Shown piece after piece: positions 1 through 64,000 of a DNA stretch of 64,000 bases. How positions within the stretch are numbered: position 1 is the first letter of the stretch; each line of letters starts with the position of its first letter. Where the stretch lies: positions 7,894-71,893 of the forward strand of contig CAZXOE010000004.1 of assembly GCA_964642305.1 (NCBI GenBank), written 5' to 3'. The DNA comes from an uncultured Candidatus Saccharibacteria bacterium. Lineage in GTDB: Bacteria; Patescibacteriota; Minisyncoccia; Phycocordibacterales; UBA1550. The notes beneath the pieces are model-generated. The model did no database searches. It saw only the letters and a program-made list of their open reading frames with translations, and was not told the DNA's origin. Position numbers and translations under genes: made by a program.

Positions 1-576
1 GATAAATACGGCGCAGACGCCCTTCGTATCGGACTTGTCATCGGCAACACGCCTGGGAATGACCTCGCACTCGCTGAAGACAAAATAAAAGGCTACAAAC
101 ATTTTTGTAATAAGATTTGGAATGCAACACGATTTGTTTTGACGAACATTGGCGACACCACACTTGATACTCCACGCCCTAAACCGTCCTCTGGACGGTC
201 GGGCGAACCATCTGAGGATGGTTTTAGCCCCGTACTCACTACTCGTGATGAAGAAATTCTTGCGGAGCTTAACAAGGCAAATGAGAGCATTACTTCTCAC
301 TACGAAAGCTTCCGCTTCCACCTCGCGGGCGAAGAACTCTATCATTATTTCTGGAATACATTTGCAGATGTGATTATTGAAGAAATGAAACCCCGTCTTA
401 TGGGGACAGACCAAGCATCAAAAAAATCTGCAGAGTGGGTGCTCCTCCAGATTCTCTCGTCAAACATAAAAATGCTTCATCCATTTATGCCGTTCATCAC
501 TGAGGAGATTTGGGGTATACTACCTAGAGAGAGCAAACAGCTCCTCCTCGTAGAACCATGGCCGAAACAATTTTAA
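1..576 (+). CDS. valS: Valyl-tRNA synthetase, C-terminal part (5' end cut by window edge)
   Basis: Frame-1 translation from nt 1 reads DKYGADALRIGL...FCNKIWNATRF, the class I aaRS region after KMSKS that is typical of ValS. The ORF track's Met at 139 is internal. Stop at 574-576. Confidence 0.85.
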   Translation, partial: DKYGADALRIGLVIGNTPGNDLALAEDKIKGYKHFCNKIWNATRFVLTNIGDTTLDTPRPKPSSGRSGEPSEDGFSPVLTTRDEEILAELNKANESITSHYESFRFHLAGEELYHYFWNTFADVIIEEMKPRLMGTDQASKKSAEWVLLQILSSNIKMLHPFMPFITEEIWGILPRESKQLLLVEPWPKQF

Positions 577-1328
577 TTTGGAAACCAGTTGCAATTGCGA
601 TTGCTGGAGGAATACTCCCGTCGCTAGTGTGGCTTTGGTTTTGGCTAAAACAGGACAGCAAATCCCCGGAGCCAACAGGTCTCATAGCGCTCTCATTTTT
701 TGTTGGAATGGCAATTGTGTATTTTGTGCTTCCGCTACAAAAACTTGTACTTTCAAATATCGTTTCAATTGTTGATATGGTAAACGCAGTAGCTTCAAAA
801 ATATCATTGACAGCGCCGAGCGAAGAGGTAATCAGAACAACACTTTGGGCATTTATAGAGGAATTTGCAAAATATGCCACTGTGTTTTTTATAGCATTTA
901 AAAGTAGATTTTTTGACGAGCCAATGGACGCAGTAATTTACATAATTACTGCAGCGCTTGGTTTTTCTGCAATGGAAAACACGCTTTATATTTTCAAGGA
1001 CCTAGCAACCAGCGGAGCTTTTGAAGTATTTGGGAACGGAAATATGCGATTCCTTGGAGCTACTATTGTACACATCGTTTCATCAGCCTTTATAGGCCTA
1101 GCGATAGCGTTTTCCTTCTATGCGCCAAAATACATTAAGTTTATTTCAGTAATATTAGGGATTTCAACAGCTACACTATTGCATGCATACTTTAATTTAT
1201 CTATAATGGTTAGTGATGGAACGGTGAAGACACTTTTGGTATTTTCTCAGTTCTGGGGAGCTATCATCGTCATCATTATATTGCTTGCGCTCGTAAGGCG
1301 CATTCAAAGACCTAAACCTATTAACTAA
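558..1328 (+). CDS. PrsW-family intramembrane protease-like membrane protein
   Basis: Multi-TM protein with an EEFAKY (EExxK) motif and a GFSAMENTLY (FxxxE) motif, as in PrsW/CAAX-like proteases. Overlaps the valS end by 19 nt. Confidence 0.6.
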   Translation: MAETILIWKPVAIAIAGGILPSLVWLWFWLKQDSKSPEPTGLIALSFFVGMAIVYFVLPLQKLVLSNIVSIVDMVNAVASKISLTAPSEEVIRTTLWAFIEEFAKYATVFFIAFKSRFFDEPMDAVIYIITAALGFSAMENTLYIFKDLATSGAFEVFGNGNMRFLGATIVHIVSSAFIGLAIAFSFYAPKYIKFISVILGISTATLLHAYFNLSIMVSDGTVKTLLVFSQFWGAIIVIIILLALVRRIQRPKPIN

Positions 1329-1334
1329 TTTATT

Positions 1335-1799
1335 ATGAAACGATCTTTTTTTGAACGACTTACTGGAACAATTTCTCTCAAGGACCGCTCATCGGATTTT
1401 GAAGAGGATGTAGCTATTGAACAAGCGCCACAAAGCACATTTAGCCAATGGGAAGAAGAGGCAGCCCCTGAAGGCGAGCTTGCGGTAGATGTGTACCAGA
1501 CAAATGATTCAGTTGTCATTCAAGCAATGGTCGCAGGTGTTGCTTCCGAGGACCTCTCAGTATCTGTAACGCGCGAAATGGTGACCATCAAAGGCAAGAG
1601 AGAGTCCCCGAAAGGTATTTCTGCTGAGAACTATTTTTACCAGGAGCTCTACTGGGGAGCATTTTCTCGTGTAATCCTTCTTCCTTCTGAGGTTGAGACC
1701 GAGGAAGTGGAAGCCACGGAAAAGCATGGGCTTCTAACTATCAAGCTTCCAAAAATAGACAAAGACAGGAAGCAGACGATTAAGATTAAGTCGTTGTAG
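1335..1799 (+). CDS. Hsp20/alpha-crystallin small heat-shock protein
   Basis: VDVYQT...GLLTIKLPK alpha-crystallin domain pattern, about 150 aa. Confidence 0.85.
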   Translation: MKRSFFERLTGTISLKDRSSDFEEDVAIEQAPQSTFSQWEEEAAPEGELAVDVYQTNDSVVIQAMVAGVASEDLSVSVTREMVTIKGKRESPKGISAENYFYQELYWGAFSRVILLPSEVETEEVEATEKHGLLTIKLPKIDKDRKQTIKIKSL

Positions 1800-1810
1800 G
1801 GGTATACAAA

Positions 1811-1842
1811 AGAGAGCCACACTTCGTGTGGCTCTCTTTTTC
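1811..1842 (+). terminator. Rho-independent terminator after hsp20
   Basis: agagagccacac-ttcg-tgtggctctct hairpin followed by a T-run. Confidence 0.7.
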
Positions 1843-1858
1843 TGGTGCCGAGGACCCA
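1843..1858. repeat. 14-15 nt copy of the tRNA-Phe 3' end (tggtgccgaggacc)
   Basis: Identical to 2094-2107 in the same orientation, about 250 bp away. Confidence 0.5.
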
Positions 1859-2045
1859 GGCGAATTAGCAAATTCGGGGCTTGGCCCAAGACGTCACAAC
1901 CCTATAAGTACTCTCGATCCCGGCTCAGCGACCTAGTGAGTACACTAGGTGCCCGCTTGCGCCCCCAGCTCGTGGTTTTGCCTCCCAGTGGGTCGGCAAA
2001 ACATCACTGCGCCTTTCAACCCTTTAAATATGCTTCGCATATTTA

Positions 2046-2105
2046 TCCTCGGCACCATAATAAAACACCGCACAATCGTGCGGTGTTTTATTATGGTGCC
2101 GAGGA
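2046..2105. repeat. Perfect 28-bp inverted repeat (4-nt loop) whose right arm is the tRNA-Phe 3' acceptor strand plus CCA
   Basis: tcctcggcaccataataaaacaccgcac-aatc-gtgcggtgttttattatggtgccgagga. The reverse complement of the left arm equals the right arm exactly. Confidence 0.9.
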
Positions 2106-2169
2106 CCAGGGTTGAACTGGTGACCCCTCGCTCTTCAGGCGAATGCTCTACCAACTGAGCTACCTCGGC
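2094..2169 (-). tRNA. tRNA-Phe (anticodon GAA), CCA encoded
   Basis: Reverse complement folds as GCCGAGG/CCTCGGC acceptor, D arm GCTCAGTTGGTAGAGC, anticodon stem TTCGC/GCGAG with loop CTGAAGA (GAA), T arm GGTCA-CCAGTTCAACC-CTGGT, 3' CCA. Confidence 0.9.
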
Positions 2170-2237
2170 AAATTCTATATACTAACCTATCAATCAAGAT
2201 AACATATTTTGTGACACCCTTATGGACCTACCAAAAC

Positions 2238-2254
2238 AGCTACCTCGGCAAATT
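2238..2254. repeat. 17-nt copy of the tRNA-Phe 5' end plus 5 nt of its upstream flank (agctacctcggcaaatt)
   Basis: Identical to 2158-2174. An exact 17-mer is unlikely by chance in 64 kb. Confidence 0.6.
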
Positions 2255-2567
2255 ATTTATTGATCAAATTTTTTACTGCTTGCACGTCTGTAGGAATTGA
2301 ACCAGCTGCCTTTTCAAAATTTTGAATAATTCCAATTGAAGTCTGGAGTGTCTTCGTATACTTCTGAATCGTTGGCTGGAAATAGTAGTAAACTCCAAAA
2401 ATGGATCCCAGAATTACCGCCAAATACACAAACCTAAACAATGAACTCCATCGCTGCGCGCGACGCATAGAGCGAAGAATTTTGTTGTTCTCGTGCGTAA
2501 GCTCTAAAAGTTCGTCAAGTTTTCGCGCGTCCAATTCCATAAAGCAAGCATAGCAAATTTGAGCCAA
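2253..2567 (-). CDS. Hypothetical small membrane protein
   Basis: ORF with a coiled N-terminus and one hydrophobic helix. No recognisable family. Confidence 0.4.
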   Translation of the reverse strand: MAQICYACFMELDARKLDELLELTHENNKILRSMRRAQRWSSLFRFVYLAVILGSIFGVYYYFQPTIQKYTKTLQTSIGIIQNFEKAAGSIPTDVQAVKNLINK

Positions 2568-2578
2568 AAATCAAATTA

Positions 2579-2606
2579 AAAAGCCCATCGTTTAAAATGG
2601 GCCTTT
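2579..2606 (-). terminator. Rho-independent terminator for the 2625-3035 gene
   Basis: gcccat/atgggc hairpin followed by a T-run on the minus strand. Confidence 0.55.
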
Positions 2607-2624
2607 AGTAGGTTGCGCTACTTG

Positions 2625-3035
2625 TTAGGTCGCGTAGGCGACTTCTTGTTGTGATTTTGCAGGTTTTGACAACATTGTCCTGGAATCACCCATAAGCGAA
2701 ATGGCCTTGAGAAACGCGCCACTGATCACAAATGCTTCCGTAGACGCCCCACACGGACATAGGCACAAATACGAACGTGCTTCATCATTCTTTGTGCTTA
2801 CTGCAACAACTGTCACGTAAGCTGTCTCGCCTAACGTCAAGCATTCGTCGCAAAAATCTGCGAGTTTCTTCGCCTTGAGCGTCCCTATTGCTTTACGCAG
2901 GGAATCAATTCGCGGAATGATTGCTTGCTTGAGATGCAAAGCATTGAGCTCCATCGCTACCGTTTGAATTGCCTTAAAGCCATGTGGTAGTGGGATCTCA
3001 ATGACTTCTGGTGCTGCAATTTTGGCTTTTGCCAT
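2625..3035 (-). CDS. Hypothetical protein (Cys-rich LCLCPCG motif)
   Basis: Clean 136-aa ORF with good codon structure. Family not recognised. Confidence 0.5.
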   Translation of the reverse strand: MAKAKIAAPEVIEIPLPHGFKAIQTVAMELNALHLKQAIIPRIDSLRKAIGTLKAKKLADFCDECLTLGETAYVTVVAVSTKNDEARSYLCLCPCGASTEAFVISGAFLKAISLMGDSRTMLSKPAKSQQEVAYAT

Positions 3036-3172
3036 AACACTTCCCCCTTAAATTGAGTTTAAAAAAACAAAAAAAGGCAAAGAACTTCTTGCCGTATATA
3101 AGCATAGCACTCTCAAAAATAGAGTCAAGTTCAATTAGGATTCAAGGCTTATCAACACTACTTTTTTAGTTG

Positions 3173-3244
3173 TGCCCTCGGCAGGAATCGAACCTACATC
3201 TACTCCTTAGGACGGAACTGTTCTATCCATTGAACTACGAGGGC
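3173..3244 (-). tRNA. tRNA-Arg (anticodon CCT)
   Basis: Reverse complement GCCCTCG-TA-GTTC-AATGGATA-GAAC-A-GTTCC-GTCCTAA-GGAGT-AGAT-GTAGG-TTCGATT-CCTGC-CGAGGGC-A. Anticodon loop gives U33, CCT, A37. Confidence 0.85.
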
Positions 3245-3296
3245 AGAAAAAGGGGCAAATGCCCCTTTAAATCTTTACTTAATACTTTACAAAATA

Positions 3297-3530
3297 CTAC
3301 AAACCAAGCATGCTTGAGAGTTTTGATTTATCAAAACCAACAGCCATTTCATCTCCTACAAAGATTACCGGGACTCCCATTTGCCCGCTCTTCTCAATCA
3401 TCTCCTTTCGTTTTTCAAGATCTGTGCCCACGTTATACTCAGTGTAGTTCACATTATTTTCTGTAAAGAACTCCTTTGCCATTTTACAATATCCGCATGT
3501 TGGCGTTGTATAAATTGTTACTTCTTTCAT
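3297..3530 (-). CDS. Glutaredoxin-like (NrdH/Grx) small redox protein
   Basis: TCGYCKMAKEF CxxC motif, then VPVIFVGD. Start taken at MKEVTIY; the ORF extends to 3569. Confidence 0.7.
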   Translation of the reverse strand: MKEVTIYTTPTCGYCKMAKEFFTENNVNYTEYNVGTDLEKRKEMIEKSGQMGVPVIFVGDEMAVGFDKSKLSSMLGL

Positions 3531-3657
3531 AAGTTTAAAATTAAATTCTATCAAAATGGGTTTCCCCAAGAACCTGTCTATTTTACCATATGGAGCGATT
3601 AGACGCCAGTCTTTTCTGTTGAGCTAATATAAGTGCGATAAACGATTACTCCATCAA

Positions 3658-3750
3658 TAAATGGTTAATTTTGGAGAGCAATGTTAGAGCGGGCGGTGTA
3701 AAATCCAGTTACCTAGAGTCATGCAGAGCCCATAAGGGTGGTGCGGCCGT
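3658..3750 (+). repeat. Copy A of a ~95-nt direct repeat flanking the peptidase gene
   Basis: Aligns to 4481-4578 with shared blocks ggttaatttt, gagagcaatg, tt.gagcg, taaaatc, tta.ctagag and cag.gccca.aag, roughly 70-75% identity. Confidence 0.6.
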
Positions 3751-3800
3751 TCCTAAGGGCTTCTGAGGCGTCAGTGGGCATATATGTTATTATTTAATAA

Positions 3801-4457
3801 ATGAAAAGAGCACTTATTACAGGTTCAGAAACTTTTGGAAAATATTTAGCTAACCCTACTAAATGGCTAGCGCTCTTTGCAGACGGTAAAATAATTGCGG
3901 ATTACGAGATTCACTCTTTAGTTTTTCCAGCCATTGTATTATTTCCCGAAGGAGCAGAGGACCCAGGAGAAGTAATAATGAAAAAAGCTCAAGAAATAAA
4001 CGTAGATGTAATTCTTTCTTTTGGTATGGCTTCAGAGGTAAAGGGATTTCGTTTGGAGCAAACGGGAATAAATTGGATTTATAATGAAAAGTACCTTTCC
4101 TCTTTTGAAAACAACAGACCAGTTGATATAACACAGCCAGAAAAAGAAAAGATCAAAACCGATCTATCACATTGGGACATAGAAAAAATGCAGGGACTTT
4201 TTACTAAAGCAAATATTCCTTTACAATCAGAAATTTCTGATGACGCAGGTCAATATGCTTGTAATGGTTGGATTTACAGAACTTTGCTTGCAATGAGAAA
4301 ACAAAAACTTAACATTCCTTATTTGTTTGTTCATTGTTCATGCACAGAAGAAGCGGTAGAGCTTATTCCAGATTTTGATAGAAAAAATAGACTACTTATT
4401 AAAAAGGAAGACACGCTGAAAGCCTTGGAAATTATTTTACAGTCATGTAAGAGTTAG
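3801..4457 (+). CDS. Pyroglutamyl-peptidase I-like (peptidase C15 family)
   Basis: N-terminal ALITGSETFG (compare Pcp VLVTGFEPFG), DAGQYACNGW (Pcp catalytic Cys region SAGTFVCN) and a downstream HCS. Confidence 0.65.
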   Translation: MKRALITGSETFGKYLANPTKWLALFADGKIIADYEIHSLVFPAIVLFPEGAEDPGEVIMKKAQEINVDVILSFGMASEVKGFRLEQTGINWIYNEKYLSSFENNRPVDITQPEKEKIKTDLSHWDIEKMQGLFTKANIPLQSEISDDAGQYACNGWIYRTLLAMRKQKLNIPYLFVHCSCTEEAVELIPDFDRKNRLLIKKEDTLKALEIILQSCKS

Positions 4458-4480
4458 AGATTATACCAAGGGGTAGTCCT

Positions 4481-4578
4481 AAATTGGTTAATTTTTGAGA
4501 GCAATGGTTGAGCGAGAAACATAAAATCTCTTTACTTAGAGCCTCACAGAAGCCCACAAGTGCATTGTGGGGCGGGTT
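4481..4578 (+). repeat. Copy B of the ~95-nt direct repeat
   Basis: See copy A. Copy B carries an internal hairpin cccacaa-gtgca-ttgtggg. Confidence 0.6.
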
Positions 4579-4671
4579 TTTGGAAAAAGTTACCTGACAC
4601 CCATACTCATTATGTGAATGACACATGAGAGAATATTATTAGAACACACAAAATTCAAAAGAATGGTGGCT

Positions 4672-4706
4672 GTCCCCATTTCCCGTCCCCATTTCCCCAT
4701 TTCCCT
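4672..4706. repeat. Short tandem repeat (gtccccatttccc x2 plus a partial unit)
   Basis: gtccccatttcccgtccccatttccccatttccc read directly from the sequence. Confidence 0.7.
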
Positions 4707-4735
4707 TCTAAACAGTGGTGTTTTTAATTAGCATT

Positions 4736-6187
4736 TTATGCAGATAAGATTTGTTGTAATCTCTCATTGAGAAATATGTCAAAGGTGTCTTCAGAATCTT
4801 TTCTTCCCTCAATCATTTTAACAATATCATTATCTCCCAAGGGCAGAACAATACATCTATGTCTCAAATAAATTTCTTTTGATTTTTTAATATCATCTTC
4901 GGTCACACCATCTCTTTGTATGAGAAAAATAAAATCTCTACCATTTTTAATGGTATAAGCGAGACTCTGATTAAATTCCTTATTGCTAACATTGGTTAAT
5001 CCATAATTTTTTGCCTCGATAATGATAAGTCCAGCTTTGATTTGTTGGTTTCTTAGGACATTGAAAAATGCTGTTGTTGAAGCGTTTAAGAAATTAAGGT
5101 CATATCTATATATCTCTCCATGAGAAGTAGTTTCAATTTTCCCTCTCAATAAATTTTCTCCATATATAACCTTAAATATCTTGAGAAGAAGCAGGCTATA
5201 TTCTCGTGACGATTTACTTCCTGTTGGAAGCGCCTTAATCTCATTAATATATGTTTGCCACACAATTTTTTGCTTACGAGGTCTTCTTTTTGAATCAAAT
5301 TGGTGCGGATTTTCAGCATACCCCTTAACCAACTCAGGTCGTTCTTGCGCAATAATTCTTGCTGCCAAGTGTACTGATCCATACTTACTTTCAAGACTTT
5401 TCTCAATGTCTTTGATTTTAACTTTTGGTTCTTTCCCAATGGTACTCAGTATCTTTTCCCTAGAAAGTTCCTCGTTCTGTAATACATACTTAAGACACCC
5501 ATTATAAAACTCACTCGTAGACAGAATGGGCATCTTCCTTGATATGTGTCTAGGTACCAACAGGCGATACCCACCATTTTCATAGTGTGGTAAATCTACT
5601 TTTATCGCAGGTACCCACTTTCTTGTATTAAAATCATACCCATTAGGAAGACTAACAGAAATTGTTTTAAGGTTAAAAGTCTTTACTTGCTCTTTTGTGT
5701 ACTCAATTAAATTAAAAAGGGCGAAATTCCCAACCAAGTCTGATAATAAATCAGGTCCAATACCCTCAATTTGGATAGAGGTTTTTGCTAGTGCCTCAAT
5801 CCCAAACTCTGCTATCTCGGTGTTGTCAAAAATTGCTTCCTTAATAAGTCCCGCCCTTTCAAGGTGCGTACCTTTGCCTTTAACGCCCTCTTTGCAATAA
5901 CCAAGACCAATTGCTTGAACTTCAGGAAAGTTGAGAGCAATGAGCAGTTGCTCCTCTGAGATTTTATTAGATCTATAATCGACTAAAAGTTGATTAAAAT
6001 AATTAAAAATATGTGCTTGAACCTCATGCCATTCTGGGTCCCTTGATTCGTACATTAAATATAAGTCTAAATACGCACGTACGTCACCCTTAGGATCTGG
6101 GGTAATAAAATCCAATTCAAATGGTTTATAATTACTGCACAGTTCATCTAGAGATATTTTTTCTTCTTGGGTTGGAGGTGTATTCAT
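4736..6187 (-). CDS. Hypothetical 483-aa protein with C-terminal PD-(D/E)xK-like nuclease motif (candidate restriction/defence nuclease)
   Basis: C-terminus ...YRYDLNFLN...GLIIIEAKNYG fits the D...ExK pattern. No P-loop. Sits 5 nt downstream of the GIY-YIG gene in an AT-rich island next to R-M genes. Confidence 0.45.
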   Translation of the reverse strand: MNTPPTQEEKISLDELCSNYKPFELDFITPDPKGDVRAYLDLYLMYESRDPEWHEVQAHIFNYFNQLLVDYRSNKISEEQLLIALNFPEVQAIGLGYCKEGVKGKGTHLERAGLIKEAIFDNTEIAEFGIEALAKTSIQIEGIGPDLLSDLVGNFALFNLIEYTKEQVKTFNLKTISVSLPNGYDFNTRKWVPAIKVDLPHYENGGYRLLVPRHISRKMPILSTSEFYNGCLKYVLQNEELSREKILSTIGKEPKVKIKDIEKSLESKYGSVHLAARIIAQERPELVKGYAENPHQFDSKRRPRKQKIVWQTYINEIKALPTGSKSSREYSLLLLKIFKVIYGENLLRGKIETTSHGEIYRYDLNFLNASTTAFFNVLRNQQIKAGLIIIEAKNYGLTNVSNKEFNQSLAYTIKNGRDFIFLIQRDGVTEDDIKKSKEIYLRHRCIVLPLGDNDIVKMIEGRKDSEDTFDIFLNERLQQILSA

Positions 6188-6192
6188 AAACT

Positions 6193-6549
6193 TTATTCAA
6201 AATTAATGTCAATTGCTCCAACGTCTGGAATTCGCTCAACGCAGGTTGGGCTATATTTTTCATAAAGTGCTACTTCTGCGCCGTCGCGATTATTTTGTGT
6301 TGATATTGCGCATGCTCTGAAAAAACATCTGTAATTTTTAAGAAGTTTATTGCAACAAGAATTTACCTCAGTGTCGAGCAAGTGTTGCCCTAAACGCTCC
6401 TTTAAGTTTTCTGCTTGTCCAACATAGTGAACATAGTATTTATTGTTGCTTGAATCAAGGTGTGATATGCGGTATACGCCAGCTGCTTCGTTTATTTTGT
6501 TTACCTCTTCAGAGTTAAGAGGGTTTAATTTCGTCCAGTTTAGTTCCAT
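6193..6549 (-). CDS. GIY-YIG nuclease domain protein
   Basis: GVYRI...(10 aa)...YYVHYVGQA...LKERLGQH gives the GIY, YIG and conserved Arg spacing of the GIY-YIG fold. 118 aa. Confidence 0.7.
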   Translation of the reverse strand: MELNWTKLNPLNSEEVNKINEAAGVYRISHLDSSNNKYYVHYVGQAENLKERLGQHLLDTEVNSCCNKLLKNYRCFFRACAISTQNNRDGAEVALYEKYSPTCVERIPDVGAIDINFE

Positions 6550-6627
6550 GTTTTTTAAAATTATGATTAATAATACTGTTGATAACTACTACTTGCATAC
6601 TTTCTATTTATTTTCTATAATAGCACC
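6550..6627. promoter_or_regulatory. Divergent promoter region between the GIY-YIG operon and the LexA-methyltransferase gene
   Basis: 78-bp AT-rich spacer containing tactgttgataactactac (a CTGT half-site at 6574-6592) and a tataat immediately before the 6628 start. Confidence 0.4.
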
Positions 6628-8493
6628 ATGATAACAAAAAAGCAAACACAAGTCCTTGATTTCATAAAAACCTACAGAGCAAAAAACAGTTACTCCCCAT
6701 CTCTTGAAGAAATAAAGAAAAAGTTTAAGTTTGCTTCTGTTTCAACTGCGCATTACTACATTTGCAAGTTGCAGAATGCAGGTTTTTTGAATAAAGAGCA
6801 TAACCAACCGCGTGCTGTTTCGACAGTTGAAGCCAAACAGACAATAGAAATTCCTATTTTGGGTGCTATTGCGGCTGGTCAGCCGATTGAGGCAATAGAA
6901 ATCCCAGACGAAATGATAACGATCACAAGAGACGAGATTGGGAGACAAGGCAAGCACTATGCTTTACGTGTTCAGGGCAGTAGTATGATTGATGAGGGCA
7001 TTTTCGATGGTGATATTGTGGTTATACGAAAACAAGAAGTAGCAGAAAACGGGCAGACTGTTGTCGCTGTGATTGACGACAACGAAGCGACTCTCAAAAA
7101 ATTGTATCGTGAAAATGGAAGGTTTAGATTGCAACCCGCAAACCCGACCTTATTCCCAATCTATCGAGACGAGGTAGAGGTGAGGGGTGTAGTTGTTAAA
7201 ATTATTCGCAATCTTGAATCACAACTGGATCAAGGGCAATCGAGGAATGAAAAGTATGTGCGGAAAATAGACTACTCGTGGGATTATAGAGGAGAAAAAA
7301 CAAAAGCACACACACACGGAATTCATACCTATCCGGCAATGTTTATTCCTCAAGTGGGACGAAGATTGTTAGAAACATACAGCAAAGAAGGTGACACTAT
7401 CTGCGATATTTTTTGTGGCTCTGGCTCAGCATTAGTTGAAAGCAGATTGATAGGGAGAAATGCCTACGGCATCGATCTTAATCCTCTGGCTATTTTCCTT
7501 GCACATGCGAAAACAACCCCAATTAATCCGCAAAAACTAACAAAAGAGTATCTCGCATTGCTTAACAGGGTTGAAAAAATAAAGGATAGCGAAGTACAAA
7601 GACCAGATTTTAAAAATATTGATTTTTGGTTTAAAGATATAGCAATCGTTAAGCTTACCAAGTTGAAAAAAGCTATACGAGAAATAAAAGACGACGCAAT
7701 TCAGAATTTTTTGATGGTTGCCTTTAGCGAGACGGTTCGTTATTCCTCAAACACAAAAACTGGCGAATTTAAATTGGTACGTGTTAAAGGCGACAAATTG
7801 GAAAAACACAATCCTGATGTTATTGGTATCTTTCGCAAACACGCGGAGAAAAACATTGCGGGGATGACTGATTTTTACAAAGATGCAAAAAAAGGTGTGT
7901 GGACGAAAATAATCTATGGTGATTCATCAAAAGATAACGGTATTAAAGCAAGTTCCATTGATTGCATCATTACTTCTCCGCCGTATGGCGATAGTCGAAC
8001 AACAGTTGCTTACGGGCAATTTTCTCGACTCTCGGCTCAATGGATTGATATGTTTGAAAACCCAAATGACGCCTCTGGACTAGACAATGAGCTTCTTGGT
8101 GGCAGGGCAACCAAGCATTTAGCTCATACGCTTTCATCTGAGTATCTCAAAGAATCATTGGAGAAAATTGCGAAACAGGACGAAGCAAGGGCGAAGGACG
8201 TACTGAGTTTCAATATTGGTTTGAATGAATGTTTGAAACAAGCGCACAGGATACTTAAGCCAGGAAAATATTTTTGTCTTGTTATTGGGAATAGGTTAGT
8301 TAAGCAGGTGAGAATCCCCACCGACTTTATTATTGCCGAGTTAGCAGAAAAAATTGGATTTACTTGTGAAGATATTATCGTACGAAATATTCCAGGGAAA
8401 AGAATGCCTATAAAAAATTCTCCAACAAATATTGTCGGGGCTCTTGAAGAAACGATGAACAAAGAGAGTATTGTGGTGTTAAGGAAAAACTAA
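6628..8493 (+). CDS. Fusion protein: complete LexA repressor (wHTH + S24 peptidase) joined to an N4/N6 DNA methyltransferase (probable m4C MTase of the adjacent R-M system)
   Basis: aa 1-195 align with LexA throughout: QTQVLDFI, IPILGAIAAGQP (Ala-Gly cleavage site), RVQGSSM (catalytic Ser), GDIVVI, GQTVVAVIDDNEATLKKL (catalytic Lys), GVVVKIIRN. aa ~230-621 carry HTYPAMFIPQ + DIFCGSGS (motif X/I, AdoMet binding) and IDCIITSPPYGD (motif IV, SPPY). One uninterrupted 621-codon ORF. Confidence 0.85.
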   Translation: MITKKQTQVLDFIKTYRAKNSYSPSLEEIKKKFKFASVSTAHYYICKLQNAGFLNKEHNQPRAVSTVEAKQTIEIPILGAIAAGQPIEAIEIPDEMITITRDEIGRQGKHYALRVQGSSMIDEGIFDGDIVVIRKQEVAENGQTVVAVIDDNEATLKKLYRENGRFRLQPANPTLFPIYRDEVEVRGVVVKIIRNLESQLDQGQSRNEKYVRKIDYSWDYRGEKTKAHTHGIHTYPAMFIPQVGRRLLETYSKEGDTICDIFCGSGSALVESRLIGRNAYGIDLNPLAIFLAHAKTTPINPQKLTKEYLALLNRVEKIKDSEVQRPDFKNIDFWFKDIAIVKLTKLKKAIREIKDDAIQNFLMVAFSETVRYSSNTKTGEFKLVRVKGDKLEKHNPDVIGIFRKHAEKNIAGMTDFYKDAKKGVWTKIIYGDSSKDNGIKASSIDCIITSPPYGDSRTTVAYGQFSRLSAQWIDMFENPNDASGLDNELLGGRATKHLAHTLSSEYLKESLEKIAKQDEARAKDVLSFNIGLNECLKQAHRILKPGKYFCLVIGNRLVKQVRIPTDFIIAELAEKIGFTCEDIIVRNIPGKRMPIKNSPTNIVGALEETMNKESIVVLRKN

Positions 8494-9191
8494 ATTAGCC
8501 CAACTTTTGTATCAAAGCAGTTGTAAAGTTGCTTTATCTTTACTCTAAAGCCGGTGCCATGATTACGAACGGAACCATCTGGACGATAGTACATTCTGAA
8601 ATCTACAACAAGATAATCTTTTCTTACCATATTTTTGAAGTGCTCAAAATCAAAGCCTTCTAAAAAATATGCTTCGTTGAAATGAAAATGTTCAACGCCC
8701 TTTATCTCTTTGCAGTCCGCTAACACATACACGAGAGCCGGAAGTTTTGCTTCAAACTTTTGTTTTAAGTCTTCCATATCCCAGTAGATGTTTAGTCGTT
8801 TACCCTTGCCAACAACTCGGACCTTGCCTTTCTCTACTTTAAGTTTTAATCCTTGATTATTGTACCGTTTACACGAAAGAGTGCTGTGTAATTCCTTGGC
8901 ACGTCCGTTATCCCTTTTTGAGTACCCAAAACCATCAAGCAGTGTTCTGTCTCGATCGCCACCTTTTGGTTGTGGCTCCAATGTAAAGAGCGTCAGCATA
9001 GAGACCGCATTTTTTCGGTACGCCTTAAGTTCAGCTATTTCACCAATATCTGGAAGTGGAATATTATTTTCTTTTATTCCCAGTAAGTCTTCAAGTGTTT
9101 TTCCAATACCCGTATCGCCCTTGCGGTGAGTTTTAATAAACCCTAGAGCTTTTATACTTTTAAGTTTTTTCTTGAGTTCTTGGAGTGTCAT
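8490..9191 (-). CDS. Type II restriction endonuclease, MutH/MvaI-BcnI-like
   Basis: N-terminal KGDTGIGKTLEDLLGIKENNIPLPDIGEIAELKA matches the MutH-fold REase signature (KG..G..LE.LLG...N...PD...ELK). Start MTLQELK at 9191 sits 1 nt after the C-gene stop. 3' end overlaps the MTase stop by 4 nt, so the genes are convergent. Confidence 0.7.
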   Translation of the reverse strand: MTLQELKKKLKSIKALGFIKTHRKGDTGIGKTLEDLLGIKENNIPLPDIGEIAELKAYRKNAVSMLTLFTLEPQPKGGDRDRTLLDGFGYSKRDNGRAKELHSTLSCKRYNNQGLKLKVEKGKVRVVGKGKRLNIYWDMEDLKQKFEAKLPALVYVLADCKEIKGVEHFHFNEAYFLEGFDFEHFKNMVRKDYLVVDFRMYYRPDGSVRNHGTGFRVKIKQLYNCFDTKVGLI

Positions 9192-9192
9192 A

Positions 9193-9429
9193 TTATTTAA
9201 TGAAAAATAAAACGTCTTTTTTATAGATATTTGCAAACTTTTTAATCTCGACGACATCAAGTCGTCTTTCACCAGACTCAATTTTTGATATATAGGATTG
9301 TGGCTTACCGAGTTTATCGGCAACCTCTTGCTGTGCAAGCCCAGCCTCAATCCGCGCCGTTTTTAAGCGTTCTATGATTTCCTTATAGTCTTTTGCGTAA
9401 ACGGATCTGTTCATAAGTATTTCAATCAT
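9193..9429 (-). CDS. Controller (C) protein, XRE-family HTH regulator of the R-M system
   Basis: 78 aa. LAQQEVADKLGKPQSYISKIESGERRLDVVEI is a Cro/C1-type HTH. Start MIEILMNR has an AAGGA SD 5 nt upstream. The stop abuts the REase start, the classic C-R arrangement. Confidence 0.75.
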   Translation of the reverse strand: MIEILMNRSVYAKDYKEIIERLKTARIEAGLAQQEVADKLGKPQSYISKIESGERRLDVVEIKKFANIYKKDVLFFIK

Positions 9430-9441
9430 ATATCCTTTTAT

Positions 9442-9469
9442 GGTATAATCCCAAAATGGGATTATACCC
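9442..9469. promoter_or_regulatory. Candidate C-box operator: 28-bp dyad ggtataatccca-aaat-gggattatacc just upstream of the C gene
   Basis: Perfect 12-bp arms containing TATAAT on both strands, 12 nt upstream of the C start codon. Confidence 0.55.
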
Positions 9470-9638
9470 AAACCAGCCCTCGCCACCATCGCCAATACTT
9501 TTCATTAAGCCCACGTCCAAGACGCGCTTCCGGCTTTCGATTCTGATTTTTGCATCTCAAAAATCATGTCGCAAGATTTCCACAACAAAGTTGTGTGAAA
9601 TTTAGGACCCGACGCAAGGCGCGCAGACGTCTTGCTCT

Positions 9639-9687
9639 ACCCGCACAATTTTAAAGCCCCTTTCGGGGCTCAAAATTGTGCGGGTAC
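9639..9687. repeat. Large compound hairpin (13-bp outer stem cccgcacaatttt/aaaattgtgcggg, inner agcccc-tttc-ggggct)
   Basis: Read directly. No flanking T-run on either strand. Confidence 0.7.
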
Positions 9688-9841
9688 CGGGACTCTTCGC
9701 TATCTCACTCGGAGCTAAAGCTCCTCTTTAGAAACCCACGGTTTCTAACACTCACTTCGTTCGCTGTTTTCCTCCACGGGAAAACAGGTGTTTTCCCGAC
9801 CCCTTTCCCGTTCGATTCTCGTCCCATCACTAGCAGACAAA

Positions 9842-9876
9842 AGAAAAACACTCGCAAGGAGTGTTTTTCTTTTGTC
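9842..9876. terminator. Bidirectional intrinsic terminator (12-bp stem agaaaaacactc/gagtgtttttct) next to the tRNA-Gly 3' end
   Basis: Perfect stem with loop gcaagg and T-runs on both strands. Confidence 0.7.
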
Positions 9877-9878
9877 TG

Positions 9879-9949
9879 TGCGGGTAGCGAGAATCGAACT
9901 CGCGTCTCAACCTTGGGAAGGTCGCATCATACCACTAAACTATACCCGC
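9879..9949 (-). tRNA. tRNA-Gly (anticodon CCC)
   Basis: Reverse complement GCGGGTATAGTTTAGTGGTATGATGCGACCTTCCCAAGGTTGAGACGCGAGTTCGATTCTCGCTACCCGCA. Anticodon stem CGACC/GGTTG, loop TTCCCAA. Closely resembles E. coli tRNA-Gly. Confidence 0.85.
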
Positions 9950-10037
9950 AAGTGAGTGACAAAGCGAAAATGTTCACATTTTCATTTTTCGCGAACGCCG
10001 CGGATATAAGTACCCTTATACCCGCGGGATTTAATTT

Positions 10038-10421
10038 TTAGAAACCGAAAAGAGAGACGAAGTATTGCCAAGGATTTTTATTATCCATGGCTTCACTATT
10101 CTCGCCTTTTTTTACGCTATCGTCAACAATAATTACAACCTCTTCTCCTGGGCGCGCGACTGTATATTTTTGCCTAACTTCCTCTTCTATTCCACGATCA
10201 CTTTTGAGACGTATCAGGCTCGCCTGTAGCTCGGAGGATCGTGATTCCATCTCCGTGAAGGCGCGTTCCGCAATATCACGCTCTGAGCGCGCTATTTGGG
10301 CCTTTTGGTGAGTGTTCCACGCTCCCCTTCCAACAAAAAATACCAGAACAGCAAGCACCAAAAGCGTTATCCTTGAATATAAAATTTTCCTTAATTTTTG
10401 ACGTCCTTGAAATGGAATCAT
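10038..10421 (-). CDS. Septum formation initiator (FtsB/DivIC-like) protein
   Basis: N-terminal TM, a coiled coil, then ...YTVARPGEEVVII typical of the FtsB/DivIC C-terminus. Confidence 0.55.
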   Translation of the reverse strand: MIPFQGRQKLRKILYSRITLLVLAVLVFFVGRGAWNTHQKAQIARSERDIAERAFTEMESRSSELQASLIRLKSDRGIEEEVRQKYTVARPGEEVVIIVDDSVKKGENSEAMDNKNPWQYFVSLFGF

Positions 10422-10781
10422 GTTAATAGCCTAATTATAGTCTAATGTCTAGCAAAAATCTCCAAATTTCTAGCGAAAAACGCAAAGCTTGAGGAGGAAT
10501 ATAGAGATATGCCGACGAAGGGTTGGTGTTTTACAGCAGAAATTTGAAGATTTTGGCAGACAAGCCTGCATATATGCAGTTCCCCTTGCCAGCGATTAGA
10601 CTTTATTTAGGCTATGATGTAGTATACGAGAATATTAGTTAACTTTACACCCCCATCTTTATGATGTTTGACAAAAAATACAAAAGATATTGGAATACGT
10701 TTGGAGTTGTTGTCGCGGTTCTCGTAATTGTGAGCATGGTTCTTCTGTACGCAGCACCTTCGCTATCTAGCTAGAACTTTT

Positions 10782-10931
10782 CTAGCTCAAAAACAAAAAC
10801 CCAGCAATAGAACGCTATATAACTAGGTACAATATCTCCTGCGTTCGCTCGGAAATACAAACTCCATGTTTGTGTTTCTCTCGCTCTCTTGGAGATAGCG
10901 TTCTATTGCTGGGTTTTTGTTTTTGAGCTAG
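10782..10931. repeat. 37-bp perfect inverted repeat separated by 76 nt, abutting the lepA stop codon
   Basis: Left arm ctagctcaaaaacaaaaacccagcaatagaacgctat (10782-10818); right arm is its exact reverse complement (10895-10931). A nested atctcc/ggagat pair lies inside. Confidence 0.85.
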
Positions 10932-12733
10932 TTCTCCCCTCCCCTCACCATTTTCAAAAATACCTCATGAGGAATATCTACAGTGCCGCGCGCCTGCATT
11001 TTTTTCTTTCCTTTCTTCTGTTTCTCCCACAATTTCTTTTTACGAGAAATATCTCCGCCATACAAATACCCCGTCACATCTTTTTTCATCGCTGTTAGAG
11101 AACGTGACGAAATTATTCGCCCAAGTCCGTATCCTTGAATCTTCACATTAAAAAGTTGTCGTGGAAGAATCCCATGAAGCTTTTCCACCATATCCTCAGC
11201 TTCTCGCTCTATACGACGCCTCGAAACTACTTTTGAAAATGCTGGCACCACCTCCTCTGCTACCAAAATATCCAGGCGCGCCACATCTGCCTCACGAAGA
11301 GTTGTAAGCTCGTACGCTAAAGACGCAAAACCAGACGAGACGCTTTTTAAATCATCAAAAAAGTTCCTCATAAGCTCACGAAGTGGCATCTCCACCTCAA
11401 TAGCCGTGCGATTATCTCCAAAAAGCTCTGTAGCGCCAACAATTGCCTCGTGGTCATAAAGAAGCGTCATAATAGGGCTTACATATGCAGGCGGAGTAAT
11501 GATTTTCACCTTGACCCATTGTTCAAAAATTTTACTAGTAGAGCCATAGTCAGGAAAAAGGTGCGCTGAGTAAATAACTTTTCTTTCTCCATTGTTCCTC
11601 ATCTCCACTTCATACGTAATAGAAGGTGTTGTAACAATAATCTCAAGAGTAAACTCGCGACGCAAACGCTCCGTTACGATTTCCATATGAAGCATTCCAA
11701 GAAAACCACAACGAAATCCACGCCCAAGCACACCAGAAACTTCTTCCTCAAAAGAAAGCGACGAATCAGAAAGTTGCAAAATCTCAAGAGACTGCCTAAG
11801 CACAGTAAAGTCGTCCGCGCTTTCAGGATACACAGATGCCCACACCACAGGACGAGGCTTCATATACCCTTCCAGTGGCGAAGCTGATGCTTTTTGTGTC
11901 GTGATAGTATCGCCCACTGTTGCGATGCCTGGCTTCTTTATCCCTGTGAGGATGTACCCGATTTCGCCAGCGGAAAGAGTGTCGGTGTCCACCATGTCGG
12001 GATGAAAAATTCCAACACCTAGCGCGCCAAACTTTTCTCTAGCTTGTGAAAAAAGTAGCGTGTCGTTCTTGCGTGCCTGTCCATCCAAAACACGCACGTA
12101 CACAATAATTCCTTTGTGACTTGAATATCCAAAATCAAAAACGAGAGCGCGAAATGGGCCGTCTACACCACCTTCAGAAACCGGCGCTTTGATACGCTCA
12201 ATAATTGCGCCAAGAATTTCTGGTACCCCCTGCCCTGTTTTTCCAGACACCTCAAGCACCTCACTTGCTGAAATATCCAAAAGTTTTGCCAGTTCGTCCT
12301 TCACCTCTTCTACGCGCGCTATTGGAGAATCAACTTTTGAAACAGCTGGAATAACCACTAGCCCCTCCTCGCGCGCCATCGCAAGAACTGAAAGCGTTTG
12401 CGCTTGTACTCCCTGTGTGGAGTCTACAAGAAGAATTGTCCCTTCTACCGCTTTCATTGCGCGCGAAACCTCGTACGCAAAGTCAATGTGCCCAGGGGTA
12501 TCAATAAGGTTCAAAACATATTTCTCACCCTTGTACATATGCTCCATACGCACAGGTTGCATTTTGATGGTGATACCTCTCTCGCGCTCAAGCTCCATAG
12601 AGTCCAGAACTTGCTCTTTCATTTTGCGCGCCTCTACAGTACCTGTCACTTCAAGCATGCGGTCCGCGAGCGTGGACTTACCATGATCAATATGGGCGAT
12701 AATAGAAAAGTTTCGGAGGTGCTTCAAATCCAT
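10928..12733 (-). CDS. lepA: Elongation factor 4 (LepA)
   Basis: MDLKHLRNFSIIAHIDHGKSTLADRMLE... translational GTPase, about 600 aa. Start taken at MDLKH. Confidence 0.95.
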   Translation of the reverse strand: MDLKHLRNFSIIAHIDHGKSTLADRMLEVTGTVEARKMKEQVLDSMELERERGITIKMQPVRMEHMYKGEKYVLNLIDTPGHIDFAYEVSRAMKAVEGTILLVDSTQGVQAQTLSVLAMAREEGLVVIPAVSKVDSPIARVEEVKDELAKLLDISASEVLEVSGKTGQGVPEILGAIIERIKAPVSEGGVDGPFRALVFDFGYSSHKGIIVYVRVLDGQARKNDTLLFSQAREKFGALGVGIFHPDMVDTDTLSAGEIGYILTGIKKPGIATVGDTITTQKASASPLEGYMKPRPVVWASVYPESADDFTVLRQSLEILQLSDSSLSFEEEVSGVLGRGFRCGFLGMLHMEIVTERLRREFTLEIIVTTPSITYEVEMRNNGERKVIYSAHLFPDYGSTSKIFEQWVKVKIITPPAYVSPIMTLLYDHEAIVGATELFGDNRTAIEVEMPLRELMRNFFDDLKSVSSGFASLAYELTTLREADVARLDILVAEEVVPAFSKVVSRRRIEREAEDMVEKLHGILPRQLFNVKIQGYGLGRIISSRSLTAMKKDVTGYLYGGDISRKKKLWEKQKKGKKKMQARGTVDIPHEVFLKMVRGGEN

Positions 12734-12782
12734 AGTGAGGTGACTATACCACAAAATCCTTGAAATTCAAAGGGTTTTAAGA

Positions 12783-12819
12783 AAAAACAAAACAGCCGCC
12801 GGAGAAACCGGTCGGCTGC
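12783..12819 (-). terminator. Intrinsic terminator
   Basis: cagccg-ccggagaaaccgg-tcggctg hairpin followed by a T-run on the minus strand. Confidence 0.6.
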
Positions 12820-12845
12820 TGAAGAAGCGATGAGAATCAAGCCCT

Positions 12846-13343
12846 TTATCCCCATCCCATTTCAAGTTGATGAAGCCCCACGTCATTCATCCTTTTCATA
12901 GAAAACTCTACCATTGCATGGAAAAGCCCATCACTTCCTTTGAACACCCATATCTCGGAAACAGGATGTGCCCTGAGAACGCATCGGGTACTTTCATCCT
13001 GTTTTTTCTCCCACTCTGATAAAGCTGTAGAGAAATTGCTTATAAACAACGGTGGATTGTCCAAAAAACAGTCTGATGAAAAGTGGAGAAAGAAACAAAA
13101 GTACCCGCCCCCTTTAAACGAAACAACAGGAAGCCCTCTCTGTACAAGATCTGTATCCCTCGTGATTGAGGGTGGAATTTCTGACCAGAGACGCACGGTT
13201 TGCCCATAATCAGAATGGGGTAACCCCATGGCAATTTCAAATCCATTGATACTGGGGATGACGTTAATATCCAGCATTTTAACAACTTTATAAATAACAT
13301 CCGCTGGGGTTCCTTGCCGAGAATACATCACAATTTCATCCAT
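12846..13343 (-). CDS. Hypothetical protein
   Basis: 165-aa ORF. No family recognised. Confidence 0.45.
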   Translation of the reverse strand: MDEIVMYSRQGTPADVIYKVVKMLDINVIPSINGFEIAMGLPHSDYGQTVRLWSEIPPSITRDTDLVQRGLPVVSFKGGGYFCFFLHFSSDCFLDNPPLFISNFSTALSEWEKKQDESTRCVLRAHPVSEIWVFKGSDGLFHAMVEFSMKRMNDVGLHQLEMGWG

Positions 13344-13481
13344 CTTTATTCCCTCCTAACATAAAACTTATTACAAACCAGAGACACCAAAAATATCCCT
13401 GATGCCTAAACAAAATGTTATCATACCGAATACAATCTGTCAAATTTTTTCCTCGTATAGTCTACTGCTATCCGCATCTCC

Positions 13482-15158
13482 CTAGATCTCCTCCTTGTCT
13501 GGCATCACCACGCTTGTCTTCCAGAATTTGCGATGGAGCGCTGTGCGCACATCGCGAATTTCCTCGTTCCCCATTAGCTCTAAAATAAGCCACCACGTGA
13601 GGAGACCCGCAACACCTGCCACGAGTCCTTGTGTGAAAATACCGAGGAATGTGTTGAGGTCAAGATAAAGCCCAAGAATTTCCAAAAATTCATACGCGAC
13701 TACTCCTGCGATTATTGCCGAGAATGCTCCGTGCATCAAAGTGTCTTTAACTGGCGAAAGGAATCTGCCGAATTGACGCCTAAAGAAATAAATAAGAAGC
13801 ACGGTGTTGAGAAGCATGCCCACTGTATATGCGAGTGGCAACATGAGCACCTCAGCTCCTGGAAGACCTTCCACGCGAAGGAGCGACCCGACAAAGTCTT
13901 GAATAAACGGTGATCCTGCGTATGCAACAAGAAAATAATAGCCGGTAACCCCTATCACTAGTGCCGACAAAATATTTGTAATGAACGGAATACTGTTGTT
14001 TCCTGTCGCGTAAAAACCGCGCGCAAAAAGATGCCCAGTGGATTGAGCAACAGCTGACACAGTAAAGATTGCAAGACATGCAGCGGTCAGGCGCGTAGCA
14101 GTCCAATCAAAAGAGCCAGAGCCAAGTATTGTGCGCACGATTTGAGCGCGAAGAACTATCATAAGCACAAGCACTGGAAGCGACCAGAACACAATATGTC
14201 GCGCAGCGGTCAATATTTTTTCAAGAAATTTCTTGATTTCTTCATCTGCAAAATGCCTTGAAAGCCCTGGAAACGCTGCGGTTGCATAACTGACACCAAT
14301 AATTGCAATGGGCACTGATTGAAGATTGAGAGCAAAGTTAAATACCGTAATGGAACCGTGAGGAAGACTTGCAGCAAAGACTACCAAAGCAAAAAGCGCA
14401 AGCTGGTTTGCGGACAAGGCGATAGTGCGCGGAAATGACACACGTATTACCTCCCAAATATCTGCAAATGCAGGTAGGAATGAAATACTTAATGTAAAAC
14501 CGTTTCGCGAACTTATGTAGAAGTGTACAAAGAAATGCAGAAACGCACCAAGCACGACTCCCCACCCGAGCCCTATTACACCAAATGTAGGATAGAAAAA
14601 TAATGCGCCTGATATTATGCCTATGTTATATAGAATTGGCGCAAGGGCGAACGCGAAAAATTTGTGGAGCATTTGTGTCACGCTTCCAAGAAGGTTTGAG
14701 AGTCCGAGAAGGATTGGTGAAAGGAGTAGCAGGCGTGACATCATGACTAGCTCGTTTAATGCATCTCCGGAAAATGAAGGAAAAAGCGCGTGCACGAGCG
14801 CAGGTGTTGCTATATATATTCCCACAGATACTGCGACGAGTATTGAGAAAAACACTGTAAATGTATCGTTCAAAAACTTCTGCGCGCGCGCATCACTATC
14901 GTTTGCCTTTTTAGTGAGGATTGGAATAAGTACCAACGCCGAAATAAACGAAGCAACCCCTGCGAATACAAAATCCGGTATTCGGAACGCCGCGTAATAA
15001 ATATCAAGCGTTTGACTAGCTCCAAATGAATGAGCAAGCAACCTATCGCGAACGAGCGCGAGAACTTGCGAAAGAATCGCAAAAAGTCCGAGGAGAAATG
15101 CTGCTTCATGGAGACCGTTCCATTCGCGAGAAAAAAGTGAGAGAAGTTTCTTTACCAT
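13482..15158 (-). CDS. murJ: Lipid II flippase MurJ/MviN
   Basis: 14-TM protein with ...LDIYYAAFRIPDFVF... characteristic of MurJ/MviN. Confidence 0.9.
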   Translation of the reverse strand: MVKKLLSLFSREWNGLHEAAFLLGLFAILSQVLALVRDRLLAHSFGASQTLDIYYAAFRIPDFVFAGVASFISALVLIPILTKKANDSDARAQKFLNDTFTVFFSILVAVSVGIYIATPALVHALFPSFSGDALNELVMMSRLLLLSPILLGLSNLLGSVTQMLHKFFAFALAPILYNIGIISGALFFYPTFGVIGLGWGVVLGAFLHFFVHFYISSRNGFTLSISFLPAFADIWEVIRVSFPRTIALSANQLALFALVVFAASLPHGSITVFNFALNLQSVPIAIIGVSYATAAFPGLSRHFADEEIKKFLEKILTAARHIVFWSLPVLVLMIVLRAQIVRTILGSGSFDWTATRLTAACLAIFTVSAVAQSTGHLFARGFYATGNNSIPFITNILSALVIGVTGYYFLVAYAGSPFIQDFVGSLLRVEGLPGAEVLMLPLAYTVGMLLNTVLLIYFFRRQFGRFLSPVKDTLMHGAFSAIIAGVVAYEFLEILGLYLDLNTFLGIFTQGLVAGVAGLLTWWLILELMGNEEIRDVRTALHRKFWKTSVVMPDKEEI

Positions 15159-15212
15159 AAAATGAGTTTATATTTGTAGAGTATACTCGGAAAATATAAA
15201 CTCTGCAAAAAT

Positions 15213-15262
15213 CCCACTATCTACTTATACGGTACTATAGTACCGTATAAGTAGATAGTGGG
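15213..15262. repeat. 50-bp perfect palindrome with no loop, between the murJ start and the rnpB terminator
   Basis: cccactatctacttatacggtacta|tagtaccgtataagtagatagtggg. The two halves are exact reverse complements. Confidence 0.9.
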
Positions 15263-15283
15263 TGGTTTTAGCTTAATATAATT

Positions 15284-15315
15284 AAAAAGACCGCGGTTTT
15301 AACCACGGTCTTTTT
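15284..15315 (-). terminator. Intrinsic terminator of rnpB
   Basis: aaaagaccgtgg-ttaaaa-ccgcggtcttttt on the minus strand, immediately 3' of the RNase P RNA. Confidence 0.7.
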
Positions 15316-15320
15316 ATGTA

Positions 15321-15692
15321 CTCATATCGATAAGCCGAATTCTGTCCCAGCCCCAGTTTTGAAATATCGAAAATTCAATTTCTCAAAACTGGAGCTGGGG
15401 ATGATCATTTATCTGGGAGTGCGATTACTCGCACCCTCGAGCGGCACCCTGCGCTTACGCGCAGTACGGCCTTGCACCCAGGTAAGGATTTAGCCGTTTC
15501 ACCCCGCATGTTGCCATGCGGACTTACCCACAAGGGGTATCTCTTTCTTTCGTTAGAGACGTCTCTGCTCGCACCTCTGAAATTACTTTCGACGGGCGTT
15601 ACCCGCTACCCTGCTCCGAGCATCATTTCTGATACTTGGGAGTGTTCGGACTTTCCTCCCCCACTTGCGTGGGAGCAACCATCTGATATGGG
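15321..15692 (-). ncRNA. rnpB: RNase P RNA (bacterial type A)
   Basis: The minus strand contains GGGGAGGAAAGTCCGAAC (P4 5' strand; E. coli GGGGAGGAAAGUCCGGGC), GCAGGGTAGCGGGTAACGCCCG (E. coli GCAGGGUGCCAGGUAACGCCUGG), GGGTGAAACGG, GCAAGGCC and the 3' ACAGAATTCGGCTTATCGATATGAG (E. coli ACAGAACCCGGCUUAUCGGUCAG). P1 pairs cccatatcaga with tcgatatgag. A TATAAT lies about 7 nt upstream of the 5' end. Confidence 0.9.
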
Positions 15693-15723
15693 TATAACAA
15701 TTATACCACTATATTACTAAAAA

Positions 15724-15758
15724 TGCAATACCCATTGGCCACAGGCCAATGGGTATTG
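15724..15758 (-). terminator. Intrinsic terminator (16-bp stem gcaatacccattggcc/ggccaatgggtattgc) for the DUF192 operon
   Basis: Perfect hairpin followed by a T-run on the minus strand. Confidence 0.7.
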
Positions 15759-15967
15759 CTGGATACTAATACTAGCAAGAACACCTTCAAATATCGTCTA
15801 GCTATTTCTTTGCTGCCTTCTTTGGCTTCTTTTTTTCCTTATGCGCGTCTCTTCCTTTTGCCATGGTTAATTTTAACATCAAGCTGTTGCGAGACTTACA
15901 CCTCGCTTCGCTCTGTATATTATTTAAATTATTTTCGACCTCTTACACGTACATTATATCCTGTTGA

Positions 15968-16432
15968 TTATTTGAGTTCAAGAACATCACCAATTTTAAG
16001 TGAGTGTTTCGCAAAAAAACCTGCTTCAACCTCAAGCACATACTTCCCTTCCTTTGAGGGAACATATGTTCTAGGGTACGAATTTGGGGTTGCATTTTCC
16101 CAGACATCTACAATTTTTCGTTCTGCATCAAACCAAATTATATCTATTGGAATTTTCATGTTCTTCATCCAGAATCCGTGAAAGCCTGGTGCTGGAAAAA
16201 CAAATAGCATACCTTCACTTGGTCCTAAACTTTTGATCCCAGAGAGTCCTTTTGTCTGAGCAGTCTGCGTATCTGCAATTGTTACATTTATCTCGTTACC
16301 GCCAAGAATAACCTTCCGTTCAGTTGTTGCAGGACTAGGTACAACAAGCATCGCAGTGACCACAATGGCCACTGCGATGCTTGCATACAGCGCTCCTAAT
16401 AGGAGCCTCCCTGTTGACGTCTTTTGTGTCAT
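15968..16432 (-). CDS. DUF192 (COG1430) family protein
   Basis: MLFVFP...HGFWMKNMKIPIDIIWFD...VLEVEAGFF pattern. Confidence 0.75.
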   Translation of the reverse strand: MTQKTSTGRLLLGALYASIAVAIVVTAMLVVPSPATTERKVILGGNEINVTIADTQTAQTKGLSGIKSLGPSEGMLFVFPAPGFHGFWMKNMKIPIDIIWFDAERKIVDVWENATPNSYPRTYVPSKEGKYVLEVEAGFFAKHSLKIGDVLELK

Positions 16433-16437
16433 TCAAA

Positions 16438-17406
<969 letters not shown>

Positions 17407-17545
17407 TTTTTGTTATTAAAACTATTAATTTCTTCTAATAATAGTACCACTTTATGCAAACCATTCACAATAGATGACTGTGTACAACTAAAAATCTTAC
17501 CTACTGCACAGGAAAGGTTTGTTTTTCTATAGTACACAAACAGCA

Positions 17546-17584
17546 AAACTCGCCGAGCACCAGTATTGGCGCTCGGCGAGTTTT
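17546..17584. terminator. Bidirectional terminator (14-bp stem aaaactcgccgagc/gctcggcgagtttt)
   Basis: Perfect stem downstream of the RRM gene. Confidence 0.65.
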
Positions 17585-17596
17585 GCTGTTTAAATA

Positions 17597-17893
17597 TTAC
17601 ATGCGACGGTTTCCACCACCAAACTCACGACGTGGAGCACGCTCCTCTAGAGGACGCGCTTCATTCACTGTAAGTGTTCGGCCTTGGAAATCCTTGCCAT
17701 TCATCTCTGCTACTGCTTTGTCAGCATCAGCATCGTTGGCCATTTCAATGAATCCGAAACCCTTTGAGCGACCAGTCATCTTGTCGATGATGATTGCTGA
17801 AGAAGTAACTTCACCGATTTCTGCAAACGCTGCTTTGAGCTCATCCTCAGTTGTTGAGTAAGGAATCCCTCCTACATACAATTTCTTTGCCAT
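17597..17893 (-). CDS. RRM-type RNA-binding protein
   Basis: RNP-2 LYVGGI and RNP-1 KGFGFIEM, with a Gly/Arg-rich tail. Confidence 0.85.
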   Translation of the reverse strand: MAKKLYVGGIPYSTTEDELKAAFAEIGEVTSSAIIIDKMTGRSKGFGFIEMANDADADKAVAEMNGKDFQGRTLTVNEARPLEERAPRREFGGGNRRM

Positions 17894-18058
17894 ATTCTTT
17901 TACTTATTGCTTAATTGCTTAATTTCATTGTAAGTGACCTGTTTTCCTCGCCCTCTCACCTCGGCTAAAACCAAGCAGTCAAGCAAGCACTGAGTGAAAA
18001 CTCTTACTTAATAAGGGTACCATGAGAAGGCAAAAAGCACAATATTAGGAAATAAAAC

Positions 18059-18067
18059 TGTGGATAA
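18059..18067. promoter_or_regulatory. DnaA-box-like 9-mer (tgtggataa = TTATCCACA) inside a 17-nt motif repeated at 49695-49711
   Basis: aactgtggataactttt is identical at both sites. Confidence 0.4.
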
Positions 18068-18104
18068 CTTTTATATATGGTAACCCTATGTAAATCGAGC
18101 AAAA

Positions 18105-18132
18105 GAAAAACGCCCGACAGGCGGGCGTTTTA
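18105..18132 (-). terminator. Intrinsic terminator
   Basis: aaaacgcccg-acag-gcgggcgtttt. Confidence 0.6.
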
Positions 18133-18150
18133 GTGCTACTATTTTGGAAA

Positions 18151-18351
18151 TCACGACCAAAAGAGTGCTGCATGATGCTTATTGGCCCTATCTTTCCAAG
18201 CAAGGAGTTCAATGGCTGACCAGATGCTAAATCCGGCACCAAAGATTAAAGAGGAAATCATTCCCCAGGAAAGGCCGTCTGCTTTAAACAAATAGCCACC
18301 TGTGAAGAAAAAAACGATCGAGCATATTGCGATAGTAATAATTTTGAGCAT
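18151..18351 (-). CDS. Hypothetical small membrane protein (66 aa)
   Basis: Two hydrophobic helices. Flanked by terminators on both sides. Confidence 0.35.
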   Translation of the reverse strand: MLKIITIAICSIVFFFTGGYLFKADGLSWGMISSLIFGAGFSIWSAIELLAWKDRANKHHAALFWS

Positions 18352-18434
18352 TTTCCTCTCCTCGAATGGATTGTCTTAGGAACTTCTATGACCTGCCCAA
18401 AATCTACCAAAATTTTGTGGGTTCGTCAATTAGT

Positions 18435-18478
18435 AAAAAGGACTGGCCATTTGCATAAATGACCAGTCCTTTTTTTGT
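18435..18478. terminator. Bidirectional terminator after typA
   Basis: aggactggccat-ttgcataa-atgaccagtcct flanked by an A-run and a T-run. Confidence 0.65.
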
Positions 18479-18480
18479 TT

Positions 18481-20265
18481 TTAGTTCTTCCTAAACGCCT
18501 TTACCCTATCTGCGTCAGTCAAATACTGCTTGCGGAGACGCACCGATTTTGGAGTAATTTCCAAATATTCCTCTTCTGTCATTGTTTCAAGCCCGCGCTC
18601 AATTGTGAGGTCAAATGGAGGAGTGAGTGTGATAGCCTCATCTGTACCAGACGAACGCATATTTGAGAGCTGCTTCCCTTTTGTAGGGTTCACAGTCATT
18701 TCATCGCCCTTTGATGTATTGCCGATAACTTGACCCTCATACACCTCAACAGCAGGCCCGATGTAAAGCGTCCCGCGATCTTGGAGATTATAGAGTGAAA
18801 AACCGAGCGCTTTACCTGACGCCATTGAAACCATTGAGCCAGCCGCACGCTTTACAATCTCGCCTGCATGAGGGCGAAATTCAACAAAACGAGACGATAG
18901 AATGCCGTCCCCTTTTGTGTCCACAACAAACTGCCCACGGTAACCAAGAAGCCCGCGCGTAGGAATATCAAAAGTAAGACGCGTTATGCCATTCTCATCT
19001 TTCATGTTCGTCATCATTGCTTTTCTCTTATTGAGTTTTTCAATTACACCACCCGAAAGAGCAGATGGAACGTCAATAATAAGCTCCTCATATGGCTCAA
19101 GCTTCACACCGTTTTCTTCTTTAATAATAACCTGCGGTTGTGACACCTGAAGTTCAAAACCTTCACGACGCATTTGCTCAAGAAGAATAGAGATGTGCAT
19201 TTCTCCGCGACCATACACCTTGAATGAATCGTTTGCGGAAAAATCCACACGAAGTCCCACGTTCACCTCTAGCTCGCGTTCTAGGCGGTCACGAATCTGG
19301 CGAATAGTGACAAACTTCCCCTCACGACCTGCAAATGGCGAGTCGTTCACAAAAAAGTTGAGCGAGATAGTTGGTTCATCCACCTTGATAGCAGGAAGTG
19401 GCTCCTGGCTCGCGTTTGCGCAAAGCGTTTCTCCGATGTACACGTCTGGAAGCCCAGCAACCATTACAATATCGCCTGCAACTGCTTCCTCTACTTCTTT
19501 TCGTTCTGTTCCTTCAAAAGTGCAGAGCTTTGTTATGCGTCCATTTCGTGAAGTCCCATCCACATTTTTAATAATTACATTCTCCCCCGCGTGAAGTGTA
19601 CCTTCATAAATACGCCCGATAGCAAGACGTCCTAGGAAGTTGTCGTATCCCAAGTTGAATGGTTGCATACGCACAGGAGCGTGTATGTCAGACTTTACGG
19701 CAGGAACCTTTTCCAAAACGACATCAAGAAGCGGGGTGAGATTCTTTGAATCCTCATCAAGAGTACGCTTTGCAATACCATCACGTCCAATAGCATAAAC
19801 AGTTGTAAAATCTAGCTGTTCGTCTGTCGCGCCTAGTTCAAAGAAAAGCTCAAACACTTCGTCGTGCACTTCTTGCGGACGAGCTGCTGGCTTGTCAATT
19901 TTATTCAAAACAACAATCGGCTTCAAACCGAGCTCAAGCGACTTCTTGAGCACAAAGCGTGTCTGAGGCATTGGACCTTCCTGCGCGTCTACAAGAAGAA
20001 GCACGGTATCAATAGAGCGAAGCACACGCTCAACCTCAGAACCAAAGTCCGCGTGACCAGGAGTGTCCACAATGTTGATTTTCGTGTCTTTGTAGAAAAC
20101 AGATGTGTTTTTTGCGTAAATGGTGATACCGCGCTCAAGCTCGAGGGCATTCGAATCCATCGTAACCCCTTCTTTCGTCATTCCAGTCTGGCGCATTAAA
20201 GCATCGGTAAGAGTGGTCTTGCCGTGGTCAACGTGAGCGATAATTGCTATGTTTCTTATTTCCAT
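18481..20265 (-). CDS. typA: Translational GTPase TypA/BipA
   Basis: MEIRNIAIIAHVDHGKTTLTDALMRQTG... EF-G-like domain order, 594 aa. Confidence 0.95.
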   Translation of the reverse strand: MEIRNIAIIAHVDHGKTTLTDALMRQTGMTKEGVTMDSNALELERGITIYAKNTSVFYKDTKINIVDTPGHADFGSEVERVLRSIDTVLLLVDAQEGPMPQTRFVLKKSLELGLKPIVVLNKIDKPAARPQEVHDEVFELFFELGATDEQLDFTTVYAIGRDGIAKRTLDEDSKNLTPLLDVVLEKVPAVKSDIHAPVRMQPFNLGYDNFLGRLAIGRIYEGTLHAGENVIIKNVDGTSRNGRITKLCTFEGTERKEVEEAVAGDIVMVAGLPDVYIGETLCANASQEPLPAIKVDEPTISLNFFVNDSPFAGREGKFVTIRQIRDRLERELEVNVGLRVDFSANDSFKVYGRGEMHISILLEQMRREGFELQVSQPQVIIKEENGVKLEPYEELIIDVPSALSGGVIEKLNKRKAMMTNMKDENGITRLTFDIPTRGLLGYRGQFVVDTKGDGILSSRFVEFRPHAGEIVKRAAGSMVSMASGKALGFSLYNLQDRGTLYIGPAVEVYEGQVIGNTSKGDEMTVNPTKGKQLSNMRSSGTDEAITLTPPFDLTIERGLETMTEEEYLEITPKSVRLRKQYLTDADRVKAFRKN

Positions 20266-20375
20266 GCTATTTTTAAATTGTCTTTAAATAAAAAATCCGC
20301 CGATGCGGGGTATATAATTAGTAACTATACCAAAAATAACTTTACGGGTCAAGGCTATATTGATATACTTTATAA

Positions 20376-20849
20376 ATGAAACGCGTTGTATTTTTTCTTG
20401 TAATTGTTTACATAATATCCGCTTTTGGCGCTTGGATATTTCTTTCAAAAACTATAGGAGCAAATATAGCGCTCAACCAGGAAGTTGCTGCCGTAAAAAC
20501 AGAACTTGCTAATACAAAAAATGAATTGGATGCAGAAAAACTCGCGCGAGAAACAGCAGAGAAAAAAATTGTAGATGCTCAAATAAATGTATCTTTTCTT
20601 GCGAATGCGCTCTGTCCCACATTAGAGGCGACAAACAAGGAAGCTCTTTGCGTAAAAAACAGCACTGAGTGGCTTTCGCAAACGATACTCTCTGGCACCG
20701 CTCTCACAGACGCTCAAGCCAAAACAAAAATGGATGAACTTCTTGTCGCTCTAGGCAAAAAAACTAAACCCACGGCAAAGCAACTTTACGAAATGCTAAG
20801 GCCAATTGAAGTCGCTTCTCTTAATGATTTAGTAGAGGTACTCAAGTAG
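20376..20849 (+). CDS. Hypothetical membrane-anchored protein
   Basis: N-terminal TM plus a coiled coil. Confidence 0.5.
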   Translation: MKRVVFFLVIVYIISAFGAWIFLSKTIGANIALNQEVAAVKTELANTKNELDAEKLARETAEKKIVDAQINVSFLANALCPTLEATNKEALCVKNSTEWLSQTILSGTALTDAQAKTKMDELLVALGKKTKPTAKQLYEMLRPIEVASLNDLVEVLK

Positions 20850-20991
20850 TTTAATTTAGAAAACTTATCGAGTGTGATGCCCCTCAAAATTTTTAATTTC
20901 AAATTATTAATTTTTAGATAATGTTCTAATTCTTTAATTTTAAAATTAGGAAATTAAGATTTATTTAAAAATTTGAAATTTGAAATTTTTA

Positions 20992-22386
20992 TCATGAGTT
21001 CTCAATCGGATCAATCATTGTAGATTGTATCGTCTCAGCTTTTTGCATAACCTGTGTCCCGTAGGTTGACGCCCATGATGACTTTGAACACCTTGACCCT
21101 GAGAAGTACTTGCATGCTGCATCACGCTCAGCGCTATATGAACCAGCCCTAGCGCCATTATCTTTAAGTAAAAAACCAGCCGCCATAAATGCATCACGCG
21201 CGCGCCATGGATCTGCGTCCTTGATGCCAAGCGCTTTTGTAATAAGCTCCTCATAAAGCACCCATGTAGAAGGGATGAACTGCGCAGGCCCCATTGCCCC
21301 ACCGAACCCAACAGACTGAGGACAGGAAACTGGGGTCACAAATGGATCTCGACCAAGGCGACTCATTAAATCTAAAAATGGCTTTACATCACCTTTGTTT
21401 GGATCTCCCCCTCGCGTTACGGCCATCACTTTTGCAAACGGAGTCCCTGTATTCTTGCCAACACCAGCACCTGTATTTACGTCCTTCAGATAGCACGACC
21501 CCTGATTCTTGCCAAAACCAGACTCTTGCATAAAAATGGCGAGAAGGAATGCAGGGCGTATGCCAGTTTTTTGTGAGACGATTTTTGAATAATCATATGC
21601 AACACCAAATGGAATCTCTCCTGTGTCACGCAATGCAAAAAGAGCAGAACGAATCGACGCGGCTTTTACTTGTTTGTCTTTTAAAACTTTTTGATAAGCC
21701 ACTTCTTGTCCTTTTGTTACTTTCAAAACTTGCGCCTTCTCTTTTTCCTTCGATGCGAGAGATTTTTGTTCAATTTGCTTCTGATAACGAAGGTCTATTT
21801 CTTTATTCTTTTTTTCTTCAAGTGTTGCCTTGGCTTCTTCGGTTATTTTTTTTGCCACCCCAATTTCTTCAAGAGACTTCGCTATAGCATCTTCAATATA
21901 CTCAAAATTATCAAGATCGCTAAAGAAATCAGACACTTCTTTGTCAGAAAGCATAACTTCAATAATCGAATATGTATCAAGTTCGTTTGTGCGACGCATA
22001 AGCCCAGAAAGAGACTCCCGTGCAAGTTCAATCTTATTAGAATATTTTGTTATAGTGCGATTTTTTACACCAATATCATCAGTGAGTTTTGAAATAGAAA
22101 GATTTTGCGCCTTAATAGAGAGCTTTGCCTTTTCTATTTGCGCTGACAAGATTGCCATATCCCGCTCAAGAGAAACGCCTTCGCGTTGTTTACTTTCAAC
22201 AAGCTCTGCCTGAGCGCTAATTTCTTTTTCAACAGCCTCGAGCTCGGATTCAAGTTTTATACGACAAGCAGTATCATCTGGATTACACGACACTGTTTGC
22301 GCATTTGCAACAAGAGAAAACCCTTCAAATAAGAGAGTGAGAAAAAATAGCGCGACGAGTGATTTTCCTAAAAAACTTTTGGGCAT
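20992..22386 (-). CDS. Secreted lytic transglycosylase (MltB/SLT_2-like) with N-terminal coiled coil
   Basis: Signal peptide. C-terminal FMQESGFG and GAMGPAQFIPSTW motifs resemble the MltB AMGPMQFMPST. Confidence 0.65.
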   Translation of the reverse strand: MPKSFLGKSLVALFFLTLLFEGFSLVANAQTVSCNPDDTACRIKLESELEAVEKEISAQAELVESKQREGVSLERDMAILSAQIEKAKLSIKAQNLSISKLTDDIGVKNRTITKYSNKIELARESLSGLMRRTNELDTYSIIEVMLSDKEVSDFFSDLDNFEYIEDAIAKSLEEIGVAKKITEEAKATLEEKKNKEIDLRYQKQIEQKSLASKEKEKAQVLKVTKGQEVAYQKVLKDKQVKAASIRSALFALRDTGEIPFGVAYDYSKIVSQKTGIRPAFLLAIFMQESGFGKNQGSCYLKDVNTGAGVGKNTGTPFAKVMAVTRGGDPNKGDVKPFLDLMSRLGRDPFVTPVSCPQSVGFGGAMGPAQFIPSTWVLYEELITKALGIKDADPWRARDAFMAAGFLLKDNGARAGSYSAERDAACKYFSGSRCSKSSWASTYGTQVMQKAETIQSTMIDPIENS

Positions 22387-22403
22387 ATATGCGAACAGTA
22401 TAG

Positions 22404-22446
22404 CAAAAAATACCCGGTCTCTCTAGAGAGACCGGGTATTTTTTGC
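22404..22446. terminator. Bidirectional terminator (about 20-bp stem)
   Basis: caaaaaatacccggtctctc-taga-gagagaccgggtattttttg. Confidence 0.75.
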
Positions 22447-22452
22447 TATAAA

Positions 22453-23097
22453 CTACTTCTCTGCTTCTGCGGGCGCCTCTTCCTCCTTCTTACCCTTCTT
22501 TTCTACTTCAATAGCTGAGAGATCCATCACTGGCGCTTCTATTGGCTCATCTTTTGCGACCGCGATTGCAGCAACGACATCTGTTCCGTGAGTAACAAGT
22601 GTGATTCCTTTTGGAAGAACGATGCTCTCTGCGAGAATCTGACTATCAAGCGCCTCAAGTGCTGAAATATCAATAACAAAATTGTGTGGAAGATTTTCTG
22701 GCTGACCCTTTACTTCAACTTCGTGAAGAACCTTTACAAGAGAGCCGCCAAGATCCTTTACGGCAACAGACACGCCAGTAAACTCAAGTGGGATGTTCAC
22801 CGAAACTTCCTGACCTTTTTCTAGAGCGTAAAAATCAACGTGGATTGGGTGACCTTTGATAGGATCAACCTGAACCTCGTGAATTAGCGCTGAAACCTTG
22901 CCTTTTGGCATTTCAAGAGTAACAACGGTTGACTCTCCTGCTGCCTTCCAAACCTTTTTAAAGGCAACTGCTGGAAAAACACACGGAGTAGCGGCCTCCT
23001 TGTGTCCATAATAAACCCCAGGAACAAAGCCCTCCGCGCGAATAGCTGAAAGTTTTGTCTTTGGATCCCTTATTTCTCCTTTTAGTGTGATATTCAT
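22453..23097 (-). CDS. rplY: Ribosomal protein L25 / general stress protein Ctc
   Basis: MNITLKGEIRD...GFVPGVYYG... L25/Ctc pattern with an acidic C-terminal tail. Confidence 0.85.
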   Translation of the reverse strand: MNITLKGEIRDPKTKLSAIRAEGFVPGVYYGHKEAATPCVFPAVAFKKVWKAAGESTVVTLEMPKGKVSALIHEVQVDPIKGHPIHVDFYALEKGQEVSVNIPLEFTGVSVAVKDLGGSLVKVLHEVEVKGQPENLPHNFVIDISALEALDSQILAESIVLPKGITLVTHGTDVVAAIAVAKDEPIEAPVMDLSAIEVEKKGKKEEEAPAEAEK

Positions 23098-23223
23098 CCC
23101 GTTAGAGGTAGGAAATTATTGAAATTTCCGTAGTTAACTAATAAATCGCTGATATTAATACCTTTATCCTAAATTCCCCGCCGGTTTCCCTTCCTAAACT
23201 ATGGGACCTCTAACGGGATTCAT
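23098..23223 (-). mobile_element. MITE-like element, copy 1 (11-bp TIR cccgttagagg/cctctaacggg), abutting the rplY start codon
   Basis: Shares the first 38 nt and last 16 nt with the 36496-36619 copy; the middle differs. Flanked by atgaat on both sides. Confidence 0.6.
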
Positions 23224-23364
23224 ATCGGGTAAGTATACGGATTTTCTAAATAAATGCAAATTTATTTACCCGCCAAACTTTTCCAATAAAGCACGGCTCG
23301 TCGAAAAAGAAAGAAAAAGTGCCACAAAAATTCATTTATCTGTTCAAACCATTTGGGAGAAAAG

Positions 23365-24240
23365 TTAGGCGGGCAAGCCTGAAAAGAGCCTCAACCGTGC
23401 CTCAATCACCTTTTGCATTGCTTCTGTTGGTTCTTTCATTATTTTATATGGAGCAACCTCGTCTGGGTGCGCTGTGAGGTACTCGGCGAGTGTTTTTACA
23501 AATGCAACGCGGATTTCTGTATTTATGTGAACAAGGCTAATCCCCGCTTTGATCGCCTCACGAAAATCCTCGTCACTCGTCCCTGAGCCACCGTGGAGAA
23601 CGAGAGGCACTCCTGAGGCAGCACGGAGCTTTGCAATACGCTCTATGTCCAACTTAGGAGACGCGTGTCCTCGAATCATACCGTGCATGTTTCCAACTGC
23701 GGGAGCAAATAAGTCTACTCCTGTTTCTCTTACAAAACGCTCTGCCTGTTCTGGCGTAGTCAAATTCTCTGGACCAACTCCCTCAGGAATCTCATCCATT
23801 ACTTTTGATGACGTGCCAATGTATCCCACTTCTGCTTCCACAAGGACATCTCTCCCTGATGTGCGCGCGTAGTCCACGCACTCTTTCGCCTTTGCGATAT
23901 TTTCTTCAAATGAAAGTTTCGCTCCGTCAAAAATTACCGCATCAAAACCAGCGTCAATTGCTTCTTTCACTCGCTCCACTGTATATGTGTGGTCCGCGTT
24001 TATAAAAATTGGATAGTTGTATTCCTCGCGGATACTTTTTACGAGTGCTACCGCCTGCTTCACTCCCACAAAGTCACGCTCTCCCTCTGAGAGTCCGACA
24101 ATGACCGGTAAATTGAGTGACTTTGCTGCGCGAAAAATGGCCCACAAAGCCTCAAGATTTGAAATATTAAAATGCCCAACCGCGATGTGCTTTAGCTCTG
24201 CGTCTGCGATAACCTCTCGTAATGTTGGAATGTTTGCCAT
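23365..24240 (-). CDS. fba: Class II fructose-bisphosphate aldolase
   Basis: IAVGHFNISNLE...GGSG... class II FBA family. Confidence 0.9.
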   Translation of the reverse strand: MANIPTLREVIADAELKHIAVGHFNISNLEALWAIFRAAKSLNLPVIVGLSEGERDFVGVKQAVALVKSIREEYNYPIFINADHTYTVERVKEAIDAGFDAVIFDGAKLSFEENIAKAKECVDYARTSGRDVLVEAEVGYIGTSSKVMDEIPEGVGPENLTTPEQAERFVRETGVDLFAPAVGNMHGMIRGHASPKLDIERIAKLRAASGVPLVLHGGSGTSDEDFREAIKAGISLVHINTEIRVAFVKTLAEYLTAHPDEVAPYKIMKEPTEAMQKVIEARLRLFSGLPA

Positions 24241-24249
24241 AAAATATAT

Positions 24250-24492
24250 TTAATTACCTTTTAAAATTGATGTGCCTGTTTCGTAGTTCGTCTTTACCCA
24301 CTCTATTTTCCCAAACACTGGCCCGAGTATACCGAGCACGATTGTCGCTATTATTGCTGAGCCAATAAAAAAGCCAATTCCATAGATTACGCCTGTAAGC
24401 AAGATGTTCTTGATAGAAATTTGCTTAGCAAGTTTTACGTTAAGCGCCTCAAGTTGCTCAATTATTTTGTCTCTCTGATTTTCTATTTCCAT
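24250..24492 (-). CDS. Hypothetical small membrane protein
   Basis: 80 aa with one TM. Confidence 0.4.
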   Translation of the reverse strand: MEIENQRDKIIEQLEALNVKLAKQISIKNILLTGVIYGIGFFIGSAIIATIVLGILGPVFGKIEWVKTNYETGTSILKGN

Positions 24493-24585
24493 ATAATTTA
24501 ATCAAAATTTGTCTAGTCGCCAGATGAATCCCCTCCTGACGAGCCATCCGACGAATCGCTTTACTGGTCATTCTTGATGTTTGTC

Positions 24586-24819
24586 TTACCTGTCCTGCGT
24601 TTCGTAAAAGTCATTAATCTTGTTTGCAACCTGATTTTTTGGCGCATTCGCTCCTTTTTTCTTGAATAGTTTGAATCCTAAAAAAATAACCAACGCTCCA
24701 GCTACTATTGCGCCCCCGTATAAATAAATATCTGTTCTATCCATCATTTTTACAAAACTTACTACCCGATAATATGAAAAGTATACCATATTAGGGAAAA
24801 TATATGATAGAATAGTCAC
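24586..24819 (-). CDS. Hypothetical small membrane protein
   Basis: One TM plus a basic tail. Start possibly at the internal MMDRTD. Confidence 0.35.
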   Translation of the reverse strand: MTILSYIFPNMVYFSYYRVVSFVKMMDRTDIYLYGGAIVAGALVIFLGFKLFKKKGANAPKNQVANKINDFYETQDR

Positions 24820-24822
24820 ATT

Positions 24823-25836
24823 ATGGAAAAATCAGATCAGTTGGATTTCGTGGGCATTGGCGACACAGTTGTTGATGCATTTATTAGACTTAAAGAGGAC
24901 CAGGCGCACACTTCAGTTTGTAAAATTGATGCAGGCGCGTCTGAGATTTGTATGCCATTTGGCGCAAAGGTTCCTTTTGACTTTGTCACGGTATGCTACG
25001 CAGTGGGCAACAGTGCAAACGCCTGTGTGTCTGCATCTCGTCTTGGACTCAAGAGCGCGCTTATCACCAATCTCGGTAATGATGACGACGGAAAGAAGTG
25101 CCTCGCATCTCTCAAGAATGACGGTGTAGGAACGCAGTTCATCAAGGAATACGACGGTATCAAGACGAACTACCACTACGTGCTCTGGTATGACAGTGAG
25201 CGCACGATTCTTATCAAGCACGAGGATTTTCCGTACACACTTCCGCTAGGAGATGTTGGTCCTCGCTGGCTCTACCTTTCATCTCTTAACGAAAAATCAC
25301 TAGCGTTCCACCACGAAATTGCAGAATATCTCGCAAAACACCCTGAAACAAAACTTTCCTTTCAGCCAGGTGGTTTCCAAATCAAACTCGGTGTCGAGGC
25401 TCTCAAGGACTTGTACGCGCATACGGAAGTATTTTTCTGCAACGTTGAAGAAGCTCGTCTAATTCTAAAAGACAAAGGCTCTGAGCCAAAGGATTTAGCA
25501 AAAAAAGTTGCAGAGCTCGGACCAAAAATTGTGGTAATCACCGACGGACCAAAGGGCGCGTATGTATTTGATGGCGTGGATTCATGGTTCATGCCAATCT
25601 ACCCAGACCCAGCGCCTCCATACGAGCGCACTGGCGCAGGAGATTCATTTGCGTCAGCATTCATTTCCGCCCTCGCTCTTGGCAAAACTCCAAGCGAAGC
25701 AATCACATGGGCGCCAATCAACTCCATGTCAGTAGTTCAAAAAGTCGGCGCGCAAGAAGGGCTTCTCACGCGCGAACAACTTGAAAAACTCCTCGCAGAG
25801 GCGCCAGAGGATTATAAGGCGGTGAAGTTGGACTAA
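24823..25836 (+). CDS. PfkB-family carbohydrate kinase
   Basis: GGxxxN region and C-terminal TGAGDSF motif. Confidence 0.8.
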   Translation: MEKSDQLDFVGIGDTVVDAFIRLKEDQAHTSVCKIDAGASEICMPFGAKVPFDFVTVCYAVGNSANACVSASRLGLKSALITNLGNDDDGKKCLASLKNDGVGTQFIKEYDGIKTNYHYVLWYDSERTILIKHEDFPYTLPLGDVGPRWLYLSSLNEKSLAFHHEIAEYLAKHPETKLSFQPGGFQIKLGVEALKDLYAHTEVFFCNVEEARLILKDKGSEPKDLAKKVAELGPKIVVITDGPKGAYVFDGVDSWFMPIYPDPAPPYERTGAGDSFASAFISALALGKTPSEAITWAPINSMSVVQKVGAQEGLLTREQLEKLLAEAPEDYKAVKLD

Positions 25837-25848
25837 ACAATAAGACCT

Positions 25849-25902
25849 AGCTCAGAAAAAATACCCAGCCATTCTAAAATGGCTGGGTATTTTTTCTGAG
25901 CT
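25849..25902. terminator. Bidirectional terminator (22-bp stem)
   Basis: agctcagaaaaaatacccagcc-attctaaaat-ggctgggtattttttctgagct. Confidence 0.8.
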
Positions 25903-25909
25903 ATGCCCC

Positions 25910-27592
25910 CTAGAACTGCCAGAAGCGAGTTTTTACTGCGCTAGCTGTACAATTCTGTTTATCATATGTTCCGCTACCACTAAGTACGCCCTCTGTACAC
26001 GTACGGCTTTGTGACACAGATGCGCAAGTTGCTGGAGATACCACTGAGGAAGCTTGATACGCAGTAACACTTTCTCCACTTGCGATGGTACCACCCCAAG
26101 GGAGATCGCAAGATGTGTCAACACTGCAAAAGGTGTATTGGTATGCCCCACTTAATGTTCCATTGGTACAGTTGCGTGTTTCAGACACTGAGACACAAGT
26201 GTTTGGTGAAGAAACTGAAGAAAATTGATATGCAGTGATATTACCGCCACTTGGAATGGTAGTTAATTCTAGTGTGCACGGGGCGGATATGCTTACACAA
26301 CTACTCCCATTCCAACTTGTTCCACCAACACAGCTCCCTCCCACTATTACCGACCTGAGTACCGTATTACTGTTTCTTGCATGTACAGTGTTCCAGCCAT
26401 TTGTGATTGCATAGGATAATCCAGTACCTGAAGCTAATGTTGAATATTGAATTGCTCTTGTTGCGTTGTAGATGTTTGGAGTTGTTGTATTAATTATGTT
26501 CCAAGTGAAGGGAATATTGCAAGTGCTTGCTCCCAATGCAATAACGCAAGTGCTTGGCGAAGCAGAAATGCTAGCTGTAGGAGAAGAGGATACTCTTATA
26601 AGACGCGTTGGCTGATTAGATGACCAGTTACTGTTTGAATCCTTCACTTGAAGATAAACATTCCAGTTACCAGCCGAAGGAAAATTTAGGGAAAAACTTG
26701 TCCCTGTATTTACTAATTGTGGAAAACCACCACCACTAGCTGGGTAACGACGCCAGGTATACTGTGTAATAGTATCTCCTACATCTGGGTCTATGCCATA
26801 CCCTGAAAAGGAAACCGAGTTCCCTGGCGCAACCACCACTGTAGAAGCTGGGTCTGTGATCACTGCTAATGGTGTACCATTATCAGAAATAACAACAGTA
26901 GCAGATGGGCAATTTGTAGACCATGTACCAGATGAGTCTCTCACGCGCAAATAAATAGTATGTGAGCCTACTGTAAAATTATTTTTTTGAAACGACATTG
27001 AGGAAGCCAGTATTGTACCGCTACTACAATTGCCCTCTCTCCACTCATACACATTAAGGCCATCTGATGAATTCCCACCTACTGCATTTCCACTAAAAAA
27101 AATATTTGAGCCACTTCCAAATACAGTAGGACCGACAGATGGAGTAAATATTGTTGCAGTAAGTGGAGTAACTGTAAAAGTTTGAACTGGGTAGCTTTCG
27201 ATATCAAAGAACCCAGAGGGCCAGCCGCCCCAAACCAAAACCTTAAACTGTATTGTGTAAATTCCTTGAGCAAGTGGCCCTATTGAAAATGAGTAGTTCT
27301 GCCCGCAACATGGGTGGGGGGGATCCATGTACCAGCTAGTTCCTCCAGCATTTCCTCCACCATCCAGTGAAAAAAGCTTATAAAAAATTACCATTTGACC
27401 TGCTTTGGCAACAGAATAATGCTTATGGATATCAATGACCCCCTCCACAAGGATTGACACACCAGGTGTAAATGTATTTCCTGAAAAGCTAGGGCTCATT
27501 GATTGAATCGCAGCTGCCTCTATATAATTAACAGAAGTAAAAAATATAACCGTTGTAAAAAAGAAAATTATTTGTAGTCGTTTTAGTGTCAT
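25910..27592 (-). CDS. Secreted Cys-rich repeat protein (surface/adhesin-like)
   Basis: Signal peptide. C-terminal tandem repeats G.I.(S/A)GESVTAYQ.SSV.SP.TC.SVS..R.CT.G.LSG. Confidence 0.55.
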   Translation of the reverse strand: MTLKRLQIIFFFTTVIFFTSVNYIEAAAIQSMSPSFSGNTFTPGVSILVEGVIDIHKHYSVAKAGQMVIFYKLFSLDGGGNAGGTSWYMDPPHPCCGQNYSFSIGPLAQGIYTIQFKVLVWGGWPSGFFDIESYPVQTFTVTPLTATIFTPSVGPTVFGSGSNIFFSGNAVGGNSSDGLNVYEWREGNCSSGTILASSMSFQKNNFTVGSHTIYLRVRDSSGTWSTNCPSATVVISDNGTPLAVITDPASTVVVAPGNSVSFSGYGIDPDVGDTITQYTWRRYPASGGGFPQLVNTGTSFSLNFPSAGNWNVYLQVKDSNSNWSSNQPTRLIRVSSSPTASISASPSTCVIALGASTCNIPFTWNIINTTTPNIYNATRAIQYSTLASGTGLSYAITNGWNTVHARNSNTVLRSVIVGGSCVGGTSWNGSSCVSISAPCTLELTTIPSGGNITAYQFSSVSSPNTCVSVSETRNCTNGTLSGAYQYTFCSVDTSCDLPWGGTIASGESVTAYQASSVVSPATCASVSQSRTCTEGVLSGSGTYDKQNCTASAVKTRFWQF

Positions 27593-27611
27593 TTAGGTGT
27601 TTTTAAATATT

Positions 27612-27974
27612 CTACTGGACTCTTGGTGGGAGTTTTTTAAAAATATCTTCCGCTTCTTCTTCTGTCAAAATTTTTGTCTCAACAACGTTTAACTCAGACT
27701 GAGCGGTAGTAGTCGCAATCCTTGCTGAATTAAAAAAGGTCTCACATCCAAGGCGGTACTGTTCATTGTTCAAAGTCTTGCAATCTGCTACGTTTCCATA
27801 TTTAAAAATTTCCTGAATTTGCATCTGAAGTAGTTGCTCATCTTCATTTGAAATCAACCCCGCACGAGAAACAGATTCTGACACACCCACCTTTTGCTTA
27901 TACACAGCAAAACCAACCACTCCAGTAATAACGAGAATACTGACGACAATGATTGTGAGTTTTTTATAATCCAT
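27612..27974 (-). CDS. Hypothetical membrane-anchored protein
   Basis: N-terminal TM, 120 aa. Confidence 0.5.
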   Translation of the reverse strand: MDYKKLTIIVVSILVITGVVGFAVYKQKVGVSESVSRAGLISNEDEQLLQMQIQEIFKYGNVADCKTLNNEQYRLGCETFFNSARIATTTAQSELNVVETKILTEEEAEDIFKKLPPRVQ

Positions 27975-27992
27975 CTATTTATTATGCCATAC

Positions 27993-29345
27993 TTACTTTG
28001 CAATTGGAAACGAAATTATAAAATCTGTCCCCTTCCCCTTGATAGATTCCACGGAGATTTTTCCATCCATATTTGAGACGATCTGAGCGACAATCCAGAG
28101 GCCTAACCCAGAGCCATTAATATCTTCTGTCTCTTTTGACTTCACGCGAAAGAACTTTCCAAATAGCTTTTGCTGATCCTCAGCAGAAATACCGATACCT
28201 GTATCTCGCACGCGCATAGAAACCATCTCGCCTGACACCTCGGCAAAAACTTTTACCGAACCTTCCGGAGTGTATTTTATTGAATTACCCATAATATTCA
28301 CTAGCACTTGGCGTAATTTTTCCTCGTCTACAAAGATTTTTGGAACATCATTTTTTTCATACGAAATCTCGAGACCTTTTTGACGAGCTACGACAGAAAA
28401 CGAATCTACAATTTCTGGAATAATAGATGAAATATCTATATTTTGTTTATTAAAGCTCATCTTCCCTTGCCCAATACGAATCACATCGAGCATATCATTA
28501 ATAAAAGCATTCAGCTGATTTATCGACACTGTGATGCGCGAGACATCTTCCTTGTCCTCTTCATTTAAATTTTTAGACTTGGCGAGCATCTCAGCATGTC
28601 CTTTTACAACGGTAAGCGGAGTACGGAGCTCATGTGCTGCCATAGAAATGAAATCGTCTTTCATTTGGTCAACTTCTTTGAGCTTCCGATAGAGCACAGT
28701 ATAGTCGATGATTTTTGCTTGACGTAAGAGCAAGAACGAAATTGCGAGTACTATAAAAAATAGAAAAGTATACGCGCTCTTTATGTTTTGCGTCGCCACC
28801 TCATCAATCACTTTCATGGAGATATCCATGAACACGATGCCGAGGATTGCTCCATTTTCCCCGTCTGGAATAGCGCGCACAACATTCCAATGTCTTTCGC
28901 CATATAGTGAAACAGGAAATATTTTTGATACATCGGTCCGCGCCCCAGCCTCTCTATAAAAAAACGCGTTCTCTTCATCATTGGTCCCTATTTCACTTTT
29001 ATCCAGAGAGGCAATGACCTTTTGTTGTGCTCCCTCAAATACCACTACTTTAAACTCACTAATCGATTCTTTGTTCTGATCCTTTATTCTCTCGATGATA
29101 CTTTGCAATGATGACGGGTCGTTAATTTTGAGAGTAGCAAGCTCAATAAAAATATCTTGCATTACTCCGACACGCTCCTTTTCGAGACGTTCCTGATTTT
29201 CCTTGGCAACTGATAGAAATTTTTGTCCGCTTGCAATAAACGCAAGTGGGATGAAGACGACCAAAAAGATCGTGTAGATGATCTGAGGATTATTTTTTAC
29301 GAATAATAATCCTTTTGAAAAATAGTCAGCGAGATCCTTGAGCAT
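27993..29345 (-). CDS. Sensor histidine kinase
   Basis: HisKA H-box MAAHELRTPL and HATPase_c (DTGIGI, GSGLGLWIV) after two TM segments. No adjacent response regulator. Confidence 0.85.
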   Translation of the reverse strand: MLKDLADYFSKGLLFVKNNPQIIYTIFLVVFIPLAFIASGQKFLSVAKENQERLEKERVGVMQDIFIELATLKINDPSSLQSIIERIKDQNKESISEFKVVVFEGAQQKVIASLDKSEIGTNDEENAFFYREAGARTDVSKIFPVSLYGERHWNVVRAIPDGENGAILGIVFMDISMKVIDEVATQNIKSAYTFLFFIVLAISFLLLRQAKIIDYTVLYRKLKEVDQMKDDFISMAAHELRTPLTVVKGHAEMLAKSKNLNEEDKEDVSRITVSINQLNAFINDMLDVIRIGQGKMSFNKQNIDISSIIPEIVDSFSVVARQKGLEISYEKNDVPKIFVDEEKLRQVLVNIMGNSIKYTPEGSVKVFAEVSGEMVSMRVRDTGIGISAEDQQKLFGKFFRVKSKETEDINGSGLGLWIVAQIVSNMDGKISVESIKGKGTDFIISFPIAK

Positions 29346-29360
29346 TTTTGTTAATGTGTA

Positions 29361-30923
29361 TTATTCCTGTGGAGTATTCCTCATTTTAAAACCAAGCAGA
29401 ATAAAGATTGTAATCACAATGAGTATGATCGCAATGATGCTTCCGTAAAAATACTCATCCTCGACGAAGCTCGGGGAACTGCCGGCATCCGGGACTATTT
29501 GAGGAACGGTGATAGCGAATGCTTCCTTTACGAACGGCACAGGGTTACTTCTCGCAACCACACTCCCCTTCACATCCGTAATAGCCACGAACACTTTGTG
29601 ATCACCATTCTCAAGCTCTTTGTCGAGTATGTAACTCCAATTTCCATCGTTGTCGGTCTTTACTGTAACAACAATAGGCATGCTAAAAATATAGAGTGTT
29701 GCAAAACTGTTTGGGAGAGCCTTTCCTTTAAATGAAATCTTGCTTGCTGTCTTTGTACCATCAGTATTAGTAACAATCTCAGCAACAGCGACCGCCTCAA
29801 CTGCGAAGTTTTTCTCGTCAACAATCCCGCTTTGCTGTTCTATCGCCACCTGCTCAAGTTTTGCGACCCCTTCTTCAATCTTTTTCGCTAGAGCATCCTC
29901 TTCTGCAATATTTTCAGGTTTATTATTCTCTACTGCTAATGAGACGTCGCTTTGTACTCTCCGCGTAGTATCCACGATTTCTTTGACGATCTCTTTCTTT
30001 TTGTCATCATCACCTCTCTTTACGGCGTCCTTGAGATCCTCTGCTTTCTCGGCAACTACCTTTTCAAAATCAGGTGATGGCTTTTGTGGCTGTACAGAAA
30101 CTTTGCGAGTGTCACTAATGGCGTCTGTCTTCGTGGACGCTGGTTCAACCACAATACTTTTCACTACTTTTTTCCTTTCTTTATTTTCTGAAAATGTTTT
30201 TAGAGTATTTGTTATCTCTTTTTTTATTTTCTCCTCTTTTACTATCTGCGTACTCTTGATATCTTCAACAAATTTTTCAGCGATAAATTGTCGAGAAACT
30301 TCTCGCACTCCACTATTACCAATATTGGGTGCATCTTTGGTATTTATCCATTTTTTCTCTTCATTATTCACAACAACTTGAACACTGTCTCCATGAAACA
30401 CCTCACCATCTTGCTTTGTAATCAACGTAGTTAACTCATAGGAACCATCTGGTGTGTTCTCTGACTTCCAGGAAACAACTCCATGTATTTCATTTGAATC
30501 AAAATGCGTTTTCCCGATATATAGTGAATCACCTCCATCCTTCCGTGTCAGGTTTACCTCTACAGCAGATACTTTTTCTTCTTTTTCAACTTTTACTGAT
30601 ACTTTTGTGTCACCTGACACCTTATCACTATGCTCCTTATCTTTGTCATCATTCATGACATCTTTAGACTCAGTTTGCTTGTGTGAAGAAGATACGCTAG
30701 TTTGCGACGATGCCTTTTTTTCTTTTGTCTTCTTTTCTGACAAAGAAGACGTCTCAGCTACTAAAACTCCTGAAGTGGTTGCCACAGCGCCAAATGCATT
30801 TCCCATAGTTGGCATCTCTGATAATTCCGCAAATACCGAATGGGCTCCAAAACCTAGCAAACCTGCGAGGAGCGTCACGCCAACTATTTTTTTAAAACTG
30901 CTCCCGCTATTAAAATAATCCAT
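29361..30923 (-). CDS. Secreted Lys/Ser-rich protein with C-terminal TM anchor
   Basis: Signal peptide, low-complexity K/E/S-rich centre, C-terminal hydrophobic helix. Confidence 0.5.
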   Translation of the reverse strand: MDYFNSGSSFKKIVGVTLLAGLLGFGAHSVFAELSEMPTMGNAFGAVATTSGVLVAETSSLSEKKTKEKKASSQTSVSSSHKQTESKDVMNDDKDKEHSDKVSGDTKVSVKVEKEEKVSAVEVNLTRKDGGDSLYIGKTHFDSNEIHGVVSWKSENTPDGSYELTTLITKQDGEVFHGDSVQVVVNNEEKKWINTKDAPNIGNSGVREVSRQFIAEKFVEDIKSTQIVKEEKIKKEITNTLKTFSENKERKKVVKSIVVEPASTKTDAISDTRKVSVQPQKPSPDFEKVVAEKAEDLKDAVKRGDDDKKKEIVKEIVDTTRRVQSDVSLAVENNKPENIAEEDALAKKIEEGVAKLEQVAIEQQSGIVDEKNFAVEAVAVAEIVTNTDGTKTASKISFKGKALPNSFATLYIFSMPIVVTVKTDNDGNWSYILDKELENGDHKVFVAITDVKGSVVARSNPVPFVKEAFAITVPQIVPDAGSSPSFVEDEYFYGSIIAIILIVITIFILLGFKMRNTPQE

Positions 30924-31000
30924 ATTAAAATATATATTTTTTTATTAAATAAGCCCACTGTCTGGCTTGCCGACAAAACTTTTAGCGTATAACGCAGTTA

Positions 31001-31975
31001 TTATATCACATTCCGCACGGCCTCCTTAATATGACCAATACCCATACCATAATGTTCCAAAAGTTCGGCGGGTGAACCTGATTGCCCGAACAAATCCTTT
31101 ACTCCGATGAATGCCATCTTTGTTGGATGTTCTTCCGCAAGAATTTCAGCAACAGCCGAGCCCATGCCTCCAGCGATTTGGTGCTCCTCTACTGTAACAA
31201 TTCTTCCACACTCTTTTGCGAGGGCAACCACCGCTTCGCGATCCATCGGCTTCACGGTTCCAATATTTAAAACAACAGAACCAATTCCCTCACCTTCAAG
31301 CTCTTTTCCTGCCATTATCGCATTGTAAACAAGCGAACCGCACGCAATGATACCGACTTTTGGCGCAGTTACCGAGCGAAAAAATTCTTGCGCTTTGCCA
31401 ATTTCGAACGGCGTATCTTCGGTCGTAATAATAGGAGTTTTTTCACGAGCGAGACGAATATACGTCGGAGAATTTGTTTTTGCCATTGCGATGGTTGCCT
31501 TTCGCGCTTCAATGCTATCGCAAGGCGTAATCACTACCATATTTGGAATGACGCGTGTAATGGCAATATCCTCTATCGCCTGATGTGTACCGCCGTCAGG
31601 ACCCACGGAAACTCCAGCGTGCGAGCCAACAATTTTCACGGGGCGGTCATTGTAACAAATGTTTGTGCGAATCTGCTCCCAGCTTCTCCCTGGAGAAAAC
31701 ATCGCGTACGATGAAACGAAAGGAATCTTGCCCATCGCTGCCATTCCCGAAGCAACTGACGCAGATGACTGCTCCATGATCCCCATTTCAAAAAATCGTT
31801 TTGGAAACTCTTTTGCGAATGCGTCCATCTTTGTGGACTCTGTAAGGTCGCAACACATCGCCACCACGCGCTCGTCCGCGCGCCCAGCAAGCACGAGCCC
31901 CTCGCCAAAGCCCGCGCGAATCGGCGCTTGTTGTACATCAGTATCAAATAGTTTTGGATTGAGAGAAATTTGCAT
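31001..31975 (-). CDS. Transketolase, C-terminal (pyrimidine-binding) subunit
   Basis: ...MGIMEQSSASVASGMA...GPDGGTHQAIEDIA... covers Tkt domains II and III. Confidence 0.9.
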   Translation of the reverse strand: MQISLNPKLFDTDVQQAPIRAGFGEGLVLAGRADERVVAMCCDLTESTKMDAFAKEFPKRFFEMGIMEQSSASVASGMAAMGKIPFVSSYAMFSPGRSWEQIRTNICYNDRPVKIVGSHAGVSVGPDGGTHQAIEDIAITRVIPNMVVITPCDSIEARKATIAMAKTNSPTYIRLAREKTPIITTEDTPFEIGKAQEFFRSVTAPKVGIIACGSLVYNAIMAGKELEGEGIGSVVLNIGTVKPMDREAVVALAKECGRIVTVEEHQIAGGMGSAVAEILAEEHPTKMAFIGVKDLFGQSGSPAELLEHYGMGIGHIKEAVRNVI

Positions 31976-31979
31976 GATT

Positions 31980-32252
31980 CTATTTTACCGTTAATCGCAG
32001 CCCAAGACCAGTAGTAACTTTTTGAATGAACGAAAATGTAGGGTTCCCGCGCCCAGACTCAAAGCGAGCGAGGGCTGATTGTGTAATACCGATTTCTGCA
32101 GCAAGCGCTTTTTGTGTAAGGTTTTTCTGTGCGCGCTTTTTTATAATCGCCTCAATAAGGTCAAACTCGACATCGGACTCCGCCATTGCCTTTTTGACTC
32201 CAGGGCGTTTCATGGACTCCTTTTTAAATTGTGCAAATGTTTTCATTTTCAT
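31980..32252 (-). CDS. HTH XRE-family antitoxin (HigA-like)
   Basis: LTQKALAAEIGITQSALARFESGRGNPT HTH, directly downstream of the toxin-like gene. Confidence 0.7.
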   Translation of the reverse strand: MKMKTFAQFKKESMKRPGVKKAMAESDVEFDLIEAIIKKRAQKNLTQKALAAEIGITQSALARFESGRGNPTFSFIQKVTTGLGLRLTVK

Positions 32253-32279
32253 AATATTATGTATACCATATATGGTATA

Positions 32280-32588
32280 TTATTGCAACTTGTTTTTCAA
32301 ACGATATACATAATCAATATCCTTTTGTGAGAGTTTTTGTGTCTTTTTTATGATTGCGTGCAATATAATCGCTTCTCCGTTTTTAAAAATGAAAAATATC
32401 CTTATATTACTTATGCCAATCACTCGCAGTTCAAAAATCCCCTCAGAAATATATTTTGTATGCGGATAACGAATTGTGTGACCATATTCCTCTAAAAGCC
32501 CGACTGACTTATTTATTTTTCCCACAGAAACATCATCAAGACCATAAAGAAAGTCGTATGTCTCTGAAAAAAGAAAATTGATTTTCAT
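32280..32588 (-). CDS. HigB/Gp49-like toxin (RelE/ParE superfamily)
   Basis: ...YDFLYGLDD...KI...GLLEEYG...ISEGIFELRV...RIFFIF..G.AIILHAIIKKTQKLSQKDIDYV matches the Gp49/HigB pattern. Start taken at MKINFLF. Confidence 0.65.
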   Translation of the reverse strand: MKINFLFSETYDFLYGLDDVSVGKINKSVGLLEEYGHTIRYPHTKYISEGIFELRVIGISNIRIFFIFKNGEAIILHAIIKKTQKLSQKDIDYVYRLKNKLQ

Positions 32589-32642
32589 ATTACTACACTT
32601 TGCCAAAGCCCGCTGCGTCCAAGACGTGAATCTTCTGATGTT

Positions 32643-32732
32643 TATGGCCAAGCCACGAAATCAGCTGATTCGGAATCGGCGCTTGCTCTATAGTTGGGTC
32701 TATGGCCGAGCCACGAACCAGCTGATTCGAAA
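32643..32732. promoter_or_regulatory. Two ~33-nt direct repeats, each with a CAGCTG-centred palindrome, upstream of the toxin gene (candidate operator)
   Basis: tatggccaagccacgaaatcagctgattcggaa and tatggccgagccacgaaccagctgattcgaaa, with a 58-nt period. Confidence 0.55.
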
Positions 32733-32759
32733 GTTTTGGATTGAGTTGAATGTTCATAT

Positions 32760-33026
32760 TTACTGCGAGTATTTACTACGATTATATAGAAAATATACAA
32801 TGCTCACAATAATCCCCAACAAAAGGGCTTGTCCTCCCCTTACGAAAATAAACACATAACCATCATCTTTAAAAAGATTTACTCCTCCAAAAAGAATGAC
32901 AATGGTTGCAAAGAAAATCATAGCGCCCATTGGGAAAATGACAGTCGTCATAAAAAAGACTTTTCTAATTTTTTTGTTTGTCTCCTCGTTTTGTTGTGAT
33001 GTGTTTTTTTGATTCATACTATTCAT
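32760..33026 (-). CDS. Hypothetical small membrane protein
   Basis: 88 aa, two TM helices. Overlaps the tkt N-subunit stop by 8 nt. Confidence 0.4.
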   Translation of the reverse strand: MNSMNQKNTSQQNEETNKKIRKVFFMTTVIFPMGAMIFFATIVILFGGVNLFKDDGYVFIFVRGGQALLLGIIVSIVYFLYNRSKYSQ

Positions 33027-33888
33027 GCTCGCTCATAATCTGCCCTCCGAGAGTGCGGAGCTCTGCGAGCGCATTATCTCCCTGCTCCACATTTGGTGGA
33101 TTGCCATGCCACTTGTAGTCGTTCTCAAACATTTCTACGCCTTTGCCGGGAATAGTGTGCGCAATGATGACGGACGGCTTTTCAAAAATCGCGCGCGCCG
33201 TATCCACTGCATCCACAATAGCCTCCATATTGTGCCCGTCAATCTCAAGCACATGCCAGCCAAATGCTCTCCACTTATCCGCAAGCGGTTCCAACGGCAT
33301 TACGTTTTCTGTGAATCCATCAATTTGAATATTGTTGCGGTCTACAATGGCGACAAGGTTGTGAAGTTTCTCTTTTCCTGCAAGCATCGCCGCTTCCCAA
33401 ATCTGCCCTTCGTTCAACTCTCCATCACCCAAGAAACAATAAACTGTTCTGTTTGAATTGTGTCCCCTATCTAATCGGTCTACTATTGCCATACCAACCG
33501 CTTGCGAAAGTCCCTGCCCGAGTGGACCGGAGCTTGTCTCAAGCATTGGCAAATATTCGCGGTGTGGATGCCCCTGAAGTCGTGTTCCAAATTTGCGAAG
33601 CGTTTTTAATTCTTCAATAGGGAAATACCCTACATGTGCCATCGTCGCATACATGACTGGGCAAATGTGTCCGTTTGAAAGCACCACGCGGTCACGGTCT
33701 TCCCACGAAGGGTTCTTTGGGTCGTGTTTTAATATATGAAAATAGAACGCAGTAAAAATATCCGCCATACCAAGTGGCCCCGCGGTGTGACCAGACTTTG
33801 CTTCTACAAGCATCTCAATAATAGACTTGCGAACTTCAAGCGCTTTCTCTTCTAGAAATTTAATTTTGTCATCATGGAGATGAGTCAT
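33019..33888 (-). CDS. Transketolase, N-terminal (TPP-binding) subunit
   Basis: ...SGHTAGPLGMADI...GDGELNEGQIWEA... covers Tkt domain I. Confidence 0.9.
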   Translation of the reverse strand: MTHLHDDKIKFLEEKALEVRKSIIEMLVEAKSGHTAGPLGMADIFTAFYFHILKHDPKNPSWEDRDRVVLSNGHICPVMYATMAHVGYFPIEELKTLRKFGTRLQGHPHREYLPMLETSSGPLGQGLSQAVGMAIVDRLDRGHNSNRTVYCFLGDGELNEGQIWEAAMLAGKEKLHNLVAIVDRNNIQIDGFTENVMPLEPLADKWRAFGWHVLEIDGHNMEAIVDAVDTARAIFEKPSVIIAHTIPGKGVEMFENDYKWHGNPPNVEQGDNALAELRTLGGQIMSEHE

Positions 33889-33892
33889 AAGA

Positions 33893-34600
33893 CTATGATA
33901 CTAAATTTTTCATTTCTGCGATAGCAGAAACAAAGTCATCTGCTTCCAAAATTGCTGATCCAGAGACCAAGCGTGTCGCGCCAGCGTCTACAAGACTTCG
34001 CGCTGTATCCATATTGACAGAGCCGTCAATACTAATTGGCAGTTCAGGATATTTTGCGCGGAGCGCTCGCACATGATCAAGCACGCGCTCATCAAAGGGT
34101 TGCCCTTGAAACCCTATACGCTCGATACCCATACACTGCACAAAATCAACTTGATCAAGGTACGGCTCTATAGACGATAGCGGTGTTGTCGTATTGAGAG
34201 CAATTCCGAGTTCTATAAAGCCATCTGGGATAGCGTCGCGAATAGCGTTAAAATCACTCACACTTTCAACATGAACAATGATACGCTGCGCTCCTGCGGT
34301 GACCCATTGTGAGATGACATCCTCAGGATTCTCCACCATCAGATCAACTTCAAAATCAATATCTTCCCACAATGGCATTCCCTCTTCCTCTGCAACGATA
34401 GCGTCGAAATGAGCATCCTTTGGATACGGCCATGTACGAGCAGGCACAAATTTCCCATCCATAATATCTAGCTGAACCATTGGAACCACACCCACAAAAA
34501 GGCTCATCATCTCATCAAGATGCTCGTAGTCTTTTGGCATTATTGCAGGGATGATTTCGATCATGGGATTTAATGTTAAATGATAAATTTTAAATTTCAA
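33893..34600 (-). CDS. rpe: Ribulose-phosphate 3-epimerase-like
   Basis: QLDIMDGKFVP and DGSVN motifs on a TIM-barrel scaffold. Confidence 0.75.
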   Translation of the reverse strand: MKFKIYHLTLNPMIEIIPAIMPKDYEHLDEMMSLFVGVVPMVQLDIMDGKFVPARTWPYPKDAHFDAIVAEEEGMPLWEDIDFEVDLMVENPEDVISQWVTAGAQRIIVHVESVSDFNAIRDAIPDGFIELGIALNTTTPLSSIEPYLDQVDFVQCMGIERIGFQGQPFDERVLDHVRALRAKYPELPISIDGSVNMDTARSLVDAGATRLVSGSAILEADDFVSAIAEMKNLVS

Positions 34601-34674
34601 AATAAATCTTAATTTTTATAATTTTTAATTCATTTTTAGATTATTTAGAAATTAAAAATTTGAAATTAGAAATT

Positions 34675-35118
34675 TTAAAAAATGTCTAATTTTTTAATTC
34701 TCCTCTCATGGCGCTCGTCGCCAGTAAATTTAGTCTCAAGCCACACACGCACAACCTCGCGGGCTTCATCTTCTTCAATAAATCGCGCACCGAGAGAAAG
34801 TATATTCGCGTCATTATGCTCGCGCGAGAGTACCGCAACATCAAAGGGTCCACCGTAGTAAACCGCCGCTCGCGCGCCTTTCACACGGTTTGCGCACATT
34901 GCCTCGCCTTGCCCTGAACCGCCAAGAATAATTCCACGTGACTCTGGGTCACGAGCAACCGCCTCTGCAACAGGGCGAATAAAATCTGGATAATCATCAA
35001 GCGGTTCAAGCGAATGCGCGCCCATGTCTTCTATATCGTGTCCGTGCGCGCGAAGAAATGGAAGGAGGTTTTCCTTGAGCTCAAACCCAGCGTGATCTGT
35101 ACCGATGTAAATTTTCAT
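34675..35118 (-). CDS. rpiB: Ribose-5-phosphate isomerase B
   Basis: MKIYIGTDHAGFELK...ILGGSGQGEAM... RpiB/LacAB family. Confidence 0.9.
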   Translation of the reverse strand: MKIYIGTDHAGFELKENLLPFLRAHGHDIEDMGAHSLEPLDDYPDFIRPVAEAVARDPESRGIILGGSGQGEAMCANRVKGARAAVYYGGPFDVAVLSREHNDANILSLGARFIEEDEAREVVRVWLETKFTGDERHERRIKKLDIF

Positions 35119-35139
35119 ACTTAATTTATTACTACAATA

Positions 35140-35442
35140 TTATTTCTGTCCTTTTAGAATTATCCTTTCTTCAAAACCCCCTCTCTCTTCTCGCTTCCTA
35201 TCTCGAATTTTTTCAACATTCTCATATTCAGGAAGTTTTTTAATGGCCTCAATGACTTCAAGGACATCAGCAAGCTCTTCAGTATCTCCTTCCACTAAAA
35301 ATTCCTGAGTTTCCTCCCCGAGCTTCTTTATAAGTTCAGCTCTATACTCTTCTGCAGAGGCAATTCGTTTTTCATACAAAACTCCCTTCTGGTCAAGAAT
35401 TTCAGGAATTTTATCTCTAACTAATTTATTATAATCTTCCAT
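35140..35442 (-). CDS. MazG-like nucleotide pyrophosphohydrolase domain protein
   Basis: LVRDKIPEI...EEYRAELIKKLGEETQEF... resembles the MazG/HisE-like all-alpha NTP-PPase fold. Confidence 0.55.
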   Translation of the reverse strand: MEDYNKLVRDKIPEILDQKGVLYEKRIASAEEYRAELIKKLGEETQEFLVEGDTEELADVLEVIEAIKKLPEYENVEKIRDRKREERGGFEERIILKGQK

Positions 35443-35451
35443 GAATTTTAA

Positions 35452-36495
35452 TTAGAGGAAGCTCGCCACCTTAACCACGTGCTTCACAAGCGTATTCGTG
35501 TACCCCATTTCGTTATCGTACCATGCCATCACTTTCACTAGGTTGCCGTCTACTACACGCGTAAGGTCGAGGTCGGCAATAGAACCATAAAGTTCGCCGA
35601 CAATATCAGAAGAAACAATAGGCTCTTCGCTTACTTTAAAAATACCCTGCCAACGAGAATCGCGCGCAGCGTCGCGAAGAATTTGATTCACCTCCTCTAC
35701 GCTCGTATTTCTTTTTGCGATGAATGTCACATCGGCAATAGAGCCCGCAATGACCGGCACGCGGATAGAGATGCCATCAAACTTCCCTTTGAGATCCTGA
35801 ACCACTTCCGTCACTGAGATCGCAGCACCTGTTGAAGCTGGGACCATATTTGCAGCGCCTGCGCGCCCACCACGAAGGTCCTTTCCTCCAGGCCCGTCAA
35901 CAATCCTTTGAGTACCAGTGTATGCGTGCGTGGTATTCAAGATCGCCTTTTCAATTCCAATCGTCTCATTCAAAATGCAAACTACTGGACTAGCTGCGTT
36001 TGTGGTGCATGATGCATTTGATGAAATTTTTGCGCCAGAGAGCTTGTCGTCATTGATACCCATGAGAGCGGTAATACATGGAACCTCGGGAAGTGCTTCG
36101 CCTTTCATTGGCGCAGTGATCACCACACGCTTTGCGCCCTGTGTGAGATGCACATTTGCTTTTTCTGGGCTTGTAAAAAACCCTGTTGATTCAACCACGA
36201 TATCAATGTCGTACTTTGCCCAAGGGAGATTGGTTGGCTCTTTTTCCTGCACGAGAATTACTTTTTTACCATCCACAATAAAGCCAGGCTCCTCGCCACT
36301 CCCTGGTGCAACTACTGTCACATCAAAATCCGCCTTGCCGTAAGCTGTGTCGTACTTGAGAAGGTACGCCATGTTCTCTGGGTCTCCAAGGTCATTCACG
36401 GCAACAATCTCGAGCTCTGGCTGTGTCCTTGCCAATTTATAAAACGCGCGTCCAATGCGCCCAAACCCGTTAATTGCTACTCGTACTTTTTTCAT
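35452..36495 (-). CDS. gap: Glyceraldehyde-3-phosphate dehydrogenase
   Basis: VAINGFGRIGR...SNASCTTNA... Confidence 0.95.
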   Translation of the reverse strand: MKKVRVAINGFGRIGRAFYKLARTQPELEIVAVNDLGDPENMAYLLKYDTAYGKADFDVTVVAPGSGEEPGFIVDGKKVILVQEKEPTNLPWAKYDIDIVVESTGFFTSPEKANVHLTQGAKRVVITAPMKGEALPEVPCITALMGINDDKLSGAKISSNASCTTNAASPVVCILNETIGIEKAILNTTHAYTGTQRIVDGPGGKDLRGGRAGAANMVPASTGAAISVTEVVQDLKGKFDGISIRVPVIAGSIADVTFIAKRNTSVEEVNQILRDAARDSRWQGIFKVSEEPIVSSDIVGELYGSIADLDLTRVVDGNLVKVMAWYDNEMGYTNTLVKHVVKVASFL

Positions 36496-36619
36496 CCCGT
36501 TAGAGATAGGAAATTATTAAATTTCCGTATCATAATTATATTAAACTGCTAATAATAGTAATATCAGTATAACCTATTGACCACAGAAACATAACTGAGT
36601 TATCTCTAACGGGATTCAT
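36496..36619 (-). mobile_element. MITE-like element, copy 2 (TIR cccgttagaga/tctctaacggg), abutting the gap start codon
   Basis: Same ends as copy 1. Begins on the nucleotide right after the gap ATG, in the 5' UTR position. Confidence 0.6.
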
Positions 36620-36671
36620 CTGTTATGGTGGTTAAATGGTTAAAACTATCTCGTTATTTTATCATAACTAA

Positions 36672-36702
36672 CAAAAAAGCACACATTTGTGCGCTTTTTT
36701 TG
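36672..36702 (-). terminator. Intrinsic terminator after gatB
   Basis: aaaaaagcacaca-ttt-gtgcgctttttt. Confidence 0.6.
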
Positions 36703-36707
36703 ATTCA

Positions 36708-38132
36708 TTACTTCATCGCCTCCTCAAAAAGAGTCTTAAGTGTGCCTGGATTCCCTGAACCTTTTGACGCCTTCATCCCTTGTCCGACGAAAAATTGAAT
36801 TAGTGCAACCTTGCCGGATTTGTAATCAGCGACAACAGTTGGGTTTGCGAAAATAATTTCTTCAACGATTTTTTTGAGCGCCTCAATATCATTTTTCTGA
36901 ATGAAACCGTTTTTCTCGGCGATTATTTGTGGGTCGCCACCTTCATCAAACATAATTTTGAGCGTGTCTTTTGCGCCTCGAGAAGAAACTTTTCCATCAA
37001 CTATCATTATCATTAATTTTGCAAAATTTTCTGGAGTTATTGAAACAAATTTAGGTAAATCTAAACCTGACACAGAAACTAATCCAGCAATATCTGACGA
37101 TATATAATTCGCAGCCAAACGAACTGCTTCTTCATTCTTATTTAGGTTCCTAAATACAAGATCAAAAAAACTCCCGTATAAATCATTTGATACAAATAAT
37201 TCAATCTGCTCTTTCTGGATATTTAATTTACTAAGCCTCTCTCTCTTATTCCAAGGCAACTCAGGCATTGAGTCCTCTAATTCATCTTTAGAAAATTCTG
37301 GGATCTCTGAAATTTTTAATTTTGGTAAATCTGGGTCTGGGAAATAGCGATAGTCGTGCGCGCTTTCTTTTTTACGCTGTGAAAATGTTTTTTGACCTCC
37401 TTCGTCCCATCCACGAGTCTCTTGCACAATCTCACCAGGACCGCCATCTAAAATTTTTGTCATGCGCTCTACCTCGTACGCGATAGCACGCTCTACAGAA
37501 CGAAACGAATTTAAGTTTTTCACTTCTACTTTTGTGCCTAGCGTATCCGTCTTTGATATTGAAATATTCGCTTCCACGCGCATCTCGCCCTTTTCCATAT
37601 TTGCATCGGATACGCCAAGTGTCCGCAAAAGTAACTGTAGCTCGCGTGCAAATGCGCCTGCTTCCTCTGCAGTGTGTATCACAGGCTTTGTGACGAGCTC
37701 CATGAGGGGCACGCCTGCGCGGTTGTAGTCTACCAAGCTTCCTTCGCTTCCCTCGTGTGACGAGCTCGCAGTGTCCTCCTCCAAATGCACGCGCTCTATA
37801 GCGACGCCATTTAGCATTCCGTTTGAAACGAGCGGATATTTGTACTGGCTAATCTGATACCCTTTCGGGATGTCGGGATAAAAATAGTTCTTGCGGTCAA
37901 ACTCGGTAAAGTCTGCGAGATTGGAGCCGAGCGCTGTCCCTACACGAAGCACATGGTGCACGGCTTGTTTATTGATAACCGGCAAAGTCCCCGGGTGCGC
38001 CATGCACACAGGGCAAATATTCACATTCGGCTCCGAATTAAACGGATCATTCGCCGAATTGCAGAACATTTTTGTCTTTGTTTTTAGCTCGGCGTGGACC
38101 TCGAGGCCGACGGTTAGTTTATATTCGTTCAT
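36708..38132 (-). CDS. gatB: Asp/Glu-tRNA amidotransferase subunit B
   Basis: MNEYKLTVGLEVHAELKTKTKMFC... GatB family, 474 aa. Confidence 0.95.
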   Translation of the reverse strand: MNEYKLTVGLEVHAELKTKTKMFCNSANDPFNSEPNVNICPVCMAHPGTLPVINKQAVHHVLRVGTALGSNLADFTEFDRKNYFYPDIPKGYQISQYKYPLVSNGMLNGVAIERVHLEEDTASSSHEGSEGSLVDYNRAGVPLMELVTKPVIHTAEEAGAFARELQLLLRTLGVSDANMEKGEMRVEANISISKTDTLGTKVEVKNLNSFRSVERAIAYEVERMTKILDGGPGEIVQETRGWDEGGQKTFSQRKKESAHDYRYFPDPDLPKLKISEIPEFSKDELEDSMPELPWNKRERLSKLNIQKEQIELFVSNDLYGSFFDLVFRNLNKNEEAVRLAANYISSDIAGLVSVSGLDLPKFVSITPENFAKLMIMIVDGKVSSRGAKDTLKIMFDEGGDPQIIAEKNGFIQKNDIEALKKIVEEIIFANPTVVADYKSGKVALIQFFVGQGMKASKGSGNPGTLKTLFEEAMK

Positions 38133-38136
38133 ATTA

Positions 38137-38373
38137 TTATTTCTTGCCTAACCACAATTCTTGCGGAATCCCCGACTGGACAATGACCGCCTTAAGCGTT
38201 CGTGGATGAATTGATTTTTGCCCATGGTATTGAATATGTGTTTGTCTTACTTTTCCACCATAATGACCAACATAGAAAAAATGGCTTCCGGTCGTATGTG
38301 AATGCTGAAACCCATGCTCCTTCAAAAAATCGACAACGCCCTTGAATGTCCAGTTGTTGAGACCACGTGGCAT
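38137..38373 (-). CDS. HicA-like mRNA interferase toxin
   Basis: 78 aa with ...LKEHGFQHSHTTGSHFFY...HPRTLKAVIVQSGI resembling the HicA pattern. Confidence 0.55.
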   Translation of the reverse strand: MPRGLNNWTFKGVVDFLKEHGFQHSHTTGSHFFYVGHYGGKVRQTHIQYHGQKSIHPRTLKAVIVQSGIPQELWLGKK

Positions 38374-38379
38374 AGTTCG

Positions 38380-38712
38380 TTATGCAAACGCGAGATTAAG
38401 CTGACCAGAGCTCAGTACGTACGGAGATTTTGTCGATTGAGCGACAGGCTTTTTGCCACTTTGAATCTCTTTCCACATTTTTTCATACTCAACATCAACA
38501 ACCTGATTGAGCACCTGTGGTCGCAATTTAAATTTGCGCGCTGACTCAAGGTACCCGCGAACGGCTTCATTAAGAAGCACGATCGCTTCTATCTGAGACG
38601 ACGCCTCAACAACAATATTAAACTCAAGCGCCACGCCAAAAAAAGTATCTTTTTCCTTAAATACCACGTATCGCACTGACCCCTTTTGCAAATTATTTTT
38701 AAATGCTTTCAT
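38380..38712 (-). CDS. HicB-like antitoxin (UPF0150-like)
   Basis: RYVVFKEKDTFFGVALEFNIVVEASSQIEAIVLLNEAVRGYLE resembles the HicB N-domain. Immediately upstream of the HicA-like gene. Confidence 0.45.
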   Translation of the reverse strand: MKAFKNNLQKGSVRYVVFKEKDTFFGVALEFNIVVEASSQIEAIVLLNEAVRGYLESARKFKLRPQVLNQVVDVEYEKMWKEIQSGKKPVAQSTKSPYVLSSGQLNLAFA

Positions 38713-38744
38713 AAATCAATACTATCACGACCGCTCTCAGGCGT

Positions 38745-39725
38745 CTACGCCACTGCCTTCAAAAATTTGAGGAGTTCGTCTTGGAATGTTTTCATACCTA
38801 CATCGTCTAAAATTGTGATTGAGAAAATCTCCGAATGCGGATACGTCTTCTTCATCGCGAGCTCCACTTCTTTTACATGCTCTGGAGTAACCATGTCTGT
38901 CTTTGTGAGAATAATAATTTCGTGTTTCGCAGCTAGGTCTTTATCAAAAGCCGAAAGTTCATTACGAACTGTTTCGTACACTGCGAGCGGATCTTCGTTT
39001 TCAAGCGACACCAAATGCGCGAGCATTTTTGTGCGCTTCACATGGCGGAGAAATTTATGCCCGAGCCCGCGACCCTCTGATGCTCCTTCAATAAGCCCTG
39101 GGATATCTGCAATTATAAACCCATAGCACTCCCCCAAGTTTGGCTCAAGCGTTGTAAACGCATAATCAGCTGTCTTTGCGCTCGCGCGAGTGAGCGCGTT
39201 TAGGAGCGATGACTTCCCTGCGTTTGGCAAGCCAACCAGACCAATATCTGCAACGATCTGAAGCTCAACTTTAAAGTCTGCTTCTTGCCCCTTCATCCCA
39301 GGCACGTGCTCTTTTGGTGTGCGATTGGTAGAAGTTTTAAAATGTTCATTGCCATATCCACCACGACCGCCTTTAAGAACTAGAATTTTTTGATCCTCAT
39401 GAAGTAGCTCATATGTTTCGCCTGTATCTACATTCGTAACAATAGATCCAATAGGCAAATCTAAAACAAAATCATTGCCATTGCGACCATGCATACTATC
39501 GTTGCCACCATCCTCTGCACGCTCGGCTGCATATTCTTTTTCGTGGCGATACTTCACTAGAATATGCACATCACGAACAGCGCGAATGTATACATCCCCA
39601 CCTTTGCCACCATCACCACCAGAAGGACCGGCAAATTCTTTGCCTTTCTCGTGTTTCAAACGCATAACGCCGTTACCGCCGTTACCCGCCTTCATATGCA
39701 TTGTCATTTCATCAATAAAAGCCAT
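38745..39725 (-). CDS. obg: GTPase Obg/CgtA
   Basis: Obg fold KAGNGGNG...GGDGGKGG plus G-domain GLVGLPNAGKSSLL. Confidence 0.95.
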   Translation of the reverse strand: MAFIDEMTMHMKAGNGGNGVMRLKHEKGKEFAGPSGGDGGKGGDVYIRAVRDVHILVKYRHEKEYAAERAEDGGNDSMHGRNGNDFVLDLPIGSIVTNVDTGETYELLHEDQKILVLKGGRGGYGNEHFKTSTNRTPKEHVPGMKGQEADFKVELQIVADIGLVGLPNAGKSSLLNALTRASAKTADYAFTTLEPNLGECYGFIIADIPGLIEGASEGRGLGHKFLRHVKRTKMLAHLVSLENEDPLAVYETVRNELSAFDKDLAAKHEIIILTKTDMVTPEHVKEVELAMKKTYPHSEIFSITILDDVGMKTFQDELLKFLKAVA

Positions 39726-39873
39726 GATTGATTTTTAAGGAGCAACGCGACTATAAAAATCATCACCCCGTTAAATGATTTCTGAAAGAAATCCCTGCGA
39801 AGCAGGATTTAACTGGGGTAAGTAACTCGATATTGCCTAGCTCACTATAATTGTTTTGACTATATCACAAAAA

Positions 39874-40779
39874 TTACTCAGCGTCCACCGCGAGTTGCGC
39901 GAGCTTGAGTGCTCCTTCTCTTGAACCAGCGACAGCTATAAAAAGTTTATTGTGACAAAAAAGAGCATCAGGAACTCCAGAAATCTCTGCGAGTTCGGCC
40001 CCTGTTTTGCCCGCCCATGCGCTCGGCAAATTTTTTCTATTTTTAAATGAATGCACATCGCTTCGCACAGCTTCTATTTTCCATTTTCCCATATTTCCAC
40101 GATCTGGCTTTACCACAAAAAGTGGTTCTGGCTTTGTACCAAGCGCTTCATACCATGGATAATGATCTTCCAAAATTATGATTCGCTTATCATCTGCCTT
40201 GATATAAGCTTCCCCTGCATGGCGCTTTCCTTCTTCTTCTGTCTGCGCGCGAATTATTTCACGGCGAAGAATTTTTTCTGCAAAAGGTACTGCTTCAAAA
40301 AATCCCTCATCTTCAGTGCGAGATTCATTCCATCCCGGACGAAATGAGCTAATTGCATCCTGAAGAATATACGGCACAACCTCGCCCCTTACACCAAAAG
40401 TTTCAAACCCATTGTCTCCAGCATCAACAGGTTGAACAATGCGTTCGTCAATTATGCGCGCCACATACGATGACCCAGATATTTTTTCTCCAAACTCCTT
40501 CCACACTAAACCAAAAGATGAATATGGTATTCCATTTTCTCTCATGCCTGCTCCACCTTCTTGATGATGATCAAAACGCCCACGCGTTACGTCATACTCT
40601 CCTCCAACATCCACCACATAGTCCCCTGTAGCCCAAACTTCTTTCTCACGACTTCGCACTATTTCTACATTACCGTTGTTCAATAAGGAAAGCACTGCGC
40701 ATGCAAAAACCTCGTCGGTGTGAAAATTACCGCTGTGTGTTATTATTTTTTTCATTGTTCCCGTGCTTTTTTCGCTCAT
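39874..40779 (-). CDS. MYG1/UPF0160 family metal-dependent hydrolase
   Basis: ITHSGNFHTDEVFA... and DHHQ motifs. Confidence 0.8.
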   Translation of the reverse strand: MSEKSTGTMKKIITHSGNFHTDEVFACAVLSLLNNGNVEIVRSREKEVWATGDYVVDVGGEYDVTRGRFDHHQEGGAGMRENGIPYSSFGLVWKEFGEKISGSSYVARIIDERIVQPVDAGDNGFETFGVRGEVVPYILQDAISSFRPGWNESRTEDEGFFEAVPFAEKILRREIIRAQTEEEGKRHAGEAYIKADDKRIIILEDHYPWYEALGTKPEPLFVVKPDRGNMGKWKIEAVRSDVHSFKNRKNLPSAWAGKTGAELAEISGVPDALFCHNKLFIAVAGSREGALKLAQLAVDAE

Positions 40780-41362
40780 AACGTTCGTACTGATGTGTAA
40801 TAAGTTTTTGAATCAAAATGAATGCTACCATAAAAAGGAGCACCATCAAAGCAAGCTCTCCCGCCTTGTGCGTTGTGCTGACGGCCGCAAAACCAAAAAA
40901 ATATCCAATTATAAAATACAAAAGAACCCATACAATTGATGCAAAAAATTCCGCCTTAAAAAAAAGTTTGAATGGGATATGCAGTACTCCAGACATAATT
41001 ACAGTTGCGCGATTTGCGCCATAAATAAACTTAGAAAAGAAAATTGACTTAAATGGATTCTCACGAAACTCGGGTAGAAAAAATATCATTATTCTTTCTG
41101 CCCGCCTTAATATTCTCCTTGTCAGCCTAGCATCCTTAAGTTTTGAGCCAAGGTTGTACCACATTACATTACCCAAAACCACGCCAGCAAAAGAAATCCA
41201 TAGAACATCCTTCCAATCAAAAGCCTCAAGTGACACAAGCATCCCAGCGGCAATTAGAAACATTTCTCCTTCAAGCACCATCGCAATAAACAAAATCACA
41301 TACCCCCAAAAACGGTGATCATGCACAAGTTGAACAAATACATCAATAGACTGCTCCATCAT
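40727..41362 (-). CDS. DedA-family membrane protein
   Basis: DedA/SNARE-associated pattern ...VLEGEMFLIAAG...VWISFAGVVLGNVMWYNLG. Confidence 0.8.
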   Translation of the reverse strand: MMEQSIDVFVQLVHDHRFWGYVILFIAMVLEGEMFLIAAGMLVSLEAFDWKDVLWISFAGVVLGNVMWYNLGSKLKDARLTRRILRRAERIMIFFLPEFRENPFKSIFFSKFIYGANRATVIMSGVLHIPFKLFFKAEFFASIVWVLLYFIIGYFFGFAAVSTTHKAGELALMVLLFMVAFILIQKLITHQYERYERKKHGNNEKNNNTQR

Positions 41363-41364
41363 GG

Positions 41365-41748
41365 CTAGTTATCTGAAAGCAACTTATCTACTATAAACGC
41401 TGTTACCGACACAACAAGCGAGCCGAGAAGCGCAGGCACAAAGCCAGCAACATAAAATCCTTTCACGAACGAGCCAATCCACCAAAAGAGCCCAGCATTC
41501 ACGACAAAAGAAAAAAGTCCGAGTGTGATAATTGTGATTGGAAAAGCAAGAAGTAGGATAATCGGGCGAACTACTGCATTTAATATTGCAAAAAATACAG
41601 CGACTAATATTGCCGTTCCAAACGCATCTGATGCAATTTCTATTCCTGGCACAAACGAAGGGAGCGCAAGAATAACAACAGCAATAATAATTAATTTAGC
41701 AATAAGTTTCATGATTTGATTGTAACCCATCACGCGCCTCGGATACAA
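41365..41748 (-). CDS. YvlD/phage-holin-family-4-like membrane protein
   Basis: Four TM with ...AILNAVVRPIILLLAFPITIITLGLFSFVVNA... typical of the Phage_holin_4_2/YvlD family. Confidence 0.55.
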   Translation of the reverse strand: MYPRRVMGYNQIMKLIAKLIIIAVVILALPSFVPGIEIASDAFGTAILVAVFFAILNAVVRPIILLLAFPITIITLGLFSFVVNAGLFWWIGSFVKGFYVAGFVPALLGSLVVSVTAFIVDKLLSDN

Positions 41749-41880
41749 GGCGCAATCATTTAATTTTTTTGAGCCGTAAGTCGCGCCTCAACGGACACTG
41801 CGCGACCCGATTTTGCAAAATCGACGGTGAATAAAAATTATATGATTGCAACGAAGTAGCCGAGGATGAGTGGTGGGTTG

Positions 41881-42867
41881 CTAGGCGACAGCGTTTGGAG
41901 CAGTACGCCCCTCAAGCACCTCTATAATATTCCCCGCGACCATCTCTGCCATCTTTGTGCGTGTCTCCTCTGTCGCAGAAGCGAGATGCGGGTTCATTAC
42001 CACATTAGGAAGATTGAAAAGCTCAGGGGTAACTTTTGGCTCAAATTCAAACACATCAAGCGCTGCTCCGCGAATAGTTCCGTCTTTTAACGCTTGCGCG
42101 AGTGCTATTTCATCTATGACAGGTCCGCGAGAAGTGTTTACAAGAAGAGCAGTTTTTTTCATACGCGCAAGACGACTTGCATTTATGAGGTGTTGTGTAG
42201 TTGGAAGAAGTGGCACATGGATGCTTACAATATCAGCCTCCGCAAGCACCTCCTCGTGCATAGAATAAAAACTTGCATTGCAGGAGGACTTTAGCGCTTC
42301 ATTTTCTTTCATATCGCAATAAATCACTTTCATTCCGAAACCTTTATGCAAAATATTTGCCACTTCAAAACCAATGCGTCCCGCACCGATAAGGCCAAGT
42401 GTTTTCCCTTTGATATCAGTGCCGAGAAGCAGGAGCGGGTCCCATCCAACAAACTTTCCTTCGCGGATAAACCTGTCCCCTTCTGCCGTGCGTGAGGCGA
42501 GAGTAAGGATAAGCGCGACTGTATGTTCGGCTACTGTGGAAGTGAGAACATCAGGAGTATTCGTTACAACCATTCCACGCTCGTGTGCTTTTGGAACATC
42601 AATGTTGTTATACCCTACTGCATAATTCGCAATGATTTTTACAGACGCAGGCATTGCAGAAATCATTTCAGCATCAAGCGCGTCAGTGAGGAGCGACGCA
42701 ACAGCATCGTATTCTGCATTAGCGAGCGCGCTTTTCAATTCCTCACGTGTAAGTACTCCGTCCTTTTCACTCACGGTCACCTCATACCCTTTCTCACGAA
42801 GCATTTCCTCCGCGCGAACAGGAATACGACGTGTCATAAATATTTTTTTTGTCATAAGTAACAACAT
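41881..42867 (-). CDS. D-isomer-specific 2-hydroxyacid dehydrogenase (glycerate/phosphoglycerate DH-like)
   Basis: GLIGAGRIGFEVA NAD-binding motif, catalytic R/E/H context, 328 aa. Confidence 0.85.
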   Translation of the reverse strand: MLLLMTKKIFMTRRIPVRAEEMLREKGYEVTVSEKDGVLTREELKSALANAEYDAVASLLTDALDAEMISAMPASVKIIANYAVGYNNIDVPKAHERGMVVTNTPDVLTSTVAEHTVALILTLASRTAEGDRFIREGKFVGWDPLLLLGTDIKGKTLGLIGAGRIGFEVANILHKGFGMKVIYCDMKENEALKSSCNASFYSMHEEVLAEADIVSIHVPLLPTTQHLINASRLARMKKTALLVNTSRGPVIDEIALAQALKDGTIRGAALDVFEFEPKVTPELFNLPNVVMNPHLASATEETRTKMAEMVAGNIIEVLEGRTAPNAVA

Positions 42868-43150
42868 TGTACCATGTTAGTGTTTGCTAGTGTACCCTTG
42901 CGGGTTCACGTTAAATTTGGTATAGTTGTCATATCGAGAGCCCGTATCATCGGGCTATATTATACCATCCCAATTAGTCTCTTCGTGTTTCACCAACAAT
43001 CTTGGCTGTGCCTTTGTAAAAATCCTTCAACATATCTCGATATGCTTCAGTATTTTTACATCGGCTCTCATTCAGCAGAATGACTCTTGGAGAATTCAAG
43101 ATTTTTGGCGAAACTACACGAAGACCTTAATTGGGGATGGTATTACAACT

Positions 43151-44392
43151 ATGTTTGAGATATTTTTTGATAGTATTCTTTATGTATTTCTTTTTCTAAC
43201 ACTGTATCTTGAGGTGTTTTTTCTTATCACTTTTTTCGAGGAAAGACAAAAACTCGCCGCAAAAAGCACGGGCGACAAACTCTCATACTATCCTTCCGTC
43301 ACTATTATTGTCCCATGCTGGAATGAAGAAAAAACTGTTTTAAAAACGATTCATTCAATTCTTAATCTTGAATATCCAAAAGACAAACTGGAAATTTTTA
43401 TCGTGGACGACGGCTCTACAGACAATACATGGAAAGTTGTCCAAGAATTCACAAATAATCCTCGAGTAAAACTCTTCCAAAAGGAAAACGGTGGCAAACA
43501 TACTGCGGTCAATTTGGGAATCGAAAAATCCAAATCGGAGCTTATTGGATGTTTAGACGCAGACTCATTTGTGGAAAAAAACGCTATGAGTGAAATAGCG
43601 AGCGCTTTCAACGAGGACCCACAAATGATGGCTGGAATTCCAACAATTATCATACACGAACCAAAAACTATTCTCCAAAAGATGCAGAAGACTGAGTATC
43701 ATAACATTGCGTTTTTTAAGCGTATGCTTTCTCCATTAGACGCGATTCACATCACTCCTGGGCCGTTTTCTTTTTTCCGAAGAGAGGTTTTTAAAAAAAT
43801 AGGGCTATTCAAAAAAGCTCACAACACAGAGGATATGGAGTTTGCTCTTCGCATGCAGTCAAACCATATGCGTATTAGAAATGTACACACAGCTCGTGTA
43901 TACACAACAGCTCCAGAAGGTCTTTATAAACTTTATCGCCAAAGACTCCGATGGGCATATGGTGGTATTAAAAATACGCTTGACTACCGCTTCATGCTTT
44001 TTCGTCGCGAGTATGGCATTTTAGGAGTGATTACTCTTCCTCTTTCCTTATTTGCAGTTATCATATTTCTATACAATTTTAGTTTTATTGCATTTCACGC
44101 AATTCAAATTGCAATAGAAAAAATGGTGGAAATTAGCACAGTGGGTATTATTTTTACTTTTTCTGGCGCAAGTCCTTTCTTTATTAATACAGAATTCATG
44201 GCAATACTTTCATATATTTTCATTGGACTAGGGTTTGTTATTATGTGGAATGGTATTAAATTAGCAGAAGGACGTTTCCGCCCTAGTATGGGGATTCTTT
44301 ACTTCATCGCTCTTTATGGTATTGTGGCGCCTATCTGGTTCGCGCGCGCATTTGTGAATGTTCTTCTCTCGCGCAGAACCTCATGGCGTTAA
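43151..44392 (+). CDS. Processive family-2 glycosyltransferase (PgaC/NodC/cellulose-synthase-like, QxxRW)
   Basis: VTIIVPCWNEE, DDGSTD and QRLRWAYG motifs; N-terminal and C-terminal TM. The ORF opens at 42926; start taken at MFEIFF. Confidence 0.8.
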   Translation: MFEIFFDSILYVFLFLTLYLEVFFLITFFEERQKLAAKSTGDKLSYYPSVTIIVPCWNEEKTVLKTIHSILNLEYPKDKLEIFIVDDGSTDNTWKVVQEFTNNPRVKLFQKENGGKHTAVNLGIEKSKSELIGCLDADSFVEKNAMSEIASAFNEDPQMMAGIPTIIIHEPKTILQKMQKTEYHNIAFFKRMLSPLDAIHITPGPFSFFRREVFKKIGLFKKAHNTEDMEFALRMQSNHMRIRNVHTARVYTTAPEGLYKLYRQRLRWAYGGIKNTLDYRFMLFRREYGILGVITLPLSLFAVIIFLYNFSFIAFHAIQIAIEKMVEISTVGIIFTFSGASPFFINTEFMAILSYIFIGLGFVIMWNGIKLAEGRFRPSMGILYFIALYGIVAPIWFARAFVNVLLSRRTSWR

Positions 44393-44408
44393 GAATCTAT
44401 CCATTATT

Positions 44409-45134
44409 ATGAAAAATATTCGCTCACAAATAGAAACTAAAAAATATGTATTTGCTTTTGTTATAACAACAGTAGTTTTTTTTAGCGCGCTCCTAATAAG
44501 TAATTCTTTTTCTAAAAATCGCATTGAAGAAATAAGATCCATTGAAGATAAAATAGCTATGGACATCCTCTCCTCGGAAACTCAGTTTGCGCTTCTTAAG
44601 GAGTCATCGTGCAAATCAATAGACCATGGAAATACCGCTTTCTCTGAGGAGCTTGGGGTATTGGCGGCAAGGCTTTCGTATATGGAAGAAAAACTTGGGA
44701 TCACCAACAATGAGGTGGTAAGTTTAAAAAAATACTACTCACTTTTACAAATAAAGGACTATCTTTTGGTGGAAGAAATTAGAAAGAAATGTGGGGTAAA
44801 ACCTATTACTATCATTTACTTCTATTCAAATCTTGGCGATTGCGAGGATTGCAAGCGCACTGGATACGTTTTAAACAAACTTCGCGATGAATTCCCAGAG
44901 CTTCGCATATATTCATTTGACTACAACCTAGACCTTTCTGCCATAAAAACACTAAAATCACTCCACGGACTACTTAACAAACTTCCAGCGCTTGTTATTT
45001 GGGATGAAAATTACTATGGCTTCAAGAGTGAGGACGACATTGAAAAAATAATCCCACAACTAAAACGCCTTCGCGCAGAACATAAAAAAGCAGAGGCTAC
45101 AAAGAGTGCTACAAGCTCAACAAAAAATAATTGA
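44409..45134 (+). CDS. Hypothetical membrane-anchored protein (CxxC motif)
   Basis: TM, then a soluble domain with GDCEDC. Start taken at MKNIRSQ. Confidence 0.5.
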   Translation: MKNIRSQIETKKYVFAFVITTVVFFSALLISNSFSKNRIEEIRSIEDKIAMDILSSETQFALLKESSCKSIDHGNTAFSEELGVLAARLSYMEEKLGITNNEVVSLKKYYSLLQIKDYLLVEEIRKKCGVKPITIIYFYSNLGDCEDCKRTGYVLNKLRDEFPELRIYSFDYNLDLSAIKTLKSLHGLLNKLPALVIWDENYYGFKSEDDIEKIIPQLKRLRAEHKKAEATKSATSSTKNN

Positions 45135-45177
45135 CGTTTGACTGTCAACTAGATTCCAGCATAGTATGTAACATAGC

Positions 45178-45217
45178 AAAAGGCCCGCGAGCTTCGCTCG
45201 CGGGCCTTTTGTGTTTT
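45178..45217. terminator. Intrinsic terminator (14-bp GC stem)
   Basis: aaaggcccgcgagc-ttcg-gctcgcgggccttt followed by a T-run. Confidence 0.8.
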
Positions 45218-45372
45218 TCCTCAGAGCGAGCTGAATTATTTTTTAGGGGGTTTTGAGCGCGACGGCGCGAGAACTTCTGATTCCGCAGAATCACGTCGCG
45301 CAGTGTCCTTTGAAGCGCGACGCTTTAAGCTTCAAAAAAGTCGTACCCTAAAAAGAATTTAGCGAGCGGTTT

Positions 45373-45897
45373 CTACGCTCCCCTCTCAATGAGCTCCATA
45401 AATGCTAGAATTTCGCCTGTGTATGTTGGGACCACCGAGTTGTTGTAGTGATGAAGAATTTCCGTAACAGTCGCGTCTTTATAGTATTGCTCCGTATTCG
45501 GGTTCTTTCCACCAAGGTTCATGCCAACTGTTTCAATTGCAGAATTAAAATCCTTAAACTTAATCTTACACGAACCCCATCCAAATGGGTTGTTGTGACA
45601 AGCAAATTTCCCGCCAGTTGATTCCTTGATCGCAATCGCTGGTAGTAAACGCCAGTCAAGATTATTCTCTTCTGAAACCTTCATGAACTTTGCCCCATAC
45701 CCCTCAAGTGGCATTCCACGCTTTGCATAATAAGCATCAATCTTTTTTGCGCGTTCGTCCGTAACTGACGTATAGAATCCTTGTTTAAGGTTCTTTAATG
45801 AGAAATTAGTATTAAATGTAGCAAGTGGTGAGGCGCTTGTTGCCAAAAATGGCATTAGAACTAGACCACGCATAAATTGTATTGTTTGTTTTTTCAT
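45373..45897 (-). CDS. Secreted glucosaminidase/FlgJ-like (GH73-like) peptidoglycan hydrolase candidate
   Basis: Signal peptide. AIAIKESTGGKF...NNPFGWG resembles the GH73 ..ESGWG..NNLFG motif. Confidence 0.5.
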   Translation of the reverse strand: MKKQTIQFMRGLVLMPFLATSASPLATFNTNFSLKNLKQGFYTSVTDERAKKIDAYYAKRGMPLEGYGAKFMKVSEENNLDWRLLPAIAIKESTGGKFACHNNPFGWGSCKIKFKDFNSAIETVGMNLGGKNPNTEQYYKDATVTEILHHYNNSVVPTYTGEILAFMELIERGA

Positions 45898-46160
45898 ATA
45901 ATGGCGGTGTGTGCTCCGCCAACCAGTGCCTGTCCAGTCTTTAACAAAAATGCACCTAACTAAAGGTGCATTTGAGCCTGACTGAAGATAAATCAAGTGT
46001 ATCATACCCAGCCCAAAAAGTCAAGGATTTTTGTTGAGTTTTGGCATGGTTTTAAGGCTAAAATTTCCAGAATATCCTTATTTTCCAATGGTTTTTATAC
46101 AACAGCCTTTACGCCCTGTCAAACCTGTATTTTCATTACTTTTTCGCTTGACCGCTTAAT

Positions 46161-46631
46161 TTACTCAAACTCAGACACTTCTTTAATATCCATCTCAAGA
46201 ATACTATCCCCTTCTCCAAAAAGAATCTTACCTCGGAATTTTTTCTCTGCAAAAAAGAGTGGCATCCAGTGAGGATCGTCTGGCCACATCTCTGAAAATG
46301 GTATTTCGTCTTGGTGAAACCACTGCGGTAGCATCTCCTCGCTCTCTTTAGGATCGCCAACATGCTCGCGCGCGCGGAAAATGTGAACCTCAAGAACCTC
46401 TGGATTGCCTTGAAACTCAAAATCCATAAGCCCTGCCTTTTCAAGAACAGGAATTTGGAGCCCTGCCTCCTCCCGAAACTCTCTCCGCGCCGCCTCTTCT
46501 ATCGTCTCTCCTTTTTCCACCTTTCCACCAAAGCCATTCCATCTCCCTGCTCCAAATCCACGCTTTTTCATACCTAAAAGCACATGGGTGTCTGTATGCA
46601 ATAGGCACAAGGTTAAAACTTTTTTAGTCAT
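46161..46631 (-). CDS. NUDIX hydrolase (MutT/MTH1-like)
   Basis: Nudix box GFGGKVEKGETIEEAARREFREEAGL. Confidence 0.85.
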   Translation of the reverse strand: MTKKVLTLCLLHTDTHVLLGMKKRGFGAGRWNGFGGKVEKGETIEEAARREFREEAGLQIPVLEKAGLMDFEFQGNPEVLEVHIFRAREHVGDPKESEEMLPQWFHQDEIPFSEMWPDDPHWMPLFFAEKKFRGKILFGEGDSILEMDIKEVSEFE

Positions 46632-46842
46632 TTAAAAATTTAAAACGAGGAGTACTCTTTCCACCAATGATAACATCTTCCACAAACATCTCAAGTGGGC
46701 GCACATATAGCCCCCCATTTTCATATAGAGCCTCATAAACTACCATATCCTCAAGTGTTTCAGAGTGCCTTGCGACCCCAATTACACGGTATTTATTACC
46801 TTTGTAGTGTTCGTAGATACCGAGAGTGATTTTACGCTCCAT
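46624..46842 (-). CDS. DUF1653 family protein
   Basis: YEHYKGNKYRVIGVARHSETLEDMVVYEALY...YVRPLEMF pattern. Confidence 0.7.
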   Translation of the reverse strand: MERKITLGIYEHYKGNKYRVIGVARHSETLEDMVVYEALYENGGLYVRPLEMFVEDVIIGGKSTPRFKFLND

Positions 46843-49294
46843 GGCACTTTTTGTATTTCTTGCCGGAACCGCAAGGACATAGGTCGTTGCGACCAGTCTT
46901 GTCGGAGTGGATTGGTTCTGCTACTTTCGCCTCTTCTTCTCCACCGCCTATTTCAATAGCGTGCTTTACCACCTCGCGCGCTTTTTCTTCTTCTTTTACA
47001 AACGCGCCAGCGCCGATTGCAGGCACAAGTCTTAGGATTTCGTTTTGTACCGACTCCTTCATCTCGCGGAAAAGGCGAAGCCCCTCCTTCTTATATTCAA
47101 CCAGTGGGTCACGCTGTCCGTACGCGCGGAGGTTCACCGACGATTTCAAATATTCCATCGCATCCAAATGCTCCATCCACATCATATCCACGACCTGCAA
47201 AATGAGACGCTTCACTGCGCTGTAAAATTCTACTTCTCCAAGTACAGCGACTTTTTCAGCAATATTTTTCTCAAGAGTAGGATCTCCGGCTACAATTTCA
47301 GAGAGGTATGCTTTTGCTCCATCTGTATTACCCATAAGAACGTCTCGTCGCATTCCGTACACATATTGACGCTGTCTGGTCATCACGTCGTCATACGAGA
47401 GCACATGCTTGCGTGAATCAAAATGAAAACCCTCAATTTTTTCCTGTGCTGTTTCAAGCGAGCGAGAAATCATTTTGTTTTGAATTGCCTCGTCTTCTGG
47501 GATACCGAGCTTGCCCATCATATTTTTTACAACATCAGACGCAAAGACACGCATCAAACTATCCTCCATTGATACAAAAAACTGCGTCTCACCAGGATCG
47601 CCCTGTCGCCCTGCGCGTCCGCGAAGCTGGTTATCTATGCGACGTGCTTCATGACGTTCTGTTCCAAGTACAAAAAGTCCACCTATAGATTTGATTTCCT
47701 CATAAAGTTCAGGCGTCGATGGGTTTCCTCCAAGTTTGATGTCCACTCCGCGACCTGCCATGTTTGTAGCGATAACCACACTTCCCTTGCGACCTGCTTG
47801 CGCGACTATTTCACCTTCACGTTCGTGATTTTTCGCGTTCAAAACCTCGTGTGGCACACCCTCCTTTTTTAAATATTCTGAAAGGAGCTCGTTTTTTTCA
47901 ATGGATACAGTGCCAATAAGCACGGGTTGACCCTTTTCGTTGAGCTCTTTTACTTTGCGAGCAATGGCTTTAAATTTGCCATTTTCGGTTTGAAAAATAA
48001 GGTCGGTACGGTCTATGCGAGAAACTTTTCGGTTGGTAGGGATTGGCGTTACCTCCAAGCCATACACCTTATAGAACTCCTCGCTTGAAGTTTCTGCTGT
48101 ACCTGTCATTCCAGCAAGCTTTCCGTAAAGGCGGAAGTAGTTCTGAAATGTAATTGACGCAAAAGTGCGAGACTCCTGCTGTATTTTTACGCCTTCTTTT
48201 GCCTCCACTGCTTGATGAAGACCCTCCGACCAACGACGCCCTGGTTGCATACGACCTGTGAACTCATCCACGATGATCACCTCGCCATCACGCACGACAT
48301 ACTCCTTGTCACGCATAAAAATAGCCTGCGCGCGCACTGCTGTTTCCAAATGATGCACATACTTTACTCCTCTCTCTGTATAAATATTATCAACACCCAA
48401 AAGCTCCTCCGCGCGGTTGATACCCTCATCGGTGAGCTGAATAGCTTTTAGTTTTTCATCTACTGTGTAGTGCTCTGGTGATTTAAGTTTCGAAGCAATG
48501 CCCGCAAAAACAGTGTACAGATTCTCCGCGTCCCCTGATGGCGCGGAAATAATTAGCGGGGTTCGCGCTTCGTCTATCAAAATAGAGTCTATCTCGTCCA
48601 CTATTGCAAAATGGTAATCGCGCTGAGCGAGATCTTCTGGACGATACGCTACATTGTCACGCAAATAATCAAAACCATATTCATTGTTTGTTCCGTATGT
48701 AATATCCGCGCGATACGCTTCTTGTTTCCCGCATGGACGCATAAATTCGTGAATAACCTTGAATGAACCTAATTCATCGCGTGTAGTGTCCAAGTCTTGA
48801 TGATTTGGGTCATAGAGGTATGATGCGCTGTGATTGAGAACTCCAACAGAAAGACCTAGAAAAGAATAAATTTGTCCCATCCATGTCGCATCGCGACGAG
48901 AGAGGTAGTCGTTCACCGTGACAACGTGTACGCCTTTGGAACTCAAGGCGTTTAGATACGCCGGAAGTGTGGCAACAAGAGTTTTTCCTTCTCCGGTCAT
49001 CATCTCAGCAATTTTGCCCTGATGAAGAGCGATACCTCCCAAAAGCTGCACATCGTAGTGTCTTTGACCTAGAGTTCGGCGAGAAGCCTCTCTCACCACA
49101 GCGAAAGCTTCTGGCAAAATATCGTCCAATGAAACGCCAGAGGACAAGCGAGAGCGAAATTCCACAGTTTTTGCGCGAAGTTCTTCGTCAGAGAGGGCCA
49201 TTGTTGCAGGCTCAAATTCGTTGATTTTCTTTACGAGTGGCGCGTATTTTCCAGCTACCCCGCTTCCAGCAAAAATGTTTTTCAGAAATGACAT
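46832..49294 (-). CDS. secA: Preprotein translocase ATPase SecA
   Basis: DEAD-like motor domains and a C-terminal zinc finger CPCGSGKKYKKCHG. 820 aa. Confidence 0.95.
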   Translation of the reverse strand: MSFLKNIFAGSGVAGKYAPLVKKINEFEPATMALSDEELRAKTVEFRSRLSSGVSLDDILPEAFAVVREASRRTLGQRHYDVQLLGGIALHQGKIAEMMTGEGKTLVATLPAYLNALSSKGVHVVTVNDYLSRRDATWMGQIYSFLGLSVGVLNHSASYLYDPNHQDLDTTRDELGSFKVIHEFMRPCGKQEAYRADITYGTNNEYGFDYLRDNVAYRPEDLAQRDYHFAIVDEIDSILIDEARTPLIISAPSGDAENLYTVFAGIASKLKSPEHYTVDEKLKAIQLTDEGINRAEELLGVDNIYTERGVKYVHHLETAVRAQAIFMRDKEYVVRDGEVIIVDEFTGRMQPGRRWSEGLHQAVEAKEGVKIQQESRTFASITFQNYFRLYGKLAGMTGTAETSSEEFYKVYGLEVTPIPTNRKVSRIDRTDLIFQTENGKFKAIARKVKELNEKGQPVLIGTVSIEKNELLSEYLKKEGVPHEVLNAKNHEREGEIVAQAGRKGSVVIATNMAGRGVDIKLGGNPSTPELYEEIKSIGGLFVLGTERHEARRIDNQLRGRAGRQGDPGETQFFVSMEDSLMRVFASDVVKNMMGKLGIPEDEAIQNKMISRSLETAQEKIEGFHFDSRKHVLSYDDVMTRQRQYVYGMRRDVLMGNTDGAKAYLSEIVAGDPTLEKNIAEKVAVLGEVEFYSAVKRLILQVVDMMWMEHLDAMEYLKSSVNLRAYGQRDPLVEYKKEGLRLFREMKESVQNEILRLVPAIGAGAFVKEEEKAREVVKHAIEIGGGEEEAKVAEPIHSDKTGRNDLCPCGSGKKYKKCHGA

Positions 49295-49368
49295 TTATAT
49301 ACTCTAGCACAAAAACCACCTCTACTAAAGAGGCCACCCTCTGGGCGCCCAGAGGGTGGCCTAAAAAC

Positions 49369-49394
49369 AAAAATCCCTCGCGTGAGGGATTTTT
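49369..49394 (-). terminator. Intrinsic terminator downstream of a tiny Lys-rich ORF
   Basis: aaatccctc-gcgt-gagggattt followed by a T-run on the minus strand. Confidence 0.6.
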
Positions 49395-49406
49395 GTGAAA
49401 GGTAAT

Positions 49407-49481
49407 TTACTTACGCTTTGCAGTCTTCTTCTTTGCTACCTTCTTCTTTGCTACTTTCTTAGCCTTTTTCTTTGCTGCCAT
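49407..49481 (-). CDS. Tiny Lys/Ala-rich basic ORF (MAAKKKAKKVAKKKVAKKKTAKRK), candidate only
   Basis: 24 codons with ATG start, TAA stop and its own terminator. Missed by the track's 60-aa cut-off. Confidence 0.3.
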   Translation of the reverse strand: MAAKKKAKKVAKKKVAKKKTAKRK

Positions 49482-49766
49482 TTTTTTATGTGCTGTTTCA
49501 AAATCTACTTAGTAAATCTTAAAACAATGTATGCAAATTATTCTACAGCAATGTTCGACCTGATAAGAAAATTAATTTTTTTATCACGTACAATTGCTGG
49601 ATCATCTTTGTGTAAAATTTCTTTCACACGCTGTACAGTGATCTACTAATATTATCTCGCATAAAAAAAACATTCGCAAGAGATTTTGAAATTTAACTGT
49701 GGATAACTTTTTTTTCTTTTTTACAAAGTAAAATTATTTTTTTATTTATTTTTAAGAAATTTATTT

Positions 49767-50771
49767 TTATATCATCACAACTTCTTCTTCAAGCGTCACT
49801 CCTGTTTTTTCTTTTATGTCGTTCTTAATATTGTCAGAGAGTTTAAATATTTCATCAGCAGTTGCATTGCCGTAGTTTACTAAAATGAGTGCCTGCTTTT
49901 CATGTACTCCAGCGTCACCTTGGCGTATTCCTCGCCACTTTCCTGCGTGGTCAATGAGCCACGCCGCAGAGAGCTTCACATTTCCATCCCCTTGCGGATA
50001 CGCCTTAATTTCTGGAAACTTTATTTTCAATACCTCATACTGCTCCGCGGAAACAACTGGGTTCTTAAAAAATGATCCTGCCGTACCAAGAGGAGGAGCT
50101 GGCATCTTTTCTGTGCGAATAGCGATAATCGCTCTACGAATATCCTCTAGCAGTGGCGCATTAATCCCATTCTCATCAAAATATTTTTTTACATCCTCGT
50201 AGTTAGTACGTGGAGTAATATTTTTCTCTAGCAAAAAAGTTGCTCGGATTAAAATAAGGTTTTTGTTTTTTTTAAAAATACTTTCGCGATAGCCAAACTC
50301 GCATTCATCACGAGTAAAAATTTTAATTTTCATTTTTTCCATATCAAACGCTTCCACAGAAAAAATTGTCTCACTCGCTTCCACTCCATACGCGCCGATA
50401 TTTTGCGCGACAGCTCCGCCTACTGTTCCAGGAACGAGTGACAGATTTTCTACTCCCCACAAATCGCGCGAAACAATATTTTGCACGACATCATCCCATA
50501 TCTCCCCCGCGCTTGCAGTAACATGGTTGCCGTCGTATGCGATTCCTTTAATTTCAATTTTTATTACAAGTCCTAAAAATCCATTTTCAGAAACAAGAGT
50601 GTTTGAACCGCCACCAAGAATAAATATCGGCAGTGATTTTTCACGAGCAAACAATATCGCTTCTGAAAGTTCGTCAGTGTTTTTAACGCGCACAAAAAAA
50701 CGCGCGTTGCCTCCGACACGCATGGTTGTCAGCGAGGCGAGTGGTACTTGTTCCTCAATAGCTATTCTCAT
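49767..50771 (-). CDS. murB: UDP-N-acetylenolpyruvoylglucosamine reductase
   Basis: FAD-binding ...RVGGNARFF...ILGGGSNTL... and MurB C-domain. Start taken at MRIAIEE; the ORF extends to 50978. Confidence 0.85.
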   Translation of the reverse strand: MRIAIEEQVPLASLTTMRVGGNARFFVRVKNTDELSEAILFAREKSLPIFILGGGSNTLVSENGFLGLVIKIEIKGIAYDGNHVTASAGEIWDDVVQNIVSRDLWGVENLSLVPGTVGGAVAQNIGAYGVEASETIFSVEAFDMEKMKIKIFTRDECEFGYRESIFKKNKNLILIRATFLLEKNITPRTNYEDVKKYFDENGINAPLLEDIRRAIIAIRTEKMPAPPLGTAGSFFKNPVVSAEQYEVLKIKFPEIKAYPQGDGNVKLSAAWLIDHAGKWRGIRQGDAGVHEKQALILVNYGNATADEIFKLSDNIKNDIKEKTGVTLEEEVVMI

Positions 50772-50786
50772 AATATATTTGCTTCT

Positions 50787-50839
50787 GAAACCACCACACC
50801 CGACCTTAAGAATTAAAAAAGGTCGGGTGTGGTGGTTTC
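50787..50839. repeat. 19-bp perfect-stem hairpin 16 nt upstream of the murB start codon
   Basis: gaaaccaccacacccgacc-(15 nt)-ggtcgggtgtggtggtttc. Confidence 0.85.
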
Positions 50840-51122
50840 TTTCTCCTGTACTCTTTTGGCCAGCGAGTGCGAACTCCAACAAATGTCTAATATGTGAGTG
50901 CTTCGCTGGCCAAAGGAAAACAGGAACTACCTGTATAGTATATAACATAATACAATATAATCTGCATTCGCTCGGCAATTAAAACTTGCTAGTTTTCATT
51001 TCTCTCACTCACTTGATTATAAAAGATTTTCAATTAAATACCACCCGCCAAAATTTCGAATTAGTAAACTCGTGGCTTTGCCATAAACTCTTATTTAGAA
51101 AACTTAAGCGGGTAAGAACAAA

Positions 51123-51150
51123 AAACCCCGCTTTCGCGGGGCTTTTTGTA
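51123..51150 (-). terminator. Intrinsic terminator of the O-antigen-ligase-like gene
   Basis: aaaaccccgc-tttc-gcggggtttt followed by a T-run on the minus strand. Confidence 0.8.
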
Positions 51151-51236
51151 GACTTTCGTTGGATGAATCGCATGAGAGTTTCCTCCCACGCACTCACATA
51201 CAACAAGTATAGCAGATTTGAGAATAATGTCAAGGA

Positions 51237-53237
51237 TTAGAGACTCACGCCCTCTATTGGGTAGTCTTTTAAAATCTTTTCTGCTTCTTTACGTTTGCCG
51301 TTTGTCATCAAGATCTGCAAATAATACTTCTCTGCAGTGACAAACTCTGGCGCGAGTTCAAATGCTCGCTTGAACAGTTCCTCAGCTTTTACTGTGTCCT
51401 TCTTCGTATAGTACGCGCTTGCGAGCTCAAAGATAATAGTTTGCTTTGTTGGAGAAAGTTCCACAGCTTTTTCCAAATACGCAATGCCCTTGTCTATGTC
51501 TCCAGTTTTCGCATGATACGAACCTGCAAAGAGTTGGTAGCGAGCATCGCTTGGAAGCTCCTCGGACTGCTTTATAAGCTCACTTTTCGCAAGATCAATA
51601 AACTTCTTTTGCATCTCTGATATTCCCTTTGATGAATCAAAAGCATTTGTTGAAAATGATGCAAGTTGTTCACGAGCCTCGGCTGTTCCAAGCGAATTAT
51701 AGGCAATGGTTTTTTTCATTAGATCAAGATTGTGAACAGCGCCTTTATCTGAACGTTCGGATAGAGCTCGAATGAGAGTCGTATTCTGCATATAGCTGTT
51801 GTAGTTCACAGCGTAGATGAGTACTACAGCAAGCACAACTGCGCCTCCTGAGACAAAAATTGTTAGATCCTCGCCTCCTACATTCTTCTTTGGTACTTTT
51901 AGCTTTGTATCTGCATTCTTGTCAGTTGTCCGCGTAGCGGTGTCAGTTGTCAGTTGTCCCGAACTCATGCTTTCTATGTAAGCAAGTATTGTTCCAAAAT
52001 AAATAAGCGACGAAATACTATCAAACACAAATAGGTTCTGGAAAAAATACCCGCCTAATAGCCCCGTTAGTACGCTTTTCTCTAGGACTGTCAGCTCGTC
52101 CGCGCGACGCCATATACAGTACACAGCGCATACAAAGAGCGACACATAACCAATAGCTCCCAGAATACCCCCTGCTACCAGCCAATCAAGAAAAACGTTG
52201 TGCGCTCTATCAAACCACTGCTCCTGTCCCCACATATTTGGATCATAGTATTTGTTAAAGACAAAGTTAAAGTTCTCTATTCCCCATCCTAGAATTGGTC
52301 GCTCCTTGAACCCCTCTATTGCCATCCCCCATACCATCAAGCGAGCCTTTCCTGTGCCCTCGCTTGGAGAAATAGCAGCGAGGCGAGAAAGAACTGGACT
52401 CTCTTGTATAAATGACGCATCGCGGATGGCGATAAACCCACCGACAACAATAAATATCGCGAGCAAAAGCCCAATCGCTCCATTTCGCACTGCTTTGTTA
52501 CTTCTCTCAAAAATAGCGACGAGTAATGTAACGAGTCCAAGCCCTGCGATAAATCCGAGCATCGCGCCACGTGTGCCAGAATGGTAAAGCACGAATGTCT
52601 GCAGTACAATAATAAGACTATATGTCGTTATTAGCGCGCTACCAAAGTTTGTTTTAATATTTTCACGGGCTAATAGAAATATCGCTAGAAAAATATTGAT
52701 GAGCGCGTATGTACTCATATATTCCGCATTACCTAGAGTTCCGTTGATACGAATGCCGTCTTGTACAACCTTGAGCACTCCAGCCCATTGCATCACACCA
52801 TAGAGTGCCATAATTACACCGACACCAAGGTGGAAGTTTAAATATGGACGCCATAGGTCACGCACCGAAAGCACAGTAGATGCAACAATAAAATATGCAA
52901 AGAGGTGGAAGTATGTGACGAGCCCCTCCATTCGCTCAAAGTTGGACCAGAAACTCTTTGTTGGATTTTCTCCCAAAATTCCAGAGAGTGTGATGACCGC
53001 CAAAAACGCCACGAACGCGCCGATAATCCAGCTTTTCTTCGGGCGATACGCAGGATCAATAAACGCGAGAACAATCCACGCGGAGAACATTATTTCAACA
53101 ATAATGCGGAACGCGAAGTTTTTCCCCACAATAAAAGGAAAGAACGTAGACTGCGAAAGAATGACGAACGGAATAAACGGAACCAATATAAATCCCGTCA
53201 AAACAACCGCATTCGCCAAAATTTTGTGTATGTTCAT
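51237..53237 (-). CDS. O-antigen ligase (Wzy_C)-like polytopic membrane protein with C-terminal TPR repeats
   Basis: About 12 TM with a Wzy_C-type loop, then TPR-like repeats (...AYYTKKDTVKAEELFKRAFEL...). Confidence 0.7.
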   Translation of the reverse strand: MNIHKILANAVVLTGFILVPFIPFVILSQSTFFPFIVGKNFAFRIIVEIMFSAWIVLAFIDPAYRPKKSWIIGAFVAFLAVITLSGILGENPTKSFWSNFERMEGLVTYFHLFAYFIVASTVLSVRDLWRPYLNFHLGVGVIMALYGVMQWAGVLKVVQDGIRINGTLGNAEYMSTYALINIFLAIFLLARENIKTNFGSALITTYSLIIVLQTFVLYHSGTRGAMLGFIAGLGLVTLLVAIFERSNKAVRNGAIGLLLAIFIVVGGFIAIRDASFIQESPVLSRLAAISPSEGTGKARLMVWGMAIEGFKERPILGWGIENFNFVFNKYYDPNMWGQEQWFDRAHNVFLDWLVAGGILGAIGYVSLFVCAVYCIWRRADELTVLEKSVLTGLLGGYFFQNLFVFDSISSLIYFGTILAYIESMSSGQLTTDTATRTTDKNADTKLKVPKKNVGGEDLTIFVSGGAVVLAVVLIYAVNYNSYMQNTTLIRALSERSDKGAVHNLDLMKKTIAYNSLGTAEAREQLASFSTNAFDSSKGISEMQKKFIDLAKSELIKQSEELPSDARYQLFAGSYHAKTGDIDKGIAYLEKAVELSPTKQTIIFELASAYYTKKDTVKAEELFKRAFELAPEFVTAEKYYLQILMTNGKRKEAEKILKDYPIEGVSL

Positions 53238-53303
53238 AGTGCCACTATCGTACCATAGTTAATAAAACTCATCAAAATAGAGCGTAACAAAGGGTTCTTA
53301 TTA

Positions 53304-53987
53304 CTACTTATCCACACCGCCTTCCTCGTGCCTCTTTAAAAGCCACGAACTAGACTGTACTTTCCCACCACCAACATTAAACACCATCTCCACGCCAAGT
53401 TCTTTGCATATTTTTGCCTCAGGGATATCTGTTTCTGCTTTGCGGTCGCCACCATTCGCAAAAACCTGTGGTCGAATTTTCTCAATAGCCTCTCCAACAT
53501 CATCGCGGTATGTCTCAAGAATAAACACATCGTCAACACAACTAAATCCGCGAATAATTCCAGCGCGTTCCTCCTGGTTCATAAAGTTTTTTCCTTTCTT
53601 GCGGATGAGCCACTTGTCGCAATTTAGCACTACAACTAATTTGTCGCCGAGTTTCTTAGCCTCCTCAAACATTTGCAAGTGGCCAATATGAACAGGGTCA
53701 AACCCGCCACTCACCATAACCACCCGCTTTACAGTTTCGCGCCCATAATCATCTTCGTATCGGATAATGTCATCCTCGCGCGGGTTACCACGCACAAATT
53801 CAAAATACAAACCAGGAAGCAACCTGTGTTTTTGCATCGGTTCTACTTTATAAAAACCAAAATGCCATTCGGTGCGCTGACTATGTGACTGAAGACTGGT
53901 CCGCCCGCGTACCATAATAAATTTAAGCCATGTGTGTTTTGTGCTAAAAATTTTCCACATTGCCCCCCACGGCCGTACAATTTTCAT
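53304..53987 (-). CDS. HxGH-motif nucleotidyltransferase (cytidylyl/adenylyltransferase family) with N-terminal cupin-like fragment
   Basis: VMVSGGFDPVHIGHLQMF (HIGH) plus the C-terminal RfaE-II/TagD-like region. The N-terminal KIVRPWG...SLQSH..R.E.W resembles a partial cupin motif. Confidence 0.6.
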   Translation of the reverse strand: MKIVRPWGAMWKIFSTKHTWLKFIMVRGRTSLQSHSQRTEWHFGFYKVEPMQKHRLLPGLYFEFVRGNPREDDIIRYEDDYGRETVKRVVMVSGGFDPVHIGHLQMFEEAKKLGDKLVVVLNCDKWLIRKKGKNFMNQEERAGIIRGFSCVDDVFILETYRDDVGEAIEKIRPQVFANGGDRKAETDIPEAKICKELGVEMVFNVGGGKVQSSSWLLKRHEEGGVDK

Positions 53988-54059
53988 AAAAAATACTGTA
54001 ACATATTAAAGAAATACAAACTACACAATGTAAATAAAATAGTATAATATACACATATT

Positions 54060-55100
54060 ATGAAAAAAGCACTCATTACCGGCATCACCGGACAAGACGG
54101 ATCATATCTCGCAGAGCTTCTACTAGAGAAAGGGTACGAAGTTCATGGCATTATTAGACGCGCAAGCACATTTAACACATCACGAATAGACCATCTCTAT
54201 CAAGACCCACATATCAATGGCGTAAGATTATTTCTGCATTATGGCGACCTCTCTGATGGAAGCAACATTAGCAGACTTCTCGCGCAAATAAAACCGGATG
54301 AAATTTATCATCTTGGCGCGCAGAGTCACGTGCGTGTCAGCTTCGACATACCGGAATACACTGCAGATATTACAGGTCTCGGAACAGTCCGCATTCTTGA
54401 AGCCATACGAGATACTGGAATCAAAACAAAATTCTACCAAGCTTCATCAAGCGAGATGTTTGGAAAAGCGCTTGAAATTCCGCTTAAAGAAACGACTCCT
54501 TTTTACCCACGCTCCCCTTATGGTTGCGCAAAAGTATATGCATATTGGATAACAAAAAATTACCGAGAGGCATACGGAATGTTTGCGTCAAACGGCATTC
54601 TATTTAACCATGAGTCTCCTCGCCGCGGAGAAACATTTGTGACAAAAAAAATCACCCGCGGGCTTGCGCGCATCAAACTTGGAAAGGAAGAGAGGCTTTA
54701 CTTGGGCAACCTCGACGCAAAAAGGGATTGGGGGTACGCAAAAGATTATGTTTACGGCATGTGGCTAATGCTTCAACATACAGAACCTGACGATTTCATC
54801 CTCGCCACAAACGAAACTCACAGTGTCCGCGAATTCATCGAAGAAACATGCAGGAATATAGGTTTTGACCTTGAATGGAGCGGTGCAGGAGTAGACGAAA
54901 AAGGTATCGATAAGAAAACAGGAAGAACTATTATCGAAATAGACCCGAAGTACTTTAGGCCCGCAGAAGTTGACATCCTTCTAGGCGACTATTCAAAAGC
55001 AAAAAATAAGCTAGGTTGGGAGCCAGAAACAAAATTTAAGGACTTGATAAAGCTTATGGCTGAAGAAGATCTTAAAGAAGAAAGCAACAAAAAAGATTAG
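54060..55100 (+). CDS. gmd: GDP-mannose 4,6-dehydratase
   Basis: [34 protein letters not shown]..., canonical GMD. Confidence 0.95.
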
Positions 55101-55115
55101 ACTAAAACCCCAGCT

Positions 55116-55586
55116 ATGCAAAATTTTCTTCCTATTGAAAAATACAGAGAGATTCTCGACATCACTCCAGTTTGTTGTGTTGATGTATTATTCTTCAATA
55201 ATGATAAAACAAAGACTCTTCTGTTTAAGAGAAACAATGAGCCACTGAAGGATTCTTACTTTTCTGCTGGTGGGCGACTCCTTAAAAATGAAAAATTTGA
55301 GGATTGCGCAATTCGACAGGCATTTAGAGAGGTTGGTATTAATATAAAAAGGGACAAGCTCACATTTGGTGGAGTTTTGGAAGAATTTCATACTAATTCT
55401 GTGTTTGAAGATATTTCCTACCATGCAGTTGTTATTTATTATGGCTATATATTTAATGATGAAGACATAAAGCTTGATAACCAGCACAGCGACCTCAAAT
55501 GGTTTTCTGTGTCTGATGACTCAATCAATCCATTCATTAAATCAAGAATTACAAGTTTATTAAAAACATATGGACAAAAACTCTAA
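55116..55586 (+). CDS. NUDIX-like hydrolase (GDP-mannose mannosyl hydrolase-like)
   Basis: Degenerate Nudix box [25 protein letters not shown]. Lies between gmd and fcl, as gmm does in E. coli. Confidence 0.55.
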
Positions 55587-56505
55587 GATTTTTATTGCAG
55601 GCCACCGTGGGCTCGTTGGGTCTGCGATAGTGCGCGCGCTTCAAAAGGAAGGTTTTACAAACCTTATTCTCAGGACGCACAAAGAATTGGATCTCACGAA
55701 TCAACACGCCGTTTCAGAATTCTTTGCAAAGGAAAAACCAGAGTACGTCTTTCTTTCTGCTGCAAAGGTTGGTGGTATTATGGCAAACAAAAACTACCCC
55801 GCTGATTTTATTTATAATAATCTCACCATCCAAACAAATGTTATTCACGGCTCCTATGTACATGGGGTGAAGAAGCTGTTGTTCCTGGGGAGCTCATGCA
55901 TCTACCCAAAGCTTTGTCCTCAGCCAATAAAGGAAGAATATCTGCTAACAAGCGAGCTTGAGCCATCCAATAAAGCGTATGCTGTGGCAAAGATTACAGG
56001 AATCATTATGTGTCAATCATACAATGAGCAATATGACACAAACTTTATTTCATTGATGCCGACCAATCTCTATGGACCTAATGATAACTTTGATCTCGAA
56101 AACTCTCATGTGCTACCCGCAATGATTCGAAAATTTCATGAGGCGAAGGTGGCAGGGAGTCCTAGTGTTACCCTGTGGGGCACAGGAGGCGCTATGCGCG
56201 AGTTTCTCCACGTTGACGACCTTGCAGAGGCAAGCTTATTTTTAATGCAAAATTACAATGATTCCTCTATTATAAACGTTGGCACAGGAGAAGATGTAAC
56301 TATAAAAGAGCTCGCTGAAAAAATAAAGGAAGTTGTTAGGTATGAAGGAGAAATTGTTTGGGACACAACCAAACCTGATGGGACCCCCCGCAAACTCCTT
56401 GATGTTAGCAAGATTCATTCTCTTGGGTGGAAACATAAAATCGCGCTTAATAAAGGCATTGACTCAACATACGAATGGTTTAAGAATAATAGTAAAACAT
56501 CATGA
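55570..56505 (+). CDS. fcl: GDP-L-fucose synthase
   Basis: [14 protein letters not shown]...SAAKVGGI...[18 protein letters not shown]... Confidence 0.95.
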
Positions 56506-57200
56506 TTCCAAAAATTATTCATTATTGCTGGTTTGGCAAAAACCCAAAAAGCACTGAAATTCTTGAGTGTATTAAGAGTTGGAAAGAAACTTGTCCAGAT
56601 TTTGAGATTAAAGAGTGGAACGAAGACAATTTTCCTATTGAAAACTTCCCTTTTGCAAAGCGAATGTACGACGAAAAGAAATGGGCGTTTGTTGCGGATT
56701 ATGCGCGCCTACATATTCTAGAAGAACATGGTGGTTTCTATCTTGATACCGATATGCTTCTGCTTCAGTCACTTGAACCTCTTACCATGAATGCATGCGT
56801 GCTCGGCGAAGAGTCTCCGGGTATAATTAGCGCTGGTATGATTGGCGCCGAAGCGCACAATCAATTTATTTATGCATGCAAAAAATTCTACGATGAACAT
56901 CCGTCGGAAATCGTCACCATCCCCCGTGTTCTCACGCAGGCATTTAAAACATACCCAGACAGGTCAAACATAAAAATATATCCACCCAAAACTTTTTATC
57001 CTTTTGACAGCAACCACATCAAGGAATTTCATGGACAGGGTCTCGGCCCTGATGTTATAGGTGTGCATCTATGGCACTATTCTTGGGGCCATCCGCTCAA
57101 CAAATTCTTCAAAAAACTGGGAGTATATCGTTTCGGAAAAGAAGCGATGGAAATGCTCGGCATAAAAAAACTGCTAAAAAAGCTTTTTGGATTTGTTTAA
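56502..57200 (+). CDS. Glycosyltransferase with DXD sugar-binding region (GT32-like)
   Basis: [11 protein letters not shown]...[26 protein letters not shown] matches the Gly_transf_sug pattern. Confidence 0.7.
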
Positions 57201-57215
57201 GGTAATATTAACATC

Positions 57216-57986
57216 ATGAAATTCAGTATCATAACCCCAACATATAAAAGGAGCGACTTCCTCACCAGAGCAGTTGAGTCTGTTATTCATCAAACTTACA
57301 TTGACTGGGAAATGATTATTGTTAACGACTCCCCTGATGACTCCTCATACGACAGTTTTGAAAAGAGAATACGGGACTACAGAATAAAATATTTCAAAAA
57401 TAAGAACAATTTGGGAGTAAATTATTCTCGTAATTTTGCGCTGGATAGGATATCGCCTGATTCTGATTTTGTGATTTTTCTTGACGATGATGACTGGTTT
57501 GCAAATAATGCATTGGAAAATTTCGTTAGCTTGATTAGTGCTAATCGAAACGACAACTGGTTTGTAACAAATCGCGAGCTCAAAAGTGGAGGTCCATTAA
57601 CCTACGCGCCAGAAAACAATAAGCATTATTCCTACGCGCGGGACTACTTAATACTAAAAAATATTAAAGGCGACGCAACTCATTGCATAAAAACAGACTT
57701 AATAAAAAACATCAGGTTTGCAAAATCAATTAAACAGGGAGAGGAATGGTTTTTCTTTTACCAAATCGGCCTAAAAAGCAAGTTCTTTTATAGCAACCAC
57801 GATTCAACAATTACCGAAGGGTACAATCGAGTACACGGACTCAATTTCCGTAATAGAACGCGTAGCGAACAATTTAGAACATTAATAGAATTAGTTAAGA
57901 ATGGCTCTCAACTCAACTTAATATATCACCCGACATTTCTTATTTATCTTCTTGTAAGATTTGTCCGTATCCTTGTAAAATCATAA
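57216..57986 (+). CDS. Family-2 glycosyltransferase
   Basis: FSIITPTYKR...DDDD GT-A fold. Confidence 0.85.
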   Translation: MKFSIITPTYKRSDFLTRAVESVIHQTYIDWEMIIVNDSPDDSSYDSFEKRIRDYRIKYFKNKNNLGVNYSRNFALDRISPDSDFVIFLDDDDWFANNALENFVSLISANRNDNWFVTNRELKSGGPLTYAPENNKHYSYARDYLILKNIKGDATHCIKTDLIKNIRFAKSIKQGEEWFFFYQIGLKSKFFYSNHDSTITEGYNRVHGLNFRNRTRSEQFRTLIELVKNGSQLNLIYHPTFLIYLLVRFVRILVKS

Positions 57987-58045
57987 ATTAATATGACATA
58001 TCTACCTTTAAAAGTTCGTATCAAACCTTTATTAAAGAAACTATT

Positions 58046-58717
58046 ATGCAATTAAAAACATTCAATGAATTTCGGGAACAATTCCACGATTTCTATAATT
58101 CAATAAAAAGAGCTCATGAGGATACAAAAAAACAAAGCCATGGCGGGCATGGCATAGACCACGACATCACCGTGGCCATGCTTGCTGTAAAAATTTCAAC
58201 AAACGAACGCGTTGGCCAAAAAGCTTGGTGTACTGCAATGCTTCACTCAACAGATCGAGTTGTTGAAGCATCAGATGTTATGGACACAATGATTAAACAC
58301 GCATATCACTTAAAATCATTCTTTAATCAAAATGAAATAGACGAAATAGTAGAGTCAGCATTTCGCCACTCAGAGTTAAATCAGCTAAACCAAAGCGAAA
58401 CTCAAATCACATTGATGGATGCGGACAGGTTGGCTAATATGCAATCAGCTGTAATTATCCGTTCGGGACAATTCAGACCAGATATGCCAGTTTTTGATTT
58501 TAAATATCTAGAAGGTAAAGCAAACCCTCTATCAACATACGAGGATCCAAAAAGTGTTCTTGATGATCTACGAATAACAATAAGAAACTATATACCACAG
58601 CTAAGAAACAGTGAGGCAAAACGGTTAGGAGCTATATACGCCTCAAAACTTGATGTTTTCATTAACGACATAGAAGTTGATTACGAAGACCTTGGGCTAT
58701 TAAACATAGAAATATAA
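58046..58717 (+). CDS. HD-domain protein
   Basis: HGGHGIDHD...LHSTD metal-binding motifs. Confidence 0.55.
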   Translation: MQLKTFNEFREQFHDFYNSIKRAHEDTKKQSHGGHGIDHDITVAMLAVKISTNERVGQKAWCTAMLHSTDRVVEASDVMDTMIKHAYHLKSFFNQNEIDEIVESAFRHSELNQLNQSETQITLMDADRLANMQSAVIIRSGQFRPDMPVFDFKYLEGKANPLSTYEDPKSVLDDLRITIRNYIPQLRNSEAKRLGAIYASKLDVFINDIEVDYEDLGLLNIEI

Positions 58718-58722
58718 AGTAA

Positions 58723-59652
58723 CTAAATATTCATTTTATCGATTTCATGCTCTATCCCACTTAGAGAACTGAACTTTGGTGAATATCCAATTCTCTCGGC
58801 TTTTTTATTTTTTGAATAATATATATTTTTTGATAGATTATTTATGCTTTTTGGCGCCTTTTTGATCAAATATTTTAACCCATATTTTTTTTCTAAAAAA
58901 ACAAGGAGGTCGAATTTTGATATCGGCTTCAAACTATATACGTCAAAAAAATCATTGATCCTGCCTTTTTTTATTACTTTTTTTACAATAGAAAGCAAAT
59001 CATTTGGGCAAACATAATCCCTGATAATATTGTTATCATCTGTTTTAAAAATCTTTTTGTTTTTTATACAATCAACGACCTCTGACATCATAAATTTTGG
59101 ACTGACGTCTGAAAATCGACTAAAGAAAGCAAACACGCGCAGATCTACAATATTAAGGTCTGGTATTGCACGGTGCTTCGCCTCGGAGTTAATTTTTGCG
59201 ATAGCATAATATTCAGCTGGGCTAATATCGTTAATATTTATAGTTGCTCTAGTTTCACTATTTATCTCTTTATTAGAATTCCCATAATTTCCATATACGC
59301 CGCCACTACTTAAATTGATGTAAAGTGTTTTTGGGCTTTTCTCAAGATAGCCAATAATCATACTGTCCATTTCTTCGGTTACCTTAAACACCTCATATGG
59401 ATTTTCTTTTAATAAGGAGAGACTCTTAATGCCAGTGCAGTTTATTACTACATCATAATTATGTTTGTTGAATTCACTGATTACGCACGCCTTGATGCTG
59501 TCGTTTTTAATCTTATTTTTTATGAGTCCATTGATTTTACTCTTTGACCTAGAAAATAGAAACAAATGGAATTTTTCTTTATCATCAAAAAACTCCTGGA
59601 GTAACGACCTTCCGATGTATCCCGTCGCGCCAAGTAGAGCTATTTTTTTCAT
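58723..59652 (-). CDS. NAD-dependent epimerase/reductase (extended SDR)
   Basis: N-terminal LLGATGYIGRSL Rossmann motif. Confidence 0.8.
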   Translation of the reverse strand: MKKIALLGATGYIGRSLLQEFFDDKEKFHLFLFSRSKSKINGLIKNKIKNDSIKACVISEFNKHNYDVVINCTGIKSLSLLKENPYEVFKVTEEMDSMIIGYLEKSPKTLYINLSSGGVYGNYGNSNKEINSETRATININDISPAEYYAIAKINSEAKHRAIPDLNIVDLRVFAFFSRFSDVSPKFMMSEVVDCIKNKKIFKTDDNNIIRDYVCPNDLLSIVKKVIKKGRINDFFDVYSLKPISKFDLLVFLEKKYGLKYLIKKAPKSINNLSKNIYYSKNKKAERIGYSPKFSSLSGIEHEIDKMNI

Positions 59653-59702
59653 ATTAGGAGGCTGTTCGATTATTATATGACAATATGATTTATTTGAACA
59701 AA

Positions 59703-60341
59703 TTAATGTTTCTTTATAAAATATATAATTTCGTTAGGACTAACCGCAAGCAAATCGGGTTTTTCAGTCATGAGCAACTCAACTTTATGGAACCCCCACG
59801 ACACAGCCAGGGTAAGTATATTTAAATTTACCTTACTGGCTTCCTTGATGTCACCTGTTGTATCAGTAATAAAAAAAACTTCACCTTTCTTTTTACCCTG
59901 TAGCGCAGTTTGAAAAAACAAATTTTTGGGCTGACTATTCTGTCCAATTATTTTTGTAAAATAACTTTCTAATCCATAAGGCTCCAGGATTTTTATTATC
60001 AGCTCCCTGGGGGAAGAACTTACTATCCATAGCTCACCAAGACCACTTGCTTTCACAATTAGCTCTTTAGAAAAATCAAAAAACCTTACGTCTCGTGGCT
60101 GGTAATACTTAGGGAAGAGATCTGCCTTAATTTCAATAAGTTGCTGTTTTTGCTCCTCATTCAGACCCAACAAAACTGCCAAACGCTGATTAATGTGCCC
60201 TTCAAAACAAGACAGGTACTCACCCATGTTTAACGTTTTGTTTATCCTAGAGACTGCTTCCTTGTTCATCTTGAAGACAGTGTCAAGAGAATCCACTAAT
60301 ACCCCATCGAAATCAAAGATGATTACTTTGCTCATGTTCAA
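59703..60341 (-). CDS. HAD-superfamily hydrolase
   Basis: FDFDGVLVDS motif I and C-terminal Asp motifs. Confidence 0.8.
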   Translation of the reverse strand: MNMSKVIIFDFDGVLVDSLDTVFKMNKEAVSRINKTLNMGEYLSCFEGHINQRLAVLLGLNEEQKQQLIEIKADLFPKYYQPRDVRFFDFSKELIVKASGLGELWIVSSSPRELIIKILEPYGLESYFTKIIGQNSQPKNLFFQTALQGKKKGEVFFITDTTGDIKEASKVNLNILTLAVSWGFHKVELLMTEKPDLLAVSPNEIIYFIKKH

Positions 60342-60344
60342 AAC

Positions 60345-60878
60345 CTAAAATTCAGCTATTAAAGTTTTCATAAATTGACCTATATCACGTGGGTGACGAG
60401 AGGTAATGATATTGCCATCAATTACCACAGGCTGGTCTACATATTCTGCTCCCGCATTTTGAATATCATCCTTTATTCCAATATATCCTGTTGCCTTTTT
60501 ACCTTTAAGCAGCCCAGCTGAAATCAAAATCCATGGTCCATGACAAAAAGCGGCCACAATTTTCTTTTCTTTATGCATCTTTTGCACAAATTCCAAGACC
60601 TCTTTTATTTGACGGACACGGTCCGGGGCCTCAAAACCTCCAGGTAATAATACTAAGTCATAGTCCTCTGTGTTTAATTTTTTTGCATCAACCAACCTGC
60701 CGTAATATCTAACCATAAGCTCTAAAGGAAAGTTCATCCGCCCAACAACCAATTTTGCGTCCTTTGTGGCAATGTCCACACTAAAACCCTCCTCGTGTAA
60801 GCGCATAATTGGATACATAACCTCCTCATCTTCAAACGCCTCTGCGGTAATAATTACAACTCTTATATTTTTTTTCAT
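60345..60878 (-). CDS. DJ-1/PfpI family protein
   Basis: ...VAAFCHGPWIL... nucleophile elbow. Confidence 0.85.
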   Translation of the reverse strand: MKKNIRVVIITAEAFEDEEVMYPIMRLHEEGFSVDIATKDAKLVVGRMNFPLELMVRYYGRLVDAKKLNTEDYDLVLLPGGFEAPDRVRQIKEVLEFVQKMHKEKKIVAAFCHGPWILISAGLLKGKKATGYIGIKDDIQNAGAEYVDQPVVIDGNIITSRHPRDIGQFMKTLIAEF

Positions 60879-60925
60879 ATTTTAGTATCTTTATCTTATT
60901 AATTAGTGTCTTGAACCTACGGGGT

Positions 60926-62743
60926 TTATTCTTTCCATGGCTCAATAAACATATTGTCCAAAAATTCCTGACGATCTAAGAATGGGTACATATCCTCCAG
61001 TGGTTTACTAACCATCGTGCCATCTTCTAGTTTTTCAGAAAAAACTTTAGGCAAGAGTGGTTGGGTTGGCGCCATTTTGATATCGCAAATCACAGGTCCA
61101 TCGCAACTCAAGGTTTGGAGGATTTTTTTGTTAATATCGTCATGATTTTCCAATTTTACGTAAGAAAGAGCAAAGGTGTCTGCCACTTTTTCAAAAGAAG
61201 GAAAACTTACTCCCGAAGATGGATCCACTGCCACAAGATTACCACCGAAAAAGGAATTCTGGGTATTTTTAATTGCTAAATAACCATTATTATTAAGCAG
61301 GAAAATTTTTACAGGAATTTTGTAATGTGAAATAGTCTGCAATTCCTGAAGATTCAGCATGATGCTCCCCTCTCCTGTAATAAGTATTATACGTTTTTTG
61401 CCAGTTGCAAACCAGGCTCCAATCGCCGATGGCAAATCATAGCCCATGGAGGCACAGCCAATACTTGAATATAATCTCTGTCCTTTTTTGATTTTAAAGG
61501 ACTGCAGTGTGCAGGTAAAAGAAGTTCCAACCCCAGTCATAATAATATCTCCTTCTTCTAAAGTATCCGAAAGAACTTTGGTAAAATAATAAGAATTTAC
61601 ATAATCCTTTTCATTTTTATATTCTGGAAGAACTACTGGATATTTTTTCTTCCAATTTTGACAGCACTCAATCCACTCTTTTGATACTATTACTGACGAT
61701 GCCTGTTTATACATTTCTTCAATAAATACTTTTGCGTCTGCATTAATCGGCAAATCAGGAACAACTGTTTTTTTCTTTAATTCCTCAGAATCAATGTCCA
61801 CAACAACCTTCCTGGCCCCACGAGCAAATGCTATAAAAGCGTACCCAATGTTCCATAAGTGATGGCGAGCGCCGATACTAATTAGCAAATCTGCGTTTTG
61901 GATAGCAAAGTTACCAGCTCGGTCACCAAAAACTCCAGGCCGACCTATAAACAACGGGCTTTCTGAGGGGATTAGGTCGTGGGCCGACATGGAAGTAAGC
62001 ACCGGGATTTGCAGTTTTTCGGCAAGTTCCAAAAATTCCTTCTCAGCCTTTGCCAAATGAATACCTTTACCAGCAAAGATAACTGGTCGCTTTGCCTGCT
62101 TAATCCAGCTTACAAGGGTAGCTACTTGTGATTGTAAATTATTGCAATCTATCAAGGTAAACCCTTTTTCCTTTGCGTTAAATTCCCTAAGTTCACTCTC
62201 CTCAACCTCCATAGCTTGAATATCTGATGGTATGTCTAGCAAGACTGGTCCGGGTCGCCCATTTTTTGCTAAATAAAGAGCTTTCTGAAGATGATACTTA
62301 ATATCCGCAACGTTCAGTACGACTTCTGAATACTTAGTTATGGGTCGTGCTATGTCAGCAATATTAATTTCTTGCACGCCCAACTGCCTCAGGTGGGTTC
62401 CTGTTATCATATTGTCACGCTTAACTTGACCACAAATATAGAGTGTGGCTATGGAATCTGTCCAAGCACCCATAATGCCAGTCAGGGTATTGGTTGCCGC
62501 TGGACCTACTGTTGTAATACAGACACCAATATTACCACTCACCCTCCCGTAACTTTCAGCAGCCATCGCACATGCTTGCTCATGATGATTGCATACATAT
62601 TTCAACTTTGGGCTATTCGCAACAGAGTTAACAAGGTGCATATTAGCACCTCCAGGCATCAAAAAAACATGCTTAACACCAAGCGAAGCTATATAATCAA
62701 CTATAAAATCCGATGCTTTTATTTTCATAAAAAAATTAGCCAA
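60926..62743 (-). CDS. Thiamine-pyrophosphate enzyme, acetolactate-synthase-like (YerE-like candidate)
   Basis: N-terminal TPP-pyrimidine domain, central domain and a C-terminal TPP domain with GDGS. 605 aa. Confidence 0.8.
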   Translation of the reverse strand: MANFFMKIKASDFIVDYIASLGVKHVFLMPGGANMHLVNSVANSPKLKYVCNHHEQACAMAAESYGRVSGNIGVCITTVGPAATNTLTGIMGAWTDSIATLYICGQVKRDNMITGTHLRQLGVQEINIADIARPITKYSEVVLNVADIKYHLQKALYLAKNGRPGPVLLDIPSDIQAMEVEESELREFNAKEKGFTLIDCNNLQSQVATLVSWIKQAKRPVIFAGKGIHLAKAEKEFLELAEKLQIPVLTSMSAHDLIPSESPLFIGRPGVFGDRAGNFAIQNADLLISIGARHHLWNIGYAFIAFARGARKVVVDIDSEELKKKTVVPDLPINADAKVFIEEMYKQASSVIVSKEWIECCQNWKKKYPVVLPEYKNEKDYVNSYYFTKVLSDTLEEGDIIMTGVGTSFTCTLQSFKIKKGQRLYSSIGCASMGYDLPSAIGAWFATGKKRIILITGEGSIMLNLQELQTISHYKIPVKIFLLNNNGYLAIKNTQNSFFGGNLVAVDPSSGVSFPSFEKVADTFALSYVKLENHDDINKKILQTLSCDGPVICDIKMAPTQPLLPKVFSEKLEDGTMVSKPLEDMYPFLDRQEFLDNMFIEPWKE

Positions 62744-63500
62744 TGATTAAACTAATGAGACCTTCTTTGGGAATAAAACTCAGTTTAAAAGATTCGTGCA
62801 GATCTTTTGCTTCTATTATCTCACCAATATCTACTAATATTTGTCCTTCATTATTTATTAGTTTATAATTTAAGGGGCAAATTATTTTTTTATTTTCTTT
62901 GTCTAGTTTTTTATGTAACTGTCTGAGGGAGGTAAAATTGCAAATTTTTATAACTCTATCCTTAATCAACTTCTCAACTTCCTCAGCTTCATCTGACTCA
63001 TCATGAAAATCACAATAATGATAATTCTCAAGATTGCGTGAGATTGCCACCCCGCTTTCATACCCTAGGCTCTCTCTTCCGTATACATCTTTTAGGCGAA
63101 CCAAATCACTTTTATTTACAGGCGTTTCTATTTCCATAACAAATGATCCATGAGCGCACGCGGACCTTGTAGAGTGAAAAACACCGCGCTCAATTATTAT
63201 ACCATCCATACTCTTAAGCTTAAAAAGTGAATCTAGTGATGAAGTTTCAACTTGACCATCCAAAACCAAAAGGGACGTTTTCTTTTTAGGGTGGCAGTGA
63301 ATTGAAGTTTTTGCTTTATGCTTCAAATGCAATACCCACACAGCAACATCCTTATTTTCAAACATCAAATACTCGTAACCCCATGGCTTGTCCACTACCA
63401 CACACTTATAATCAACCTTTTCTTCTGGCTCAGCGACAGACGTGCGCTCCATGGACATATTAAAAAGGTCTAATTCATTGGGAAAAATTTTTTTAATCAT
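62736..63500 (-). CDS. Cupin-domain protein (type-II PMI-like cupin) with extra C-terminal domain
   Basis: VVVDKPWGYEYLMF...IHCHPKKKTSLLVLDG cupin motifs. Start taken at MIKKIF, 4 nt after the upstream stop. Confidence 0.6.
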   Translation of the reverse strand: MIKKIFPNELDLFNMSMERTSVAEPEEKVDYKCVVVDKPWGYEYLMFENKDVAVWVLHLKHKAKTSIHCHPKKKTSLLVLDGQVETSSLDSLFKLKSMDGIIIERGVFHSTRSACAHGSFVMEIETPVNKSDLVRLKDVYGRESLGYESGVAISRNLENYHYCDFHDESDEAEEVEKLIKDRVIKICNFTSLRQLHKKLDKENKKIICPLNYKLINNEGQILVDIGEIIEAKDLHESFKLSFIPKEGLISLIIG

Positions 63501-64000
63501 TGTTTTTTTTGAATAACCAAAATTCAGAATTTTCCGCAAAAGATTTGTTCAACCATTTACGATCCCTATCGTTATCAATGCATTGCCAAAAGCCGTTATG
63601 TTCAAATATGTTAATTTTATTATCCTTAACTAGGTTTTCAAAAACTTCATTTTCTAAAATACACTCATTATATGGAGTAAGGTAATCAAATATTTTATTT
63701 TTTAAAACCATAAAACCGCCATTTACTAATCCATTCTGGCTATGTAGCTTAGATATTCTTTTGTAACTAATTGGTTTACCCTCCTCCATAATAAACTCGC
63801 CGTATCTAAAAGGTGGGAATACGCCACTAACTGTTGCTATTCTGTTTTGTGTTTTATGAAAACTAACTAACTTTTCGATATCTATGTCTGCTAGGCAATC
63901 AGAATAGGCGAGCAAAAAATCCTCGGTATCTAAATATTTTTGGCATCTAAATAAACGAGCGCCTGTGCCACTTTCTTCTCCAGTCTCTACGAAAGTAATC
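63493..64000 (-). CDS. Glucose-1-phosphate cytidylyltransferase (RfbF/DdhA-like), 3' part; 5' end beyond window
   Basis: ...GGFMVL...HNGFWQCIDNDRDRKWLNKSF matches the RfbF C-terminus. The ORF stays open upstream to nt 64000. Confidence 0.75.
   Translation of the reverse strand, partial: ITFVETGEESGTGARLFRCQKYLDTEDFLLAYSDCLADIDIEKLVSFHKTQNRIATVSGVFPPFRYGEFIMEEGKPISYKRISKLHSQNGLVNGGFMVLKNKIFDYLTPYNECILENEVFENLVKDNKINIFEHNGFWQCIDNDRDRKWLNKSFAENSEFWLFKKNND

Follow-up and report, generated by a model that had tools for sequence, protein, structure and literature searches.

Several families of bacterial MITEs reside in transcribed regions, including Correia/NEMIS in Neisseria, ERIC in enterobacteria, and RUP in pneumococci. 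The elements analyzed here are like these in being ~100 to 150 nt long, non-coding, and present in many copies, with terminal inverted repeats (TIRs) and a target duplication, and also, as predicted here, in being cotranscribed with neighboring genes as repeats that fold into a long RNA stem. The known families differ in duplicating TA, in lying at varied distances from genes, and in having presumed DDE partners, whereas the present elements duplicate (A)TGNN, lie at a start codon in nearly every copy, and have a GIY-YIG-coding relative. Correia/NEMIS inverted repeats are also ~26 bp long, with a transcript stem that is cleaved by RNase III, while those described here span 10 to 14 bp. Rickettsia palindromic elements, for which we know of no enzyme partner, are likewise small, palindromic, mobile, and tolerated by a reduced genome in or at its essential genes. 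However, they lie in frame inside ORFs and are translated with the protein, whereas here the element precedes an intact host ORF.

Other systems are related through their enzymes or their structure. The GIY-YIG fold is a hydrolytic nuclease, its characterized members do not yield 4- to 5-bp duplications, and to our knowledge none carries out transposition. Free-standing GIY-YIG homing genes (phage T4 seg and relatives of I-TevI) share with the present family a selfish GIY-YIG gene between host genes and a dependence on host expression signals. Their proteins have an added DNA-binding domain, and the genes spread through repair of breaks, have neither inverted termini nor a duplication, and leave no MITE-like derivatives; here, an 84-aa catalytic domain alone is combined with inverted termini and a duplication. 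The closest solved relatives of this nuclease by sequence, equal to it in single-domain size, are the UPF0213 proteins BH0048 (PDB 1zg2; E = 3.5e-7) and EF2693 (PDB 1ywl; E = 2.3e-4). Both are structural-genomics proteins without assigned function, and we know of no description of UPF0213 proteins as mobile-element parts. IS200/IS605 with PATE, and REP/REPIN with RAYT, are similar in their tiny size, structure-conserved one-strand subterminal hairpin, short specific target, and non-autonomous derivatives, but they use HUH tyrosine (Y1) transposases and lack both TIRs and duplication, which are present here; no HUH gene was found in association with the termini. Integron attC sites (5'-RYYYAAC ... 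GTTRRRY-3') were considered and rejected, as the core order is reversed here, with GTTAGAG 5' and CTCTAAC 3', and attC sites lie 3' of cassette ORFs, whereas the present copies are scattered before housekeeping genes.

The window, meaning the whole 64-kb stretch of DNA analyzed, holds two copies of the element, directly before the ATG codons of rplY and gap (Table 1). The original prediction had described these copies with their inverted termini, shared 16-nt and ~38-nt ends, 7-bp hairpin, and flanking ATGAA(T) repeat, and all of these were seen in the sequence. It had also placed its quoted strings on the sense strand of the genes; since rplY and gap lie on the minus strand, those strings are antisense. 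In sense orientation, the layout is ATGAAT, CCCGTTAGAG, ~100 nt, hairpin, CTCTAACGGG, and ATG of the gene, and each copy can be written ATGAAT-CCCGTTAGAG...ACGGAAATTT(C)AATAATTTCCTAYCTCTAACGGG-ATGAA(T/A). The plus strand accordingly reads CAT (23095-23097), CCCGTTAGAG (23098-23107) ... CTCTAACGGG (23208-23217), ATTCAT (23218-23223) for copy 1 and CAT (36493-36495), CCCGTTAGAG (36496-36505) ... CTCTAACGGG (36604-36613), ATTCAT (36614-36619) for copy 2. The T before the 5' terminus is present in every copy.

Table 1. Features of the two element copies and their host genes (window positions)
Feature	Positions	Strand	Remarks
MITE copy 1	23098..23217	-	120 nt, CCCGTTAGAG to CTCTAACGGG; subfamily AGAGGT; adjoins rplY start
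Distal ATGAAT, copy 1	23218..23223	-	Duplicated host start ATGAA (23223-23219) + T
Proximal duplication, copy 1	23093..23097	-	ATGAA = first 5 nt of rplY
5' TIR, copy 1	23208..23217	-	CCCGTTAGAG, sense orientation
3' TIR, copy 1	23098..23107	-	CTCTAACGGG, sense orientation; includes UAA = nuclease stop in full-length elements
Subterminal hairpin, copy 1	23111..23129	-	GGAAATT/AATTTCC; 7 bp; beside gene-proximal terminus
rplY	22453..23097	-	L25/Ctc, 214 aa; host gene of copy 1
Sigma-70-like host promoter	23232..23260	-	TTTGCA-17-TATACT; 8 nt upstream of distal ATG at rplY
MITE copy 2	36496..36613	-	118 nt; subfamily AGAGAT; adjoins gap start
Distal ATGAAT, copy 2	36614..36619	-	Duplicated ATGAA + T
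Proximal duplication, copy 2	36491..36495	-	ATGAA = first 5 nt of gap
5' TIR, copy 2	36604..36613	-	Sense orientation
3' TIR, copy 2	36496..36505	-	Sense orientation
Subterminal hairpin, copy 2	36509..36526	-	7 bp
gap	35452..36495	-	GAPDH, 347 aa; host gene of copy 2

The CCCGTTAGAG/CTCTAACGGG inverted repeats are perfect in both copies and reach 12 to 14 bp once flanking bases are added. Exact occurrences of CCCGTTAGAG in the 64 kb number four, which are the four arms, against a chance expectation of ~0.1 for an exact 10-mer on both strands; a search of the window for degenerate further copies found none. The interiors of the two copies, which belong to different subfamilies, are only loosely alike. 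Both copies are shorter than ~300 bp and contain no complete enzyme ORF: the distal ATG opens a mini-ORF of 9 codons at rplY (MNPVRGPIV*, to about 23194) and of 27 codons at gap (MNPVRDNSVMF..., to about 36536), the latter matching at its start the N terminus of in-frame nuclease forms. Comparison of both elements with Rfam models gave no overlap at gathering score and, at E <= 10, only chance-level matches of at most 15 bits.

Six syntenic relatives lack the rplY copy, the promoter running straight into the ATG (L030, L031, L153, L154, L155, and L156), and three lack the gap copy (L030, L031, and L032). For example, L155 reads ..TTGCATttatctaggaaatccgTATACTaacccgat-ATGAATATCACA where the window reads ..TATACTtacccgatATGAAT-(120 nt)-ATGAATATCACA. 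Each empty site has a single ATGAA, while ATGAA stands on both sides of each window copy. The promoter upstream of the rplY copy, which the insertion has pushed away from the gene, is the ortholog of the leaderless promoter that serves rplY in relatives. L25 identity to close relatives with uninterrupted junctions is 87 to 95%, and the rplY copy is missing even where it is 93 to 95%. Because the junctions are uninterrupted in close relatives, both window copies are recent insertions exactly at start codons, with (A)TGAA duplicated. A full-length copy likewise has an empty site (L184 compared with L161).

The search for further copies proposed in the original prediction returned the same termini in 27 genome loci, every named taxon among them belonging to the candidate phyla radiation (CPR; Patescibacteria), and in at least 120 metagenome contigs, with zero matches in viral contigs. 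As the genome and metagenome scans both demanded exact termini, the sampling itself accounts in part for how conserved the termini look across copies. Since many copies occur elsewhere and relatives have empty sites, the arrangement in the window is more than chance. All 30 main-family copies (genome loci and window) adjoin an ATG and ORF, and among the metagenome matches listed 100 of 119 unique copies (~84%) do so at exactly one end. The duplication is 5 nt long in 65 of 100 of the matches listed and 4 nt in 8, with a range of 4 to 8 nt. Its sequence co-varies with the first codons of the host gene (ATGAA, ATGGA, ATGTA, ATGAG, ATGCG, and ATGGG), the fourth and fifth bases tracking that gene, which shows that integration at the very beginning of a host ORF duplicates (A)TGNN. 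The host genes are diverse and functionally unrelated. Both orientations occur, with ~14% of copies reversed. Reconstructed targets display a preference for ATG-R-R only. Intergenic DNA has 3 times as many ATGs away from gene starts as at them, and a few copies are found at non-ATG sites. Short length, TIRs, a target duplication with empty sites, and many dispersed copies are the marks of a bacterial MITE; the empty sites, co-varying repeat, and two orientations bear out the predicted small nonautonomous transposon with its 5- to 6-bp ATGAA duplication at gene starts.

Full-length relatives of ~273 nt (L119:23-295, L100, L161, L170, and L157) place one GIY-YIG nuclease ORF of 83 to 84 codons (PF01541, E = 1e-16, profile positions 1 to 71 of 78) between these same termini, (T)CCCGTTAGAG ... 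CTCTAACGGG(A), the protein being the catalytic domain only. The ORF ends ..TCC TAT CTC TAA inside the 3' terminus, placing its UAA stop 4 nt before the host ATG. The best 120 homologues all end in ..SYL or ..SYF encoded by the terminus, and 16 of these begin M(x)PVRD, the in-frame reading of the distal ATG and 5' terminus. Diverged nuclease paralogues bear their own, different, matching termini, which argues that enzyme and ends co-evolved. MITEs and parent are homologous at the ends, at the nuclease start codon ("GTTATG"), and at the hairpin, which corresponds to the parental long-range stem CGGAAGCGCC/GGCGCUUCC; this stem shows compensatory changes in L100, and the copy 1 hairpin is the collapsed counterpart of it (P3). 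Of all copies, 57% have the hairpin beside the gene-proximal terminus, compared with frequencies of 16% distally and 7% in shuffled sequences. Its stems comprise 42 distinct sequences, with a covariation score of 0.398 versus 0.206 (0 of 500 shuffles reach 0.398) and a sense-strand bias of 13 G.T to 2 A.C. The nuclease-coding parent and the spread across Patescibacteria could not be seen from the window alone. A description of such a family was not found in the literature searched or in Rfam, and a ~270-bp Patescibacteria mobile element with a GIY-YIG nuclease as its only gene is apparently undescribed.

Because full-length relatives carry a nuclease between the same termini, we read the window copies as non-autonomous deletion derivatives (MITEs) within a family of GIY-YIG mini-elements that is abundant in Patescibacteria, and we give this whole explanation, proposed steps included, a probability of roughly 0.8. 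Full-length copies elsewhere in the genome would supply the nuclease that mobilizes the MITEs in trans; as the 64-kb window has no nuclease gene, such mobilization is assumed for this organism. After insertion, the host promoter and initiation signals stay upstream together with one copy of the host start codon, from which the reading frame enters the element (M-N-P-V-R-...) and in a subset is that of the nuclease; the second copy, after the 3' terminus, begins the intact host ORF. The element would be transcribed from the host promoter. The original prediction had the TIRs pairing in the mRNA against the start codon, and predicted folds of the window copies agree, giving a terminal stem of 14 to 15 bp (z = -2.6 and -4.0) with the A and U of the host AUG at its base. 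This stem may be unwound by ribosomes that initiate at the distal AUG; where the element is full-length or its mini-ORF reads through, they would terminate 0 to 4 nt from the host AUG. Mini-ORFs stay open through the whole MITE in 23 of 94 copies compared with ~8% expected, ending at the UAA of the terminus or at the UGA of AUGA. This excess is inflated by common ancestry among copies, and antisense frames read through in 10 to 18 of 94, so the sense excess is modest. The window mini-ORFs stop early, and termination beside the host AUG therefore cannot apply to rplY or gap, where only the stem-unwinding version of coupling could, according to the folding model, operate. Host translation would stay coupled to the original initiation signals through the duplicated upstream start codon, and insertion would then be tolerated.

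It is an evenly balanced question whether these features jointly define a new class of transposable element in prokaryotes, which at ~270 bp might also be the smallest that is autonomous. If they do, its sole protein would be an 84-aa GIY-YIG nuclease with a coding sequence spanning terminus to terminus. It would integrate at start codons, be expressed from the promoter and start codon that it captures from the host gene, and return ribosomes to that gene via a stop 4 nt ahead of the regenerated ATG. Across Patescibacteria, its MITE derivatives would have reshaped many essential genes at their 5' ends.

It is possible, though we consider it doubtful, that the ends and hairpin are retained as a host RNA leader for translational control at the start codon, with mobility accounting only for their origin. 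The position of the hairpin beside the gene in 66 copies versus 14, its covariation, and its sense-strand G.T bias would suit a leader. Old orthologous insertions (L064/L146 and L040/L117) also keep termini, extended stem, and hairpin around an unalignable interior, with a compensatory A-U to G-C change in L040/L117. However, concerted evolution among copies could mimic such constraint, reversed copies are also found at start codons, and the 10-nt termini do not co-vary but stay invariant, a pattern that better fits recognition of DNA by a protein than a plain helix. Both window copies are also very recent, leaving no time for selection at rplY or gap.

Homing in place of transposition would have the nuclease cut element-free alleles and repair copy the element in, new sites arising rarely via microhomology at ATGAA, so that the "duplication" is a by-product of recombination. 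The nearest annotated relatives of the nuclease are indeed homing or intron endonucleases, orthologous genes carry elements in different genomes in many cases, and about 6 copies have mismatched bases after the flanking ATG. Nevertheless, we judge this account unlikely. The duplicated bases follow the target gene (A/G/T/C at position 4; A/G at position 5) and not the donor, duplications can be non-ATG (ACCCG and ATAAA), and inverted termini and a duplication are both dispensable for homing. In addition, elements at orthologous genes often differ in subfamily or orientation, indicating independent insertions.

We also find it unlikely that these are conventional MITEs moved by a DDE-type transposase (4- to 6-bp duplications), with the GIY-YIG ORF as cargo or a captured gene. 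TIRs, a short, slightly variable duplication (4 to 8 nt), and both orientations are hallmarks of cut-and-paste movement, and the transposition chemistry noted above is not known to us for GIY-YIG enzymes. Yet no transposase gene was found between the same inverted repeats in ~1.1 Mb of CPR loci, where the sole pair of termini more than 260 nt apart is the 273-nt GIY-YIG element. Furthermore, the termini supply the nuclease's last codons in all 120 closest homologues, and in 16 of them its first, and the matching termini of diverged nuclease lineages point to enzyme-end co-evolution.

That the short copies are full-length elements decayed in place, and themselves immobile, has very little probability. 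They do keep the nuclease start codon and both arms of the long-range stem at the parental distance from the 5' end, but copies at unrelated genes and in different genomes share one deletion architecture and have similar interiors, the gap copy resembles copies in L024, L005, L014, and L019, and some copies are reversed as noted above. The absence of the rplY copy where L25 is 93 to 95% identical also leaves no time for decay. Finally, an ordinary conserved promoter or 5'-UTR common to rplY and gap, the second origin offered in the original prediction, or an alternative-sigma promoter, would suit a common 38-nt block directly before two highly expressed genes but can be dismissed almost entirely: the empty sites refute it, orthologous upstream regions lacking the block, and the hairpin stem varies freely, with no promoter-like site found inside either window copy, no fixed -10 signal found upstream of the hairpin across copies, and functionally unrelated genes downstream. 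GGAAATT-N15/16-TCTAA was likewise dropped as an ECF-sigma-like promoter, given the missing -10 signal, the variable stem, and the empty sites.

The original prediction of one element present in two copies, exactly at the start codons of rplY and gap, holds up. Upstream of both genes, read in the sense of the gene, we find the layout ATGAAT / CCCGTTAGAG - ~100 nt - ACGGAAATTT(C)AATAATTTCC-TAY-CTCTAACGGG / ATGAA(T/A), where slashes mark the borders of the element. CCCGTTAGAG occurs four times in the whole 64 kb, these being the four arms of the two copies, and ATGAA stands on each side of both. No degenerate further copies were found in the 64-kb window, and an Rfam search of the window gave no match at either element. 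The interiors of the copies have only a loose mutual likeness, and we therefore assign them to different subfamilies, AGAGGT and AGAGAT.

Comparison with relatives shows that both window copies are recent insertions. On syntenic contigs of related genomes, both genes are present and the element is absent. In L030, one of these contigs, the empty rplY site reads ..ttgctttttcctttaaaatccgTATACTagcccaat/ATGAATATCACA, whereas its window counterpart reads ..ttgcatttatttagaaaatccgTATACTtacccgatATGAAT[120 nt]ATGAATATCACA; the empty gap site reads ..atagttttaatcaatttaaccaccacaaaa/ATGAAAAAGACA, against ..atagttttaaccatttaaccaccataacagATGAAT[118 nt]ATGAAAAAAGTA in the window. The rplY site is also empty in four nearer relatives (L153-L156), whose L25 proteins are 90-95% identical to that of the window. 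As the empty rplY and gap sites have a single ATGAA, this sequence was duplicated by each of the two insertions, and the main interpretation of the original prediction, a mobile element with an ATGAA target duplication, is upheld. The rplY promoter (TTTGCA-17-TATACT, 8 nt before the ATG) now lies upstream of the distal copy of the start codon. The gap leader in relatives appears to be ~36 nt long, so the insertion point would be the start codon rather than the 5' end of the transcript. The interval between gatB and gap holds differing toxin-antitoxin pairs in relatives (RelB/YafQ, HicA) and none in the window, which makes this intergenic spot variable.

Further copies and their insertion contexts, which the original prediction had proposed as a check, were sought with two patterns: the gene-proximal end (19 specified bases) in 185,579 species-representative genomes, and the two termini alone, 80-110 nt apart, in metagenomes. 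The genome scan yielded 27 loci, with two to four matches in several genomes, and every locus with a taxon name came from Patescibacteria (Yonath-, Zambryski-, Taylor-, and Nomurabacteria, Paceibacterota, Minisyncoccia); the metagenome scan yielded at least 120 stretches. Viral contigs gave no matches with two patterns. The best protein matches of the window's L25 are likewise to Candidatus Yonathbacteria-like sequences (Paceibacteria, candidate phyla radiation [CPR]). Most copies lie at the ATG of an ORF. All 30 main-family copies from the genome loci and the window abut such an ATG at exactly one end, the ORF having 99-901 aa or being truncated at the contig end, and the same is true of 100/119 unique metagenome copies among the matches listed. 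The host genes have unrelated functions, and include rpsB, rpsH, rplY, gap, pyk, pgi, glyA, murC, tyrS, and smc, as well as xerC-like, pilB, dsbA-like, FKBP, patatin, plsC, and prepilin peptidase genes and others. Orthologous hosts (murC, rpsB, the dsbA-like gene, and others) carry elements of differing subfamily or orientation, which points to independent hits.

The flanking repeat tracks the host gene: ATGAA, ATGGA, ATGTA, ATGAG, ATGCG, and ATGGG each flank their own copy on both sides. Among the matches listed, the duplication measures 5 nt in 65 copies, 4 nt in 8, 6 nt in one, and 8 nt in one, and is mutated or absent in 25. Because T precedes CCCG and A follows CGGG in every copy, a parse into 11-nt termini and a 4-nt TGNN duplication is equally valid, and two non-ATG sites (in loci L066 and L049) speak for it. 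The copies thus belong to a mobile element that has inverted termini, enters ORFs at their first bases, and leaves an (A)TGNN duplication. There are exceptions as to site. One copy has an ACCCG duplication, and an AGAGAA subfamily, identical in its 10-nt termini but different in its interior, occupies ATAAA/TTTAT sites in promoter-like intergenic DNA, not start codons. Some start codons carry elements in tandem (in locus L100, a full-length element and then a MITE), as though the regenerated ATGNN had been hit again.

Positions of elements, host genes, and repeats (window positions unless a locus of another CPR genome or metagenome, L-number, is named)
Feature	Location	Strand	Remark
L25/Ctc (rplY)	22453-23097	minus	host gene of copy 1
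MITE copy 1	23098-23217	minus	120 nt
GAPDH (gap)	35452-36495	minus	host gene of copy 2
MITE copy 2	36496-36613	minus	118 nt
Complete full-length element	L119:23-295		273 nt
Full-length copy	L161		TACAAT-6 nt-ATGGAT/../ATGGAA
Full-length copy	L170:1201-1479		distal ATG in frame with nuclease
Full-length copy	L157:1501-1752		without ATG repeat
Nuclease paralogue	L022		termini CCCGCTAAAGTTTTTACTAA and TTAGTAAAAATTTTCTCGGG-TAA/ATG
Nuclease paralogue	L116		termini a 19-nt perfect pair
Tandem elements	L082:4905-5021, L100:6844-7242, L102:1835-1950, L135:1170-1287, L148:4659-4783		at one start codon
AGAGAA subfamily	L048:361-472, L093:7843-7953, L103:1137-1248, L049, L066
~58-nt mini-element	L005:3307-3359, L008:434-485, L009 (~4334-4390)		in MITE hairpin loop
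~57-nt nested insert	L009, L013:6084-6260, L015:4365-4533, L027:4509-4687		after 5' terminus
Solo terminus hairpins	L149, near 317 and 3342		~30 nt
Variant without abutted ATG	L004:1126-1233
Toxin-antitoxin pair, gatB-gap	L030:2698-3232
TAnnnT boxes (examples)	6628, 20376, 24823, 27974, 54060
43-nt inverted repeats	41780-41822 / 45279-45321		84% complementary
37-nt inverted repeat	10782-10818 / 10895-10931		perfect, 76-nt spacer
69-nt direct repeats	3659-3727 / 4482-4550		74% identical
Pyroglutamyl-peptidase ORF	3801-4457
AT-rich repeats, ~100 nt	20886-20989 / 34578-34676		mutually inverted, 75-79%

The parent of the short copies came to light during examination of unpaired termini, when a 5' terminus in L100 was seen to precede a GIY-YIG ORF. 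The complete element in locus L119 reads ..TAAAATacaattatctgt/CCCGTTAGAGATattttATGTTTTAT...GGCGCTTCCTATCTCTAACGGG/ATGAAAAAACAA, and its 83-aa ORF matches PF01541 (E = 1e-16). The stop of the nuclease ORF is a UAA within the 3' terminus, 4 nt upstream of the host ATG; in three other full-length copies (L161, L170, and L157) the host gene starts 4-5 nt past the nuclease stop. A relative of the L161 host gene (protein 83% identical) has an empty site, ..aaaaaaatcatTACAATactatag/ATGGAAATTCTAGAG, and the full-length element thus shares the MITEs' mode of insertion. The nuclease elements of L157 and L170 precede VirB4/TraG-like and VirD4-like genes of type IV secretion/conjugation clusters, a location that could possibly offer a route for spread between genomes.

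A database search returned 2,636 homologues of the nuclease, the best mostly 80-99% identical and those with names from Patescibacteria. All of the best 120 of these 2,636 end in a terminus-encoded ..SYL or ..SYF (GASYL in 109), and in 16 of the 120 the called start is the distal ATG, giving M(D/N/S/G)PVRD.., that is, the duplicated start followed by the in-frame 5' terminus. Plasmid and phage collections held distant homologues only, at most 46% identical. The wider family comprises 6,941 clusters at 50% identity (E < 1e-3), among which the terminus-encoded protein ends (MNPVRD.., ..SLTG, ..SYL) recur, and the nearest solved structures are the UPF0213 proteins BH0048 and EF2693. Distant nuclease paralogues in our loci have other inverted termini, again overlapping the first and last codons and abutting a host ATG, so that enzyme and termini apparently co-evolved.

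By sequence comparison, the short copies descend from this nuclease-coding parent. The window copies match full-length elements over their initial 14-21 nt, their final 20-23 nt, and a block, TTACGGAA, whose distance from the 5' end is ~91 nt in each. In the predicted minimum-energy folds of all five full-length elements, the termini pair (P1), and CGGAAGCGCC (codons L-R-K-R-L) pairs with GGCGCUUCC (codons G-A-S) near the 3' end (P3); in L100, changes on one P3 arm are compensated on the other (GGAAACGCTTCAA/TTGAAGCGTTCC). Removal of ~165 nt between the P3 arms accounts for the MITE hairpin with the conserved UAC before it. Likewise, the GTTATG near the 5' end of many MITEs reads as the nuclease start codon, and the mini-ORF of the gap copy, MNPVRDNSVMF.., as the N terminus of in-frame nuclease forms such as MDPVRDQSVMFYTY. 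Some MITEs carry insertions of their own: a ~58-nt mini-element with related termini (CCCGTTAGAAGCCGCGAG..GCTTCTAACGGG) nested in the hairpin loop, or a second insert of ~57 nt (CCCGCCCACTTTCGCC...GGCGGGTGGG) that lengthens them to 169-179 nt. Terminus hairpins also occur alone. A variant in L004 (CCCATTAGAAG...CTTCTAACGGG) begins 4 nt past a strong TTGACA-17-TATAAT promoter and abuts no ATG; its transcription could yield a small RNA.

The hairpin and the ends appear to be under constraint. Among the matches listed, a perfect stem (score ≥ 6) is found at the gene-proximal terminus in 57% of copies; the distal end has one in 16%, and shuffles in 7%. The 57 hairpins comprise 42 distinct stem sequences. 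Copies occur in both orientations, though unequally: the hairpin is gene-adjacent in 66 of these copies, gene-distant in 14, and ambiguous in 20. On the gene-sense strand, G.T outnumbers A.C by 13 to 2 (an estimated ~9 to 2 without related copies). Across 115 unselected 3' ends, 66.3% of the five outer pairs are formed, compared with 51.2 ± 1.5% in shuffles. The covariation score, counted for a user-defined 5-pair helix on the alignment of these ends, is 0.398 against 0.206 in shuffles; it was reached by 0/500 shuffles, and all slid registers scored lower. RNAalifold gave no consensus structure for the 115 ends, owing to their mixture of stem lengths and orientations. Where orthologous genes carry old insertions (host proteins 69.5% identical for L064/L146 and 80.5% for L040/L117), termini and stems are unchanged while the interior is unalignable, and the L040/L117 hairpin has a compensatory A-U to G-C change.

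How might such elements move and be tolerated? The GIY-YIG protein, a hydrolytic nuclease, would be the mobilizing enzyme, acting in trans on the MITEs. Since its ORF is built into the termini, enzyme and termini seem to have co-evolved, and no other candidate was found, we put the probability of this at roughly 0.55. Lacking a promoter of its own, the element would be transcribed from that of the host, and its termini would form a 14-15 bp RNA stem, with the host start codon contributing its A and U to the base; the predicted terminal-stem folds of the two window copies have z = -2.6 and -4.0. The distal AUG would retain the initiation signals of the host. Ribosomes starting there would read M-N-P-V-R.. 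across the 5' arm, opening the stem, and in full-length copies would end at the UAA 4 nt from the host AUG. The mini-ORF reaches the terminal UAA, or the UGA of AUGA, in 23/94 MITEs compared with ~8% expected, and of the copies whose length would fuse it to the host protein, 0/22 are open. Host translation would then remain coupled to its original signals, and this would account for the tolerance of insertions in essential genes. We regard this coupling as tentative, at somewhat less than even odds. For the window copies the stem-opening variant alone could apply, as their mini-ORFs end after 9 and 27 codons.

Of the ATG triplets in the window (G+C, 41%), 53 are at gene starts, 172 lie between genes away from any start, and 1,906 lie within genes. 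Despite the many other ATGs, genuine start codons are where nearly all main-family copies lie, whichever way they are oriented. It is possible that this bias reflects retention, as an element between a promoter and an essential ORF could not be removed by deletion; expression-dependent propagation and a targeting mechanism invisible in DNA are also possible. An internal sigma-70 promoter with a transcript start at the hairpin looked plausible in the first 27 loci, but no positional -10 signal emerged: 66 forward copies among the matches listed, aligned on the hairpin, hold ≤0.3 bit from -12 to -7, just the UAC before the stem being conserved, and a consensus promoter scan found no promoter within either window copy. 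Targeting of promoter open complexes at leaderless genes was considered as well. Most window genes have no Shine-Dalgarno sequence, and in 24/51 ATG genes a TAnnnT box ends 4-12 nt upstream of the start, a spacing that suggests a leaderless layout and widespread leaderless mRNAs in the source organism. A -10 box is present, however, at 49% of target sites, which equals the background of 47%. An added target motif fared no better, as 65 reconstructed sites among the matches listed show ATG-R-R alone. A conserved small peptide (MNPVRD..GY..LI) is explained as nuclease N-terminus remnant plus conserved DNA, and an ECF-sigma-type promoter (GGAAATT-N15/16-TCTAA) is rejected because its GGAAATT is a hairpin arm of freely varying sequence. 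No DDE partner was found via long-range terminus pairs or lone arms in the loci, and an integron attC site is dismissed by core sites in the wrong order.

The window element has the small size, inverted termini, target duplication, and many dispersed copies of a MITE, with the nuclease-coding parent as the putative source of its mobilizing enzyme, but it does not fit DDE insertion sequences, homing endonuclease genes, IS200/IS605, Correia elements, attC sites, or any Rfam family. Its inferred co-transcription and predicted mRNA stem recall Correia/ERIC-type MITEs, and like Rickettsia palindromic elements it is tolerated at essential genes; for the parent, the likeness is to a free-standing GIY-YIG homing endonuclease gene. 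We found no description of a GIY-YIG mini-element family in the full-text literature, a corpus with few subscription journals, and start-codon-inserting GIY-YIG mini-elements apparently form a large, undescribed family in CPR bacteria. If our reading is true, the GIY-YIG fold joins the short list of enzymes driving bacterial transposons, in a transposon that barely exceeds its own MITEs in size and in mobile DNA almost exclusive to the first bases of genes, essential ones included (gap, pyk, pgi, rpsB, rpsH, murC, tyrS, glyA, and smc). It would raise the testable question of how start codons are recognized or favored and how the host gene continues to be expressed, and would hint at what some members of UPF0213, a large family of small GIY-YIG proteins, may do. 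It would also bear on translation biology and gene calling in CPR bacteria, where spurious MNPVRD extensions are already found on nuclease ORFs from gene callers. The 84-aa nuclease, whose recognition end is a defined 11 nt, might then be of practical use too.

The window holds other repeats. The 43-nt inverted repeats enclose a 3.4-kb segment with a 2-hydroxyacid dehydrogenase, a family-2 glycosyltransferase, and a 258-aa ORF; an IS21-like element was rejected here, the genes between being ordinary metabolic ones. The inverted repeat at the 3' end of lepA is far longer than the window's usual terminators. The direct repeats flank a pyroglutamyl-peptidase ORF, and the first of the AT-rich intergenic repeats is also internally palindromic.

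Follow-up and report, generated by a model that had tools for sequence, protein, structure and literature searches.

A HigBA-family toxin-antitoxin pair, probably a long-standing resident, between the two subunit genes of a split transketolase in a Paceibacterota clade

Toxin-antitoxin (TA) modules are usually viewed as mobile, autonomous two-gene operons. Classical HigBA systems are such operons, and their main autoregulated promoter is upstream of the toxin gene. The HigBA pair of Rts1/Proteus vulgaris has the reversed gene order and consists of a RelE-fold, ribosome-dependent toxin and a helix-turn-helix (HTH) antitoxin that represses via palindromes. In classical toxin-first modules a second promoter sets the toxin:antitoxin ratio. 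higBA genes are also present as cassettes in the superintegron of Vibrio cholerae, i.e., among co-oriented, TA-enriched small cargo at one chromosomal site. The operators of the S. pneumoniae HigBA system are four palindromes upstream of higB, within its own promoter, and the published active-site residues of its toxin are E66, R68, R73 and K92 (PMC7984235). An internal promoter has been documented in axe-txe (PMC4803016). No report of a TA module embedded between transketolase (tkt) genes in CPR bacteria was found in the literature searched.

The locus described here is in a stretch of DNA of 64,000 nt, termed the window, and all positions refer to it. Comparison with related loci leads us to an explanation with a probability of roughly 0.7 as a whole: that the locus carries a bona fide HigBA pair, that the pair is an old resident, that it is wired through an internal higA promoter and a palindrome, and that the window is a mosaic.

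The transketolase locus and its two TA proteins

All genes of the locus are on the minus strand. tktN (33019–33888) encodes the N-terminal, TPP-binding transketolase subunit (Pfam Transketolase_N, E = 4e-66) and is 88–92% identical to its nearest relatives. tktC (31001–31975) encodes the subunit with the pyrimidine-binding and C-terminal domains (Transket_pyr, E = 1.8e-37; Transketolase_C, E = 1.9e-24), and the Pfam domains of the two genes are divided as in a split transketolase. The final codons of tktN (AGCGAGCATGAATAG) contain an overlapping ATG, which is the start of mem88 (32760–33026), an ORFan that encodes 88 hydrophobic amino acids. It is followed by a 54-codon ORF (32593–32757) whose stop codon is 4 nt ahead of the ATG of higB (32280–32588, 102 aa). 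higA (31980–32252, 90 aa) is adjacent to and downstream of higB with a spacer of 27 nt, and its stop codon is 4 nt ahead of the tktC ATG. No terminator-like site was found between tktN and tktC in the window.

The higB product matches the Pfam family Gp49 (PF05973) with an E value of 4.4e-15 and 55.9 bits (cut-off 23.9), and the higA product, an XRE-type HTH protein, matches HTH_3 (E = 8.4e-14). The initial annotation, made from the sequence alone, had placed a HigB/HigA-type pair and a small membrane ORF between the tkt subunit genes on the same strand; the pair, its coordinates and the hydrophobic ORF are all confirmed. An NCBIfam search with toxin and antitoxin gave sub-threshold matches only, and PADLOC gave only weak matches (NsnC and HTH_VI). 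In the PDB, HigB matches 6AF3_A, a HigB (E = 1e-6), and the best match of HigA is 6AF3_B, a HigA (E = 2.2e-7). These best matches are the two chains of one solved complex, the S. pneumoniae HigBA, which places both proteins in the HigBA family. The AlphaFold model of HigB (pLDDT 91.9) is matched by Foldseek to the HigB of 6AF3/6AF4 with a TM score of 0.83, followed by M. tuberculosis HigB1 and then V. cholerae HigB2. Residues E53, R55, R63 and K81 align with the S. pneumoniae residues E66, R68, R73 and K92, respectively, and are invariant across 17 aligned relatives. The counterpart of S. pneumoniae F90 is I79 in the window HigB and F in some relatives. As judged by sequence and predicted fold, both proteins are members of the HigBA family, and by family the pair is a bona fide type II TA module. 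The protein family of the pair is ordinary, as is its likely biochemistry, with the HigBA identity unchanged by the genomic context.

The higB–higA spacer

The 27-nt spacer contains a perfect 18-nt palindrome, TATAnCATATATGnTATA (positions 32262–32279; TATACCATATATGGTATA as listed in the feature annotation). The full palindrome occurs once in the window. It is present in some form at the same place in 18/18 TA-bearing tkt loci, with the left arm reduced in L083 and L094 and a variant core in L011 and L066. Each locus that possesses the exact core, TANCATATATGNTA, has one copy of it, invariably in the higB–higA spacer. The distant loci L011, L031 and L066 keep the form of the palindrome, and the antitoxin HTH is conserved there as well. 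This pattern suggests that the spacer palindrome is the likely operator of HigA. The variable pair of the palindrome is seen as C-G, T-A and A-T, but also as G..T, A..G and G..G. The palindrome could alternatively act as an RNA hairpin, but a stable hairpin was rejected; the predicted energy of -5.9 kcal/mol (z = -0.4) is weak and no better than that of shuffles. A general promoter motif of the genome, e.g., that upstream of the ORF at 3801, is similar to the right half of the palindrome.

A promoter-like motif (32260–32288, minus strand) overlaps the palindrome and represents a candidate internal promoter for higA and possibly tktC. It consists of TTGCAA at 32283–32288, formed by the last higB codons, a 17-nt gap, and TGgTATACA, an extended -10 sequence whose hexamer (32260–32265) is 7 nt ahead of the higA ATG. 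A TTGnnn is found 16–17 nt upstream of a TGnTATAnn motif in 13 of the 18 loci; L083, L084, L094 and L095 are without a TTG at this distance, and in L088 the TTG is only 15 nt away. The final T of a -10 hexamer is usually invariant, and the window hexamer TATACA is without it. There is an alternative -10 candidate, CATAAT, 3 nt ahead of the higA ATG. Many operon-first genes in the window have TGnTAnnnT 6–10 nt before the ATG and no Shine-Dalgarno sequence, and the geometry of the putative higA promoter agrees with theirs. An mRNA from the predicted higA promoter is probably leaderless or near-leaderless. Because the promoter-like motif with its overlapping palindrome is directly upstream of higA, tktC can probably be transcribed together with higA. 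The proposal that tktC depends on read-through from the genes upstream thus stands in part: there is no terminator to prevent it, but the conserved motif before higA is probably a second source of transcripts.

In the mechanism that we propose, higB would have no promoter of its own; its transcription would be that of the operon, and its translation would be coupled to that of the preceding ORF. The extended -10 promoter in the spacer would give higA, and thereby tktC, extra transcription. HigA would most likely bind the conserved palindrome that overlaps this promoter and would in this way keep the antitoxin in excess despite the toxin-first order. tktC would gain a second transcript source that is under HigA control.

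The tktN/tktC junction in related genomes

The gene order tktN-Gp49-HTH-tktC was found in 9/9 neighbourhood look-ups of toxin homologues (46–89% identity) and also in L120, a locus met by chance whose toxin has 89% identity, i.e., in all 10 of the toxin relatives read. Loci L002 and L051 have the same order. The junctions are mostly 0–10 nt. Coupling between higA and tktC is tight (0–9 nt) in 7 lineages; in several lineages other ORFs are situated between the two genes. The gene for the outgroup toxin P0031 (48%) is away from tkt and is without the spacer. The dN/dS values are 0.05–0.10 for higB and 0.06–0.12 for higA, compared with 0.03–0.07 for the tkt genes, and dS is similar for the tkt and the TA genes. 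Both TA genes are under strong purifying selection, with a divergence comparable to that of the tkt genes. The TA tree is roughly congruent with the tkt tree, where both are neighbor-joining trees of short proteins and noisy, and dS is saturated. The nearest tkt relatives of the window (L020, L001 and L003) do not have the pair, and vertical inheritance therefore requires several losses, or allele exchange by recombination. We consider HigBA to be probably a long-standing resident of the operon rpe-tktN-higB-higA-tktC in a Paceibacterota clade and not a fresh insertion.

The transketolase genes had been assumed to be normally adjacent. This is so in 40 of 76 related species representatives, where the gap between tktN and tktC is 60 nt or less, but in 33 of the 76 there is cargo of at least 150 nt between the genes. 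The cargo often consists of other toxin families (ParE, PemK) or small membrane ORFs, and all of it is co-oriented. In L081 and L083, TA genes of other types (HicA or HicAB, RelB/ParE-YafQ) are present elsewhere in this operon, at junctions between other genes. The junction of tktN with tktC serves as a slot for cargo. Profile searches with mem88 gave no family match, its sole match among 5.8 billion proteins is itself, and it has no similarity to the other membrane ORFs of the slot (best E = 0.15). Many small, mutually unrelated membrane ORFs occupy the slot in relatives, and mem88 is one more of this kind. As to whether the three intervening genes are conserved in all relatives as a unit, the HigBA pair recurs in many of them, although not in all, whereas the membrane ORF does not recur.

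Quite possibly, the module is no more than an ordinary TA of the selfish or anti-phage (abortive-infection-type) kind that simply persists, and the spacer device is without consequence for tktC. This explanation agrees with ours on the anatomy of the locus and denies only the effect on tktC. A site between two co-transcribed, needed genes would guarantee expression and make deletion risky, and the palindrome and promoter would be only the usual device for antitoxin excess. The gathering of HigB, ParE, PemK and other small, co-oriented cargo at the slot is consistent with this, as are the TA genes at other junctions of the operon in L081 and L083 and the weak PADLOC matches. Taken alone, it gives no reason for the agreement of the TA tree with the tkt tree at saturated dS.

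The 54-codon ORF upstream of higB is a decayed duplicate of the 5' end of tktC (codons 1 to about 26), and it is this duplicate that the initial annotation had taken for a toxin promoter region. It reads MNIQLNPKL..IEQAPI..AGFG, compared with MQISLNPKLFDTDVQQAPIRAGFG in tktC. Two direct repeats, D1 (81%) and D15 (89%), relate it to positions 31918–31975, and 61/73 nt are identical to the tktC 5' end after removal of two inserts. The comparison was made segment by segment and with the inserts removed, MAFFT having been misled by the two insertions. The similarity has a z value of 5.2 in a scan with softer scoring. Strict scoring overlooked diverged duplicates of this type, and a motif scan and the softer scoring recovered them in L009, L027, L085, L088 and L123. 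L120, L123, L085 and L088 share the structure seen in the window; in all of these but L123, as in the window, the duplicate precedes higB. In L085 it is identical to the locus's own tktC at 71/74 nt. L123 has the same duplicate, with a copy of the repeat described below at the same site, but a ParE-type TA in place of HigBA. A copy of the tktN 3' end follows higA in L085 and possibly in L011, and another is inside the gap of L050, a locus without HigBA. An extra module, i.e., mem88 and the tktC duplicate, is stacked between tktN and higB, and the window is a derived mosaic. The module most likely arose by recombination between alternative junction alleles that have the conserved tktN-3' and tktC-5' sequences in common. 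Two copies of a dispersed repeat would later have invaded the dead tktC copy.

In a tentative, broader model, which we think improbable as a whole, the junction is a homology-bounded cassette slot where cargo (HigBA, ParE and PemK toxins, small membrane proteins) is stacked and swapped via tktN-3' and tktC-5' anchors, with pseudo-junction fragments as the remains, and the mid-operon promoter controlled by HigA sets the tktC:tktN ratio. If so, the TA state would gate transketolase assembly, and this gating would affect the sole pentose-glycolysis route in these reduced genomes.

An unlikely alternative is that the pair, by co-option, now serves to regulate the pentose-phosphate operon, with HigA as a promoter repressor and a roadblock to read-through and with toxin function secondary. 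The tktN:tktC ratio would then be determined by HigA, or HigA would switch transketolase off during stress. The long retention at one site, the tight coupling to tktC in 7 lineages, the purifying selection on both genes and the mid-operon position of the operator are all compatible with such a role. The residues probably responsible for catalysis in the toxin are nevertheless invariant, and therefore toxin activity itself appears to be selected. Many relatives are without the pair and some have the unrelated toxins ParE or PemK at the slot, so that selfish or defence cargo fits better than a dedicated regulator. The ORFs that separate higA from tktC in several lineages also argue against this role.

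The two-hairpin repeats and the comparison with known systems

Two direct repeats of about 33 nt are located within the pseudo-5' ORF. Copy A (32698–32732, nhmmer E = 2.9e-8) and copy B (32640–32675, E = 2.4e-9) are on the minus strand and 58 nt apart. They had been noted in the initial annotation and are real; 0.00 matches are expected in shuffles of the window. The repeat unit is CGAATCAGCTG(G/AT)TTCG, then TGGCTYGGCCA. A degenerate partial copy (32617–32639) follows copy B, which is inserted after CAAGCGCCGATTC at a site identical in L120 and L123. Further copies are at 51054–51088 and 1860–1892 in the window and in L026, and the element is present in 41 metagenome contigs, in contexts that include sites beside tRNA genes. 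It can sit even within RNase P RNA, as one copy is inside an RNase P RNA gene.

The predicted fold of the element consists of two hairpins. In the family, 99.2% of cells are paired, compared with 20–58% in slid controls. Compensatory changes are seen at two pairs, and 0/500 shuffles reach the covariation score. Several identities were considered and rejected. As a sigma-70 promoter the element has no -35 at a sensible spacing, its orientation is mixed, and some copies are without a downstream gene; its CATAAAC end is followed at 8 nt by an ATG in L026 and at 11 nt by a tRNA in L136. It does not behave as a CRISPR repeat, as its copies stand alone or, in L114, the "spacer" is repeated as well, and there is no Rfam match to a known RNA. 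The insertion at the tktC site shows no evident target duplication. In Patescibacteria the element seems to represent a repeat family not described previously.

The element had been proposed to be a typical antitoxin operator. In a check for its presence in the promoter regions of orthologous TA genes, there is no match to it in any of 80 related loci. Orthologous TA loci without the pseudo-5' end do not have the element; these include L002, L081, L083, L084, L087 and L092, in which higB is 1–10 nt after tktN or overlaps the stop codon of a membrane ORF; in the last five of these, higB begins 1–10 nt past tktN. The 33-nt repeats are not TA-specific and probably have nothing particular to do with the TA pair. 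A recent insertion of the TA, with an autorepressed promoter upstream of higB, the CAGCTG repeats as the HigA operator and tktC expressed by read-through, is very improbable and largely refuted by comparison: the repeats are palindromic and 52–145 nt upstream of the higB ATG, a sigma-70-like TTGTGA-17-TATAAT (10/12) is just upstream of them (32809–32781) and tktC is not preceded by a terminator, but the pair is conserved at its site across the clade with a divergence that tracks tktN and tktC, the same element occurs in unrelated contexts and, in L123, ahead of a different TA, in most of the orthologous loci the distance from tktN to higB is too short for a promoter, and the repeat palindrome (CGAATCAGCTGATTCG) is unrelated to the one conserved with the HigA HTH.

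The element resembles REP, REPIN and MITE sequences in that it is about 32 nt, dispersed in many copies, mostly intergenic, found in both orientations, and forms hairpins with compensatory changes, with some copies arranged in tandem or placed at the tip of a longer hairpin. It differs from these sequences in having two adjacent short hairpins and not one long imperfect palindrome, and no terminal inverted repeats or target-site duplication were identified. It is also conserved across many different Patescibacteria-type contigs and not within one genome.

The tkt slot is similar to integron arrays, as its cargo is small, co-oriented, TA-rich, stacked, and swapped between relatives. Unlike those arrays, the gap regions that were read showed neither an integrase nor attC sites. 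The cassettes are bordered by pieces of the flanking genes themselves (tktC 5' and tktN 3' ends), which points to homologous or illegitimate recombination. The junction offers a tractable example of the gain and shuffling of accessory genes in small genomes with few mobile elements.

The S. pneumoniae HigBA (6AF3/6AF4) is the best match in sequence and fold for both partners, the antitoxin over residues 20–89. It shares with the window pair the toxin-first order, the XRE-type HTH antitoxin and the conserved active-site counterparts. The identity is only 25–27%, however, and the genomic context is entirely different. Where the pneumococcal operators are upstream of higB, the window pair has one palindrome only, in the higB–higA spacer, and seems to lack a dedicated promoter upstream. 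The pair resembles the Rts1 HigBA in its toxin-first order, RelE-fold toxin, HTH antitoxin and putative second promoter. In contrast to Rts1, the window toxin would be driven by a housekeeping operon, and the predicted antitoxin promoter would also feed a metabolic gene. This HigBA pair has been retained between the halves of a single enzyme during the saturation of synonymous sites. If the proposed wiring is correct, the locus would be a clean natural example of coupling between a TA and central carbon metabolism in genomes of about 1 Mb.

A HigBA pair between the transketolase genes

The genes of this locus lie on the minus strand in the order rpe (33893–34600), tktN (33019–33888), an 88-aa ORF (32760–33026), a 54-codon ORF (32593–32757), higB (32280–32588, 102 aa), higA (31980–32252, 90 aa) and tktC (31001–31975). 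The products of tktN and tktC, the two subunits of split transketolase, match Pfam Transketolase_N and Transket_pyr plus Transketolase_C, respectively. HigB matches Gp49 (PF05973, E=4.4e-15) and HigA matches HTH_3 (E=8.4e-14); the 88-aa and 54-codon ORFs have no Pfam match. This order and these families bear out the initial annotation of toxin- and antitoxin-like genes on the same strand between tktN and tktC.

A PDB sequence search has chain A of 6AF3 (S. pneumoniae HigBA) as top match of the toxin (E=1e-6) and chain B of the same complex as top match of the antitoxin (E=2.2e-7). Modelled with AlphaFold from 17 relatives, the toxin reaches a pLDDT of 91.9 and superposes on S. pneumoniae HigB (6AF3) with a TM of 0.83; the structural matches that follow are M. 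tuberculosis HigB1 and V. cholerae HigB2. [quoted passage not shown] In the HMMER alignment the six correspond to S48, E53, R55, R63, I79 and K81 of the window toxin, where E53, R55, R63 and K81 show no variation among aligned relatives. Pairwise dN/dS against six relatives is 0.05–0.10 for the toxin and 0.06–0.12 for the antitoxin. The values for tktN and tktC are 0.03–0.07, with dS similar to that of the toxin-antitoxin (TA) genes but saturated. The dN/dS of 0.05–0.12 indicates, at the sequence level, that both TA genes are maintained by selection.

Age and cargo of the tktN-tktC junction

The source organism belongs to the Paceibacterota (CPR), near Candidatus Yonathbacteria. A search of 5.8 billion proteins revealed a tight clade of 102-aa toxins with 60–100% identity, followed by a drop to 52% or less. 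Genomic neighbourhoods were examined for nine toxin homologues (89, 79, 75, 72, 71, 69, 68, 60 and 46% identity), and all nine have the order tktN, Gp49 toxin, HTH antitoxin and tktC, sometimes with one extra ORF. In most of them higB starts 1–10 nt past the tktN stop, and in seven lineages tktC starts 0–9 nt after the higA stop. The same architecture is present in a 1-kb contig found by chance (L120, toxin 89%). P0031, an outgroup toxin (48%), is not adjacent to tkt genes and has its antitoxin 1 nt downstream. TA protein identity declines in parallel with that of tktN and tktC, and neighbor-joining trees of toxin plus antitoxin and of tktN plus tktC are broadly congruent. A one-off insertion does not agree with the nine neighbourhoods, L120 and the congruent trees. 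Genomes with and without HigBA are intermixed in the tkt tree of all relatives. The closest tkt relatives of the window differ at this site: L020 and L001 have a membrane ORF only, and in L003 tktN and tktC overlap by 8 nt. The simplest reading of these sequences is that HigBA is an old resident of the junction that has been repeatedly lost or replaced. Recombination exchanging junction alleles is a possible alternative to old residency.

Whether old or exchanged, HigBA is one of several kinds of cargo. Among 76 species-representative relatives, tktN and tktC are contiguous (gap of at most 60 nt) in 40, and at least 150 nt lie between them in 33. All cargo is co-oriented with the operon. It includes unrelated small membrane ORFs, among them one recurrent family (L036, L055, L064, L075), HigBA homologues (L002, L051, and distant ones in L011, L031 and L066), PemK/MazF toxins (L011, L012, L022, L073), a ParE-type toxin with an upstream partner (L123), a 23S-rRNA-IVP protein (L014), DUF1653 (L004) and a PCC-domain protein (L044). 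The recurrent family consists of ~85-aa proteins of one subclade with two or three helices (MKIIEIILKLxFLxL...); E values between members reach 2e-29, and no Pfam family covers them. Downstream of tktN, the first ORF typically begins at an ATG inside the tktN end (..GAGCATGAATAA), an overlapping start also used by tktC in several contiguous loci, e.g., L003. The window 88-aa ORF also starts at such an ATG and is an ORFan, its sole match in the protein collection being itself.

Other junctions in relatives carry TA genes as well: HicA between gapdh and rpiB (L083), and RelB/ParE-YafQ upstream of gapdh with HicAB downstream of tktC (L081). Small cargo thus accumulates at junctions throughout the gap-rpiB-rpe-tkt operon. 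The window has a 100-aa ORF between gapdh and rpiB (35140–35442, minus) with no Pfam or NCBIfam match.

The 54-codon ORF reads MNIQLNPKL-[13 aa]-IEQAPI-[19 aa]-AAGFGKV, and tktC starts with MQISLNPKLFDTDVQQAPIRAGFGEG. Their DNA aligns in three blocks (26 nt, 81%; 18 nt, 89%; 12/12 nt), and the breaks between blocks are exactly the two repeats of this region. These blocks identify what was taken for the toxin promoter region as a dead duplicate of the tktC 5' end (pseudo-tktC-5'). L120 has this fragment with the repeat element, then higB (89%), higA (87%) and tktC. L123 (tktN 90%, tktC 89%) has tktN, a 114-aa membrane ORF, pseudo-tktC-5' with the element inserted at exactly the same position, then a ParE-type TA and tktC. 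In L085 the order is tktN, a 77-aa ORF, pseudo-tktC-5' (71/74 nt identical to its own tktC), higB, higA, a duplicated tktN 3' end (AGCGAGCATGAATAG), a 98-aa membrane ORF and tktC. L088 retains a decayed pseudo-tktC-5' ahead of higB, the gap of L050, which is without HigBA, contains pseudo-tktN-3', L011 has a possible pseudo-tktN-3' after higA, and L009 and L027 have pseudo-tktC-5' with no protein cargo. The cargo units thus have pieces of both flanking genes at their borders. Alternative junction alleles would be exchanged via the conserved tktN and tktC sequences, and an occasional illegitimate join would insert an extra unit rather than swap one. In the window and L120 the pseudo-ORF is open across both inserts and stops 4–9 nt before the higB ATG, and it may therefore hand ribosomes to higB.

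Hairpins of other types are present in these gaps. L009 (4737–4835) and L010 (4843–4935) have in common a long hairpin with the stem ..TTTRAAAAAC / GTTTTTYAAA.. and a conserved loop start, CGTATAAAATTTTGsTAAATTTTT. In L009 (4862–4975) and L027 (4859–4987) pseudo-tktC-5' (M..LNPKIFDKD) is followed by a ~20-bp hairpin (CCCCGTACAAAACAGCGAAAC...GTTTCTGTCTTGTACGGGG).

The dispersed two-hairpin element

The two repeats upstream of higB (32698–32732 and 32640–32675) are real, and window shuffles yield zero such matches. A profile of both finds further copies at window 51054–51088 (plus, intergenic) and L026 4188–4222, and a weaker match at window 1860–1892 (plus). An exact-pattern scan of metagenome contigs gave 41 contigs with the element, whose 32-nt consensus is CGAATCAGCTGATTCG-TGGCTYGGCCA-TAAAC. 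The pattern left two base pairs free, and both covary. The closing pair of hairpin 2 is G..C in 6 and T..A in 33 of 39 metagenome copies; the 41-copy alignment, reduced to its 36 distinct rows, has U-A:G-C 32:4, and neither set has a mixed pair. The hairpin 1 pair is C-G:U-A 23:12 with one mismatch in the same rows. Paired cells make up 99.2% of the alignment vs 20–58% with slid partners, and 0/500 shuffles reach the covariation score.

Copies occur in either orientation and are mostly intergenic; several adjoin tRNA genes, and one (L130) lies within an expanded RNase P RNA gene (313–799). An Rfam search returned no family for the element. It is absent from 80/80 related tkt loci, among them the orthologous TA locus L002, and in L123 it precedes a different, ParE-type TA. 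Its palindrome bears no relation to the palindrome accompanying the conserved HigA HTH. The earlier reading of the repeats as the antitoxin operator is therefore rejected. The two window copies can pair together in a longer stem (predicted fold, -38.9 kcal/mol, z=-3.3), which is not an intrinsic terminator because it has no U-tract. Candidate roles for the element are a REP/MITE-like repeat and an RNA processing signal.

The element is widespread as a dispersed repeat in Patescibacteria-type contigs (window, L026, L096–L136); one copy is ~240 nt past a 16S 3' end (L113). At window 1844–1855, 12 nt (TGGTGCCGAGGA) repeat the 3' end of tRNA-Phe (2094–2169, minus), and an element copy follows directly. 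The ~200 nt GC-richer stretch after this copy has no Rfam match. One possible reading of the region 1844–2090 is an integration scar, another a duplicated att site.

A candidate higA promoter and comparison with known systems

Most loci have a higB-higA spacer of 27 nt. TATAnCATATATGnTATA is immediately past the toxin stop in 18/18 TA-bearing tkt loci, variants included: the left arm of the palindrome extends into the final toxin codons in L083 and L094, and L011 and L066 have a variant core. The 18 include the distant L011, L031 and L066, with toxins 34–39% identical and a well conserved antitoxin HTH. The exact core TANCATATATGNTA occurs once per locus having it, always in this spacer; 76 other loci together contain a single stray match. 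The window palindrome (32262–32279) is unique within 64 kb and sits inside TTGCAA (last toxin codons) - 17 nt - TGgTATACA - 7 nt - ATG. The frame TTGnnn - 16–17 nt - TGnTATAnn, usually 6–9 nt ahead of the ATG, is present in 13/18 loci.

This conservation points to an internal, probably leaderless higA promoter that would also serve tktC 4 nt downstream, and that HigA would repress via the palindrome. The toxin gene, probably without its own promoter, would be transcribed with the operon and translated by coupling. However, the last base of the window -10 hexamer is non-canonical, and the -35-like TTG is missing in five loci (none at 16–17 nt in L083, L084, L094 and L095; at only 15 nt in L088). 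The palindrome could instead act at the RNA level, but its predicted fold is no better than shuffles. No terminator-like site was found from tktN to tktC, so read-through also reaches tktC. The proposed dependence of tktC on read-through is modified in that the candidate higA promoter would be a second source.

Elsewhere in the window, the same extended -10-like motif, TGnTAnnnT, lies 6–10 nt before the ATG of many operon-first genes without a Shine-Dalgarno (e.g., 3801, 6628, 20376, 24823, 53987). This pattern suggests that many mRNAs of the organism are leaderless or nearly so. The leaders at ~36496–36545 and ~23098–23147 (minus), before gapdh (35452–36495) and the ORF 22453–23097, have a near-identical ~33-nt motif directly before the ATG (ACGGAAATTTnAATAATTTCCTAyCTCTAACGGG, including a GGAAATT/AATTTCC hairpin), which may be a shared regulatory element.

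The TA module itself is ordinary. Its long-term embedding in the split of an enzyme, the cassette-like behaviour of the tktN-tktC junction and the undescribed hairpin repeat are not. No description of TA modules embedded in CPR split transketolase was found in the papers searched. Judged by sequence, the window proteins are new HigBA-family members, and the closest known system is S. pneumoniae HigBA with 25–27% identity. Described HigBA systems have operators in the promoter upstream of higB (PMC7984235), and the window regulatory layout differs. Internal promoters are known to adjust the toxin:antitoxin ratio, as would be the case here, and axe-txe is an example (PMC4803016).
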